Assembly: GCA_032718475.1 (NCBI GenBank)
Contig: JAUCBJ010001196.1
Location: forward strand, 62,001 to 126,000
Source: Nemertoderma westbladi
Lineage: Eukaryota; Animalia; Xenacoelomorpha
Reading direction: 5' to 3'
Length of the DNA: 64,000 bases
Positions within the stretch are counted from its first letter, which is position 1. The number at the start of each line of letters is the position of its first letter. Below, piece after piece: positions 1 to 64,000 of the stretch. The translations under genes were made by a program, and so were the position numbers. The notes under the pieces were generated by a model. The model was not told the DNA's origin. It saw only the letters and a program-made list of their open reading frames with translations, and searched no databases.

Positions 1-1065
1 TTCCATCTCCCGGACCTGCTGAGAGGAGCACTTGCGGTGTTCCCTCAACTGCCCGAGCAGGAGACCCATCTCCCATCGTCCCTCTGCTACCCACTCGACC
101 GCCGAAGCGGGAGTCGACAACGTAGTAGCGGGCGAGCGAGAGACAACGGGCGACAAATCATTAATATTTCGCTCGGAGTCCAGGACATGAACATTTTCAG
201 GGGTGGTTCTGTTGGGCACAGGTAGTTTCGTGCTGTGCAAAGGGAATTTAGAGGTAGGTTCTGGGAGTACAGGTGTCTCTATCACCGAAGGGGTTGCTTC
301 GAGAACAGGCCTAATTATTTCAGGTTTATCTACTATAGTAGGGAGTCTTTCTAATCTAATAATTTGGTCTGTGGGTTTTGTACTACCTAAGTCTACACTA
401 TCCAGTTGCATTCTCACCTCAGGAGGTAACGTCCGCTTGAGCATCCGTCTACGTCCGCTTGAACGAGATTTATTACCTCTACCTTCGGGATCTCGCATAT
501 CACCTTCATCGGAGGAGGCAAATCCCTGTCTTCTGGGAGTATATCGACACAGTAACCGTATCTGAGCTGTAATCAAAGCTGTCCTTTGTTTCTTCATGTA
601 TTCTTGTTCCGCCTGAAGTTTTTCCAGCTCTAGTTGGGTGGTCTCTTCAGATGCTCTTCGTTCTGCTTCTGCCACTGCTATCTTTCTTTCCGCTTCTATT
701 GCTGCAGCTGCCGCTTTTCTTTCCGCTTCTGCCGCTGCAGCTGCCGCTTTTCTTTCAGCCTCTGCCGCTGCTGCTGCCGATTTTCTATCAGCCGCTGCTG
801 CTTTCCTTTCAGATTCTGCCGTGGCCGCTGACCTTCGGTATTCTATTTGCCGTTGCTTTAATTGTCTATCCTTAACTAGCCTAGGGTCTGACACTACTAC
901 TGAAGGGATGACCTTTCCTACAGTAGGAGGGGACTTGGACTTTGGTCTGGGATGTTCTATACTTTGATCTTGGTCACAGATCCTTTCAAGACACTGTCCA
1001 AGTCTAAGACTCATTCTAACACCTTCCAAAAGACTATCTGACAGTGCCCGTTTTGTGTCAGACAT
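1..1065 (-). CDS. gag-like ORF N-terminus (355+ aa, open to the window edge), with AAAAEAERK coiled-coil repeats
   Basis: Manual translation from ATG at 1065 (MSDTKRALSDSLLEG...) has no stop down to base 1, so it is missing from the ORF track. The + strand SASAAA ORFs are its shadow. Confidence 0.7.
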   Translation of the reverse strand, partial: MSDTKRALSDSLLEGVRMSLRLGQCLERICDQDQSIEHPRPKSKSPPTVGKVIPSVVVSDPRLVKDRQLKQRQIEYRRSAATAESERKAAAADRKSAAAAAEAERKAAAAAAEAERKAAAAAIEAERKIAVAEAERRASEETTQLELEKLQAEQEYMKKQRTALITAQIRLLCRYTPRRQGFASSDEGDMRDPEGRGNKSRSSGRRRMLKRTLPPEVRMQLDSVDLGSTKPTDQIIRLERLPTIVDKPEIIRPVLEATPSVIETPVLPEPTSKFPLHSTKLPVPNRTTPENVHVLDSERNINDLSPVVSRSPATTLSTPASAVEWVAEGRWEMGLLLGQLREHRKCSSQQVREME

Positions 1066-1199
1066 ATTTGATTGTACAGTTGAATGCCTACTACTATAAC
1101 GACAGTTAAAGCAAGTCTAGTAATTCAGTATCAACTGTTAGCCTAGTAATTAATTAACGATATCGTTACTTTATGTAATGTGATATATATACAATATAT

Positions 1200-1395
1200 T
1201 AGAGTACCGGTATATACTTATAGTATATATAAGTATTATTACAGACTAGGTTTGTCACAGAATACCGGTATATAACTTACACTTATAGTATGTATAAGTA
1301 TAGTTATAGACTAGAATTAATTACAGAATACCGGTATATAATTTCAGCACAAATATATAGAAATATATAATAAGCCTATCGTGAATACCGGTATG
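1200..1395. repeat. Degenerate ~60-bp tandem repeats with an ACCGGTAT core, in the family C leader
   Basis: TACCGGTAT recurs at ~1205, 1263, 1329 and 1386. Confidence 0.6.
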
Positions 1396-2346
1396 TCAAT
1401 TATTTTAGAATAATTGAATTTCTGAATTTTAGGGTTACTTGGTTACTTTACCTTACTTTATTACCGTTATTTAAGCAGTAGTCCAACTGATATTAAGACC
1501 TAATTGATGTATGACAGGCCTACTATTTTATAAATCGGTTTGAGTTGATTTATAATATATATACCCGTTTTAATGGGTTTTGTCAATATTTGAAATAAAT
1601 GTTATTATTTCTGGGAAAGAGTCACTGCACAGAAGCTGTACGCTCTTAGTGAAGTGCTACTTGTTGGACACTAAAACAAATAATTCTAATTTGTCTAAGT
1701 TACTTAATACTACAAATTACGTACAATACGGGGTGAGATTACAATCTCTAAATAAACACAAAAATTACACGTACGAAATTTTAGGGTAATTTTACAAGAA
1801 GTCTACAAACCAGCCTAACAAGGGGTTAGAATATCTGGTTATTACAAACGGACAGGATACTACGGTATTTGAAAATAACAAAGCAGTAGTAAATATACTG
1901 CGTTGTCCAGATAGGAAAAATACCACCGTCTGACGACTTATAGCCGTGGCGCTATAAGTACTACGTTATGTATCACGGAGTGTTCCTACCTAGAAGTTAA
2001 TTACCGCGGTCTACCAGAACCAACGTGCCTATTAACCACTTTACAACACAAATATACTGCCTACACACTAATTACCTTCGGAAAGCACTGTACACTAAAC
2101 CCTAAATTAGGTACAAGTAGTTATACAACAAATAATCAGTAGTTAAAAATACTTGAACAGCTAAAAGAACCACGGTATCTGCCGGAGTGACCAAAGCATA
2201 AAAATCTCCAGTCTTTACCTACGCCAAGCAGCCCTGATGTAGTACCGGGGTTAGTTTAACTATAACGGTATATATAACAAGCACAATTACTGTAGGAATA
2301 AACTTGGGGGTATGAATGTTGCGAATAATCGCATAAACTCTGAATA

Positions 2347-2920
2347 ATAAATATTACGCTACGCGTACAGACTACTCAAACAAAATACAGACCAAACGCT
2401 GGCAGACTACTATCAAGCCTAAACAAATTACAGTATATGCAGACTCCGAAATGGTTAGTTAGTATGCGTTCTAACCGAGTAGTACGACTTATTCTTTCAG
2501 GGGGATTTACCTTACAGCACTGGATGCCACCCACTTTCCTAACTAGTACTTTATCGGACATACACTCTACACACACCGCAATCTCTTCAGACCTAACAAC
2601 AGCCAGGCAACAATCCAGCCTACAAATTATCTAAATAAGAAATATTACGCTACCCGTACAGACTACACAAACAAAATACAGACCAAACGCTGGCAGACTA
2701 CTATCAAGCCTAAACAACTACAGTATATGAAGACTCCGAAATGGTTAGTTAGTATGCGTTCTAACCGAGTAGTACAACTTATTCTTTCGGGGGGATTTAC
2801 CTTACAGCACTGGAAGCCCACCACGTTCCTAACTAGTACTTTATCGGACATACACTCTACACACACTGCAATCCCTTCAGACTTAACAACAGTCAGACAA
2901 CAGTCCAGCCTACAAATTAC
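2347..2920. repeat. Tandem duplication of ~290 bp in the family C leader
   Basis: AAATATTACGCTAC...GCCTACAAATTA occurs at ~2349-2629 and ~2640-2919. This explains the paired ORFs 2437/2727. Confidence 0.9.
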
Positions 2921-3262
2921 CTGTACAATCTGAGCAGGCTTACACGTCTTCTGCTCAATATTAACTTACAAATAACTAAAACTGACAGAAATAGGCCTAA
3001 GTAAAATCCCAATAAAAACCAGGCGTCCCCGATTAAATATTAAAACCTACCGGTATATAATTATCAAAATCGAATAATACTGCTGTACCTGTACTGCTGT
3101 AAGTACCGGTTCGGGTAGTTAGGCAGTCAGGCCTACTAGTTACCGGTCGACCGGTACTTTAGACTGTATTTATTGCCTACACTGCAATCAGAACTTCATA
3201 ACTGTTATTGTTCTTACCAGAACAATAGACAACTATATTTCTGTTATTGTAATAACTGTTAT

Positions 3263-4405
3263 TGTTCGCGCTTTCAGACCTTTAGCAGTTTAACCTGCCA
3301 AATTTAAGTGTCTTCTAGATTTTAAATCGACTTTAGCCTATGACGAGTATTTGATACACTACATTAGCCGAAGCCAGTCTATGCGCGACCATTCACCCGC
3401 TGGATATACCCGGGAGACTGGATTCGGAAGCTTTGACCTTATTGCGGTGTAGGCCTACTGTATTATTCGACTGATCGTTAATATATAATCTCTGACAAAT
3501 ATTGTTCACTTTCGGGAAATATCAACAGTTCCTTTAGGACGTGGTGCTCTAAGTATGTAAACAGAGTTATGACTTACACTAGACACAACGGGATGGCTAT
3601 TGATTCACGTATAAAGCGCATTCTTTAGGAGATGCTTTGTTATCAGTCACAATCATGCACACTACTGCACAATGCTGCACACCGATCTGCCGACCTTCAC
3701 TAATTTTAGTCACATATAAAGAGAACAGCAACCGACATATGTAGTGCCTATGAAATAGCATTAGATTCACTCCAAAACCAATATAATGTGAGTCGCAATT
3801 GTTATATGTAACCGGTCTCTCTAACCTTCAGTATATCAAGAAGATTGGGGTTTTCTGATTTTATCGATATTATCCAAATATAACAAGATTCCATCAACTG
3901 ATATAATTAATAACCGACAGTAAATAGCAGTAAAATAATGCAGTGTTTGTATGTGACAATTTGATTCGATTTAAATTGTGATATGCAGTGATAACAGTTA
4001 TACGTTTCTATGATCAAAGCCTACTAATGTTTGGCTAAAGTCTGAAACGCAGAATCATTCCACAGCCGGTGTTCTAGGCTTAGGAAAAATACACACACTG
4101 ACTGAATTACGTAAGTTTCTGTATACAATGTCCAACACAGAGTGAAAACCGCTCTGATTGGTCGACCGAACAAAGAACGAACAAAGAACAAAGAAAAAGT
4201 TACACGTGGACACAGCTAATAGATGTCGTCATCTGAGTTCCGATGTTTAGAGTATTTGATCTTATTGCGGAGAAAAATGGCTTTTTATGTCCGCTAAAGC
4301 ACACATGCAGACATAGCGGGCAAAATCGCTTGTTATGTCCGCTAAAATACCTACTCGGTATATTGCGGAGAAAAATAGCTTGTTACATCCGCAAAAGCTT
4401 TTACA
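3263..4405 (-). repeat. Family C 5' LTR (TGTAAAAGCTTTTGCGGA...GAAAGCGCGAACA)
   Basis: Both termini match the LTR at 49617-50733; TG...CA ends; diverged interior; three ~50-bp subrepeats near 4263-4400. Confidence 0.8.
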
Positions 4406-4804
4406 AGTACAATAGTGTAAGGTGAAGATAATAATATATGTTAAACTTAGTGTATTTGCTCTTTTTGGTGAAATTTGATTAAAATTTAAATAAAACCCAT
4501 TTTAAATTTTATTAATGAATTTTTTGTTTCTTTTTGCACTTTCTACCCCCACTAAATCGACAATTGCGCTTCTAATGAGCTCACCCATGACCTGTTAGCC
4601 CCAGCAGAAGTGAAGATAATGTAAATTTTCAATAATATTTTTTGCACGGTAGATTAAATATGAGTGAAAAACAAAGTGCTACTGGGGTCACATGTTCCAA
4701 ATATTTTTTTTTCCTAAAATTTTGTCCACGTGTTATGGAAACATAACCTCACCCTTTGGGTGAGTTCCTAAGTAATTCGCGGACTTTTGATTTTTATGGC
4801 ACAC

Positions 4805-6432
4805 CCTAGCCTACATAGAGGCTACATGTAGGTATGTGTATCCTACATAAGGCTACATGTAGGTATGTGTAGCTTACATAGAGGCTACATGTAGGTATCT
4901 GTAGCATACATAGAGGCTACATGTAGGTATGTGTAGCCTACATGTAGGTGCATGTGTAGGGTGAATGTAGGTAGGTGTAGGTAGGTCTTTAAAAACAACA
5001 ATGATGAATGAATAGGCCTACGCGGGGTACCCGGACCGGACTTCCTCGAGGAGATGTGAATGTCGCGAACAGGGGTAGCCGGAATACCCACGAGGCGGAG
5101 CCAATCAATTCTACGATACTGACAAAGGAAGAAAACGACTGAACGATATACCGATACATACTGTCAGACTGTAGATCTTATGATCCTGCGGGTTTCAGGC
5201 ATGGAGGATAATGAATTTGTATGGGCCGAACATGAAGTTTCCAGTCAAGGAGGAATCGACCAATGGTTAGGGTTAACGCTCGTCATGAGGGTCTCAGGAT
5301 GAGTAGGTGATTCAACAAAACGCTAACAATAAACGCTAACGGACGGACTGAACCAGTGGCGAGGTAATGTATTTATATATGAAGTATTAATTATTGTTAG
5401 TAGATGTTTTATTTATTATATTGGTTTATTAAATTATGTCTTCAATGTCATTGATTATATTGTGTTTTGATTTTACTTATTCTTCATTTTATAAATCTTG
5501 CTGTGGCCGTTTTAATCTACTGTAATCTGCCGTGTCAATTTCATGATATTTTAATGGATATGCAATTTAACTTCTTCTTTCTTTTAACTTTCAATGCAAT
5601 AAAATATAACTGTAAAGCTATTGACTTTCGTTTATTGTTTTGGTGTTAATTCGAGATGGGATTTGAATCCCATCGGATTACTGATTAATTCCCATCATCG
5701 AGATGGGAATACTCTATAATGAAACAGTGTGGTGGTCCGCGGGATAGTGGGAAGGGATGGGACTGTTGCTGGTTGGTGGAATGTGACTCCTGAAAAATTA
5801 AAACAATCAAAACTTCCAGACTTCTATATTTTTACTTTCAAAATAAAACATCCAAAACATTTCAATGCTGAAGTACTGTTCAAGTCCCATTGGGGTTTAC
5901 GCCTGTAAGGTTGATAAAGAGGGGCATAGGGGGTCTGAGTTGCTGGTAGACTAGGCCCTATACAGTAGTCCTGTAGTCCCCGCGATGATGGCTGTTTAGG
6001 TTACTCAATAAACATATAGATTAGATCGAGTTAATCTAATGGAACGATGCCTTTCGTGGCGTAAGCATACTCAAATTATTAATATTTATGACGAGTAAGA
6101 GACTTTAGCCGTGGCCCCGTGGCTCAAGACTCTTACTCGTCATAAATATTAATAACCAGAACGCGATGTTTGATGTTTATACAGTATGCAGTAAAACCTG
6201 TTGCCTGTTGTCTGACAGCAGACAGGTCTGCAGGTTGATGTACCGTATTGTATCATGGCGATCAGAGATTGCCATTACATCCTGATTGACGACCGCGTGT
6301 ATCACGTTACTGCAAGTTGACACATAAAATACATTAATATCTATGGGACTACACCTACCTACATTCACCCCACACGTGTATCTTCTACATGTAGGCTACA
6401 CCTACCTACATGTAGTCTCTATGTAGGGTATA
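4805..6432. repeat. Inverted arms built from a ~32-bp CTACATGTAG minisatellite (4805-4985 and 6345-6432); possible foldback element
   Basis: GGGTGAATGTAGGTAGGTGTAG (~4959-4980) is the reverse complement of CTACACCTACCTACATTCACCC (~6349-6370). Confidence 0.6.
6076..6155. repeat. 80-bp hairpin or miniature inverted-repeat element
   Basis: Perfect 26-bp arms TTATTAATATTTATGACGAGTAAGAG (6076-6101) and CTCTTACTCGTCATAAATATTAATAA (6130-6155). Confidence 0.85.
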
Positions 6433-7171
6433 CCTCTACGCAAAAAATATAACCTTTTGCTTCAGTTGAATATGTTAGCGTATCCATTCGCTGCACCACC
6501 CAGTAAGAAAATGGGGAACTGTGATTTACGAATCACAACCAAGTATGCAATATCACCCAAAAGTAATATTGCATACCAGAAGGAGACGGGGCAATAATGC
6601 CAGTTTGGAGAAGACACAAACACATCTCAGGGAGAAGCTAGCATAGGGCGAGGGGAGATAGGGAGTGGCTAAAGAGTAAACCAACCGCTGGTGGGGCGGC
6701 ACTCCATCAATTAGCGCGCATCTATTGGTAGGTCGATAAAGTAGGTAGTGTATGTAATCTTCCATGCAATATCTATATAACTGTTACTCAGTGTTAATTA
6801 TGATTCAGTTGGCTATTAACCAGTGTAGGAGTCAAACGGTTTTAACCGTCGTCGTTACTGCTATTATTGTGCAATACTGATCGTGCTGTTATACCGGCAC
6901 TTATTTATCAGACAACATTATCATTACTGTAAACGAAACTCTGTGTTATTGTTACACCAGCCTTCGGCCTTTCAGTCCCTTGAATCACACTAGGCAGACG
7001 CAGCGACGTGTATCGACACACGACAAACACCGGTCGGAATACACTTGCCAACTGGGATCCCATCACAGAATATCCTTATATCCACCTCTAAAACATAGAA
7101 TTATATCAGTATAAATGGGTTTTCATATTTATTACATGTAGGCCGTATCATTATTATTTATTTTACAAAAG

Positions 7172-7378
7172 GTGTACGTGACCAACAGCAATGACATAAC
7201 AATCTTGAACGGTATTGGCTCCAGTTCAGAAGTACCATGTGGTATAATCACCCAAGGAACACCGCAACTAACTGTCATCAATTGTGTTGGTAATGTTGGT
7301 CGCTACATTGTTCTCTTCAATGATAATATCGACACTTTAAATTTCTGCGAAGTCATGGTTTATATCTTTGGAGTTTAA
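7172..7378 (+). CDS. Terminal exon encoding the C-terminal half of an F-type lectin (fucolectin-like) domain; possibly pseudogenic
   Basis: Acceptor ...TTTTACAAAAG at 7171. Peptide PCG...INCVGNVGRYIVL...LNFCEVMV fits the F-lectin C..GRYV..L..CEVEV pattern. Confidence 0.65.
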   Translation: MYVTNSNDITILNGIGSSSEVPCGIITQGTPQLTVINCVGNVGRYIVLFNDNIDTLNFCEVMVYIFGV

Positions 7379-8153
7379 TTTACAGGTGGGGAGATTAATG
7401 ATGCTGCCATTGTATTCCTTGTATCACTTAACTTTATTTTATTCATTACAGTGATATGCATTATAGAAGGGACACTATCAAAACAAAAACAAGTTTTGCA
7501 TTACTAAATTAGTGTTATATATACAGTATAATATAGTCAATATTTTTTATTATTATTTTCTTCTCTGAGTGTTACAAAAGAAATGGAAATTCTGCATTCG
7601 AGATGCTAAAATTAGTCTACTAAAACAAATATTAGTTATAATAATAGTTGTTGATTGTACATGACGAATGAGATAAAATTTGATAATTTCTACCGATAAT
7701 ATTTTTCACATTTCCCTGGGTCAATATATAAGAATAATAAGAAAGTGTAATATCCAAGATATCGAACATTTTTTCTCTCGACCAAAACCTGTTTTTCTCC
7801 TTATATTTGTTAGAATTGTAACAGAATAAACTTTTTTAAATATATTTTATGAATAATATTTGTTCATTGATTTCATGTTATGTAATATATTATTTGCAGA
7901 GCGAATCTCAAAGACTTCGAACTCTTCCTTATCAAAGAAATGGACCGGGGAAGAGCATTTTATCTGTCCTTATGTGTAACAACTGTATGTGTACTACACA
8001 TAGTGAAGAGAATAACATGCGTTTTGGCTAGAATAGCCCTGAATTATCTATACTAATGTCCATAAGTGTTCTGAACAAAATAAGAATACTAATATTATTG
8101 TAGTTATATCGATGACTTCTAGAATACTGATGTATTCAGGATGCATCACTTAA

Positions 8154-8343
8154 GGCCGCGTTCACACCGTGTCGAAGTCAAATTCAAAAGTCTAGGTCCA
8201 AAGAAAATTAATATAGCTAGAAATAATAAATAATAATACATTATATAATACTGTATAATACATTAGGGCATGCTAGAAAAAATTAAATTTCATGTGATGT
8301 GTTTTACGTCTTTTGACTTTGACTCATTAGTGTGAACGCGGCC
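8154..8343. mobile_element. PIF/Harbinger-type MITE
   Basis: TIR GGCCGCGTTCACAC / GTGTGAACGCGGCC, flanked by TAA on both sides (8151-8153, 8344-8346). Confidence 0.85.
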
Positions 8344-8559
8344 TAATACAGCATTAAGTTTATAGAGGATCCTAGAAGATTCTGGTTTATTCTAGGAAAT
8401 TAATAAATACACGAGTGTGTGGGAGGTGACTTCGTGCAGCAGAAGCTGCAAGCAATCTTAGCGAACAATTATAATTATACTATGGCTAGTTATATATTCT
8501 GATATTGGCTTCCGACACCCCCCTTTGGAAAACGGCCATAGTATAATAATTATCCTTAT

Positions 8560-9830
8560 GGCCAATTCCACGGTGTCGGACGTTACGGACACGGTTTCGG
8601 TCGGGCTCGATTTTTGAATGTTTTTCTTTAAATTTACGAAAATACTTGAATTTTTGACATCAGATTGCGTTGAATAAATGAGACAATTTATAAATCTTTC
8701 AGAATATCGCAAATACTCTGCATTGGGAAACGTTATTGTTCTTAAACTGTTGACTTTTAAAAAGGTGCGTCGGACGTTACAAAAATAGGACACTTTTTAA
8801 AGTACATATTTTACTTTTGATTGCAATTAATGCCGAAGAGTGGTATGTTATTATTTTTGGGCTCAAAATGTAGCTCAACTATTCTATTTTTCGAAAAGGT
8901 TTTCTAAATTGCACTGCAGATCTTTTGAAGTCAACATTTGCAATGCAAATTTGTGCGGAATGGTGTCGGACGTTACGTGTTGGACGTTACATAAATATTT
9001 GCAATATTTAGCCACCTCTGTCGGCTTTATTTTCCGTCTTTGGAATGTAATCTAGATATCATTAGAACCGCCTTCATCCGCAGATTCCGAATCTGAAAAC
9101 CATTTTAAATTTCACCAACAATTGCCAAATATAATATCTAAATACCAAGGTGTGAATTTTGAGTCGAAAATCGCAATTTTTGGAACCTTTATTGATGCCT
9201 TTTACACTATACACTGCAATTTAGACATTAAATACATAATAATTAAATTACATAATAATAATGTCGGACGTTACAAGTGTCGGACGTTACAATGTGTCGG
9301 ACATTACAAACTTCTTTCACTGAAATCACAGCCTTTATGGTAGCCTGGATTGCTGTAAATGGCACAAGAGACGCCATCTTACGTCGGCATTGAGTCATTT
9401 TATTTCGATATGGTTTGCTAAACAATAGAGAAGTATTTGAGAAAAAATGTAAAAAATGTGTCGGACGTTACAATTGGATACAGGTAGCTTTTAATGCTTA
9501 TTGTATGAGAAGCGTTCTATGTTTATGGCGTAGAACTACCTCATTGGAATGTGCATTTACGGCTGATTACAATGATACCAAGGATAGCCTATATGGATAA
9601 ACAGTAACAAAAAATATTTCGCCTTTGGTATTTTTTTTTTTGGTTTTTACATTAGTCTTGATGATGGTCGATATAATCGCAAAATTTCCTATTTTATACC
9701 CTCAAATCAATGTAAATTTTGTCAAAAAATTCGAAAAATTTATGAAATTTTACCCAATAAATCATGACATATTGCTTATTTTTTAAAGTTTTTTTTTTCA
9801 TATCGTTTCCCATTTTCTGTGGAAATGCCC
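8560..9830. mobile_element. Non-autonomous DNA transposon with a 4-bp TSD (possibly Sola-like)
   Basis: Imperfect TIR GGCCAATTCCAC / GTGGAAATGCCC; TTAT on both flanks (8556-8559, 9831-9834); about 8 internal TCGGACGTTAC-like motifs. Superfamily is a guess. Confidence 0.6.
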
Positions 9831-10064
9831 TTATACAAATATGAAACGAAACAAAAATTAATTCTTATTATATATATAATATAATTAATTATAAAAGTTC
9901 GCTGATGATTCGCAGTTCTGACTCGCCCAACAATAATTGTATTGTATAATTCTACTATAATAGCTACATTATACCAACTATATTTTAATTTGATTTGTTT
10001 GTGTTTAGTATGTGTTTATTTATTTAGTATGCCTACTAATGTAGTACTTCTTAGTACAGGCTCC

Positions 10065-10590
10065 AACCTATGACCCCGTAGGAATCCTAGAGTTATGAAA
10101 GATTATTTTTTATATGATTAATTTAATGGCATATTTAGTTTTTTTTAAATACCATAGCAACCAAGTTAAAACGACCTACATTGTTGGATGTATTCGCAAT
10201 GTATTAGCAATGGGCTTTAAACGTGCATAATGCATAATATGCAGTGGTCGTAGCGTCATGGGATCAGAATCTACCACCAAGATATCAAGTATAAGGAACA
10301 ATATCCACTATTTTTCAGTTTCTAGTTGCCATGGCAACGGGTAACTTTGACTAGAAACGGGCTATATATTAGCGGTAGCGTCATTAAATCAACATCCACC
10401 CCCCGCATATCGATTTTTAGGAAAAATTTGCAATGTCTTAGTTCTAGATGCCATGGCAACCCGTCAGAATTGTTGACAAAGTAAACAAAACCAAACTTTC
10501 AAAAAACTAAATATGCCATTAAATTCTTCATATCCAAAATAGTAATCTTCCATAAATTTTATCTCATCATATCTACTATGGGTTGTTGCT
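10065..10590. mobile_element. MITE-like element with long imperfect inverted arms
   Basis: AATTTAATGGCATATTTAGTTTTTT (~10120-10144) pairs with AAAAAACTAAATATGCCATTAAATT (10501-10525); internal CCATGGCAAC motifs. Ends approximate. Confidence 0.55.
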
Positions 10591-10671
10591 ATAGTATTTT
10601 CCTCCGTTGTTATGTTTAAGACCCTCTAAAAAACGAGCGCAACTGTTTGGAGTAGTCTACCCAAATTTTAA

Positions 10672-10745
10672 GGTCCGTGTAGTGAGACCTTGGTAGAGCT
10701 TTGGACTTGAAATCTCTAGGTACCGAGTTCAATCCCGCTTTCAGT
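10672..10745 (+). other. Degenerate tRNA-derived (SINE-head-like) sequence
   Basis: TGGTAGAGC D-arm-like motif, CTTGAAA loop and GAGTTCAATCC B-box-like motif at tRNA spacing. The stems pair poorly, so it is not called a tRNA. Confidence 0.35.
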
Positions 10746-11619
10746 AATTTTTTGGTTGTAACATTGGTAGTAAGCCATTCCTCAAGGAGACAGTTCATGA
10801 GTTAGTAGTAGCAGACGCGGTCCTTTGTGCGATTTCGCGCTTGTTTCTAATGTCCCATATCTATACTGAATTGGAGTTTGAAGCTTCGTAGTTAAAAAAC
10901 CCAATGTGCTTCCCAAGACATTAATTTTAAATAGGAAATTCATTCACCACGGGTTTAACTAAAGATATTATTCAGTTACAATATTATTGGATAATGGCGA
11001 ACCAAACCAACCATTTCCATTCTTGAAGCCACAGTTAATTGATAGCTAGCCAATAAACCGTGAGGCTTACGGCAGTAGATAGGCTTGTAGTAATGCAGTT
11101 TAATTAATTAACTTCTATCGAATAAGGACATGGCCCGGGTAAGGAGAGTGGAAGTTGGTAAATAATGTATGCCGGCTGATGGTTTAAAGGTGAATCTAAT
11201 TATGTTGGAGGCCATTGTGTTTGTATCACGTTCAAGCGCACAGTTAACATGGGTTTAACGGAAACTCTGGAGATACCGCCCTTTGATTGAGGTGATAATT
11301 AATTTTGTTGATACAACCTCCGATTCAGCCATTCACGAGAGATATTGTTTTTGGTTTCGGCCAATCCTGATATTAATTATGTTTGACTGACAGTTTGGGG
11401 TCAACTTTGGCGTCACTTCCTAGAATAACCAGGATTTTTTTGTATAAAAGGAACCCAGCCCACATTGTGTGACCTTGTCATTTTAATAGATTACTTCGGT
11501 ATGAGATTTACGCCCAAAAGTTTTGTAGATTGTGACAATAACTGGCTTCTTGACGGCCCTTTTTGGACAGTTTTGGAGAGGACATCAGCAGAGTTGGAGT
11601 TTGTTTTCAGCAAAGCCAA

Positions 11620-12254
11620 TATGAGGGACACAAACATTAATGAGGGACACACATTAATGAGGGACACAAACATTAATGAGGGACACACATTAATGAGGGA
11701 CACACATTAATAAGGGACACAAACATTAATGAGGGACACACATTAATGAGGGACACAAACATTAATGAGGGACACAAACATTAATGAGGGACACAAAAAT
11801 TAATGAGGGACACACATTAATGAGGGACACAAACATTAATGAGGGACACAAACATTAATGAGGGACACAAACATTAATGAGGGACACACATTAATGAGGG
11901 ACGAAAACATTAATGAGGGACAAAAACATTAATGAGGGACACAAACATTAATGAGGGACACAAACATTAATGAGGGACACAAACATTAATGAGGGACACA
12001 CATTAATGAGGGACACAAACATTAATGAGGGACACAAACATTAATGAGGGACACACATTAATGAGGGATACAAACATTAATGAGGGACACACATTAATGA
12101 GGGACACACATTAATGAGGGACACAAACATTAATGAGGGACACACATTAATGAGGGACACAAACATTAATGAGGGACACAAACATTAATGAGGGACACAA
12201 ACATTAATGAGGAACACAAACATTAATTAGGGAAACAAACATTAATGAGGGACA
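11620..12254 (+). repeat. Minisatellite of mixed 19-bp (AATGAGGGACACAAACATT) and 17-bp (AATGAGGGACACACATT) units, roughly 35 copies
   Basis: Direct head-to-tail tandem array with no unique spacers. Confidence 0.97.
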
Positions 12255-12829
12255 TCTTAATAGTTAATAGACACCTTAATAATTTGTCTATGCCTAGGGG
12301 CCACACATATGCTTAATCCAGCTCTGGGGAAGAGCTGAGGAATCCAGCTCTTCCTTAATACGGAAGCCCACAAGTTCCCACAGTGCCTGAAAAACTACTA
12401 CCGTGGGAACGTGATCTCTGGTAGGGCGGCGCTGTAGACAATTACAATTCCATGTAGTTGCAGAAGGATGCCTATTAAGCTATATTTATTTTTGTTGCCA
12501 TTGGAGGGTGATAATGTTTACAGTGTGGGATATGGAAAATGCTACGTACTGGTAGCCGTAATAATGAAACTATTTAAACTATTCATTATAAATCCGTTGA
12601 GGTAGAAATAGTTTTGATGCATTTGTGGTATAAGTTTCTGTAATGGAACTTGTAAACTTGTAAGCATATGTGTGATTTGAAAGGTTTTTATACTTTAAGT
12701 AAATAAATGAGTAAATGGGTTTGTAAGCATATGTGTGGCCCCTAGGCATAGACAAATTATTAAGGTGTATATTAACTATTAAGGTGTCACTTATTAATGT
12801 TTGTGTCCCTCATTAATGATTGTGACCCT
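12241..12829. repeat. Inverted pair of MITE-like ends (12241-12315 and 12724-12829); the right copy starts the same minisatellite on the opposite strand
   Basis: ACACCTTAATAATTTGTCTATGCCTAGGGGCCACACATATGCTTA has its reverse complement at 12724-12768, followed by TTTGTGTCCCTCATTAAT. Confidence 0.8.
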
Positions 12830-15686
12830 TGTTACGATATATGGCGCTGTGTACTATTATCAGCCTATTATACAGTATAGAATATTTAGATAACCCGTAA
12901 TGATGTACAGCCATAATTAGATAGGGAAAATAAAATATCCATATTCATAGATCTTATTCATTTTGTATAGTATTTAGCCCTACGTACGTAATTTTGTAAT
13001 AAAATATAAATAAATAACATTACGGTAGCAAGTTTCCTATAAAACCTTGATACAAGCTTGCTGTTTATTGGTATTAATCGAATTAATCATGTATTTGCAT
13101 TAATTTCCGTTATATTTGTCTTTGAATTGGCTTTATATTAGATTGTGCTTAATGTACTTTAAAAATCGCGAAATTAATGTTAGAGCCAGCAGCCAGGGGT
13201 GCAATTCATTACCATATATGGTAATAATTTGCGATTTGGAAACCCCGAGGTTCACAATCCGGCTTCCTTATTGGCCCAGCTGTTCCAGGTTGGTCTAATG
13301 GTGGCGTGGATTGCTGAGCCAATGAGACGATTATTTTTCGCAATTATTCTGTGTAATTCCTTATTCTGCTTCTGTAATTTCTGATTTAATTCTTTGCTGT
13401 GTTTTCTTAAATTATGCATATTATCAATGATTACTGCAAATTACAATCTTGAACTATGATTTCGACCTTTTGATTATTAGTTTCTATGCGATTTAAGATG
13501 CGATAACCCCACGGGATTTCCTTAGACTGTCAGACTGTTTGTGAATGCATGCGCCGCTATGGTAGCTATTCGTTCTAATGGAGGGCTAAGGCACCGGTAG
13601 GTGCGGCGGGCGCACCGGGGGGGGGGGGGGGGGGGTCGAAGGGAGTGTAGAGGATTCAAAACGGGCAGCGCTGGCGGGGGGTCACCATTGCGGTGGGGAG
13701 ATAGTCAGTGGGGACTGAAGACCTACCGTCGGTACAGTATTAGGGGGCTGACGATCCAGATTTTGTCTCTACTTTGTAGTGTTAGGGGGCAGGGCTTGTG
13801 GTTAGTTAGGAAGCCTATATGCAGCTGTGGAAGGCCTTCGTGTCTTACACTGCCAACTGCTAATTGCATACTATACTGGTATACTGATACGTTACTGTAT
13901 GGTTTTAGTGCACTAGATAACTGGTAGTCAACGCAGTACCGTACTACAAGCTAATTACTACGCTAATTTGTGTTGTTGCTAAAGCTTAATTGTGAATACT
14001 TAGATAGGCGCCGTTCCCTTGATTGATTTCTATTTCTTAGTTTACGCTTTAATAATTGCTGATTAGGTCAATATAATACAGTATTTAGGCTGTTGCTAGT
14101 GTAACCCAGTATGTTAAAATTAGAATTGCATATTCTGGAACATCTAGTAATTAGTACGCTATTCCGTATTTATGACTGTAATTATTTTAGCGATAAAATA
14201 AAATAAGAATTTGTACGCAGCATAGCGGAGTGTAGTTTAAGTAATTATTTAGAATACTGTAAATTATTCACACTAGGCGGTTATTTGAAAATAGCGGGGC
14301 AACAGGCTGATAGGAGCATCCAGTATACAGTAGTAAGTTGCTGGCCTAAAGCCAGCCGAAGGTAAGTTTAGACCCCAAAATAAAGTACCAGAACTGGACC
14401 CGGTAGGTAATTAGGTTATTTAAACATTCTCACATTCAACAATTCTGTTAGTGAATTCCAGTATTTGCGATAAGTGAATGCGCTGAGTGTAAGCCACCCC
14501 ATACTCGTTTTAAGTAGCTTAGGGAGCCGATTCGGGTTTATTGTTTTGGTTATTCCCACGTGGCTCATAGATTCGAACAGTTAGCTCTCTGTCGAGCGAT
14601 CGGTAGAGGAAGGAGCAAGCGATTTTGTAGGAGCCGTATAAAATTAGTAAAACATATTAGCGGACGGCCAGGTTAGCGCCATCCAGCGGTGAGAAGAAAT
14701 TTTGTGTTTAGCAGCAGTGCAGCAGTAATAACGCGCTCCTGATCATGCTTGTTTAACAGTAAGACACGTTTTTATTTTGCTGTACTACGTACAGTAAAAT
14801 GTAAAGAGTGCGTTTACTAATCGCAAAATACAGTAATTCATTTGGGCCGTTAGGGTGAACTGTAAATTAGTAAGTTTTTTGAACATTTTAGCTAGGTTTG
14901 TGAGAATTCAGTTTCGGTCAAAATTGTTTATATAATAAAATCTAGAGTTTTGTTAGAGCTTAGTTATTTTATACCATCTGGAGATATATGGCGAGACGGA
15001 GCTTCTGAGCTTGGGGTTTGTGTAGGCCTGCGGGTTCGGTTTGCAATCAGCGACGAGACTGAAACTTTGGACGCGGACGTGGAATCTCACAGCAAACAAG
15101 GTTAGTTGTTCTGTTGGTACCATTGTGTTTGTGGAAGCAGTAAAAAATTACCGGTTGTTTAACTGCGAAGCTGAACTCAATTTATTAGTTAGGATAGTTA
15201 GGTTTAGCCAGCCATGGTGTTTTGGATCGCTCAGTTGGAGAGAGAGAGGAGTGTCGCAACCTGAAGGTGTAGCCACGCGCTAGTGGACACATATAATATT
15301 TAAAAATAAAATTACGTCAATTTTGAGCTATATATAAAATTGGAAATATTTGGGTAACGAATTCATTTTTTTTGAATTTTCTGAATTAGATTCAGAAACT
15401 ATTTTTGTGTCATACTGGTATTTAAATGCTATATAATAGCTATAGAGCAATATTTTCATTTAAATATTATACCGGTAATTACTATAATTATATATACCAT
15501 TAAATTCACAATATAATATTGCGAATTTATTTTGACATTTGAGACCAAATAATTTATTTGGTATATAATTTAATCGTATTTCGATTAAATTAATATATCT
15601 CGAATTTTTTGCGAGATTTTAGCCGGAAGGCAAATTATATACTTAGACTATCAGTGTCTCAGAGAAGGAGGCACTATAGGACAGTT

Positions 15687-16096
15687 ATGAGACGGCGGCC
15701 GGACCGCCGACTGATAACAGTGACTGTTGATGACAATGCCAACTATGACGACACAGCGAGTGACGCTGACGTAAGTGAACAGGAGGACGAGACAGTGACC
15801 AGTGAGGAAGAACAAGGTGAGATAATATTATTAGGATCCCCTACCGCTACTGTAAGGAAGGATTGCACAGCAGCCCGGCCAGAGGTGAGTGATAGGGAAG
15901 GTAGTCTAGCAGGATCGAGAGCCCGGAGCCCGGTTTCCAGACCTGTGGGTATGGTAAGTGCCATGGCCCCAGTGGCTGTAAGGAGTACCCATAGTTCTCG
16001 TAATAATCCCTAAGTCCACCGAGTGTGAGTCAGGTAAGCGAGAGAGAGGTAGATATCGAGATAAAGAAGAAACTTTGTGCGCATGCCGGACATATA
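15687..16096 (+). pseudogene. gag: Family B gag, N-terminal part
   Basis: Acidic, low-complexity ORF with a frameshift. Removing the family A insertion and one ATATA restores KKKLCAHAGHI-TRTTDKVRKML. Confidence 0.7.
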
Positions 16097-17293
16097 TGTT
16101 CGCGGTATTTCAACTTTTCATAACGCAAGTTGAATATTTTTTGTATTTATTTAAAATGATTATTCCGATATCACTACTGGGTGCGGGACAGTGTGTTTTG
16201 GGCATACTCAATGAACTGGGGGCGATTTATGGGCGAATATTGGGGCGACTTACATGGTACGGGATACGGGTGGGACGGACACGCGAAAGGGTCGACCGAC
16301 TAACAGCGGAAGGGTTTGACGAGGACTGCCCTTAGCGGTCTCTGGTCAACAGCAGTTATTACGAGCCTGAAAAGGACATCGGAAAGTCTGCTGCTTGTGC
16401 CAGGGATTTGCGACGGGGACCGACGACAGACCCCTTAGCCAAGCCGTACTGGTTCTCGATGATCGTTCGCTTCGGGGTTCGTGAGGGGTGGGACAGACAC
16501 GCGACGGGGTCGAAAGACAGAGGACTGGACTCTACTGGCCTACCGACTGTTCGGAGCAGTTTCTCGGCTGCCGAAGCGACTACGAGCCTGAATAAGGACT
16601 CGGAAAGCCTAGGTGGTTGGGTCTCTGCGATGAACTGACGGACCCCTAGCCAAGCCGTACTGGTTCTTGATGATCGTTCCCTTCGGGGTTCGTGACGGGT
16701 GGGACGGACACGCGAACGGGTCCACCAACACGACAGACTCCTAGCCAAGCCGTACTGGTTCTCGATGACTGATCCCTTCGAGGTTCGAGAGGGGTGGTAC
16801 AGATACGCGACAGAGTCTACCGACTGGACCGACCCTTAGCCAAGCCGTACTGGTTCTCGATGATCGATCCCTTCGGGGTTCGGGAGGGGTGGTACGGATA
16901 CGCAACAGGGTCGACCGACACCGACACTACGGCACCAAGACTAGGACCGAGGGAAAATCTGGGGAACATTAGTTAGGCTAAAATCTGAGCGAACAGTGGG
17001 TAATTAAATAATTTACTGTAGGGATTTATATTGTCGTGTATTATTATTGTGAATAATTTGGTGTATATTGGTTTGGGGAAGCCCAATTTATTCTCAATCA
17101 AGATTCAACTGTAGGGAAGTTACATTAAAGGTATATCCAACCAATGCAGCTTTTTCTCAACCGCAATCTTGCATCTAAGAACTTATTCCTTCTCCACAAT
17201 CAATATCCGGTGACTGGCCGGGATTCCGTGGTCTGTAAAGTTCCGCCTCCAGCATCGGCGTTTTCCCCCATGGTGTCGGGAATAACGGCAACA
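16097..17293 (+). repeat. Family A 5' LTR (about 300 bp shorter than the 3' LTR)
   Basis: Colinear with 25670-27165 except that it lacks ~25839-26138. Confidence 0.95.
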
Positions 17294-17539
17294 AAATTGA
17301 GAATAAAACGGTCAATTTTGACAGGGTGTCAAAATTGAGAATAAAACGCGGCCAACTTCAACTGGTGGAATTTGGGAATCCTGCAATACTCTTCAAACTC
17401 TCTCGGTGCTTACCCAGCACCAACTACGAGGAAACTCTGGTATTTGAGTTAAGACAAAGCCGTGGTTTAATCAATCAACAAACTCGATATAACAAACTCG
17501 TAGTCGGTAGATCACATATAAGAGAGTCATTAACAGGGA

Positions 17540-17731
17540 ATGGAAGTATCGATCACACCCATTGAAATAATTCAAGTTGAGCCAGGAATCTGGCACGTCG
17601 AGGTTGAAGTACAAGGAACGAACGTCGGACGATTCAGGATTACCGTTCGAGTAATCCAAGCCGAGTATGAGAGCTACGAAGAACTATTCTACGACATCGC
17701 ATATCTCGCTATCAACGAGGCACTAGAATGA
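17540..17731 (+). CDS. 63-aa ORF upstream of gag, function unknown
   Basis: Homologue at 51064-51255 (-) with 53/63 identical residues and many synonymous changes. Its stop overlaps the gag ATG (ATGA). Confidence 0.7.
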   Translation: MEVSITPIEIIQVEPGIWHVEVEVQGTNVGRFRITVRVIQAEYESYEELFYDIAYLAINEALE

Positions 17732-19195
17732 CAACGAACAACGTCTCCGAAACCGACGAGATGGACACCCACACAGACTCGGAAGCCGACGAGGTACCGA
17801 ATGTCAAGAACATGACCCGTCGACTAGGCGCTCTCAAAGGCGGAGTCACTCGAGCGTATCAACGTATAGAGAAACAACTCAAGAGAGTCGAAACTCCCCT
17901 CAACGAGATACAAACTCAGCTTCAGAATATCCGAAGTATGTTACAACGATATGAGAGGATGATACAGACGTATCAAGAACTCGTTCCCTCCACCGGCCAT
18001 GCCCAAGATGGAGATCCGCACCTTCGAAGGAGATCCCGTCGATTACCTCAGATTCAAGAAACGGTTTTTCGCGCAGATTGGATCAACGGACATAGCCGAC
18101 GTACAAAAGTTAGTATATTTATCCCAATACCTGGGCGACAAACCACGCCGGATTATCGCATGCTTCGAGGGAGGAGCTCATGAGGCATACTATGACGCAT
18201 GTAAAACTCTAGATAAAATATACAGAAATATCGGGACTATAATTAATAAAACTCTCGAGAAACTGATACAGGACGCGGGATCCCTAAGGGACCCACAGAA
18301 TATCCCAGAATTCTCAGATTCGATGAAGGATGCCTACTACACTCTAAAACCATTAAATAAGGAGGAACAAGTAAACAACATTCTAAACCTCCGACAGATC
18401 GCCCGGAAGTTCCCCGGATGGCTACAAAGTAAGTGGGCATATAAATGCGTAGATCTCCGGCGCAGACACCCAGATCGAGATCCCAGCTTCCTCGAAATGT
18501 CGGCATTCCTGGACGATGTCTCCGAAGCCATGAATGACTCGATGTTCTCGAAACAGAGTCTCGCCAAGTTAGACGGAATAGAAAGCAACTCCAGGAGTAA
18601 GACGCCCACTCAGAAACCGAGATTCCGTCCCCCTCCGGTGAGTACGATGGCCATCACCATGGCCGAGGATTCCGATGACGAAGACTACGAGGAACCGACA
18701 TCAGCCGAGGAATGGGCGTGTTACCTTGCGAATTGGGCACCCGAGAGGGAAGGCATCACAAACTCCCTTCTCTGTCTCTTCTGTGGAGAGAAACATAAAG
18801 TGGAATTCTGCAGGAAGTTCCAGTTTGCCGAACTCGTCCCATGCTTCGAGGCGATAATGAAACACCGAGGATGCTTCCGGTGTCTTGGAACAGGTCACTA
18901 TGTTCGGGATTGCGACCAAAGATCGTGCTGTGCGGGCTGTAACGACCTACGTCATCACACGCTCCTCCACATCCCCGCGAACTTTGACTTCACCATCCTC
19001 CCCTTTCGGATTGAAGCCAAGCGAAGAGGAGAAACGAACCACGTTTCTAAAGGAACCCGGACAACCCAACGGAGAGAAACCAACCCATTTAAAACCTCCA
19101 CCGATGCATCACAAGTAACAAATATCTCAGCCACGATCAACCTTATAAATCGCCGTTACATGGTCTTCGCCAAAGTAATCCCAGTAAGAATTTAA
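17728..19195 (+). pseudogene. gag: Family A gag (BEL-type, triple zinc knuckle), with a deletion/frameshift near 17995
   Basis: LKGGVTR N-terminus; PKMEIRTFEGDP..Y..F (DUF1759-like); CLFCGEKH..EFC, CFRCLGTGH..RDC, CAGC...HHTLLH. Confidence 0.9.
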
Positions 19196-20045
19196 GGGGT
19201 TGGTAAGTCCTTGACGACGCTCGCGTTCCTTGATAACGGGTCGGACGGAACCATCTTCGACCGGGATTTCCTCGAGCAACTCGGCCTAGAATATGAACCT
19301 TGCAAACGGCCCATACAAACTATCACCGACCACAGAGAGGTAGAATCCGGGGAGGTGCAGCTCCAGATGGGAGGAGTAATGAAGGGCTACGAGATGGTTA
19401 AGCTGACCATCAAGAACGCCTTGGTACACACAGACCTCCGAGTGCGGTTCCGACAATCAGCCGAATACGCCCCCCTCATACAATTGGACCGAGACGATGT
19501 AGACCTAAGGTGCCCGCCGTTGGATGTAAACCGCATCACCCTACTGATCGGACTTGATACACCGGAATTACACATACCCACCGGAGACGTCGCCCGATCT
19601 GTAAATCCAGATGACGGCTTTTACGCTGAACGAACGATTATGGGTTGGACACTTTGTGGCATCAAAGAGGAGACTACAGACACCTATACATATCTTCCTA
19701 AGTGCCAGATTAAAGAGAAGGCAACCTCCGTGGGTTACTGTTCGGTGACTGACCTCCATTCACCATCACAGCGTCACACCACATTTGTAGCGAACCGAGC
19801 CGGAGATAAAACAGTGTACCGGCCGAGAACAGTGGCACCACGTGAACGGGAAAGAAAATCCAGCAGACTTATCAAGCTGAGGCGCCAACCCAAAACAACT
19901 CGGTAAAAGTAAACTCTGGCTTACAGGCCCGGAATTCCTACAGCAACCACAATTAACATGGAGTACCCGATTCGATCCCGAACTCGATAGCAGAAAATAC
20001 TCCGAGGACGACAAAGAGATCCGTAAAGTCCATAGAAGCAACGCA
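19196..20045 (+). pseudogene. Family A aspartic protease fused directly to the RNase H C-terminus
   Basis: AFLDNGSDGT active site and LLIGLD, MGWTLCG motifs, followed at ~19760 by TFVANR, WHHVNGKENPADLSS and LWLTGPEFL. No YxDD region in between. Confidence 0.85.
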
Positions 20046-21694
20046 GTGGAAATTTATAGTTGTCTGACCGAGCCTGCAAAGGACTCGGGCAGGCACTATA
20101 ACGTCGCGACGATCACTCAACCAGCGGCGTCTTTATACCTGTTGATCGAGCGAACTTCATCAATGAAACGTCTCATCCACCACGTTATAACCCTCCGCAA
20201 CTTCCTACGGTGGAAAGATAACAAGCCGATAGTTCAACGGAGTATACAAGAACTCATTATCGTGGAGAAGTGTATCGTTGGATATGTCCAGAGAGAAAGC
20301 TTCCCCGATGAGTGGGAACAACTCAGTGCGGGCAAGACCATGAAACTGGACAGCCCAGTCTACCAACTGAGACCAATGATGGGAGAGGACGGACTGATCC
20401 GACTGAATACCCGGATGGCAAATGCCCCGGTTGAATATGAGGTTAAATACCCAGCGCTTCTGCACGGGACGTCGACACTAGCCAAGCTATTAATTCAACA
20501 GTGTCACGAGGAAAACCACCATGCAGGACAGAACTGGATTATAGCTAATATACGACAAAGGTATTGGATCACCCGCATCCAGCCCCTGATCCGGAAAGTT
20601 TTAAAACGTTGCTTTCCCTGCAGAAGATATCTAGCGCCACCACTCATACAAAAGATGGCCGACTTACCAGCCACCCGCCTAAACTCCGATTCCCCACCAT
20701 TCTATGTAACCGGAGTAGACTGTTTCGGACCGTTTGCAGTCATCGAGCGACGATCCAACATCAAATGCTGGGGAGCCATCTTTACCTGCCTTAGGTCTAG
20801 GGCAATCTACCTAGATATCGTGGTGAACCTTACGCAACACGCATTCATCAACGCCCTGCGTCGGTTCGTGGCGAACAATGGGACATGTCGTCATATGTAC
20901 TCCGATACGGTACAAACTTTGTGGGGGGAGAAAGAGAACTTAGAGAGGCGATCGAGGTAGGGTTTACAGAGGACACCGCATCCCAAGTCTGGAGGGACCA
21001 CCACATACAGTGGCACTTCCAAACACCCTTAGCACCCCATACGAGCGGGGTATGGGAGAAGCTGATCGACTTAGTAAAACGATCCATGCGCGTCGCATTA
21101 GGAGACACCCGGGTAACCCATGACACCCTCCGCACAACATTCTGCGAGATCACGGTTACCCTGAACAACCGGCCCATTGTCCCTATCCGCGACGACCCCA
21201 CAGACCTGGAGCCCCTCACTCCTAACCACCTACTGGGAAGACCCAAAACCCATATTCTCCCAGAGACGATGTTTCCGGATCCCGGCGATATCGCGAGACA
21301 TACTAACTGGAAGAAGGCCCAAGCGTTGGCAGCACATTGGTGGAGAATCTGGGCCCAGGAGTACCTCATAACCCTCCGGACCAGGAGGAAGTGGAACAAC
21401 ACCTACAGGAATGTCGCAGTTGGTGACATGGTGCTGGTGAAAGAAGACCTCAAAGACCGCGTCCACTGGCCTGTGGCGCGAGTTGTGGCAATACAACCGA
21501 GCAAAGACGGACTTGCGAGGACTGTGACGATACGAACGGCAAAGGGCCACTTCCAACGCCCTATCCAGAGGCTGTGCCTTCTTGAAGGCAATGACAGCGG
21601 TGACTCCAAGAGAGGTGATAAGTTCCCTACTCAGGATCCTGCTGCAGACATTGGTGACAATGCTAAACCCGTTAAACCCTTTTCATCCTGTTGA
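20046..21694 (+). pseudogene. Family A DDE integrase (one frameshift near 20905)
   Basis: H..HAG...CFPC zinc finger; GVDCFGPF, YSD-GTNFVG, GVWEKLI, LTPNHLL, WPVARV. Confidence 0.93.
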
Positions 21695-21970
21695 CAAACT
21701 CTTTAAACTGTGATTTACTGACAATGAAAAAATGAACCCCCCTTAAACCAACTGTAACCACGCAATGGTATTTGTGTTTCCTCGTGTGTTATGTGGAGTC
21801 CAGCGTCACCCTGCAGATGTTTCGACTGACGCAGGGTCGTTTATGTATTGTTCACCCTGATTTTGGTCATTGGGACCAACGAAATTGGATTATTGGAAAT
21901 GGTAAAGATTTGAAGTGGAATTCATTGTATCCATTGTAGTATGTTATGTTGTCCGTTGCGTGCGCAGTTC

Positions 21971-22351
21971 GGGGCGTAGGCGGTGTAACTAGTCCAGCTG
22001 TAGATCCCGGATTGCCGCGCAACACCCCCTCTATCCCATTATTCTGGTGGGTCCATGGTGCATCTACATGACTTCGACGATAGAGGGTTTTATGTTTCTC
22101 AGTCGCGTTATTCTGGTGGGACCGTTGCGTGGATTTTGGGGCGTAGGCGGTGTAACTAGTCCAGCTGTAGATCCCAGAATGTTGCGTAACCCCATCCCAC
22201 ATGACTTCGTCGGCTGAGCTTTATGTTGCTGGGAGTGTTGTTCTGGTGGGTCCCTGGTGCATTCCACGTGACTTCACTTCCAGTGTCTTCATTGTCCGTT
22301 ACGTGTGCAGTTTGGGGCGTAGGCGGTGTAACTAGCCCAGCTGTAGATCCC
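21971..22351 (+). repeat. Three copies of a 38-nt core at ~170-bp spacing between integrase and the extra ORF
   Basis: GGGGCGTAGGCGGTGTAACTAGYCCAGCTGTAGATCCC at 21971, 22138 and 22314. Confidence 0.9.
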
Positions 22352-22920
22352 AGATTGCCGCGTAACACCCCTTCCACGACGAAAATTTCCCAAAGAAGAT
22401 GATTGAATGTAGTTGGAAATGATGAAAAGAAACAGACGACATTACTATAAACCGAATGATGACGCGTATGATGATGAAAATGTAATGATGCGCACCCTGG
22501 TGCTGTGCTTATAACAAATGATGATAGCCGGGGGGCTACAACCCCAATGATGATGTGGAAATAAATGTGATGAAATGTGCAACTAAATGATGAAATGTGT
22601 TGAAATAAATGAAATGTGAAATGAAATAATAATGAGAAATGAAAAAAGACAAAAAAAAGGTATAAAAATGTCTAAAGAAAAGAATTGGAAAAAAAGAAGA
22701 GGAAAAAAAAAAGTCATAAACTGGTTGGATATTAATGTATAGTTATAGTAACTGTAAATGCTGAATGTATTAGCAATAAGATGATAGATGCCTATATAGC
22801 AATGTTATTTAATAAACTGAATTAAAAAAATAAAACTGAATTATTCTGCAATCACTATAGTTTCAGACTTTCTGGATTTATAATTAACTAATATAATTTT
22901 GCAACGGACATAATTTAAAT

Positions 22921-25553
22921 ATGGACCCAAATCGCCAAATTATCGGCGAATTACGTAATACAATAGATCTATTGGAATATCCACAACCTGGATCCCCTAA
23001 TTGTGATACAAATTGGAACGCCCTGATAAATGAGAATGTGCGAGTTGTCAAATTCTCCGGGTGAGAGGGACCGGATTCCCGGAATCTACGAGCCCTCCGG
23101 TTGGCCGATGCTAGTACGAGACTGAAAAGAACTCGGAACGCAAAGGCTACCGGAGGGGATGAGTTGTCATATTGGGAAACTTTTCGGCAAAGCGTCTACA
23201 GATCCCGATGTTTGATATACGACAACGAGGGAAACGCGACGCCCACCTCGAAAGCGATGACGTTGGCGCGATGTCAAAGTTTCGTCGATGACAACAGTAC
23301 GTACCTCGCCCACTGGCGAAACCTAGCGGAGTGTACGGCAATGCTACGAGAGGAACGTATATCCGTTATCCAGAATCGCGACGACTACCAGGAGAAGTAC
23401 GGGGCGAAAGAATACGGTCGATCCTTGGTCGTCGTCCTCGGAACCCTGGATGGTTTGGTATTGGTGTGTCGAATATTCCCGACACCCAGACAGGAAGTGC
23501 AAGCAGCCGGAGCGATCTGGTTGCTACCTCCGGAAATCCAAAAGATCCTCTTCGACTTCGACGTCATTAAAATCGGGTCGGATATAAAAGCGGACGTCCG
23601 GAACGACTACGCGAACGCTCCTTTAGGAAGAGACCATAAAGGAGATCTCAATGCCATTAGTCATTGCATCGACACCCAGACACTCCTAGCCTGGTTACGA
23701 TCCGCCGAATTCATGCGAGGATTCCGCGAGGTGAGACGGACGAAATCCGGGATCAGCTACCTCGCTGTACTAAACGGCGGCATCGACTTTAAACCTCAGA
23801 AATTCCAGGACTATAATAAGATATATGGTAGATACCCGGGATTGGAAATAAAGAGCGAGTGAGAGGGTCGATGGAAGGACGTTGACAGGAGGTGGACGAT
23901 ACACCAAAGGTGGGAAAATCCCGATCGACGGAACTACATCTACGTCGTTATGGAGTCCTACACCGTTGCTAAGTTTATATGTAAAACTCTCGATAACCTC
24001 ATTACGGCGGTTCCTCTTTCCTTTGTCGACTACGACTGGAACGAGGTTATAAACCACGCGTTCAAAGCGGTCGAGAACATTACACCGGGAGAGACGAAAA
24101 CACTCACCGTTATCGATTCCTGGGACGAGAATGGACCTAACGACATCGCCACGATTACCGATCTTCTCTGTGCAGAGGAGCCTCTGATTTCTTCAGAAGC
24201 TACATGAGGGCATTCTACTGTCTACCCCAAAGCGACCACTCGAGCCGGAAGCTGCATACGAACCGGCCGCCAAACGGGTTGCCTCGGCCGAACCTGCGAT
24301 GGAAGCAGGCGCCTCTACCCCACTCGGCTCCGGTAGCCCTGCGAGGGAGTTAGTCACTACCTCCGCGTTGAGCGACTTCGGCGATATATGCCAAAGGTTA
24401 TCCCCATATCCTTTCCCGGGCGGCGAAGACTGGTCATCAGAGATTCCGAGTACCAGCCTCAGCGATACTGGTCGAGAAGGGTCCCAGCGCTGCGCCGACT
24501 CCCGAAGATCTCCTCGGAATCCCTCCGTCGAAAACCCCGGCACCTCTTCGCCGACCAGCGGTGGCTACTACCCCCTCCGTTCCACAGGATCCTATGCGAC
24601 TAACCCGATGGTACGCCGAGCAGACCGAATGGATCCACCGCCAGAAACGGTCGTCTGAGATGAGACCGGCAGGACATAAAGAAGGTTATCGGAGCGAGAA
24701 CCTACTATGCCAAAGCCCAGCCTTTCGCGGGCTACCAGCCACCGCGAATATTCAAAAGAGCGACCGACGACTCGAGTATTACGTCGGCGTCCCGATTCTG
24801 ATATTCCCCGGTCGAGAGATGCAGTTGGAGATATGCGCAAACTGCGGTTCGGAGCAGTGCCCATGTGGTAGACGAAATCGGGTTACTGATTCGTGCCTAC
24901 AGCTCCTCGGGATACTGTATTGCCCATACTGCGCAACATCGGGACATGATGTCTCGGTTTGTCCAATCCTTTATAACCTCTGCACAACTTGCGGTTTCCG
25001 TGGACATTCCGCTAGCCCCGCTGCTATATAAAATGTCCTACAAAAGACGTTACCGCTATGGGAAATATGGTCATGTTCGAAACATACGCAAACAGCCATA
25101 TAAGGACCAAAATGCGGAGAAAAGCTCAGAATATCGCACAGGAAATGGCATGCGGGTACTTTTCCTTCCCGACACCTCCACACGACAGCGACGTTACCTT
25201 TTCACTACGTGGATCTGTTGCTGAGCGCCGGATTATTCGGCCCATTCGAAGTCCTTAGACGCTTATATTCGTATAAGGAGGAGTTTGGTGACGGAAAGTG
25301 GTTCCTAGAGGCGCGCAACACCGAGTTGGAAAGACGTACCGATATGATCCCGTTGCCATCGAAAGGAAGAGCCGCCAGGAGACAAGCCGAAACGTTGCTC
25401 ACGATGGATGTCGATGCTCCCCTACCAGCTCTAGCGATCGATGAGAGTCGACGGGCGAAGAGGAGGAAGGCCTTATCAGAGAAAGAAATAGAGGACCAGG
25501 ATATTCCAGGAACATTTATATTGGACATTTATTCTTTATATATATATATATGA
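22921..25553 (+). pseudogene. Family A extra ORF: DEDDy 3'-5' exonuclease-like domain plus CCHC zinc knuckles (stops and frameshifts)
   Basis: ATG 22921 is in frame with ORFs 23101 and 23950 through two TGA codons. Motifs LIYDNEG, LPPEIQKILFDFDVIKIGSDIKAD, CIDTQ, SGISYLA and YIYVVMES; CPYCATSGHDVSVC at 24921 and CTTCGFRGH at 24981. Confidence 0.65.
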
Positions 25554-25669
25554 ACTCTAGGCCAAATTAATCAAGACTATGCAATATTACAATTTTGGGT
25601 TTTTTATATGGGAATGACCTATGCAAACTCAATCTACCGATAGACCTCACGAAGGTCATTGGGGGGGAC

Positions 25670-27165
25670 TGTTCGTGGTATTTCAACTTTTCATAAAAGC
25701 GAGTTGAATATTTTTTGTATTTATTTAAAATGATTATTCCGATATCACTACTGGGTGCGGGACAGTGTGTTTTGGGCACACTCAATGAACTGGGGGCGAT
25801 TTATGGGCGAATATTGGGGCGACTTACAGGGTACGGGATTCATTTCATGTATATAAGGGCCAGGGGGGGAAGGAAAAGTTAAGCAGTATTCAGGTTTACC
25901 TGACTACTATTAGGCCTAGCCAACTTCCTGCTGCCTGTAGAGGTGGATTTGGTAACTCGCTAGGTCTAAAGGACAAGGACTGCCCTTAGCAGTCCCTGGC
26001 CAACAGCAGTTATTACGAGCCTGAAAAGGACATCGGAAAGTCTGCTGCTTGTGTCAGGGATTTGCGACGGGAAACGACGACAGACCCCGTAGCCAAGCCA
26101 TACTGGTTCTCGATGATCGTTCCCTTCGGGGTTCGTGAGGGGTGGGACGGACACGCGAAAGGGTCGACCGACTAACAGAGGAAGGGTTTGACGAGGACTG
26201 CCCTTAGCAGTCTCTGGTCAACAGCAGTTATTACGAGCCTGAAAAGGACATCGGAAAGTCTGCTGCTTGTGCCAGGGATTTGCGACAGGGACCGACGACA
26301 GACCCCTTAGCCAAGCCGTACTGGTTCTCGATGATCGTTCCCTTCGGGGTTCGTGAGGGGTGGGACGGACACGCGACGGGGTCGAAAGACAGAGGACTGG
26401 ACTCTACTGGCCTACCGACTGTTCGGAGCAGTTTCTCGGCTGCCGAAGCGACTACGAGCCTGAATAAGGACTCGGAAAGCCTAGGTGGTTGGGTCTCTGC
26501 GATGAACCGACAGACCCCTAGCCAAGCCGTACTGGTTCTCGATGATTGTTCCCTTCGGGGTTCGTGAGGGGTGGGACGGACACACGAACGGGTCCACCGA
26601 CACGACAGACTCCTAGCCAAGCCGTACTGGTTCTCGATGACTGATCCCTTCGGGGTTCGAGAGGGGTGGTACGGATACGCGACAGAGTCTACCGACTGGA
26701 CCGACCCTTAGCCAAGCCGTACTGATTCTCGATGATCGATCCCTTCGGGGTTCGGGAGGGGTGGTACGGATACGCAACAGGGTTGACCGACACCGACACT
26801 ATGGCACCAAGACTAGGACCGAGGGAAAATCTGGGGAACATTAGTTAGGCTAAAATCTGAGCGAACAGTGGGTAATTAAATAATTTACTGTAGGGATTTA
26901 TATTGTCGTGTATTATTATTGTGAATAATTTGGTGTATATTGGTTTGGGGAATCCCAATTTATTCTCAATCAAGATTCAACTGTAGGGAAGTTACATTAA
27001 AGGTATATCCAACCAATGCAGCTTTTTCTCAACCGCAATCTTGCATCTAAGAACTTATTCCTTCTCCACAATCAATATCCGGTGACTGGCCGGGATTCCG
27101 TGGTCTGTAAAGTTCCGCCTCCAGCATCGGCGTTTTCCCCCATGGTGTCGGGAATAACGGCAACA
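25670..27165 (+). repeat. Family A 3' LTR with internal ~90-240-bp subrepeats
   Basis: Follows the PPT; repeated TAGCCAAGCCGTACTGGTTCTCGATGA...CCCTTCGGGGTTCG units. Confidence 0.95.
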
Positions 27166-27170
27166 ATATA

Positions 27171-29900
27171 ACCCGGACGACGGACAAGGTAAGAAAGATG
27201 CTAGCCGACTCCGGTAACATCGGCAGGGAAGGGTTAGTAGAACTTATAAAGGGATATAACTCAGCGTGATTTAGCGAGATGGGGGAGCTTGCAGTCCTAG
27301 CGAAGAGAGCAGTGGAGTCTCAGTTGAGCGACGTAGCGACGAAGATTTACGACAGGGCTTTAGCGGCCTTGTTGGAGCACTGCGCGGTATCGGAGCGATT
27401 CCGACGAGTTAGGACAGAAAACTGGTTTCTATAGGCGCCGCGAGCGCAGGCGACTCAGGTAAGTGACGTGGAGTTAAGGAACTTCGTGGAGCAGGAAGAG
27501 ACCCAAGACAAGGAAGATCGACGATACCAGAGGGAAGTCACCAGCTGGCTGATGCAGAGCGGAGTAGTAGTACCGGGTCAGGTGTTACCGACAACGGAGA
27601 ACATCCAACAGAGGACGTTAACTCCACCCGACGACGCATCCAGAAACAGTGGGGATTCTCAGGTTAGTCATGCGCGAGGGAAGGTTATATGTGCTAGATC
27701 CCTAGTTTCTCACAACTCGGCAGAGGAGAGAAGACGACAATTAGACGAACAATTAGACGCAAAGCTGCGCAAGTTGGAGGACATAAGTAAGTGTGAGCAA
27801 GCCGAACGCGAACAGGAAGAACGCGAACTCCAACTTGAGTGCGAACGCGAACAGAAGGAACTCTAACTCGAGCGCAAACGCGAACAGAAGGAACGCGAAT
27901 GGAAGGAACGCGAGCGCCAACTAGAATGCGAACGGGAAGCCAAGGAATGCGAACAAAGGAGATGCGAATTTCAACTCGAACGCAAGCGCAAGGAGCGCGA
28001 ACTTGAGTGCGAGAAAGAGCGACGTGCATTGTATGAAGAAAAGGCGCGACTGGAAGAAGAGAGCGCAGCGAGTCTCACGAGGGAAGAATAACAACGCAAA
28101 CTGGCGCAATTGGAAAGTGCGAGATTAGACTTAGAAAGCGAAGAATGAACTAGGAAGGCAAATGAAATTGACGAGAAGGGGATGCGAATGATCGAAGAAT
28201 GTGGGGCGAGTGTAGGTACCGAGTTGCGAGAACTGTTCGCACAGCAGAAGGCCGAACAGGAGGCGAGAACTCCAGTTATACGTGAGTCGACGGCGACCAG
28301 AATTCCTATACCCAGTCCAACTATTACGAGTACTCGGATCGCTAAACCATTTTCTACATATCGCACACCAGTTGGCATTAGTGCTTCACCCATCGCGCAG
28401 GATCCGCACCATCAGGACGGCGCACAGCGACGCAACTATTATCGAGACGAAGAGGAGTTTATAGAAGAAATTCCTAGAGGCCGAGTATTGGGCGAACCGA
28501 AACCGCAGATTTGGAATATGCGGATGGATCGCATTCCCAGTTCGACGGAGAACTTCCGGGTTAAACCGGAAGAAGGATCATATGAGAGACAGCGGATTAC
28601 CCAAATAGAGCCGACAATTCAGCAGAACCCTAGCCAGGAGTTTATTACGAGGGAGGAGTTAGGTACCAGTTTAGTGCAAGCTATATTGCCGCACATCCAA
28701 CCTATAACGGACATGCTTAGTATCCTACAGTTAAAGGAAGCAGCACATGTAAGAAGTAATTCTAATCCTAGCAGGCCTGAACTAGATAGAGTCCAACCTG
28801 GCCAACAAGTACGCATATCGGAGGCAACAATACCACAAAGACCTCAAGTAAGAATGCCCGTCCCTACGATCCACAATCCCGACATCGAACACTCGGCGGA
28901 GAGATTTATACAGGAGGCCTGGGTCAGGGCCTCGGCGCATAAACCAACGCGAGCGCTGAGAACCGACACAGACTCGAGCGATGAAGAGGAAGAATCGTCC
29001 CAAAACTGGAAGGAAAGAAGGACCGACGCGGAGCAGGTAAGTATGAATCCCCTGACTTAACAACCCTGCAGAACTAAACAATTTGTTAACCCGGAATGAC
29101 GCAACCCTTAGAGATATAGGTAAGTTTGCTGCTAGTTCAACTATCTGCTACAGATGCTCCATCGAGAACCTAGAGCCATTGCTGACAACTTCATCGGCAA
29201 TGAAAGAGCATTTGAACTAGCTATGAAGACCCTTAGCGACATCTACGGGAATAAAACCAAGATGGCACAGTCGATAGTGGAAGACTTGGGTAAAGGCGGA
29301 AGGATTATAACTCCATAACTCTATAACTCTATAACTATAACACTATTTCGAACGCATTAGACATCTTGAGGACGGTGAATCTACCTCATCATGGTGATCA
29401 CGCCGAAGTTTTAAAGAGCATAATAAGAGGTTTAAACATGCATTACCGACAGAAATGGCGCAAATTAGAGAATAAGTTAGAGGGTCAAGGTAAGATGTTG
29501 AACCCCTGTGACTTTTAACTCAGTAGACAGATATAATTCGAGTACCCCTGCCATTAGATCAGACTCGCGAGTATGGTCATGTGAGCGGTCAGATAGACCT
29601 AAGGTAAAGCAACAGGAGTTGCCGGATGGATTTGTAGGTGGTTGCCAATTCTGCTTACTAAAGGAGGTAAGATCTGACGACCATAAGTTAGACAGTTGCA
29701 GACGGTTTAAAGACTAAACTTCGGAACAGAGAAGGGTTCAAGTGCGGACGTTGGACACCTGTTGGGCATGTCTTGCGCCCGGTCATATACGGCGGCAGTG
29801 CCCGAACAGCAAGGACGGATGCATGGAATGTGGCAGACTACATCACAAGTTGCTACATGCGGATTTCCATACCCCAATGGACCGTTACTTACAGAGAAAT
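27171..29900 (+). pseudogene. gag: Family B gag, remainder (coiled-coil EREQKE repeats, zinc knuckles)
   Basis: CQFC...HKLDSC, CWACLAPGHIRRQC, CMECGRLHHKLLH; many stops. Confidence 0.8.
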
Positions 29901-30046
29901 CCTCAAAGGAAGGGGAGCAGAGATCCCGTAACGATAAGAAGAAATACATACACCGGCATCCAAGACGATGGATATCAACCAGGTTCGTCGGACGAGGACG
30001 GTGAGGCGAGCGCGAGAGAGGTGACCTGCCAGGGGTTCACCGTGGA

Positions 30047-33000
30047 TTGGATAGTTCATCGACCAGCGCGCGGATGTATTTATCATCGGTCACGTCAGAG
30101 ATATTCAGCATGATTCCGGTGAAACTTACTGGAGATAAGGGGTCGAAAAGAATATATGTGATGTTGGACATTGCATCCACATTATCATATATAGACGAGG
30201 AAGTGGCGAGAGCCATTTCCAGCTTCCGGGATGCCGAGGAAATAAAGATAGAGTTAAAATCCATGCACGGGGTAGGTGACCTTAGGGGACATAAGATTTC
30301 GGTAGAACTAGACTCCCTACTCCCGAGAGACGAGCACACTCGACAAGAGCGGAGAGCTTTGCCATTGGATGGATTCAAGTGTCTAGCTATGAAGGGGTTC
30401 GGCAGGCAGTTATGTAAGGTGCCACCGATGAGTCCCATAGCACAGGAGTATTTTGACAAGCTCAGAATACCGAGACACCAGGTGGGTTATAGGAATGCGT
30501 CTATGTTGATTGGAGCAGAACAGCTGATCGCGCACCAAATATGGGAAACGAGACCAGCTGAGCCATATGTAAATGGGCCACACACCCATAGGATTATATT
30601 AGGTTGGTATACACGAGTACTCATATGTTATGAGTTTTCAGGCGGCGATAAGCCAAAGGATAGACACGACAAATTACAGCCTATAACTCAACAACCGTTA
30701 GTAGAACCACCAGACATAGACGAGTTTAGGAGAACCTGTATTGACCACTATAGCGACTTTAGCGAGTCAGACGAGGAGTTGATTCCCGATAATGTTAGAT
30801 TGTAGGAACCACTCTAAAACGACCAGACAGATAGTGAACCCGAGGACTACTGTTATCAGACCCGTGGGTCTGGTTCAGTGGCCCACGCCACTTATTTGAG
30901 TAACATTTTGACTTATACCAATATAGTGGAGGGTCAGGTGGCGAAATATCGAGACCTCGACATTTTCCAATGGAGAACAACTACAACTTGGCCCTGAAAC
31001 GATTGAACGGAGTAAGGGCTCGGCTGTTAAAGAATCAAGATGTTAGGGAGAACTATTTCGCCAAGGGATTTGCTGGGAAGGTAGAGAACCCCGACTTAGT
31101 GATGGACCAGACTTATTACCTCCCACAACACTATGTGACTCACCCCGACAAACCAGACAAGGTCCGAGTAGTCAATGACTGCGCAGCAGTCTATAGAGGT
31201 ATGTCCCTGAATTCAGAGTTGATGGATGGTCCCAACCTAAATAACTACTTTATAGGGATACTGTTACGCTTTAGACAGCGGCGATTTGCGTTTACTTGCG
31301 ACATCGAGGCGATGTTTCACCAGGTAAGAGCCTGCAAGGCGGACCAGGATAGTCTCAGATTTCTCTGGTACGAGAATGAAGACCTATCCGGCCCAGTGGT
31401 CACATACCAGATGTATGTCAGGATATTTGGCGCCTGCGATAGTCCCAATGGTACGTTGTTCGTTTTAAAGAAAACGGCGACAGCCCAAATTGGTAAGTAT
31501 CCAGTAGATGTTATCGAGTCCATCCTGAGAAACTTCTACATGGACGACGGATTGGTGTCCAAAGACACAGCGGAACAAGCCATAGAAGTGGCTCACGGCC
31601 TACAGGAGTGCTTGGCTATAGGAGGTTTTCCACTAACCAGGTTCACCACCAATTCGGAGGCCTTATTAGAATCGTTCCCGGTGAAGGATCACGGGAGCGG
31701 AGACATTGAATTGGGTGTAGAACCCATCCCCATGGCGTGAGTATTGGGACTCGCTTGGAACCCAAACACGGATAAGTTCCAGGTGAGAGTTAGGTTTGAA
31801 CCCAGTAGCCCAGACAAAATTTTTGACCTGATGAACTTTATCAGTCCAGTAATATTACAGGCACGAATATGTATGAGGAAAATCTGGCTGTCCGACCTAG
31901 AGTGGGACGAGCCAATATCCCCTATACATGCAAAGAAGTGGAGAGAGTGGGAAGCCGATTTACATCTATTGAAAAATATAGATGTACCCCGCTCCTACTT
32001 TCCGAATCAGCTGGTATTTCCAGCTGATCTTGAACTGCACTTATTCAGTGATGCAAGTGACACCGGCTTTGGTATGGTAGCCTACCTTCGCCGAGAGGTA
32101 AGTCAGAATAAGTTTGAGAAGGCCTTTGTGACCTCTAGATCAAAGACAATGCCGGTCAAATACATGACAGTCCCTTGTGCAGAGTTGCAGGCGGCAGTAG
32201 TCTCGGTTGAAGTAAGTAAGCAGATAATAGAGGAGTTGGACACGACATTGACATTATTTTATTGGACGGACGCATCCTTAGTGTTAGTGTATGTTGCAGC
32301 TGACAATATTGCACTAAAGACATTTGTGGCCAACAGACGCGCTCATATCGTCGACTTTTCGACGAAGGAACAATGGAGACATTGTCCGGGAGTGTTAAAC
32401 CCGGCTGACATAACTTCGAGAGGTGCTATGCCGGCGGAATTCTGTCAGGAGGAATCCCAGGTGTTTTGGTTACATGGGCCTGATTTTCTAACGAGGACAC
32501 AGGATCATTGGCCAGAGCGACTGAAGATAGTGACCAATCCGATGCCGAAGGATGCAGAGGTCAAAGTGGAGAAAGTTTCCAAGTCTAAGTCTAAAGCCAA
32601 ACTCGAGTCATTGGAGCAGTCTGAAGAGTCATTGGAGTGGCTTGAAGAGTCATTGGAGTGGCCCGGAGACCTGTCAGACCAAGAGACTTACGTGACTACA
32701 AGGTCCGGAAGGGTAAGTTATGACATAAAACCACCCTTACAGACTACACAAGGGTCATAATTAGTAAGTGACGGACAGAAAATGACCGACAAGATGGAGC
32801 CTTCGGTTTCTAAACCTGCGGGTTTGGATTCGAAACTTCCATTAGCTAGTGGACAACCATCGCTGGCATTAGAGCCATGTAGTATTTATGACAAATTACT
32901 AAATTCATCCGCCTCTTGGCTGACAATTTGTAAAAGAACTGTCTGGTTAAGCCGATACATTTCGTACCTTTGTTTAAAACATTAGAAACACTTAGGAAAA

Positions 33001-34594
33001 CAAACGAGCACTAATAGTGAGCGAATTCAGAAATTGAAACAACCTCTGACAGAGGATGAGATTGATCAAGCGGAATTAAAGCATTTGAGACATTATCAAA
33101 TGTGTGCCTTATGTATGTGTGTATGTATGCGTGTGTGTGTATGTGTGTATGTATGTATAAATGTGTGTCTGTTATTGGCTCAACGACTAGTTCTCTATAA
33201 AGCCCTCAAAAAATGGAGTCCATTAATCCATAAGGGTTTGATTTGTCATAGATCGAGAATCCAGACTGTCGACATAAACTCACAGGTTAGGTTCCCAGTG
33301 ATAATCCCTAGTCATCCAATAGAATTGCAAAGAGCAATTCAATGGGATATACATAAGAGGCTGCATCACGCGGGAAGGTTACACTGTTTGTCGGCAGTGA
33401 GACAGCGATTCATTCTATTGCAGCCAAGCAGGGCAGTAGGTACCATGTACGATGCCTGTCTGGTTTGCAAGAGGCTGAACTCCCGGAAGCGAGAGTGCAG
33501 GCATATGACCCACCCTTTACAAATACAGCGGTGGACTGCTTTGGTACAATTGAGGCAAAGAGTGGATGGCTGACCCACAAGAGATGGGGCCTGCTACTGA
33601 TATGTATGGCCAGTAGAGCCGTACATATAGAGCGTGTGGCAGACATGTCGACCAAACCTGGCCTTAAAGAGATTTATGAGAGGACTAGTAAAGGCGTTCT
33701 ACTCTGACAAGGGGACTAACTTTGTTGGAGGGAATAGCGAGTTGAATGCGGCTCATAGGGCGGCGCCAGACAGAGAAATCTCCGCAGCACTTTTGCCACA
33801 AAGAGTGGAGTGGAAATTTAACACTCCAGAAAGTCCCTGGAGAGGAGGAAGTTGGGAGCGTTTAGTTCGCTCCATAAAACAGGCCATTGCTAAAATATTG
33901 CCTGTAAACAAACAACTTACAGACGACGAGCTGGTAACAGCTTTTATCGAAATCGAGCATACTTTAAACTCGAGGCCGATAGCTATGTTGCCTGACGGTG
34001 TCGCATTAACACCAAATCATTTGCTAATGCAGAGTCCAGCATTTCTTGTGCCGGCATCAGAACCCATTAGTGCCGACCTATATAGTCGAAAGAGCTGGAA
34101 AATAACACAGTTTTTGGCGTACACATTCTGGGAATATTGGCGGGAATATTATCTCCCACAATATCCACCAGATCTAAGTGGTACAAAACATTTCGGAGCC
34201 TCCACAGAGGAGACTACATATTAATAACTGAACCAGTTGTCAAGAGAAAATATTGGGAGACTGGAGTCATCTTGCACATACACCCTTACGTACATAATAT
34301 AGTACGCACCGTTACTGTAAAAATAAGGTGCAAGTGTCCAAACCAAAAGAAGTGTAAAACTAATGGTTTACACACCTTGGACAGGCTGGAGTCATCTTGC
34401 ACATACACCCTTACGTACAAAATATAGTACGCACCGTTACTGTAAAAATAAGGTGCAAGTGTCCAAACCAAAAGAAGTGTAAAACTAATGGTTTACACAC
34501 CTTGGACAGGCTGGTCCAAGATATCATGTTACTAGAGGAGACACGCATCGAGACAGGAGACTATAATTTGTCTTCTGCCTCAAACCAAAATTAG
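30047..34594 (+). pseudogene. pol: Family B pol: protease, RT, RNase H, integrase (decayed)
   Basis: VMLDIAST; YYLPQH, RVVNDCA, CDIEAMFHQV, FYMDDG; LHLFSDAS, WTDAS, NPADITSRG; VDCFG, SDKGTNF, GGSWERL. A (TG)n-like tract lies at ~33100-33170. Confidence 0.93.
34261..34510 (+). repeat. 125-bp tandem duplication in the family B integrase tail
   Basis: 34261-34385 is repeated at 34386-34510, bounded by CTGG microhomology. Confidence 0.9.
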
Positions 34595-34595
34595 T

Positions 34596-36859
34596 TATTA
34601 TTATTATAATCTTTAATTCAGAAAAATAAATTCCATAGTAAAATAGTTAGAGCACAATAATGACCAATGTAAACATAACACTAAATTATACAAATTACCA
34701 AAATGATTAGACAAATTAACGTAATTAGCTACATAGAAATTCGGTATTACGCATTGCGCAAATTCTAGAACCCTTGGCAATGGTGCAAATGGCACGCAGA
34801 ACGTAGTTATCTAGTTTGGTTATGCGGCAAAAAAGGCCAGCGACCGCCCTATAACGAATATGAATAAAAAGAGGGACATTTAAGGACCCTAAAGCTAATC
34901 GAATGCTAGTAGTTTCATCATCAACAACTCTGGGTATATTGAAAAACCGTCTAGCACAATTATTATAAGCTACTTTGAGTTTGTTGTGAACAGACTCAGA
35001 AAAGTTTTGTCTGGCCCAAAGAGCATTACAATATAACGGTGTACAATATGCACGAAATAAAGTAACTTTAACGGGGACAGGGCATGAACCGAATTTGCGA
35101 ATCAAAAAATTACCCCTAGAATAAAGCTTACAAGTTTGATTCCTGATATCGTAGTCGTCATCTAAAGTACTGTGTACAATATGGCCAAGATAATTAAACT
35201 TCTCAACGACTTCAATAGGAGAGCCATTAAGATAAACACTAGGGCGACAAATAATTGTCGACCCCTTAGGATACAAATATAAACACTCACTTTTCTTTTT
35301 ATTGAAAGTTATAGAATTACCTTTTGCGTAAGTAACACATATATCTATTAAGTGCTGTAAACCAAAAATAGAGTTTGAAATTAAACATAAGTCATCAGCG
35401 TAACCAAGGTGATTAATCCTGGTTCCATCAATAACGCAACCTACATCAGCACTGGACAATTGCTTGCTTAAATCATCGATATAAATGTTGTAGAGCAAAG
35501 GCGACAAAATACCACCTTGCTTAGGTACATTGTGTCAAGTACAATGCACACATCTCCAACCAGACACTATATAACATTGGAGGTGTCTCATTGGTTCCCC
35601 CAAGCTTGACACTAGAACAAAATCGCCTCCGCTTTGCAGGACATTGCTTTCGCCGTGAGGACCAGCCAGTGCATAATCTTGTACTTTGGCAGCCTCATGG
35701 AGTGAATAAGCATGGTGGACAGCCTATGACTTTCTTGAGACGCATCTTAAAGGACACTGGCCTTAAAGATGCGGATGATCTAGCAAATGTCATGGGTGAT
35801 AGGGAGTTGTGGCGGTGCAATTTTGTTGACAAGCCGGCACAGCATTCTTAAAAATGCAGCTGCAATGCAGCATGCCGATCCTAGTAGTAGTAGTACCTTG
35901 CTTAGTACCATTGGTAACAGTAAACTTAGCAGATGTAAAACCACCCCAGATTACATGCATCGACTGAGCTCGATACCAATATAAAATAATGCGGACTACA
36001 TATAATGGAAAACCCCGCGATATCAGTTTACTAAATAACTTAAAATGATTTATTTTGTCGAATGCTTTACTGGCATCTAACATACATACGTAAATGGGCG
36101 TATTGTTAGAAATATAGTAATTAAGTATCTCCTTAAGTGTAAAGATACATAATTCCGTACCTAATTTTGTCTTAAATCCAAACTGATTATCAGTCGTATA
36201 CATCAAAGACAAGCACCGTGCCAAAATAATATTTTCCAGTAATTTACTAAGAACAGTAGCTATCGAAATACCCCTATAATTATCTTTGCTTGTATGGTCC
36301 CCGGTTTTATCCTTTATTAAAGGAATAATAACGGATTCCATCATAAGCTGGGGAATATAACCATGGCTGAAAATTAAGTTAAAAAATAGAGTTAAAATAT
36401 TCAACAGTGGTACACAGCACCCATGGATAAAATGCTCAGCTTCAAGGCCATCAGGGCCTATTGCCTTACCGCTACACAAACTATTAATAGCTTCAAATAT
36501 TTCATTAACTACTACATTATTTGTTTTACTAAAAGTAGTTCCCAATAACTTATTAGTTACAAATTCCTATAGATACTGAATACTGATACTGAATTAAATA
36601 AAATCACAAAAATGATCTTTCCACAGCCCACAAATCTGTTCGGGACCAACTGCGTCGCCTACTTTATTCGGTAGTACAGTTGTTTCCGAGCAACATTTGT
36701 GTACATCAGACCAAAAGTTCTTTATTGGGTTACCTTTATTTGAAGTACTGCCCAATAAAGACTCAGCTAATTTAGTATCACGTATGTTCTGTTCATCACG
36801 CTTACATGCCCTGAGCGCTCGTTTAAAATTGGCTTTCGACCGCAGATAATTATCTGCGG
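34596..36859 (-). mobile_element. 5'-truncated LINE (RTE-X-like RT) with a (TAA)n tail
   Basis: ORFs 35790-36545 and 34725-35507: GPDG, NYRGIS, QFGF, DASKAFD, KQG-GILSP, GYADD. TSD AAATTAGT at 34588-34595 and 36860-36867. Clade call is by eye. Confidence 0.88.
35525..35894 (+). mobile_element. 3' fragment of an RTE-like LINE inserted into the RT of the other LINE
   Basis: 11-bp TSD ACCTTGCTTAG (35514-35524, 35895-35905); (TAG)n tail; close match to 62418-62795. Confidence 0.93.
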
Positions 36860-37632
36860 AAATTAGTGTTGGAACGCAAATTCACTTCATATGCATTCCT
36901 CGTATGCAAATACTCGGAAATGCATAGGAGCGGGTTTGTGGTTATTTGCGTTGCGAATTTGTCTGGTGGGTATCAAAACAAAATTTTATTTTCATAAAAT
37001 GTTTGAAAAATTAAAAAATTTTAAAATTAGAAGTGAACCCAAGACAATTCCAAACACTGGCATATAGATGCGTTCTAGAATTCGTCTATAGATATACAGT
37101 AATTTGAAAGTCGTGAAGCCTGGAAAAATAGTATCTAGACACCATGGTTACGGCTATATTAAGTAGGAGTGTAAATTGAGTTCAGTAACTTCCACAGATT
37201 GGTGCCAACAGTACAACAACCAAGGTGCTAAAGGTTAGTAGCACCAGAGGTGCAGAGGTGTACACGAACCCCACTCAGTAGTTCATAGTGGAGTGAGGTG
37301 TTCGATTATCAAACCTGCGGGTTTGGTATAGTCGAACGCCAAAACTATTGTCCTTTCTAACTACTGTAGTCTAGTACAAGTATTGGGGAGTAGTTTGGTC
37401 ATCAAAAAGTGAGTCGGTCACGGCCAGTTTATCTCCGAAGTTTTTGCGCTATGCATGGGAATAGGTTAGAAGATAGTTAGGAATGAGATGGGATCTTGAA
37501 AGCCAAACCTGAACTGCTGGAAGGCGGCCGGGTAGCTCGGGAAGTTTGTCCCTCCGCACCATCTAACTGACTTACCCACAGTGTAATTAGTTACGTAACG
37601 GACCTAATTGGGATATATATATACGCGGCAAT

Positions 37633-39120
37633 ATGGAGAAGGAAATTCGAGCGCAACCGAGGAGAGGTTTCACCACCAGAGAGGAAGCAGAACTACCGTT
37701 CGCCCGACCTGGGTGTAAAGATTCCAATGTTTACTACCATGGGAGATCGGTAATGGAGTTGAATGGGAAGTATAACCCCACATACGAGAAGGAGTTGAGG
37801 AGGGAACGGATTCGAGCGTTGGGAGACCGCATGGAGGTTCTACGAAAGGAATATCGTACTCGTTATCCCTACGACTTTGCCCTTGATGTGTGCGACATTA
37901 GCTCCGACCCTGATGAGGAAATCGCTCGTCTATACCATATGAATATGTATTTGCGGCACAATGAACCGCTACCTGCCGTCCGAGAACAATTCGACGGGAT
38001 GCATCTTTACCGGAGGACCCGAGGTGAGGATCAGGAGATGCCAAAGGTTTTCAGCGTATACAAGTTGTTCTACAAATGCGGCGAATGCATGAATAAGCAA
38101 GACGTAGTGATTCCCGATCGACTGAATGAACAGAATCCTGAACCGATATTAACGCGGAGTCAAGCTCAACAGTTTCTTAGATATAATGAGGGAGGTTACC
38201 CGATGAGCAACCCGATGATCAGTATCGACTTTAGCGGAAAGAGACCTCTGAGACCCATTATGCCGACCGTTACGACTTTAGATCCGTGTATGGAGATTAA
38301 ACCCTGTTCGACACCCGCTTTGATAGAAACGGCGGCGGCTATTTCGCTTTACCGAGCCTATAAGGACCTAGAGGCGCGGCGCGAAGCGGCATGGGACTCA
38401 AGTACCAAACCCAGAGGTTTGGATCTCTCGAGTCCCTGGACCATGTTTACTTCGCCTCACCGAGGGAGAAAGCTCACGCCCAAGCATCAGGATGATATAG
38501 ACACGTTGCGGCAAGAGGAGCGAGCGGCGAAAGCGAAGCAGTTATTCGAAGAGCGTATAGCGGAGTATAATAAGACCGCGGATAGACATCAGGAGAAAAC
38601 TAGGAGAGTGACTGGATTTGTTCCATAGGCTGTATCTCAACCCCGACCGGTGTATTATTCCGACGGCAACGAACCTGCGATATTGGTAGATCACACAGAG
38701 TCGCGAGAAGCCATTCGATTCTTGCCAATGGTGATGTTGTCGGATCATTGGAACGTCGACTGCTTACGGGAAGTTTTATGAGCGAGGTTCTTATGTGACG
38801 TCCCGATGCAGATAACGGATTATGATACGTTAGACAAGATCGGAGCTCCGCGGAAGGAGAGCAAGTTGTTTGGCTCGTTGGATAAGTATATAAAGGTATG
38901 GGTCGCGGTGGCTACATTCCCAGACGACGAAGAGGTAGACGAGGCGTGGCTAAGGAGGAAGGGTTCCTATACCCAGTATGATAACCACAAGGCTATCGAG
39001 CACATGTGGACCCCATCCGACAAGATCCAGCGTCAATGGAGGAAGACTGAGGAATCCCTAGAGGATTGGTGCGTAATGTTTTACGACAACGAAGGAGGGT
39101 CCCATCAAGAGTGCTTAACT
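37633..39120 (+). pseudogene. Family B extra ORF downstream of integrase (~495 codons, two in-frame stops, truncated just after a YDNEG motif)
   Basis: ORFs 37633 and 38806 are in the same frame, with one TAG and one TGA between them. Linked to family B pol by the LINE TSD. Confidence 0.65.
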
Positions 39121-40450
39121 AGTAATTATGCTTGTTATGCATACCGTTATAGTCAAATTAACCCTGGTACTACTTCAGGACTGCTTGGCGTAGGACAGAC
39201 TGGTGATTTTGTGCTCCAGTCACTCCAGCAGATACCATGGTTCTTTTGGCTGTTCACGTATATTTAACTGCTAGTTAAATGTTGTATAATTACTTGTACC
39301 TAATTTAGGGTTTAGAGTACAGTGCTTTCCTGAAAGTAATTTAGTGTGTAGGCAGTATATTTATGTTGTAACGTGGTTAATAGGTCCGTTAGCTCTGGTT
39401 GGCTTCGATAATTAACCTCTAGGTATAGGACACTCCGGGTACATAACATAGTGCTTATAGTTTAAGACTATAAGCTGTCAGACGGTGGCATTTCCTTATC
39501 TTGACAACGCAACGTACTTAATACTACTTTATTGGTTTCAAATACCGTAATTTCCTGTCAGTTTGTAAGAACCAGAAATTCTAAATCCTTGTTAGTCTGG
39601 TTTGTAAATTTCTTGTTAAATTACCCTAAAAAATTGTACGTGTAACTTGTTTATTGTTTATTTAGAGATTGTGTAATCTCAACCCGATACGTAAGCAGGA
39701 GCATGAAGAGACCAATAAGCAGATACTGAGACTCCTGCAATGCTATGAAGATTCCGATAAGTATTTCCTGTTGTTGAGAAATCCACAGATGCGCTTAAGA
39801 GATTGTTTCTCTAGCACAATGATAGATGGGTTAATACGTGTTGGAGGGAGACTAACTAATGCTCCATTATCCTTTGACACTAAGTTTCCCATACTCATTA
39901 GAAATCTTGAAATACAGATCAAGATGATTGTAGACGTTCACAGTAAGCTTTACCATGCTGGTAGAGAACGAGTTCTTAGCGAAATTCGAACTCGCTATTA
40001 TTTCCATAAACCCTGTAGAGCTCTGAACCAAGTTCTTAGGAACTGTATACCCTGTAGGAAAGCATTCAGTAGGCCTTTAACACAACGAGAGGCAGAATTA
40101 CCTAGGGAACGAGTGTGTAGATTTATTTGGCCCTATTGAAGTATATCGTGCTAGGACTGTAGCGTTCCACTTTACCAGGACTCGCACCCTCACCAAGGGG
40201 ACCTAACTGAGTCTGGGCCTCATTATTATATAGGACGGACTGCCATGCAGTACTGCTGTACGGACTTCAGTACTGATCTACCTAGGCCTACTATTACAGT
40301 ACTGCAGTATTACATACATCCACATACTGCTTGCTCGTTGACCTTCTCTGCACGATTTATATATTTGATTATTATACTTGATATTACGTTTCTGTATTTT
40401 GATGGGATTGTCATCCCTTCACTGGTGACCTGGACGAGATCTATATATTC

Positions 40451-41221
40451 ATGGAGGCCACAGACATTCAGGCCCTCGCTGCCGCCATCGCCGCGATCCC
40501 CAAAGCCGACCCCACCGCTGCAGTCAACGCCGTGACGGTGAAACTTCCCCCATTCTGGCCAACACGGCCGGAGGTCTGGTTCCGCCAGGTGGAGGCGCAG
40601 TTCGCACTCCGCGCGATCACCGTCGACTCTACTAAATTTAACTATATAATCGCGGTGCTCGATAATGCAACCGCTGGCGAAGTCGAGGCGATCATCCTCT
40701 CCCCACCTGCCACTGACTCTTACCAGGCCATCAAGGACGCCCTCATCCGAACCTTCGGCCGCTCACAGGCGGCAAAGGATGCAGAGCTACTCGCTCTCAC
40801 CGGCCTCGGGGACCGGAAACCTTCGGGCCTCCTCAACCACATCCGCAGCCTCAACGCCAACCCCGACACCATATTCCGCGCCCTGTTCCTCGCACAGCTG
40901 CCATACGAGGTCCGCCAGATCCTCGCCGGCTCCGGTAAGACGGACCTCGACGAGTTGGCAGCCGACGCCGACCGTATAATGGAAACCCCTACCCCGGCTC
41001 AAAATATCGCTACGATTCGGCGCAATGGCACACCACGTTTCACTAGCCAGCAACCGACACTCTGCTACTTCCACCAGAAATTTGGTAAGGACGCCAGGAA
41101 CTGCAAGCGCGGCTACTGCTCGATGTCCCTCCTCGTCCCACCATTGGTGCAAGCAGATCTCTCGCGCACAACCCCTATAGCACGCTCCGGTCGACCGGAA
41201 AACGGCCCGGCCGCCCGCTAA
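40451..41221 (+). CDS. gag: Gypsy gag (256 aa, intact)
   Basis: VKLPPFW..RPEVWF.QVEAQF, LGDRKPS, CYFHQKFGKDARNCKRGYC. Confidence 0.93.
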   Translation: MEATDIQALAAAIAAIPKADPTAAVNAVTVKLPPFWPTRPEVWFRQVEAQFALRAITVDSTKFNYIIAVLDNATAGEVEAIILSPPATDSYQAIKDALIRTFGRSQAAKDAELLALTGLGDRKPSGLLNHIRSLNANPDTIFRALFLAQLPYEVRQILAGSGKTDLDELAADADRIMETPTPAQNIATIRRNGTPRFTSQQPTLCYFHQKFGKDARNCKRGYCSMSLLVPPLVQADLSRTTPIARSGRPENGPAAR

Positions 41222-44200
41222 TTCCCGCGGTCGGCCACCCTGGGGGCACAGACACCATGTCCGTGTCGGACGTGCGTTCCGGCCGGACCTACCTCGTTGA
41301 CTGCGGGGCACAACTATCGGTCGTCCCAGCCTCAACACAGGATCGTCGACTCCCTCGCACACCACCCCTTGTTGCCGCGAATGGCACTGCCATCGCGACC
41401 TGGGGCCGCCGGAAGTACACGATCCTCCTCGCTGGTCATGAGTTCTCCCTTGAGGCTCATGTGGCCGATGTCACCCAACCAATCCTCGGTGCTGACTTCT
41501 TCCGCCGCAACCGCCTCCTAATTGACATGGCAGGCAGGCGTCTAGTAGATCCCAACGGGAAGACTATCCCCGCCTCCGACTTCTCGGGACTACCCTCCGT
41601 CGCCGCCATCTCCATTTTCGAGAAGGTGCTCGAGGAGTTCCCCGAACTCCTCCAACCCCGTTTCGCCGCCACAGACGACAACCTCCACGGGGTTGAGCAC
41701 CACATCATCACAGATTGCCCTCCCCTCTTCGCCCACGCCGGCGCCTCAATGCGGAGAAACTGACAATCGCCAAGGATGAGTTCTTAAAAATGGAAAAACT
41801 CGGTATCATCCGGAGGTCAAACTCCCCGTGGGCATCAGCTCTCCACATCGCGCCGAAACCTGACGGCGGGTGGCGACCGTGCGGCGACTTCAGGCGGCTC
41901 AATGACGCCACGCTGCCCGACATGTACCCACTCCCACATATACACGACTTTAATCCCAACCTCACTGGAGCGACAATCTTCACCAAGATCGACCTGGCGC
42001 GAAGTTATCACCAGGTTCCCATGCGGAAGGAGGACATCCCCAAGACTGCGGTGACCACCCCCTTCGGTCTATGGGAGTTCCTCCGCATGCCATTCGGCCT
42101 CAGGAATGCCTCCCAGACATTGCAGAGGCTGATGGACTCCATCTTCCGCGACCTCCCCTACGTCTTCGACTACCTCGACGATATCCTCGTTGGTAGCCAC
42201 TCGGAGGAGGAGCACATCAGGCACCTGCGCCAGGTCTTCCGCATCTTGGCGGAGAACGGACTCACTGTGCAGCTCCAGAAGTGCGTGTTTGGTGTCCCAT
42301 CCCTTGCCTACCTCGGACACACAGTCGACGCCGATGGGATCCGCCCGCTCCCCACCAAGGTTGAGGCCATCTCCGCTTTCCCCGTCCCAACGACAAAAAT
42401 CGCTGTGCAGCGATTCCTGGGAATGGTTAATTATTTTCACCGTTTCCTCCCAGGGATTGCCGGCACCCTAGCCCCCCTCCACGAGGCGACAAAAACTCAC
42501 ACACGTGATGTCACCTGGTCGCCGGACTGCCAGTCAGCCTTCGACACAGCGAAGTCAGCTCTGGCCACCGCCACAATGCTCCACCACCCAAGCAGCGACG
42601 CCGCATCGAGCATCACGGTTGACGCCTCCGACATAGCCGTCGGTGGCGTATTCGAGCAGCGACAGGGCGACATCTGGTGCCCCATCGCCTTCTTCTCAAA
42701 GAAGTTGTCTCCCGCTGAATGTCGCTACTCCGCCTTCGATAGAGAGTTGCTGGCGGTCTACCTCGCCATCAAAACGTTCCGACACCACGTCGAGGGCCGC
42801 GTGTTCAGCATTTTTACTGATCATAAGCCCTTAACTGGAGCCTTCTCCAGCTCCGTAGTCCACTCACCTCGCCAAACTCGACACCTCTCCTTCATCGCAG
42901 AGTTCTTAACGGATGTCCGCCACGTCAGTGGGAAGGACAATGTTGTCGCTGATGCGCTTTCCCGTGCACCGATCTCCGCAGTACTATCCCCCACCGTCGA
43001 CTTCTCCCAGCTCGCCGCTGCCCAGGCCGCCGCCCCGGAGGAGATGGCCACTTACCGCACAGCGATAAGCAGCCTAAAACTTGTCGACACAAACTTCCGC
43101 AACTTCACCGTCCTCTGCGACATCTCTACCGGCGTCGCCCGGCCCGTCGTACCATCTACCTGGACACAGAGGGTTTTCGACGCCCTCCATGGGCTCTCAC
43201 ACCCCGCCACAAGGCCCTCCATCAAAGCGGTGTCTTCCCGTTTTGTATGGCACGGCCTTAGGCGGGATATTACGCGCTGGTGCCGAGAGTGCCACCCCTG
43301 TCAAGCCTCCAAAATCGCGCGCCACACACGTGCCCCGCTCACTGAGCGCGCGTCGCCCACCACCAGGTTCTCCTGCCTCCACGTAGATATTGTGGGTCCA
43401 CTACCACCCTCGGAAAACGCCATCTATCTCTTCACCATCATAGATCGCTTCACCAGGTGGCCGGAGGCGATCCCGATACAGAACTCAGAGACTGAGACGT
43501 GCACACGCGCGCTCCTACGGGGGTGGATCGCCCGATTCGGCATCCCGACGGACATCACATCCGACCGTGGCTCACAGTTTACCTCCAAACTGTGGGCGGA
43601 ACTCAACTCCCTCCTCGGGATCACAGCCAACAAAACCACTGCCTACCACCCACAAGCAAACGGGATGGTCGAACGGCTTCATCGCCAATTAAAGGCATCC
43701 CTCAAAGCGCGCCTCTCGACATGCCGTTGGATGGATGAGCTGCCACTAGTCCTCCTCGGCATCAGAACGGCGTGGCGGGAGGACCCCGGTACCACACCCG
43801 CCGAACTCGTCTATGGCGTGCCATTACACGTTCCCGGGGAGTTCATTCCCCCACTGCCTCGCTTGTCAACCCCCTCGTCGAACTTCGTCCGACAACTCCA
43901 GGACGATATGCGCAACCTGAAACCACCCGCCACCGAGTTCCATGGCACACCCATCAACCATGTCCCGCCAAACCTACAAGGCGCCGACTTTGTTTATGTA
44001 CGGCGCGACGGCCACAGAACTCCTTTACAACAACCCTATTCCGGGCCTTTCCCCGTTCTTAAACCCGGACCCAAAACTTTTGAAATACAGGTCGGGCGAC
44101 GACGAAACACGGTCTCGGTCGACCGCCTTAAAATCGCCCGCGGCGTCGCGACAACCGACACGCCCGCAATACCGCACAAACCACAGCCCGCCCCACAACC

Positions 44201-44276
44201 GACAGTCATTCCACAAACCCCGGCCACATCTCGCTCGGGACGAAACCTCCGTCAGCCAGACCGATTTGCCCCGTAA
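41200..44276 (+). CDS. pol: Gypsy pol (PR-RT-RNase H-IN) in the -1 frame to gag; one disabling frameshift near 41730
   Basis: YLVDCGA, SPWAS, WRPCGDFRRLN, MPFGL, YLDD, VDAS, RELLA, TDHKPL, HVDIVGPLP, SDRGSQF, NGMVER, PYSGPF. Confidence 0.95.
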
Positions 44277-45984
44277 ACTCAGGATGTTCGTGTGCTGGGG
44301 GGGGGGGGGGGCCATGTAGCGTTCCACTTTACCAGGACTCGCACCCTCACCAAGGGGACTTACATACATCCACATACTGCTTGCTTGTTGACCTTCTCTG
44401 CACGATTTATATATTTGATTATTATACTTGATATTACGTTTCTGTATTTTGATGGGATTGTCATCCCTTCAGGACTATAGTCAAGAGATGGTGTGTCATC
44501 TTTGTCTGTATGACTTGTAGAGCTATCCATCTCGATATGGTGAACGATCTATCTACCAACAGCTTCATACTGAGCTTACGCCGACAGATCGCTCGCTTTG
44601 GAACTAGCAACACGATGAGATCTGATAAGGGAACGAACTTCATTGGTGCCAATAATGAGATCAAGGCTTACGTTAAAGATTGGAACCAAAGACAGGTGGA
44701 CGATCAGCTAAGGGTAACAGCATCTAGCTGGACCTTCAACGCCGCCGACGCCCCTTGGTGGGGAGGAAGTTGGGAGAGATTAATCAGGAGCGTGAAGACC
44801 GCATTTCACTTTATAGTGCCGTGCCGCGCGTATCTCACCGACGAACTTTTGCGGACGTTAATGGCGGAAATCGCTGCCTATCTCAACGAGAGACCGCTTA
44901 TGCCAGTCTCATCGAGTCCCGACTCCCTAGAAGCGCTAACACCCGCGCACTTCCTACTGAAGAAACCTGTAGCCATGCTCCCACGATCGGAGATTGCCGA
45001 CGGAGACGAATACTGCCGTCGAACTTGGCAACTTATGCAGTTGCTATCCCGTCGTTTCGCTGACCATTTCGAGAAACATTATATAGCTACAACTTCGAAC
45101 CAAGTGGTTTGCGCAGCAAGAAAACGTCAGCGCCGGAGACATGGTCCTTATTGTGGAATCAGATCTTCCATGTAAGCGGTGGCAGACAGGTCGTATCATC
45201 GAGACTCATATCTCCGATGATGGTTTAGTGCGATCGGTAGAACTCGTCGTCATGCGATGTAACTTTAAGAAACCTGGAATTGTGTTCGAAACACAACAAC
45301 TCAATCGCCCAGTTGGTCGTTTATGTTTACTGGAAAGAGACCGAGAACTGTCCGGAAACTATGGAAGGCAAGATACTCTTCCCACGACCACCTCCCTAAT
45401 CCAACAAACATCTAGGGACTCCCCAACATAACCTCGTCTGGAGTGGGTGTGTGACTATATTATTTTATATTTGTTTTTATTATTTTTATATTTATGTATG
45501 TATTATTATGTAATTTTATTATAATCATTTTCTTTAATTTTATTTAATAGAATGTTATTTTAGCGATTATTTAGTAGATTAGTGCAATATATAATCGTGT
45601 TTATTACTTAATTACTTATATTATATATTTAGTGCAACGGCGAGAAATAATTATTTTTCTCTTTCCTTACTGTCCGTATCTTATTATAAATACGTGACTA
45701 CAGTAAGATGAAATATCCGTACTTATTAAAGTACAATAAAGCTCCTACTATACTCAAGTATTATTGGTAAGTAGAGTATTAGGAATGCAAAGTTCAGATC
45801 CTCGTGTCTCAGCTAAACCAAGTTCTGGGTAGACCTTGGAAACGACTTGCCTCTTCTCACTGACATTGCTTCTTGCAATATTGCTCTCATACCGTATATT
45901 GAATAATACATATAGTAGAATGATGTCCATTTAACAGGAGCATAAAATGCATAATAAATCTGTTAAACCCTTTGACCATCTGCA

Positions 45985-46355
45985 ATTTTAGTCTATTAAG
46001 ATATCGCGGCACCCACCGATATACTTGAAAGACAAAATTCTAGAATCCGTGGTTAACGTCCCCAGACATGTTCTGGAATAAATCGGTGCCCATCTTCAAT
46101 ATCAAATATTTAATAAATGATTGTAAAATCTGTCAAACAAATATAATAGAGTAAATACTTACAAATTTTATTTTTTATTGTTAAATATTAATATTTATAT
46201 TTTATTGTTAAAATTTAGATCCTTTAAAATTCTAGTCGATTAAGATATCGTAGCACTTACCGATACTCTTAAAAAGACAAATTTCCTAGAATTAAGGATC
46301 CTAGTCCCCAGACATGCTCTGGAATAAAATTGTGTCTATTTTAATATTAAATAAT
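45985..46355 (+). repeat. Diverged ~125-bp direct repeat in the AT-rich spacer
   Basis: TTAAGATATCG...GTCCCCAGACATG.TCTGGAATAAA at ~45996-46082 and ~46240-46328. Confidence 0.75.
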
Positions 46356-47148
46356 AAAATTTACGGGAATAAATTTAAATTCATATCCTCATGAATTTGA
46401 TAAATTGTCATTGTATACAATTTATAACATTCCCAAAATTCCATTAATTAATAGATCATGGGAGCGGAGATTCACCCTATTAAGTATATTAGTGTGCGAG
46501 AATCTCCAACATATAGTCAATAGCCGATAAAATTCATAAAATCATGTATAAAGGGGAATATTGACAATTAAAGAATTACTATTAAATAGCATCCCAGATC
46601 TGTATGCATGAGAATTACCCTAATTCTACTGCTAGTTTTCCATAATGTCACCATAGCAACAGCCATGCTAGAATTAGAAGCGAGTTAAAAGAACAATAGA
46701 AAGCTTGCCCCATTGAATAGCATACGGAATAAATAGCACACTGCTAGTATCCAGGGATACATAATAATAATGTGGCATTCTAGAAGGCACTTGACTAATG
46801 GACAAATGGCCCCAATGTGTACAATTTGTGACAGTTGTGTGGAATTTGTGCATTTATAGGTGAATGTTACTACTAAAGTGTGTTTACAGTAGTGAGTCGC
46901 AGTTGTGAAAGTAGCCCTACCTCTGTAGCAAGAACCTGAAGTAATTCTAAGCCCTTGGGACGGACATTGGAGTGACTCGCGCTGGTTGTTGTTGTTGTTG
47001 TGTAGCTACTACTTTGGCGATAGACACAGCGGCGATAAGACATCAGCGCTGAGGATCTTGCGCTGTCCGGGGGCATTGAGGGGTAGGCAGCAACGACCGC
47101 TAGCCTAATTATAATTAATTATAGTATCGATAAACTCATATAGCAGCT

Positions 47149-49513
47149 ATGACTAAGTTGATAGAAGATAATCTTGGTATCAGGGAGCGATATACCCTAC
47201 CATTGCAAGCGTTTGTTGATAGTTTAATACGCGGCGACGCTAGTCAACCCACTGCGGAGGACGATGGCCATTATATCGAACCGCCAATGTCAAAGGAACA
47301 GCTCACACGTGAATTGGACAATAGAAATTTCACCGCTCACTATACGCATCGTAATGGTACGTATATGGACTTCTTAACTACCGGTCATCCTATCGATTTA
47401 CATGATACGGATGATATAGACACCGAAAGGGAAATGATTCTATTTAAAAATCATGCCCAGCGGAGTCGGAATGATAAACTGAGAATCGTACACGAATATT
47501 CTTTTTGAAACCAACTCGAAAGAGAAGATGTTGAAGAACTGGATAAACGTAATGACTTCAACGAATATTTAGAATTCTTGAGAGAAACTTATCTCAATGT
47601 GGATAGTCAACAAAATCTAGAAACTCAATATCCTCAAGGTATACATCATAACCCTATGGTAGAACTCAAACGACTGTATTTTACTATGATGTATCTTACT
47701 GCCGATCGACCGATACCTGTTGTACCGGATAGCTTCGAACAGATGGAGGAATATTGTAAAACTGGAGAAAGATCACCAGCATTACCCTTACAAGACGTGC
47801 GTCTTTGGTATTACTGCGATGAACCTATACCCTAGATGCCCTAGACCCAATCAACAAACGGAAAGACATAAAAATCCGCAGAGACGTTGCGCTAAACACA
47901 GTTTTACTCGCTATACTTACGGGAGTTTTGAGCGAAACTTATTCGACTTATCACCTACTCTTGCTCGACTCAAACAATCCTTAAATAAATCTATGATCAG
48001 AGTTCCGGAATACTCGGTCAGACGTCCTCATTCCCTGGTGCGACCTCAGACTCTTGATCCTAATAGTATGATGGATCCTCCTGAGTTGTACTCATTGTGA
48101 ACTAGTGTTACCCGAGCAATTAGTTGGTGGCACTCCGGTTATGGGCTCTCTAAATATTTGCTCATCCTACCTAGCCGGATTGGGACGCGGACATCTAATA
48201 TCTCCGTTCAACCCGTATAATCGTCCCGGTTTAACTCCGATACAACCTGTCACCTAGGTGGAGGAAAGCGTTGTACGAAATGCGCTAGATGCTATTCGGC
48301 AAAAGATCAGAAAAGGAACCTACGATTGTTTAGACAAACGTAAATTGCAACAACAAGTCCAAGCAGTAAAAGAATTAGCTTTACCCCAGTTTGATCGTGA
48401 AATCCAGAATCTTGAGGAAGATATCGAACTTGGACGAACATACTCTCTACAAGAGTTCTTGGGCGAACGCTTCCAAAGACAAGCGGAGGAGAATCAGCTT
48501 GAGGAGAAACATATCGAAATGGATGAGAGAGAAGAAGCAGCTTTAGCACAACCGGAAGCTCAAATCCTTATGACTGATCTCTATTCCAAAACCATCATTC
48601 ATCCTTCGATGGTTTCCCATTTCGGAGATAAACTCTTCGCCACAGCACAACCCCAACCGGTTGATATAAACTTAATTTATCGCTTACGCTCCTATGTTAC
48701 AACATCCACCAATCGAGGCTGCTCGTCTCAATGGTATACTCGTTGAACCTCCGGACAATCAAGCGGATTTTGTCTGTCGTATGGTGCACGAGGTCAACCT
48801 ACGCACTAGACCTTTACCTAACTCATTTTATGGGATCAAAGATCACCCCTATTATGTCAATTTAACTCAATACTATATGGTGAAACCGGAAGATCCTACA
48901 TACAGTTTAAAGTTTCTACCATTGATAAATCCCCTTGATCTTGTTGAACTCGAACAACTACAAAAACATTTAGATCAATTGGTCAAAGTAAACTCATTCA
49001 GAAAACCTTATAATGTTTCAAGAATAGAAAAGGATGTAATACCTCCGTATAATATTGATGGAGTTATTAAAACTCGATTAGTCCATTGGAATTTATATGT
49101 ATTGTTGAAGGAATAAAGAATACGGCGACTTGTTCATAAACTCGCATCCTGAGTTATAAGAAGTTCATAGACAACCATATGAATATAAAGCCAGAGAATG
49201 CGAATTAGAGAGAACAATCAAACCGAGGAAATTTCTCACTACACACGGTCAACCTACCGCTGTCGTACAAATGACCCATCAAGGACCGGTAGGAGCTGCC
49301 GTCCTGAAACGAGCTCTAAAGGTTGTTCGCCCTCATTCCACCGATGTTGATATCGATCAACCGGGTACCTCGACCGGTGGATACACCGACCATAATCCAA
49401 AACCTTCTGATGCAATCATATTGCACCCTTCTCCCAGGAGTTATAGCCCTCCTAGTAAAGTGGCTCGCCCCAAAGAGAAAAAGACTCTTACTAGTCTAAA
49501 AAAAACTTCATAA
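47149..49513 (+). pseudogene. Family C extra ORF of unknown function upstream of the PPT (fragmented)
   Basis: Chain of six same-strand ORF pieces with protein-like composition, ending ~100 bp before the PPT; no recognisable motif. Confidence 0.55.
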
Positions 49514-49616
49514 ACGCTGTTCATGAAAGAAGGACTGATAGTTTAGAGTATTTTTGTATTTTAGAAACTATGATTTTTTATATTTTATAGACTTAAATCC
49601 TTTTTTCTGGGAGCGG

Positions 49617-50733
49617 TGTAAAAGCTTTTGCGGACATAACAAGTCATTTTTACTCAATGCGCAGAATACTCTAAAATAGCCCTAAAATTGTTCAACTACG
49701 CGTCGGAAAGAATTAGAACCAAGATGACGAAATCTGTCAGCTGATTCTTTGTGTACATGGAGATCTCTTTGTTCAAGCTTATTCAGCCAATCAGTGCAAT
49801 CTTCCCAGTTATGCCAGTAGAGACCTACCTGAGGAAACTAGAGCATGCGCATTTAGTTGTCGTTTTTCTGAGAATTAGATTCCTCTCAGAATTCTGTACT
49901 AAGTACGGTCGTTTCAGACTTTGGCCCAAGAACATCTGATGGCCTTAGTTATAAGAACGTAAATCTATTAACATTTCATACCTCATCTCACATCTCAATA
50001 CGACCAAACTGAACTTCATGAACACATACTGACTGTTCACCGCACTGTTTTAATGCTGTTTTATATTGTGTTAATTGCTGCTTATATTAATGGATGTTAT
50101 ATTTGGAGAATACCGATAAATAATCGTACACCCCTCAATCTTCTTGATTACTGAGGTAAGCGGAGAAAGAGTTTACCAGTAGCAACTGTGACTCAAATTA
50201 TAGTGGTTTTGTGTGAATTAAATGCTATTTCATAATCCCTATGTGTGTCAGTTGCAATCCTCCTTATATATGATCAAATTCAGTGACGGTCGGCAAATTA
50301 GTGTGAATTAGTGTGAAGTAGTGTGAAGTCGTGTGAAGTCGTGTGAAGGTTAATAAAGCATCTCCTAAAGATTGCGCTATTTATGAAACTCTGTGGCCAT
50401 CTAGTTGTGATTAGTGTAAGTCATAACTCTGTTTTTATACTTAAAGCGCCATGTCCCAAAGGAACTGTTAATATTTCCCCGAAAGTAAATATAGTTGTCA
50501 GAGATTATATAGTAGCGATCAATCGAATAATACAACTTAGCCTACACCACAATAACTTCCTAGGGAACCCGAATCCAGTCTCCCACACCGTGGTTCAAAC
50601 GCCGCGCACGGACTGACTTCGGTGGATGTAACTTCAGTACACCAGGTAATTGGTAAGGGCCAAGGTCGATTCATAATAAAAAGGACAATTAAAATTGGCA
50701 GGTTAAACTGCTAAAGGTCTGAAAGCGCGAACA
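49617..50733 (+). repeat. Family C 3' LTR
   Basis: Starts TGTAAAAG right after the PPT and ends GCGCGAACA; homologous to 3263-4405. Confidence 0.85.
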
Positions 50734-52737
50734 GATGTTGTTTACGGAACTCTTCCAAGTGTGCAGTATGTTCCTCCATTCTGGGGTAGTTTTCCAGATC
50801 GGTTGCGGGAATGAGCTCCTGATATGCTTGTATGATTCATTCGTATCATTGGAGGATATTCCTGATTTTTTGTAGCTGAGTTTGTATGTCGCTGAGGGGG
50901 GTCTCGACTCCCCTTAGTTGTTTCTCGATGCGGTTATAGGCCCGAGTGACCCCACCCCTGAGAGTGCCCAACCGACGTGCCATGTTTTTCACATTTGGGA
51001 CCTCGTCGGCATCTGAGTCTGTATGAGGTTCTACCCCATTGGTATCGTAGGCATTATCCTCCATTACTCTAGTGCTTCGTTTATCGTCAAGTATGCGATG
51101 TTGTAGAATAGTTCGTCGTATGTTTCGTATTCAGCTTGAACTACTCGAACGGTAATTATAAATCGCCCCATGTTGGTACCCTGTACCTCAACTTCGATAT
51201 GTCAGATTCCTGGTTCAACTTGGATTATATCAATAGGTGTGATCGATACTTCCATTCCCTGTTAACGACTCTCTGTCAATGATCTGCCGACTACGAGTTC
51301 TAGACAGTTTGGATTGAGTTTGTGAGTTTATTAACCACGGCTTTGTCTCAAATCAAATACCAGAGTTTCCACGTAGTGGGTGCTGGTTAAGCACAGAGAG
51401 AGTTTGAGGAATACTTGACTGTTGAATTCCCAACTTCCACCAGTTGAAGTTGACTGCGTATTATTCTCAATTTTGTTGCAGTTATTCCCAACACCAGGGG
51501 GGAAAACGCCGATGCTGGAGGCGGAATTTTCAAACCTCTTTATCCCGGCCAGTCACCTGATATTGGGAGTGGAGAAGGATATTACCTGAGATGCAGAATT
51601 GCAGGTAGAGAAAAAGTTTCATTGGTTGGATATAATCTTTAATGTAACTTGAACTCTGATTGAACTCTGATTGAGAATAATTTGGGCTTCCCCACACCAA
51701 TATACCAAATATTCACAATAATACACAAATATAAATTCCTACAGTAAATTATTTAATTACCCACTGTTCGCTTAACTTTCCGATTTTAACCTAACTAATG
51801 TTCCCCATTTTCCCTTGGTCCTAGTCCCGGTACCGTTGGGTGAGTGTCGGTCGATCCTTCGCATGTCCGTCCCACCCTTCCCAAACCCTGACGGGATCGG
51901 TCATCAGGAAAGCGGTACGGCTTAGCTTAGGGGTCTGTCGGTTCATCGCAGGGTCCCAACCATCTAAGCTTTCCGAATCCTTGTCAGGCTCGTAGTTGCA
52001 TCAGTAGCCGAGAACCTGCTCCCAATAGTCGGTAGGCCAGTAGAGTCCAGTCCTCTGTCTTTCGACCCTGTCGCATGTCCGTCCCACCCTTCCCGAACCC
52101 CAAAGGGATTGGTCATAAGGAAAGTGGTATGGCTAAGCTAGGGGTCTGTCGGCCCATTGTGAGTCCCAACTGTTGGAGCTTTCCGAATCCTTTTCAGGCT
52201 CGTACTAACGCCAGTTGTGGAACCCACGCCAGGAAGTCAGTCCTCGTTGAACCCTTCCTTCGACCGGTCAGTCGATCCTTCGCAAGTCCCTAATGCGAAG
52301 ACTCCGCCCGAGTCCCTTTCAGGCTCAGTCATAGCCAACGCACCGGGAACCGCTTAGGATCTGTCAGTTCTCGTCGCAAATCCCTGGCGCAGCCAGCTAA
52401 GCTTTCCGAATCCTTTTCAGGCTCGTAATCGCCGCTGGTAGCGGGTTTCCAACTACCGAAGTAGAAGGAGGTTGTCTAGGCCTCAATAACTATCAGGCAA
52501 CCCTGACAGCTGAGAGTATTGCTTGATTTTGCCTCCCACCCCTGGCCCTAAAATATCTGATATGAGTCCCGTGCCCTGTAAGTCGCCCCAATATTCGCCC
52601 ATAAATCACCCCCAGTCTATCATCGAATGCACCCAAATTTTATGTTCCCGCACCCAGTACTGATATTGGCACATTCCTAAAAAATAAATCCAAAAAATAT
52701 GTAACTCGCGTTATGATAAAGTGAAATACCGCGAACA
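50734..52737 (-). mobile_element. Second, diverged family A copy: 5' LTR (51474-52737), upstream ORF (51064-51255) and gag start
   Basis: Reverse-complement homology to 16097-17995; HTDSDADEVPNVKNM..RLG.L.GGVTRAY; interrupted at 50733 by the family C LTR. Confidence 0.92.
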
Positions 52738-55700
52738 CATAGTGCGGCGAATGCACTTCCGAAGGTGAGGCAGCCACTACCGTATGCGGTGACACAGGGG
52801 ACTTCAAGTCCACAGAGAGCTGGGAGTAGAGCCACACCGTGACAGGGACAGAAACGAAGCAACAACACCAGTAAATACAAACCCAATACCCCCAATAGGC
52901 AGAGTTCAAGTAACCAAAACACTAAACCGCTAGATATGAATCTAAGCGCAATACGTGAAGCGCTATACAAGGAACGCTACAATCCCGATTACAAATGTCA
53001 ATTGCATAGAAACAGGACCCATAAGACCATAGTCTACAAGCATTGGCAGGCGTTACTTAAACAAGATCGGATACCCTACACAGGTAAGAATGGACTATTT
53101 CATTGATGCATGGTAGGAGGACACAGGAAGGTTGAGTGGCAGGAACCACCGATCAAATATAGCGAGACTGATGGGTCTGGAGGCCAGACGATGGCGACAA
53201 GCACCATGGGAGCAAAGAGGAGGGGAACGGAGTAGTACCAGTGAGAATAATAGGGGAGAACGAGCTATCGGTTACGACACTAATGCTGGTTGATAGCGGA
53301 GCAGCGTTCACGCTAGAGGAAAGTTGGATGGCTGAAAAGATAGGGTTACGAACGAGGCCAAGTAAGATAGCAGTAACCGCAATTTCCAGCAAGGATGAGG
53401 TCATTAAAATGAGGACGAGACAATGCAAAATAGCAGCAATAACACCAGGGTGCAATTATTGGGCTACCATCGAACCCATTCAGATAATAGATTCGATCGA
53501 CATTAATGCCAGGCGACCTACAAAGATCAAGATCAAGCATTACTGATACCTGGACAATATCGACTTCTCTGTGCCCAAACTGGATGTCCCGAAAGTATCT
53601 CTCATAGTCGGCATGGATTGTCCGACGGCTCACGAGAGTCTACAGACTGTCTTCGGCGAGGATAGGGAGCGAGACCCAGTGGCCATTCTCATGCCATTCG
53701 GATGGATGCTCTGTGGCCCAATTAAGACAAGAATCCCATTCAGCGTGTCCGAATTCTCAGGGTGTATGTTCGCGGGAACAATGAGGGAAATGGAGAATGA
53801 GGGAGCACAGGAGCAACTCAAGAGGCTGCTACGGCAGGACTTTGAGGGGTTGAAGGAGACTGGGGAGGGAACCTCGGTGGAGGGCAAACAGGCGCAGGAG
53901 TGCATCAGGAACTTGATGAAGTGCGAGGGGGGGGGGGGGGGCGATATACCATAGGGATGGTATGGAAGCAGCCGAAGGTGCCCCTGCCAGACAATAAAAG
54001 GATGGTCTTGACGAGGCTTCGAAAATTAAAGCAAACGCTTAGACGGAGCCCCGAAAAGAACGAATACATCCACAAAACCATCAAGAAGTACATGGATCGA
54101 GGATAGGCCGTGGAACTACCAGTGGATGAACCAAATACTGATAGGACCTACTATTTGCCACTTCATATGGCTCTGGACCCTAAGAAAGGCAAGTAAAGGA
54201 TGGTGGCTGACGCATCGCCAAGACAAACGGCAAGAGTTTAAATGACTACCTAATGGAAGGTCCCAATATCTACAACTCGGTGATAGAGGTCCTGTTAATG
54301 TTTAGAAGTGGAAAACATGCCTTCACGTGCGACATAGAGGGCATGTTTAACCAGGTATGAGTGACGGAGGAGGATAGCGATAGTCAGTGCTTCCTGTGGC
54401 ACAACGGCGAAAAAGAATCGTTGGAGATACCGATGTACAAGATGGTAGTGCAGAATATGGGGGCCAAGTTGTCCTCATTTACCATGACTACAGCAGTAAG
54501 AGACATGGTGGAGGGCAAAGAGGGGGAATACAGTGAGAAGGCGATCGATATGATTCAACGCGGATTCTACTTGGACGATGGGATGGGCTCTGGAAACTCG
54601 GTTGAAGAGAAGCTCGATGTAGGGCGTGAAGTTCGCGACATCCTGAAGGGATCAGGATTCAACCTTACAAAATTCCAGTCCAACTCTAGAGAATTTATGG
54701 AGGCCATAGAAGATAAGCAACCGGAGGTGAAAATAGATAAACCTACGACGGTAAAGGAGCAGATTATGGCGGACAAGAGGATAGAATCGCAGCAGAAGGC
54801 ACTAGGGATCGTATGGAACCGGGATACAGATTAGTTGCAGTATCAACTAGGTGAGGATGGTGCCGGGATCCATACTAAACGAGGCTATGTGTCATACATA
54901 GCGAGGATTTACGATCTGCTAGGTCTAGCGTCCCTGTTGTTAGTCACAGGGAAACAAATATTTAAGAAGGTCTATAAGTTAAAAGATGACTGGGACGCGG
55001 AGGTCCCAGTGGAGATAAGCAAGCAATGGGAGAAATTGACAGGGAGCCTCAAAGAAATGGGGACATATAGTATGCCACGTGTATACTTCCCGGATGGGGA
55101 CATGACCGATTTAGAACTGCATATGTTTTCCGATGCATCCCTGGAAGCATATGGTGCGGCACTTTTTTTGGTACAGCAGAAGGGGACTCATAAGCCCCGT
55201 CTTGCGTTTAGTAAAGTGAGGTCGATGCCACCAGATTCAGCATCAGTGCCGAAACTCGAGCTAACGGCTGCGAGATTAGGAGTAAGAGCGACAGCATACT
55301 TGGTGGACACGATACCAAGTATAGTAGACACGCACTACTGGACAGATGCCATGGTAGTGTTGGGATGGTTGCATAACGAGAAGACGCATTATCCCGCGTC
55401 CCGAATAGGGTGGATGAGATAAGAGCAACATCAGACTTGGAGAAGTGGCACTACTGCCCAACTGACGACAATCCAGTGGATCTGCTATCGAGGGGCGTTG
55501 TATTCCACGCTTTTTCGAGAAAGCAGGAGTTGTGGCAGCATGGCCCACACTTCCTTAACGATAGGTCGAGCTGGCCAACGATGAGGAAGGTAGACCCAAG
55601 TACAGAGGAAGTGACAGTGGAGGAGGAGGGAGAGGAATCAGAGGGGGAGGAAATATTTAGTCAATTAGTGAGGGACATTAAGGAGGCGCCACCGCGATCA

Positions 55701-55911
55701 AAGCCGATAGAGTCGTTCGATAACCCAATGGATACGTTGCTCAGTTACAGCTCCACCTGGTATAAGACGAAGAAGCTAGTAGCATATCTGAGGGCCTACG
55801 GAGAATTCCTTAGGGGAGCTGGTAAGGATACCAAAATGAGACCCACCATCGATCTGGAAGGAGCGGCCAAAGCTGTGATACGATATGAGCAAAGGAAGGG
55901 GTGCGGAGATG
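52738..55911 (+). pseudogene. pol: BEL/Pao family D gag-end/pol fragment (PR, RT, RNase H), heavily decayed
   Basis: MLVDSGA, LIVGMD, FGWMLCGP, YYLPLH, CDIEGMF, FYLDDG, LHMFSDAS, PKLEL, WTDAM, NPVDLLSRG. Confidence 0.9.
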
Positions 55912-56199
55912 AGGTAAACTGCGTCAGCAAACAACAACGTCTTTGTCAACAACGTTTGTCTTCGTCACAACTCTTAGATTTATCACTCTCAGCGTTTCAA
56001 AATTGTTTGGTTTTGGCTATAATTTTCAATATACTGTAGGTACTTCACATGATGGGTGAGAAAATTATTATTTTTCGCTATTTAATATTAGTTAATACTA
56101 GATAACAATAAAAAAAACTTAGAATAATGTTATAAGTGTTATAGTTATAAGTTGAGTTATATGAGTTATATGTCGAAGAAAAACGAGCAAGTTTGTTGT

Positions 56200-57850
56200 T
56201 GCTGACTTCCGGTATATATAGCGGTGAGAAACAATCAAAATTCGAGTTCGATGGAGAAGTAAAAAAATTTTATTGATATTATCAGTAAAATTATATTAAA
56301 TTATTTAGTTAGCATTATGACAGGAAAAACGGTTTTATTAATAAATAAGGTAAAAATGATCAAATTAAATAATAATGAGTCAATGCATTTCGGATTACCT
56401 CTTCAGGACTATTATTAAATATTTGAGTTTGTAGAAATATTTAAAGGTTGGGCCCTTGCAATATTGGTCGTAGGGGCCGTTGTTGTAACTAATGCCCCAT
56501 GTCATTTGTCGATGCGGTTGATAACAATGGAGCAGTAGTGGTGGGCGGGGCGGTGGGGGGTATTCCCTTCTTTTGTTGTTGTAGTTGTATTATATCGGCA
56601 GTGGAGAGAGGCGAGTTTAATGTTGGGCGCAATAACCTCTGAAGGTGTGTCTCGTATGGCTCCCTTATATCCGGGTTACTGCCGTAGCACTGGAATATTG
56701 GGGTTATATTGAATTTGCCCGACCCACACGAAGCAATATGTTTGCTGACTTTTAAAACGCGCAAATGCTGGGAGTTGATTTGCTGTCGGTGTAAAGCCGT
56801 GCGCGCTCTAAAATTGCAGGTTTGGCCTATGTAGAAATCACGGCACGTCATGCAAGTCAATACATATACCACGTCCATACTATCACATGTCATGTGCGAC
56901 TTTATTATGAATGACTTGTTGTTCTTTAATGTTAGGCGTTTTCCTTCAATTATGATTTTACATAGTTCGCAACGTAACTTGTTACACTTTGTTACGCCGG
57001 CGAAATTGGTCCCGTTGCGTGGCTGTTGACGTAGGGTTTTCGAAATGTTCGGTGGTCGCCTGTAACAGAGTGTTAATCGTTGGTTGGATATTATCTTATA
57101 AATATTAGAGTCTGTTTTCAGAATTTCATACGCTGGCTTGATGACGTCATGGAATTTGTTGTTTATGTTGGGATTAAAGGTAGTGATAAATGGTAAAATG
57201 TTTTTCTTTAGTTTCGGTTTGTCTTTTAGCATTTCACTGCGTTCTAACTTCAGGGCTTCGGTTATGGCTTTGTCAATTAAGGCCCTCGGGTAATCGCACT
57301 TTATGAGTTTGTTTTTTATTCCAGGGTATGTTGATTATGGTGTGCCGTGGGTGACAGGAATGATAATTTAAATATCGTCCAGCATCTGTGGGTTTGTAGA
57401 AAATATCTAGTGTTGGGGCACCAGCGTCATATTGTGGGTTAATAACCACAACATCTAGAAAAGTTATGTGGTGGGGGCTCGATTCCATAGTGAAGGAAAT
57501 GCCAGGGCATAGGTTGTTAAGAATGGATAAAAGTTCATTTACGCTAAGATCCAGGCTATTTAGCCAAGCTATGAAGCAATCGTCAAGGAAACGTCTCCAG
57601 TTATTAATGAAGAACTGATGACATGTTTCACCAAACATATCCTTTATTATCTTGGCAGCGCGCAGTTCCTGGTGGGCTAGAAAAAGGCTGGAGTAGTTAG
57701 GTATACATTTTGATCCCATAGCGCCACCTTCCTTTTGACGGTGGAATTTTGACGACGGAAATAGTTATGTTGAAGCACAATGCGTAGGCCATCAATGATG
57801 AATGCTTTACTGAAGCGTGATGGGATTAAATCAGGTACTTCATTTAACCA
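56200..57850 (-). mobile_element. 5'-truncated Penelope-like element (RT C-terminus plus GIY-YIG endonuclease)
   Basis: GAMGS, WRRFLDDCF, FLDV, YKPTD..YL.Y.SCHP; KCNKLRCELC, VVYVLTC..C..YIGQT, LN. Left boundary uncertain (may reach ~55920). Confidence 0.9.
56371..56416 (-). ncRNA. Minimal type I hammerhead ribozyme in the Penelope terminal repeat
   Basis: Minus strand reads AAUAAU-AGUC CUGAAGA GG-UAAU-CC GAAA UGCA UU GACU-C-AUUAUU: conserved core, short stem II, palindromic stem III, stem I. Confidence 0.8.
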
Positions 57851-58176
57851 TAACCAAAAATTGAGTAATATGTTATAGTTATAAATGGTATTAAATTTTA
57901 TTAATTTAAAATTTCGAAAAGTTGCCTGAAACTTTTATGCAGAGTGGATATGTAGACACCCTCAGAAATTTTCTGACTAATTGCTCAAAAATTGTAGAAG
58001 TAGTAGGGTTTGAAGTTGACAATTTATATATTACATTATTACATTATAATATACAATACATAGTAATACTGTAGTAATTTCAATAGGTCACCCTAAATGG
58101 AAATTGTTATAACTTGAAAACTAAAAGAGCTATTAAATAGCGGTTTTCAGATTTGCCAACTCTATTTATACATGTA

Positions 58177-58321
58177 GTAAACATATAGTAAACATGTAAA
58201 CATATAGTAAACATGTAAACATATAGTAAACATGTAAACATATAGTAAACATGTAAACATATAGTAAACATGTAAACATATAGTAAACATGTAAACATAT
58301 AGTAAACATGTAAACATATAG
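58177..58321 (+). repeat. 19-bp minisatellite GTAAACATATAGTAAACAT, 7-8 copies
   Basis: Perfect tandem array. Confidence 0.95.
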
Positions 58322-58671
58322 TTTTTTATATGATCAATCATCAAACATCAATCATAAAAATAATTTAAACATATTTTGGAACAAAATGGTGTACCCCGCC
58401 TTAATATTATACCTAACCCTTGGAGACGGGCGCGGGAAGCGTGAAATAGTTATACGGTAAACTAGTCGTGGTTCAAGCCCCTTAGTCGTCATAAACCATT
58501 AACCACAATAGCAGTGATACAAACGAATTATGATTAGAACCACTTTTTACTGGTATGAATAGAAATAACAACTAAACGTAAGGGAACTTTAATCAATATA
58601 ATATATATTTATTATATATACATGCACGTAAAGTAAAAAAACCTTACAGGTCGTTATGCAAGCTAAAACGT

Positions 58672-58892
58672 GTGTAAACGCTAGGCCGACAACCGACAGC
58701 CGACAATCAAAGCCGACAACCATTATTAAAGCTAATTAATGTTAATTATTAATTGAGGGAAAGGAACAGGTTACAGTTGAAGGTTATTCTAACCAAAACA
58801 ATAAACGAGAGTCACAAACTCAGGTTACATTTGCATTTTTGCTGTTGTCGGCAGTGGTTGTCGGCTATCGGTTGTCGGCGTAGCGTTTACAC
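58672..58892. mobile_element. MITE with ~45-bp TIRs containing CCGACA repeats
   Basis: GTGTAAACGCTAGGCCGACAACCGACAGCCGACAA pairs with TTGTCGGCTATCGGTTGTCGGCGTAGCGTTTACAC. Confidence 0.8.
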
Positions 58893-59499
58893 CCAGCAAA
58901 AACTGTGTTAAACAGCACAATTTTAATATAAGCAAGCACACGCAACCCAGTCACCAACAAGCAGACACGTGATTGGCGCAAGTTTCTGGTACTGCTTCCC
59001 AGTGGATGGATAGAAAACCTAAGTCTCTCATTCTTTCAGTGCCCGATCTTTCCCCATTTGGGATTTCTCTATTGCGACATTTCCTGGCTTGCCCTCTTGA
59101 GAATGCCATCAGCTGCGGGGCGAAACCAACCAATCAGCTGATCGCTGATTTCATACAACGTCTACGTCGAGTTGCTTTTTGTTTGGCCCAGTTTGGCCCT
59201 TGCATACCTACAGGTAAAGTTTTTTACATAAGTAAATATTTTTAATAAGTAAATATTATATTGACACTTTACTGGTGTTTGGAGGAGTCATTTGATTGAA
59301 TTCTCAACTGATTTTAGCGCAATTTAGTTCACAAAAACTTAGGCCAATAGTTGTCATTTTTTTTATTGTAATTTTATAATGATTTGTAGTTTCTATAATA
59401 TAAATATTACCGTATATAATATAATATATATAATATATAATAATATAATATATAATATATAAATTTAAAGATAAATATATCTCAGTATATCTCAAAAAC

Positions 59500-59698
59500 T
59501 TAGTCTATCGGCACCCACTGTAAATAAGTAAGAAATTCTGGGAATGAAAACACTCCATCCCCGTCCTCATCCAGTTCTTTGAAAGCTTTCTCAACGTTCT
59601 CAGCTTTGGATTCGAGATCGCTCATAAGTTTCCTGAATTCTATTTTATCCAGCCCACCGCTCCCGTCGGCGTCATAAGTTTTAAATAACTCGATTGCC
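59500..59698 (-). CDS. Terminal coding exon of an EF-hand (calmodulin-like) calcium-binding protein
   Basis: Acceptor TTGTATTTTTAG at 59699; two canonical loops DADGSGGLDKIE and DEDGDGVFSFPE; stop TAA. Upstream exons not identified in the window. Confidence 0.85.
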
Positions 59699-59916
59699 CT
59701 AAAAATACAATTCACATTGAATTTACGCTGTAAAGTAAAATAAAAATGTTTTAGATAAAACAGCCCACAAGTAGTTAAAATATGGAAATAACTCTAATAT
59801 TCTACCTGCCAACTCACGAAAATGATGTATAAATGGAATTTTTTGTTAATTGTTGGCATCCACCTGATTGTTGTACTTCAAGACATGGCGAATCCAGCTA
59901 GTAATTCCCTTGCAGT

Positions 59917-62900
59917 CCGCCAACCCGGCCCTAGTAAAACCGCCTTAGCAACAGATTTATGAAATTTAATTTATTAATTGTTTGTCTCACATTTCCTTTT
60001 CCGGAGAAAATCAAAGAACAGTTTTTTAAATTAAAAAACCCATCTCACAACTTAAATAACATCTTGGGAACACATCAAGGGCAATATAAAATCAAATAGC
60101 GTATCATGTCGCAGACACAGGCCATTATTTGGACCAGAGTAATTTTCACAAGTATCAAAATATTAGATTTAAGTTGAGAATTCGTCTACCTTTACTCAAC
60201 TATTTGCTCCCATCATATTTGAAATTATTTAAAAATATCACTACAGCTCAGTAGCATGGTGATACTTCCCGCCATATTGTACACATTGGGGCGATATTTA
60301 CAGTCCACGTTACCATAGCAACAGACCAAATAAGACAATTTAATAAGAATTTAATTTACAGTATAACTATAATGCAGTTTTCCTTAGTTTACCTTACCAG
60401 AGTTATGAGAGATTAAATGAGACACACGGGGCATAGATATGACCTTCGACTGTTAGTCAACATCCTATCGTAACTTAATATTATTCACAATGTTAAATTA
60501 TAAATTTAAGGAAAGGAGCAGTTTACAGTGGCAGATTATTCGTACCAAAACAATAAAAGAATCTCAATAGAACAGATTGAAGTTTAATTTTTGAGAGTAA
60601 TCAGTTGTTATTTGCGTCGATATTCCCCTGGAGGGGGATCAATTTTGATTGCGTCGAAAGTCCCCCCCCCCCCCCCCCGCTATCTGGATCCATAAATATC
60701 GACTAGCGACCTACCTAACAGTATGAATGAATGATTTTCATTATCATTTGCCACTTGTATCTGCCACTTGTATCTGTCTATTATTATTATTATGATTTCA
60801 TTGAAATGGATGGTGACGAACATATTCCTTCTGTTAAAAGAAAAACTTTCCCGAATGTGGTTTGTGAAGAGACATGCATAGTATGTGGAGCAAAGAAAGA
60901 TGAGGTGAAAAATTTCTGACTATGATTTGGAAAATTTAAAACAGCCCAGTTGTGAGATTCAGCTTCACACTACAGTTGAGCAACAAGTATGAAATTCTTG
61001 CTTCTGAGGCCGCTGATCATTGCGTGGGCTATACTGCCCTTCACATAAGCAGTTAAATTAAGAGCTGCAGAAACAGTTCCATGTATACCCTCGAAACATG
61101 AAAAAGCCCCACCCCCTGGACTGACCACAGAATTCGGAAGTGCCGAAATGACCTCTCTAAGGCGCAGAATGAGTGACGACTCGGGCACACGAGGATAGCC
61201 AAGGATGAAGTTAAGACTGCATCTAGGTCCCTTAACATGCAGTACTATGATAATATAAAGGAGCTTATGCAGCTAAGGCATGGCTTTCAATAACCCTACT
61301 CACTGGGAGGCCAACCAACCAACCACCAAGGTTAAGGCTGAATCTCCAGCTGAACTCTTCAATGGTTGGGAGGCCCACATTGAGAAGCTTATAAACAATG
61401 ACAGGGTACTGCCTGATGACTTTGAGGTACATCGTGTATCTGAGTCTGGCTCACATATATCCACTGCTGAAATTAAGGCTGCAGCAAGGAGCATGAAGAC
61501 CAATCGTGCCATTGGAGTATATGGCTTGCTCCCTGAGGTTCCCAAAATGGGCTCCATAAAGGTCGTGGGACCATGGAGCCTATTCTGGCACTTAGAAGGA
61601 TAAACGAAGAGTTATCAACAAAGAAAGACATACATTTGGCTAATATCTTTGTTGACTTCTTTAATGTCTTCAACTGTGTCTCCCGACCACGGATGTTCAG
61701 CATATTGGCAGCATATGGGATTCCTGAGGATATTATTGCTGCTATCAAATCACTGAACGATGGTTCCCCGACATTTGTGTCTACTGCTGATGGTGACACA
61801 GATCCATTCGAAGTCTTATGGGGGGGAGTCATTCAGGGTGACTTGCAACATTCTTATTCGTAATTGTAGTTGATTGTGTTCAATGCATGTCCTTAGACCA
61901 TCTTAATAAAGATGGGGTGATGGTAACACCCCCTACTGGCACAAGAAGTAGAGGAAATCCAGCACAAAGTACCTTAATGATAGACTTTGCTGATGACATA
62001 GGGGTACTGTCAGAATCACTTTCTCTGCTCATTGGACCAGGTTGCTTCTAGTATTTGTCTTTTTGTAAACTCCAAGAAGACCACAATTATGACAGTAAGA
62101 CTTGACAGCCCTCAAGAAATAAGGGAACAAGCTCTAGAAATGTCTTCTTGAGCATGTGGATGACTTCTGCTACTTGGAATCATGGATCTGGAAGTCAGGT
62201 GAATGAAGACCTTCGGATACGTACGGGGATGGCAATGGGCAGCATTGAATATTCTATCCAGGATGTTGAAGTCCCATAGAATAAAACGGTACCTCAAGGT
62301 TCGATTATTTTTGCAGCAGTAGTACCAGTATTCTTATATGGGAGTCCAAGCTGGACTCTAACTGCAGAATATACCAAATCTCTGGATGGTACTTTCACAA
62401 GAATGCTGCGCCGAGTTCATTGTGTCAAGTACAATGCACACATCTCCAACCAGACACTATATAACATTGGAGGTGTCTCATTGGTTCCCCCAAGCTTCAC
62501 ACTTGAACGGAACCGCCTCCGCTTTGCCGGACTTTGCATTCGCCGTGAGGACCAGCCAGTGCACAATCTTGTGCTTTGGCTACCTCAAGAAGTGAATAAA
62601 CATGGTGATCCTCCCATGGCTCTTTTGAGACGCCTCTTTAAAGGACATTGGCCTTGAAAATGCGGATTATCTAGCAAATGTCATGGGTGATAGGGAGTTG
62701 TGGCGGTGCAATTTTCTCGACAAGGCACAACATTCTAAATATATGTAATATATTTAATGTGGCTGCAATGTAGCATGCCGGTAGTAGTAGTAGTAATAGT
62801 TGTATTAGTGCTCCACTCCATCAGTAGTTGCTTGTAGATTGTGATAGGAATTTTTCACCTCATCTTTCTTTGCTCCACATGCTATGCATGTCTCTTCACA

Positions 62901-63876
62901 AACCACATTCGGGCAAGTTTTCCTTTGAACAGAACGAATATGTTCGTCACCATCCATTTCGATCTAATCATAATAATAATAATAATAGGCAGATGCAAGT
63001 GATAGTGAAAATCATTCCAAAAGTGAAAGAAACATTACATCCCCCTCCAGGGGAATATCGACGCAAATAACAGCTGGTTTCTCTCAAAAATTGAACTTCA
63101 ATCTGTTCTATTGAGATTCGTATATTGTTTTGGTACGAATAACGTGCCACTGTAAACTGCTCCTTTCCCTAAATTAATAATTTAACATTGAACAAAGTAA
63201 TAATTCGCCAAAATGTGATTTGTATCCCCCCCCCCCCCCCCTGTCTCGACGGTGCATTTCGTCTGTTGTACCTGCCTGTTGCAAAAAAAAAAAATTTAGA
63301 GTGAGTTAACTATTAACTGTAGGTCTCGAGATACTTTAAAATTCATATTTGTATTAAACAATATTCCCCAAGTCACGATAGGATGTTGACTAACAGCCGA
63401 AGGTTAAAACTATGCGATGTGTGTCACATTTAATCTCTCAAAACTCTAGTAAGGTTAAATAAGAAAAACCGCATTATAGTTATACTGTAAATTAAATTCC
63501 TATTAAGTTGTCTTATTTGGTCTGTTGCTATGGTAACATGGACTGTAAAGATCACCCGAATGTGTACAATATCACGGGAAGTATCACCATGCTACTGAGC
63601 TGTAGTGATATTAAAAAAAAAATACCAATAAGGAAGCAAATAGTTGAGTAAAGGTACACGAATTATCCACCTAAACTTAATAATTTGATACTTGTGAAAA
63701 TTACTCTGGTCCAAATAATGGGCCTGGTGTCTGCGACATGATACGCTATTTGATTTTATATTGCCCTTGATGTGTTCCCAAGATGTTACTTAAGTTGTAA
63801 GAAGGGTTTTTTAATTTTCAAAATTGTTTGTTGATTTTCTCAGGAAAAGGAAAGGTGAGTAGGGCCGGGTTGGCGG
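59917..63876. repeat. Long inverted repeat: arms 59917-60639 and 63039-63876
   Basis: For example ATCTTGGGAACACATCAAGGGCAATATAAAATCAAATAGCGTATCATGTCGCAGACAC (60061) has its reverse complement at ~63727-63784. The right arm has a ~190-bp insert. Confidence 0.9.
60980..62795 (+). mobile_element. Decayed RTE-like LINE with a (TAG)n tail
   Basis: FVDF..F.CV.R..M..IL.AYGIP, GVIQGD, DFADD (~61983), LYG...WTL, RLRFAG.C.R. 5' boundary approximate. Confidence 0.85.
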
Positions 63877-64000
63877 CTAGGGTGGGTCATAAAATGTAAA
63901 AGTTATGCAATTGCTCCAGAAGTTGTACCAGTGAGGAGGCTTGGTGTGAGATGAAAAAATACCAAAAATTGAATAAATTGAATCACCCCTTGGGGGTCCT

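Follow-up and report, generated by a model that had tools for sequence, protein, structure and literature searches.

Sequence signature of probable tRNA-independent self-priming in a BEL/Pao retrotransposon family of Nemertoderma westbladi

Anatomy and classification of element A

The window, i.e. the whole analysed stretch of 64,000 nucleotides of Nemertoderma westbladi DNA, comprises an LTR retrotransposon on the forward strand, termed element A, whose extent (16097-27165) was determined by self-comparison of the window together with inspection of the flanks. The element is bounded by a 5-bp TSD (ATATA; left copy 16092-16096, right copy 27166-27170) and starts with a 5' LTR of 1197 nt (16097-17293), which shows the termini TG..CA. 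The 3' LTR (25670-27165) has a length of 1496 nt and contains tandem repeats as well as TATATAAG at 25850. About 299 nt of the 3' LTR, including TATATAAG, are missing from the 5' LTR, while 18 differences between the two LTRs were counted across 1026 nt of the distal part. A G-rich PPT with seven G and a 2-nt spacer (together 25661-25669) precedes the 3' LTR, and this distance of 2 nt is mirrored by the 2-nt spacer (17294-17295) between the end of the 5' LTR and the primer site.

The internal region comprises gag (DUF1759, E 2e-10) and a weakly matching aspartic protease (E 8.5e-4), which were identified by Pfam in several frames at 17671-19906, followed at 19881-21694 by the end of the RNase H region and a frameshifted integrase (Integrase_H2C2, DUF5641), assigned by Pfam and by comparison with relatives. 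Reverse transcriptase (RT) and most of RNase H, corresponding to about residues 668-1229 of a full-length relative, are missing, and element A therefore needs an intact partner. Neither this loss nor the gap in the 5' LTR had been noticed in the initial annotation. The best protein relatives were BEL/Pao polyproteins with 27-41% identity, carrying Peptidase_A17, DUF1759 and DUF5641. With its TG..CA LTRs, 5-bp TSD, PPT, BEL-type Gag and integrase domains, and the integrase in the last position of pol, element A is a non-autonomous BEL/Pao LTR retrotransposon. In a tree of the integrase region (RT is absent from A as well as from copy B, described below), A formed a long and unsure branch among BEL sequences.

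Between the integrase and the 3' LTR, broken extra frames (23065-25551) comprise a 3'-5' exonuclease-like domain and a Cys/His-rich part. The exonuclease-like frame showed an atlas score of 0.93 to DNA_pol_A_exo1 clusters, with 160 shared features, which is below the 170 typical of true members. The Pfam search gave no match for this frame and a weak zinc-knuckle match for the Cys/His-rich part. Of two homolog searches with the exonuclease-like frame, one gave 0 matches and the other gave 2, namely an unrelated repeat protein and a protein without a Pfam family. The exonuclease identity serves as a lead only. In older reports, BEL-type Cer elements of C. elegans are said to carry an exonuclease domain and an element-encoded tRNA-like primer.

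The tandem repeats of the LTRs (218 nt x2.9 and 95 nt x3.1; 25971-26798, 16268-16926 and, in copy B, 52260-51850) fold as conserved RNA hairpins, in which double changes occur at 3 of 22 pairs next to many tolerated G-U changes; a further, short hairpin contains a bulged A. Rfam gave no match for these hairpins; based on the modelled folds, they could possibly represent packaging or regulatory RNA elements. Over 15500-27500, Rfam gave a single match at chance level, and no tRNA was detected within the window by ARAGORN.

A truncated and diverged second copy of the element, copy B, is located on the minus strand. It comprises a 5' LTR of 1264 nt (51474-52737, read from 52737 to 51474) plus about 680 nt, and RT is missing in B as well. 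Element A itself is nested in another, decayed BEL/Pao element (about 15700-16096 and 27166-34550; Peptidase_A17, integrase). A gypsy-type element (40158-44471, forward strand), whose RT-RH-IN frame encodes 859 aa and whose TGG primer site lies at 40423, is inserted in the integrase region of a further BEL copy, and an additional BEL fragment with RT and Peptidase_A17 lies at 53232-56039 (forward strand). Furthermore, the window comprises a non-LTR-type RT on the minus strand (34725-36566), a GIY-YIG frame (56489-57334, minus strand) that may belong to a Penelope-like element, long inverted repeats at 59986-63859 (arms of about 900 nt with 85-93% similarity, which could represent a foldback element or a DNA transposon), and minisatellite arrays with units of 17-19 nt at 11568-12315 and 58158-58360.

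The primer site and its complement in element A, its family and its relatives

The initial annotation had proposed that element A is primed by its own RNA and that its 5' LTR ends at 17293. This end is fixed by the 3' LTR copy, whose last base is 27165, directly ahead of the TSD ATATA. By the standard scheme of reverse transcription, an LTR end fixed in this way places the end of the minus-strand primer about 2 nt further on, which is where the duplex considered here ends. As had been claimed, positions 17296-17307 (primer-binding site 1, non-tRNA), 2 nt past the LTR end, are the exact reverse complement of the 12-mer at 17087-17098, the candidate self-primer, which includes a constant 11-nt core at 17088-17098. 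A copy of this 12-mer is present in the 3' LTR (26959-26970). In copy B, the 12-mer within the 5' LTR (51681-51670, minus strand) is likewise complementary to the element's own primer-binding site (51460-51471, minus strand), and the layout equals that of A, with a 2-nt gap after the LTR end and the 12-mer located 207 nt (A) and 208 nt (B) from it. A match of at least 12 nt to the first 20 leader bases occurred in 20 of 10,000 simulated LTRs, and in 5 of 10,000 for the last 330 nt. The motifs described around the 12-mer, GTATATT and ATTAAA, were found again, TATATT lying 23 nt ahead of it and ATTAAA (17124-17129), a likely poly(A) signal which is kept in B, 25 nt after it.

The TGG of a tRNA primer site, which had been described as lacking after the 5' LTR of A, is absent within 30 nt of the LTR end in both A and B; the first TGG follows 70 nt downstream in A and 31 nt downstream in B. 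The gypsy element at 40158, used as an in-window control, showed a TGG right after its LTR and a self-match of only 5 nt. The stretch TGGTGGA, which had been raised as a possible tRNA primer site, is unlikely to function as such, since priming there would, by the standard reverse-transcription scheme, shift the LTR end by 31-70 nt, while the TSD fixes this end at 17293. Neither A nor B carries the tRNA-complementary primer site of the ICTV description. Since 13 of the 14 scored relatives described below lack it too, this finding counts against the ICTV generalisation and not against the descent of A. A primer-site scan of the BEL element enclosing A, whose LTR is undefined, gave a best match of 13 nt, which was reached by 2 of 10 null scans.

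A feature that had been missed is a 38-nt duplication in A, by which the primer site occurs at both 17296 and 17334. The second primer-binding 12-mer (17334-17345) is absent from B, and single-site copies exist in the family, as seen from the joint 17306-17353 in contigs. A perfect 12-bp hairpin within the duplication (17312-17338) is predicted to mask part of the second site, and RNA folding gave a predicted pairing of 0.69-0.97 for the first copy of the primer site and of at most 0.02 for the second. The duplication around the hairpin (17293-17348), for which matching family contigs are present, has a template-switch-like look.

The variation within the family, which is many-copy and variable, was determined from DNA contigs of three public samples over 17072-17325, with variants of at least 3% considered; the depths of these contigs do not equal copy numbers, and both sites never occurred on one contig. 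The 40 listed substitutions (of 44) all fell within 17103-17277, and none among them lay in either 12-mer. For zero variants in the 22 core bases P was 0.022, and it would be 0.24 if two of the 4 unlisted ones lay in the core. Since the block upstream of the primer is about equally conserved between A and B (63/73 and 13/14 identical positions, compared to 11/12 for the 12-mer), the conservation of the core gives moderate support only.

The covariation of the two 12-mers, to which the initial annotation had pointed, could be confirmed in part. A and B indeed differ by a paired change at base 12, which does not represent a rule for the family, since several contigs showed extra or changed T's past the 11th primer-site base, and a matching LTR change was not among the variants counted for X2, X3 and X4. 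According to tallies by kind of change, a T-to-A change at 17087 did not occur at 3% or more in X2, X3 and X4, while one unlisted T-to-A variant was present in X1; as 17087 lies 15 nt from the edge of the compared stretch, it may be under-reported in X2 and X3. In X4, T was found at 17087 in 3 of 3 LTR records and at base 12 in the one primer-site record. No compensatory change inside the 11-nt core was present among the listed family-contig variants. The pairing unit is the 11-bp core, which has the same length as the Tf1 primer.

Two further candidates were rejected. Between A and B, two double changes were observed in a stem which adjoins the primer on its 3' side (17099-17105 pairing with 17165-17171), but common variants at 17167 and 17169 break the pairing. 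An intron splitting the primer in the family of A was ruled out, with GTRAG occurring in the LTR of A only inside repeats and not at all in that of B.

Relatives of A were obtained by an integrase alignment search of public metagenome contigs, and the best 80 of 531 confirmed BEL loci, comprising 50 families, were analysed; flanking direct repeats were present at 33 of these 80 loci. Fourteen families were scored with a defined LTR end and 6 were scanned blind, while 30 comprised no usable LTR, among them L050 with a 2.6-kb terminal duplication. The LTR ends of L001, L020 and L021 were hand-trimmed to a shared CA/TA, and that of L071 was taken from the 5' copy alone. Scoring covered contiguous matches and matches across a GT..AG intron, for which the splice-site patterns and offsets were picked after a first look at the data and applied by the same rules to shuffled leaders. 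A gag search of metagenome contigs gave 130 pattern matches and an integrase search of viral contigs gave 9, with 0 confirmed in both cases.

A TGG within 10 nt of the LTR end was absent in 13 of the 14 scored families. Twelve of these 13 showed a match to their own LTR over 9-14 nt, which at most 2 of 300 shuffled leaders equalled; the match was contiguous in 3 families and ran across an intron of 78-372 nt in 9. A self-match of at least 11 nt was determined for 10 of the 13, with 8 distinct primer sequences among these 10 families, compared to a maximum of 10 nt between unrelated families (four families sharing one primer were set aside). L028 failed with 7 nt, equalled by 66 of 300 shuffled leaders, and the one family with a TGG showed a self-match of 4 nt only. 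The blind scan of the 6 further families resulted in 11-13 nt for 5 of them (reached by 0, 0, 2, 0 and 2 of 20 null scans), while L046 failed with 8 nt. In every family, the edge of the pairing lies 2-7 nt from the LTR end. In L017, the 5' LTR (1-214) lacks a 117-nt GT..AG intron that is present in the 3' LTR (6768-7265), which makes the 14-nt match contiguous; this is the only spliced junction found for the 9 families, and it stems from a contig that could be RNA-derived or chimeric.

In a quick integrase tree (no bootstrap), A was a long branch outside a supported group of relatives, which includes the TGG family. The position of this tRNA-type BEL family among self-pairing families in the tree (L004, L011, L014) could possibly point to a switch between priming modes.

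The tRNA-independent self-priming suggested by the initial annotation is thus supported mainly by the matches of the TGG-less relatives to their own LTRs and not by the covariation of a single base. As in Tf1-type elements, the primer site of A is complementary to its own LTR and adjoins the LTR end. Altogether, it is assumed that the family of A probably starts reverse transcription from 11-12 nt of its own RNA and not from a tRNA.

Two other explanations bear on the same data. A host small RNA or tRNA fragment could prime at 17296, with the LTR match arising by chance or as a by-product. An invariant 11-nt family core would be expected of such a host-templated site, and half-tRNA primers are known in copia elements (PMC6317226, available passages). 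However, a separate host RNA would be needed for each of at least 8 primer sequences, each of them copied in the element's own LTR, and in 9 of 12 families the LTR copy runs exactly across a GT..AG intron, which makes a host-derived primer most improbable. The pairing could also be structural or regulatory, e.g. by closing U5, hiding the poly(A) signal or acting as a translation or packaging switch, while a degenerate TGG site 31-70 nt downstream, a protein or another RNA would serve as primer. The TGGTGGA stretch is kept in A and B, and a competing stem is predicted in both with a longer leader (see below). On the other hand, the pairing edge lies at the primer position in every family, A and B share the LTR end but differ in the distance of the TGG site from it, and the relatives show either no TGG within 10 nt (13 of 14) or, in the one case with TGG, no self-pairing. 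We regard a structural or regulatory role without priming as unlikely.

Start of the RNA and proposed course of self-priming

Judged from sequence and folding models, it is about even whether the primer lies at the very 5' end of the RNA or behind a longer leader. A near start would fit the Inr-type motif that both A and B carry at 17088-17094, which is weak since 8 and 13 such motifs occur per LTR, the poly(A) signal only 25 nt downstream of the 12-mer, and the loss of TATATAAG in B. In the folds, the values for the duplex were 0.97-1.0 if the RNA began at most 12 nt upstream and 0.83-0.99 if it began at 17 nt, and for a start at 17087 the predicted pairing of primer-binding site 1 was 0.7-1.0. 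Formation of the primer duplex is predicted for RNA starts located no more than about 25 nt ahead of the 12-mer. A far start would fit TATATAAG, which occupies LTR position 180 in A and has counterparts of its type at 182-186 in L020 and L066, the introns of the relatives, which need a first exon, and the 79 nt that precede the primer in the L017 copy lacking the intron. It would also fit the absence of a TATA-type match 20-40 nt before the primer in the 12 relatives examined.

A G-rich arm at 17058-17083, which includes GTATATT, is predicted to pair with 17184-17211 and to rival the primer duplex. This competing stem is predicted for transcripts beginning at least 30-50 nt upstream, and with a leader of at least 57 nt the predicted fold hides the primer (pairing of 0.00-0.09 in A and B), by a margin of 1 kcal/mol in A. 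In a shuffle test, for which the arms were picked once the fold was seen, 14 of 2000 shuffles for A and 24 of 2000 for B were as good. The predicted folding of the region did not surpass that of shuffled sequences (z -1.2). The competing stem may be either a switch or a chance pairing of purine and pyrimidine tracts. Hairpins in U5 were predicted in A and B, but they differ between the two. For Tf1, a U5-IR stem-loop beside the primer site is reportedly required, going by the title of a reference.

A start far upstream, e.g. after TATATAAG, had been put forward as a refutation of self-priming. It would not refute self-priming, since only a cut on the 3' side of the primer would be needed, and both a near and a far start would be compatible with it.

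In the proposed course, the LTR 11-mer of the element RNA would pair with the primer site. By analogy with Tf1, RNase H of an intact family member would cut at 17098/17099, and extension of the resulting 3' end would run over the 2-nt spacer, U5 and R; strand transfer would use about 45 nt reaching to the poly(A) site, and the integrase would trim the 2 nt. In the family of A this primer would exist without an intron, whereas most relatives would need to splice it together. A wider reading, which is plausible but tentative, is that a large, mostly marine BEL/Pao branch changed from a tRNA to an internal self-primer, which in most families would be built by the spliceosome via an LTR intron, with only spliced RNA being copied, while the family of A would be intron-free and possibly gated by a two-state fold.

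Self-priming could alternatively proceed from the 12-mer of the 3' LTR (26959-26970), with the RNA circularising or pairing with a second RNA and being cut or trimmed back to the duplex. This copy would always be part of the transcript and is closely followed by the poly(A) signal; the primer likewise precedes the signal in 9 of the 12 relatives in which one is seen. If transcription began at 17096, where a second Inr-like site lies, the primer would be missing at the 5' end of the transcript. A also carries the exonuclease-like frame. However, a cut at the 3' copy would remove the 3' R needed for strand transfer. The exonuclease-like frame was matched by 0 of the 80 loci (best 80 of 531), only 687-944 nt separate the integrase match from the 3' LTR in the 18 relatives measured, and in L017 the 5' LTR copy is the intron-less one. 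Priming from the 3' copy is considered quite improbable. An exonuclease as the required primer-trimming enzyme was rejected due to its absence from all of these 80 loci; since no relative has one, the frame does not seem to be needed for self-priming.

Significance and comparison with known systems

If true, self-priming reaches the third big LTR superfamily, BEL/Pao, and may be common there. In this case, annotation tools requiring a tRNA site would miss or downgrade such elements, the control of transposons by tRNA fragments would not apply to them, and splicing would select the transcripts of the relatives that become copied. Self-priming is demonstrated for Tf1 and predicted for some groups of gypsy and copia elements.

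No paper on self-priming in BEL/Pao was found in the open-access literature searched, and an earlier mention in subscription papers or Repbase reports may exist. BEL/Pao is not listed among the self-priming groups in the available passages of PMC6317226, and the terms 'PBS', 'tRNA' and 'priming' are absent from those of three BEL/Pao surveys (PMC554778, PMC3118150, PMC6238403). The same holds true for reports of BEL/Pao self-priming in the accessible parts of PMC3601003, PMC6934838, PMC3286476, PMC13524379, PMC4580426, PMC8220671, PMC5443660 and PMC5445492, where PMC3601003 uses 'self-priming' at one place, outside the passages behind this negative result.

For Belpaoviridae, the ICTV describes tRNA-primed replication from an 18-nt site for tRNA-Arg or tRNA-Gly and LTRs of 0.2-1.2 kb, and the replication of BEL/Pao is called poorly understood (PMC8742986). 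The element Achilles has a tRNA-Tyr site (PMC4580426, in part). Like Belpaoviridae, A comprises LTRs, a PPT, the order gag-PR-(RT-RH)-IN, a 5-bp TSD and BEL-type Pfam domains. Unlike the described members, it shows no tRNA site, has lost RT and carries a 3' LTR longer than 0.2-1.2 kb (PMC8742986).

The lack of a canonical PBS is shared with fungal GalEa copia elements and bivalve TRIMs, for which priming is unexplained and a local hairpin in the leader is described in the available sections (PMC5445492, PMC6934838). While the authors of the GalEa study found no LTR complement, according to the accessible text of PMC5445492, A has one. The sequence signature of A is shared with plant Tcn1 chromoviruses and TAR copia elements (Houba, Osr-1), for which self-priming was predicted, but these are plant gypsy and copia lineages (PMC6317226, in part). 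Since self-priming was predicted from the same signature in Tcn1 and TAR, the trait already has more than one known origin (same passages).

Among the closest parallels are Tf1/Tf2 of S. pombe and Tj1 of S. japonicus, which are described as self-priming and which, like A, comprise no tRNA site and an 11-nt LTR stretch complementary to a site next to the 5' LTR (PMC7175516, PMC4600332, available passages). A does not belong to the Tf1/sushi group, as it shows BEL/Pao domains and no chromodomain match in Pfam; that group is Ty3/gypsy, while A is BEL/Pao with an LTR of 1.5 kb, and the relatives of A split the primer by an intron. For Tf1, a cleavage by RNase H after base 11 was demonstrated, and the primer comprises the 11 nt with which the transcript begins (PMC7175516, in the part available), whereas for A the start site and the cut are predictions from sequence, with an 11-bp pairing unit next to the LTR end.

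Follow-up and report, generated by a model that had tools for sequence, protein, structure and literature searches.

A very probable DEDDy-type nuclease domain with zinc knuckles in the third reading frame of a decayed BEL/Pao retrotransposon from Nemertoderma westbladi

The window analysed here, a stretch of 64,000 nucleotides of Nemertoderma westbladi DNA, contains an 11.1-kb LTR element on the forward strand, and this element hosts the reading frame under study, designated ORF3. A 5-bp target-site duplication lies on either side of the element, at 16092-16096 and, with five identical bases behind the 3' LTR, at 27166-27170. Both LTRs have TG...CA ends; the 5' LTR (16097-17293) is about 300 bp shorter than the 3' LTR (25670-27165), and over 1196 aligned bases they disagree at 24. 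Each LTR is long and made up of internal repeats with units of about 95 and 218 bp (16097-16930 and 25670-26800). The polypurine tract (PPT), read from the sequence, is located at 25661-25668. The coding region starts with gag (17671-19195, in two frames; Pfam DUF1759, E 2e-10; zf-CCHC, E 0.0011), followed by the aspartic protease region (19196-19800; Asp_protease_2, E 0.00085) and by the end of the RNase H region with the integrase (19881-21694, with one frameshift; Integrase_H2C2, E 9.4e-10; DUF5641, E 5.4e-29). The domain order is of the PR-(RT-RH)-IN type with gag and pol domains of the BEL type by Pfam, and BEL/Pao is marked by this combination of a DUF1759 gag with its CCHC knuckle, a protease, and an integrase with zinc finger and DUF5641. 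The reverse transcriptase is absent from this copy, as no Y.DD motif was found in the three forward frames of 17671-21700. The protease region abuts the RNase H end near 19800, with the RT and most of RNase H gone, and at this site contigs of one sequencing run (X3) have loose ends at 19801. The spacer between pol and ORF3 contains three repeats spaced by about 170 bp (21949-22374; repeat search, family D7), which are GC-rich and are followed by an A-rich tract. The whole element is nested within the gag region of another BEL/Pao-like element (15594-16091 and 27171-34224). Elsewhere in the window lie a near-intact gypsy element (40158-44471), BEL fragments, a LINE fragment (34725-36566) and a Penelope-like fragment (56489-57764), all of these labels, including that of the nesting element, being taken from translations.

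The primer-binding position (17296-17307) pairs with the LTR of the element itself, in which the segment 17087-17098, a candidate self-primer, is complementary to it in 12 of 12 pairs. The helix was seen in both the MFE and the centroid folds, with an overall fold z of only -1.66. In a 74%-identical relative on the minus strand of the window (51681 / 51471), the pairing is retained via a two-sided change. This pairing is a Tf1-like self-priming signature in BEL/Pao.

ORF3 (22921-25553, about 877 codons, broken) occupies the space between the integrase end at 21694 and the PPT. The initial annotation had described a decayed ORF of about 2.6 kb here, and this was confirmed: the first frame runs from an ATG at 22921 to 24205 with in-frame stops at 23062 and 23860, and the frame changes near 24200, 24650, 25020 and 25180-25220, giving about four frameshifts. 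Part of these breaks could be due to sequencing errors. The six motifs quoted in that annotation are all correctly placed, in the single frame that begins with the ATG, namely LIYDNEG (23212-23232), LPPEIQKILFDFDVIKIGSDIKAD (23524-23595), CIDTQ (23665-23679), SGISYLA (23746-23766), W..P (23911-23922) and YIYVVMES (23935-23958). A low-complexity linker rich in S, P, G, T and A follows at 24188-24800; it is broken at both ends, and these five residues make up 51% of 24188-24655. The zinc-knuckle cluster (24834-25030) is present as had been claimed, but only one of its CX2CX4HX4C knuckles is canonical and whole (24921-24962), the first being degenerate and the third cut by a break. The last part is a broken C-terminal segment (25016-25290), homologous to the protein P0002 described below, the alignment with P0002 residues 501-630 reaching 25286. 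Upstream of the ATG, a candidate branch point and splice acceptor lie at 22836-22866. The AG ends at 22866 and the sequence is free of ATG from there to 22921, and these features, read from the sequence only, may serve a subgenomic ORF3 message.

A signal peptide or a membrane anchor was not evident in ORF3 by a hydropathy scan and by inspection of the N-terminus by eye. The peak of hydropathy is one 19-residue stretch (Kyte-Doolittle 2.08), which sits inside the nuclease core and contains D and R, and the maximum in P0002 is 1.24. The earlier statement that ORF3 is not env therefore holds, and an env gene was rejected for want of an evident anchor or signal peptide. An inserted host gene was also rejected, since ORF3 lies within the element bounded by the target-site duplications and is covered continuously by many divergent contigs of the aligned sequencing runs.

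A phmmer search with the window ORF3 against 1.84 billion representative proteins gave one match, P0002, a protein of 648 amino acids (E 6.2e-6). It comes from a single ENA record, a contig of 9449 bp, and is known here from the protein alone; unlike the window ORF3, it is intact. The nuclease cores of the two proteins are 28% identical over 138 amino acids (BLASTP, E 5e-16), and tblastn with P0002 498-548 detected the knuckle region with 38% identity over 61 positions (E 3.2e-7). In P0002 two knuckles are canonical and a third CxxC is present, and a polar linker stands where the window ORF3 has its S/P/G/T/A-rich one. Because P0002 matches in the nuclease core and again from the knuckle region into the C-terminal segment, the whole ORF3 architecture is common to both, in the order of nuclease-like domain, polar linker, knuckles and C-terminal segment. 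A word-indexed protein search with the window ORF3 found no homolog among 2819 candidates, and the same search with P0002, or with the pair at longer lengths, recovered only P0002 itself. Scans for related loci in viral, metagenome and prokaryote contigs found no ORF3 relative. A degenerate Exo II pattern matched one viral and 12 metagenome sequences, and all 13 were rejected as none was related to ORF3 by tblastn; nine of the 12 metagenome matches are presumably N-termini of glutamate 5-kinase. In plasmids and phages, tblastn gave one match each (E 8 and E 2), nothing usable.

The domain assignment was examined with profile and fold comparisons. The window protein, with stops as X, showed no match to PF01612 or to any other relevant Pfam family, nothing relevant in NCBIfam, and nothing below E 0.1 in PDB sequence searches. 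A Pfam comparison had been suggested in the initial annotation; in it P0002 reaches PF01612 with a domain E of 0.036 and a whole-protein E of 0.2, both under the curated cut-off, and the window protein gives no match. Our own profile was based on 63 bacterial PF01612 proteins, with a motif filter that removed three of the 28 loci of one set (A) and with 80 enterobacterial rnd loci left out. Residues 1-290 of P0002 scored 11.6 bits against this profile, whereas none of 324 window ORFs and none of 1000 shuffles went above 3.3, a value reached in both groups; the score of the window protein was within its shuffles. When the alignment of the window protein and P0002 was compared with PF01612 sets by hhalign, probabilities of 77% (bacterial set) and 81% were obtained with scores of 39 and 41, while 60 column shuffles reached at most 20, the reversed alignment 13, and the window protein alone 21, inside its shuffle range (maximum 23). 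These HMM and hhalign matches are confined to the middle of the domain. Among ESM Atlas hits, PF01612 stood on 25 of 30 for the window protein (0.93) and on 25 of 30 for P0002 (0.94), for which the three best clusters were unnamed; a value of 0.9 was reached by shuffled proteins in 4 to 10 of 100 trials. P0002 fits a set of RNase D proteins (8.8 bits) better than a set of stand-alone WRN-like proteins (3.1 bits). Two AlphaFold models, made from shallow alignments, had a mean pLDDT of 31 (window protein, single-sequence) and 35, and Foldseek with the latter returned no match. No HRDC domain was found in P0002 or in the window protein by Pfam at E up to 5, and an Rrp6-HRDC type was rejected as no HRDC follows the nuclease. 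The DEDDy/DnaQ domain with knuckles that had been proposed for the env slot is thus supported through P0002 and the pair, but not by the window protein alone, which scores no better than its shuffles. As judged from these sequence comparisons, we hold with high confidence that the domain takes the DnaQ fold, and ORF3 very probably consists of a DEDDy-type domain with zinc knuckles inside a BEL/Pao element.

In a MAFFT alignment, D101, E103, D225, Y341 and E345 of the window protein occupy the D/E/D/Y/D columns of PF01612, and D62, E64, D130, Y229 and E233 of P0002 occupy the identical columns. The invariance of the Exo I and Exo III columns is partly due to the motif filter on the profile proteins, whereas at Exo II both D225 and P0002 D130 align to a column invariant in 63 of 63 proteins that was not chosen by the filter. 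The probable Exo I (23212-23232, D101 and E103) aligns with the DxE column of the 63 proteins. It is followed by a segment of about 63 residues (23233-23421), about 55 longer than its P0002 counterpart, so that Exo I lies that much further from the next strand than in P0002, where the DxE is clear. The 21-mer around Exo I of P0002 fits the window best at LIYDNEG (15 versus 5 at the next place), and the score of this register was equalled by 1668 of 20000 shuffles (p 0.083). We treat LIYDNEG as the probable Exo I, the weakest of the motif assignments. The nuclease core (23422-23829), with the Exo II D225 (23593-23595) and the DTQ motif, is the part matched by P0002 and by hhalign at 77%. Exo III (23911-23958) contains Y341 and E345, the latter replacing D, and its distance from the W..P in front of it is one residue shorter than in P0002. 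That YxxxE replaces YxxxD at this site had been noted before and proved correct for both proteins, whose acidic pattern is DEDE and not DEDD. Because P0002 has the same E, the glutamate at Exo III is a family trait rather than a sign of decay; a literature search for data on a D-to-E change at Exo III found no paper.

Another long reading frame of the window (37633-39120, forward strand) has about 495 codons with two stops and closes with W...S...MFYDNEGG. This end was the best non-self match to the 22-mer around the ORF3 Exo I among 127,870 offsets (35 versus 27 for the next; pairwise E 0.041). The frame runs into the leader of another element at 39121. It had no Pfam or viral match, and is possibly a truncated, distant ORF3 relative with a long N-terminal extension.

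Parts of the stretch are present in three sequencing runs from two studies of one organism. Contigs of four runs were aligned to it, with a summed depth that does not equal copy number, and they cover 30 of 30 bins of 17200-27200, including ORF3; no contig of the four runs reaches from pol to ORF3. In the nuclease region (23150-23980), with 750, 385, 546 and 8 contigs per run, variants were counted at a 30% share. Among 40 of the 81 variant rows, 25 differences fell on third positions (binomial p 1.5e-4 against one third), and 23 were silent, 15 replacement and 2 ambiguous, where 29% silent would be expected; the remaining 41 rows could alter this silent excess or hit catalytic codons. Within the same 40 rows, 7 of 11 differences in the segment after Exo I (23259 to 23394) were third-position, and none of the 40 lay in the four acidic codons, so the acidic residues, whose conservation among copies had been singled out by the initial annotation, are unchanged there. 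The contrast mainly sets this copy against most of its family, and it therefore shows past constraint on the frame, not present activity. The ORF3 frame was likely under purifying selection in its family and is now broken in this copy. The ORF3 motifs go beyond chance, since a natural protein has them in order and the frame bears the mark of purifying selection. In three of the four runs a contig joint connects 23141 with 26057, which suggests that some copies are without most of ORF3, or that an insertion junction lies there.

Concerning function, the reading that we put forward, with somewhat less than an even chance of being right in full, is that ORF3 was selected as a DEDDy 3'-5' exonuclease held on knuckles, trimming RNA and acting against silencing. 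ORF3 would be made from a spliced subgenomic message, for which the AG at 22866 may be the acceptor. The zinc knuckles would grip single-stranded RNA, tethered to the nuclease domain, and the DEDDy-type domain would trim the held RNA from its 3' end. The target might be the small RNAs, guide or antisense, by which the element is silenced and which ORF3 would destroy, and this is the weakest step. On balance we expect intact copies to be catalytically active despite the E at Exo III. The substrate would be RNA rather than DNA, as suggested by the knuckles and the RNase D-like DTQ motif. Counter-silencing is preferred because unrelated LTR lineages with differing priming modes appear to have gained such nucleases.

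It is also conceivable, if doubtful, that the domain is a pseudo-nuclease, in which the DEDDy fold binds RNA 3' ends without cutting them and, like EXD1 or Maelstrom, acts as an adaptor that helps to package, export or shield the RNA of the element. The replacement of D by E at Exo III of the window ORF3 and of P0002, the long insertion after Exo I and the extreme divergence are all compatible with such a loss of catalysis, and EXD1 and Maelstrom are described as inactive DEDD derivatives that still bind RNA (PMC5408684, in its available text). However, the four acidic positions and the tyrosine stay acidic or Tyr in two proteins with only 28% identity in the core, and in a dead site these residues should have been replaced more readily.

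An active nuclease that matures the RNA of the element itself, for instance by cutting back the 3' end of the self-primer or that of the packaged genomic RNA, seems unlikely to us. It would suit the 12-nt primer-binding position that pairs with the element's own LTR, a pairing kept in the related element, and the resemblance of the ORF3 knuckles to nucleocapsid modules. The self-primer of Tf1, however, is made by RNase H alone. Self-primer trimming had been offered in the initial annotation, and no result came out in its favour, though the element carries the self-priming signature; processing of the 3' ends of element RNAs is suggested in the available text of PMC5408684.

We think it very unlikely that the DEDDy resemblance is misleading and that ORF3 has another fold, as an orphan protein with zinc knuckles. 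The lack of a match above the curated cut-off, the low pLDDT values and the Atlas scores of shuffled proteins would agree with this, but Pfam, our own HMM, hhalign and the Atlas all indicate PF01612, and the motifs are in order and in register. Least probable of all is proofreading for the reverse transcriptase, in which ORF3 would remove mismatched DNA 3' ends: A-family polymerases use the same fold as a proofreading domain, and Exo II has a KxG form similar to that of WRN and Klenow (Fig. S1 of PMC3706591), but ORF3 is separate from pol, the bit scores of P0002 favour the RNase D set over the WRN-like one, and the knuckles point to RNA.

In a wider and more tentative picture, a self-priming BEL/Pao lineage would encode an active 'DEDEy' exoribonuclease with RNA-binding knuckles, of a retroelement-specific nuclease family common to distant hosts, that serves either counter-silencing or as a tRNA-independent primer maturase; we regard this as possible, with the odds against it. 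If the target is small RNA, ORF3 would be an enzyme by which an animal transposon suppresses silencing.

The extra ORFs known from BEL/Pao elements are for the most part envelope genes. Env-bearing BEL/Pao elements, with the F-like protein of roo or the chuvirus-type glycoprotein of mosquito elements (PMC13524379), resemble the present element in having an extra ORF in the same slot; their products are membrane fusogens, whereas ORF3 has no evident signal peptide or anchor. No BEL/Pao element with a DEDDy ORF was found in the literature searched, whose scope left out Repbase notes, most subscription papers, figures and preprint supplements; the available texts of PMC6431247, PMC6338049, PMC13524379, PMC3985635 and PMC10309623 contained no BEL/Pao case. 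CERV of Cer1 was rejected as a precedent, its domains being helical, ring-forming and G-protein-like in the available text of PMC10309623.

In ORF3 the three Exo motifs follow one another in the order, and at the distances, seen in the cellular PF01612 proteins WRN-exo, EXD2, Mut-7/Nibbler, RNase D and Rrp6. The KxG before the Exo II aspartate is WRN-like and the DTQ behind it is RNase D/Rrp6-like. Unlike these proteins, ORF3 has E at Exo III, the insertion after Exo I, C-terminal knuckles and no HRDC match. A DEDDy domain also occurs within the Dada DNA transposases (PMC3706591). Fig. S1 of that paper gives the same motif wording for WRN, Mut-7, Rrp6, RNase D and Dada, and the spacing of the Exo motifs of the window ORF3 fits it. 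Dada has a very similar wording (LP..I..LL.D..I.KVG..IK.DL and W..L..DQ..Y...D), but its domain is inserted in a DDE transposase, has a complete DEDD and presumably works on the ends of DNA.

The closest layout is that of bdelloid rotifers, in which DEDDy ORF3s with a DEED pattern, typically expressed via spliced messages, are reported in Juno1/2, Vesta2/5 and Athena/Terminon elements (PMC5408684). The initial annotation had named rotifers and nematodes as precedents; the rotifers were found, while for nematodes no precedent was found in the literature searched, and the main text of that paper has 0 occurrences of 'nematod'. As in Juno and Vesta, ORF3 is a non-env frame between pol and the 3' LTR with an RNase D-like DEDDy domain, one acidic D-to-E swap, no transmembrane domain and an activity that is putative in both cases. 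In contrast, the host here is BEL/Pao, the pattern is DEDE instead of DEED, a long linker and a CCHC cluster are present where, for Vesta2/5, only a Cys-His-Cys motif is mentioned in the available text, and a silent excess is seen where the rotifer ORF3s, within the genome, did not clearly depart from neutrality. In its layout, compared by description and not by sequence, ORF3 corresponds to the rotifer DEDDy ORF3s. A selected cargo of nuclease and knuckles would mean that DEDDy capture, so far described for rotifer gypsy-type and Penelope-like elements, had reached BEL/Pao, another retrotransposon superfamily. The intact P0002 makes testable the question raised by the rotifer paper, whether ORFs of this type have activity, and towards which substrate.
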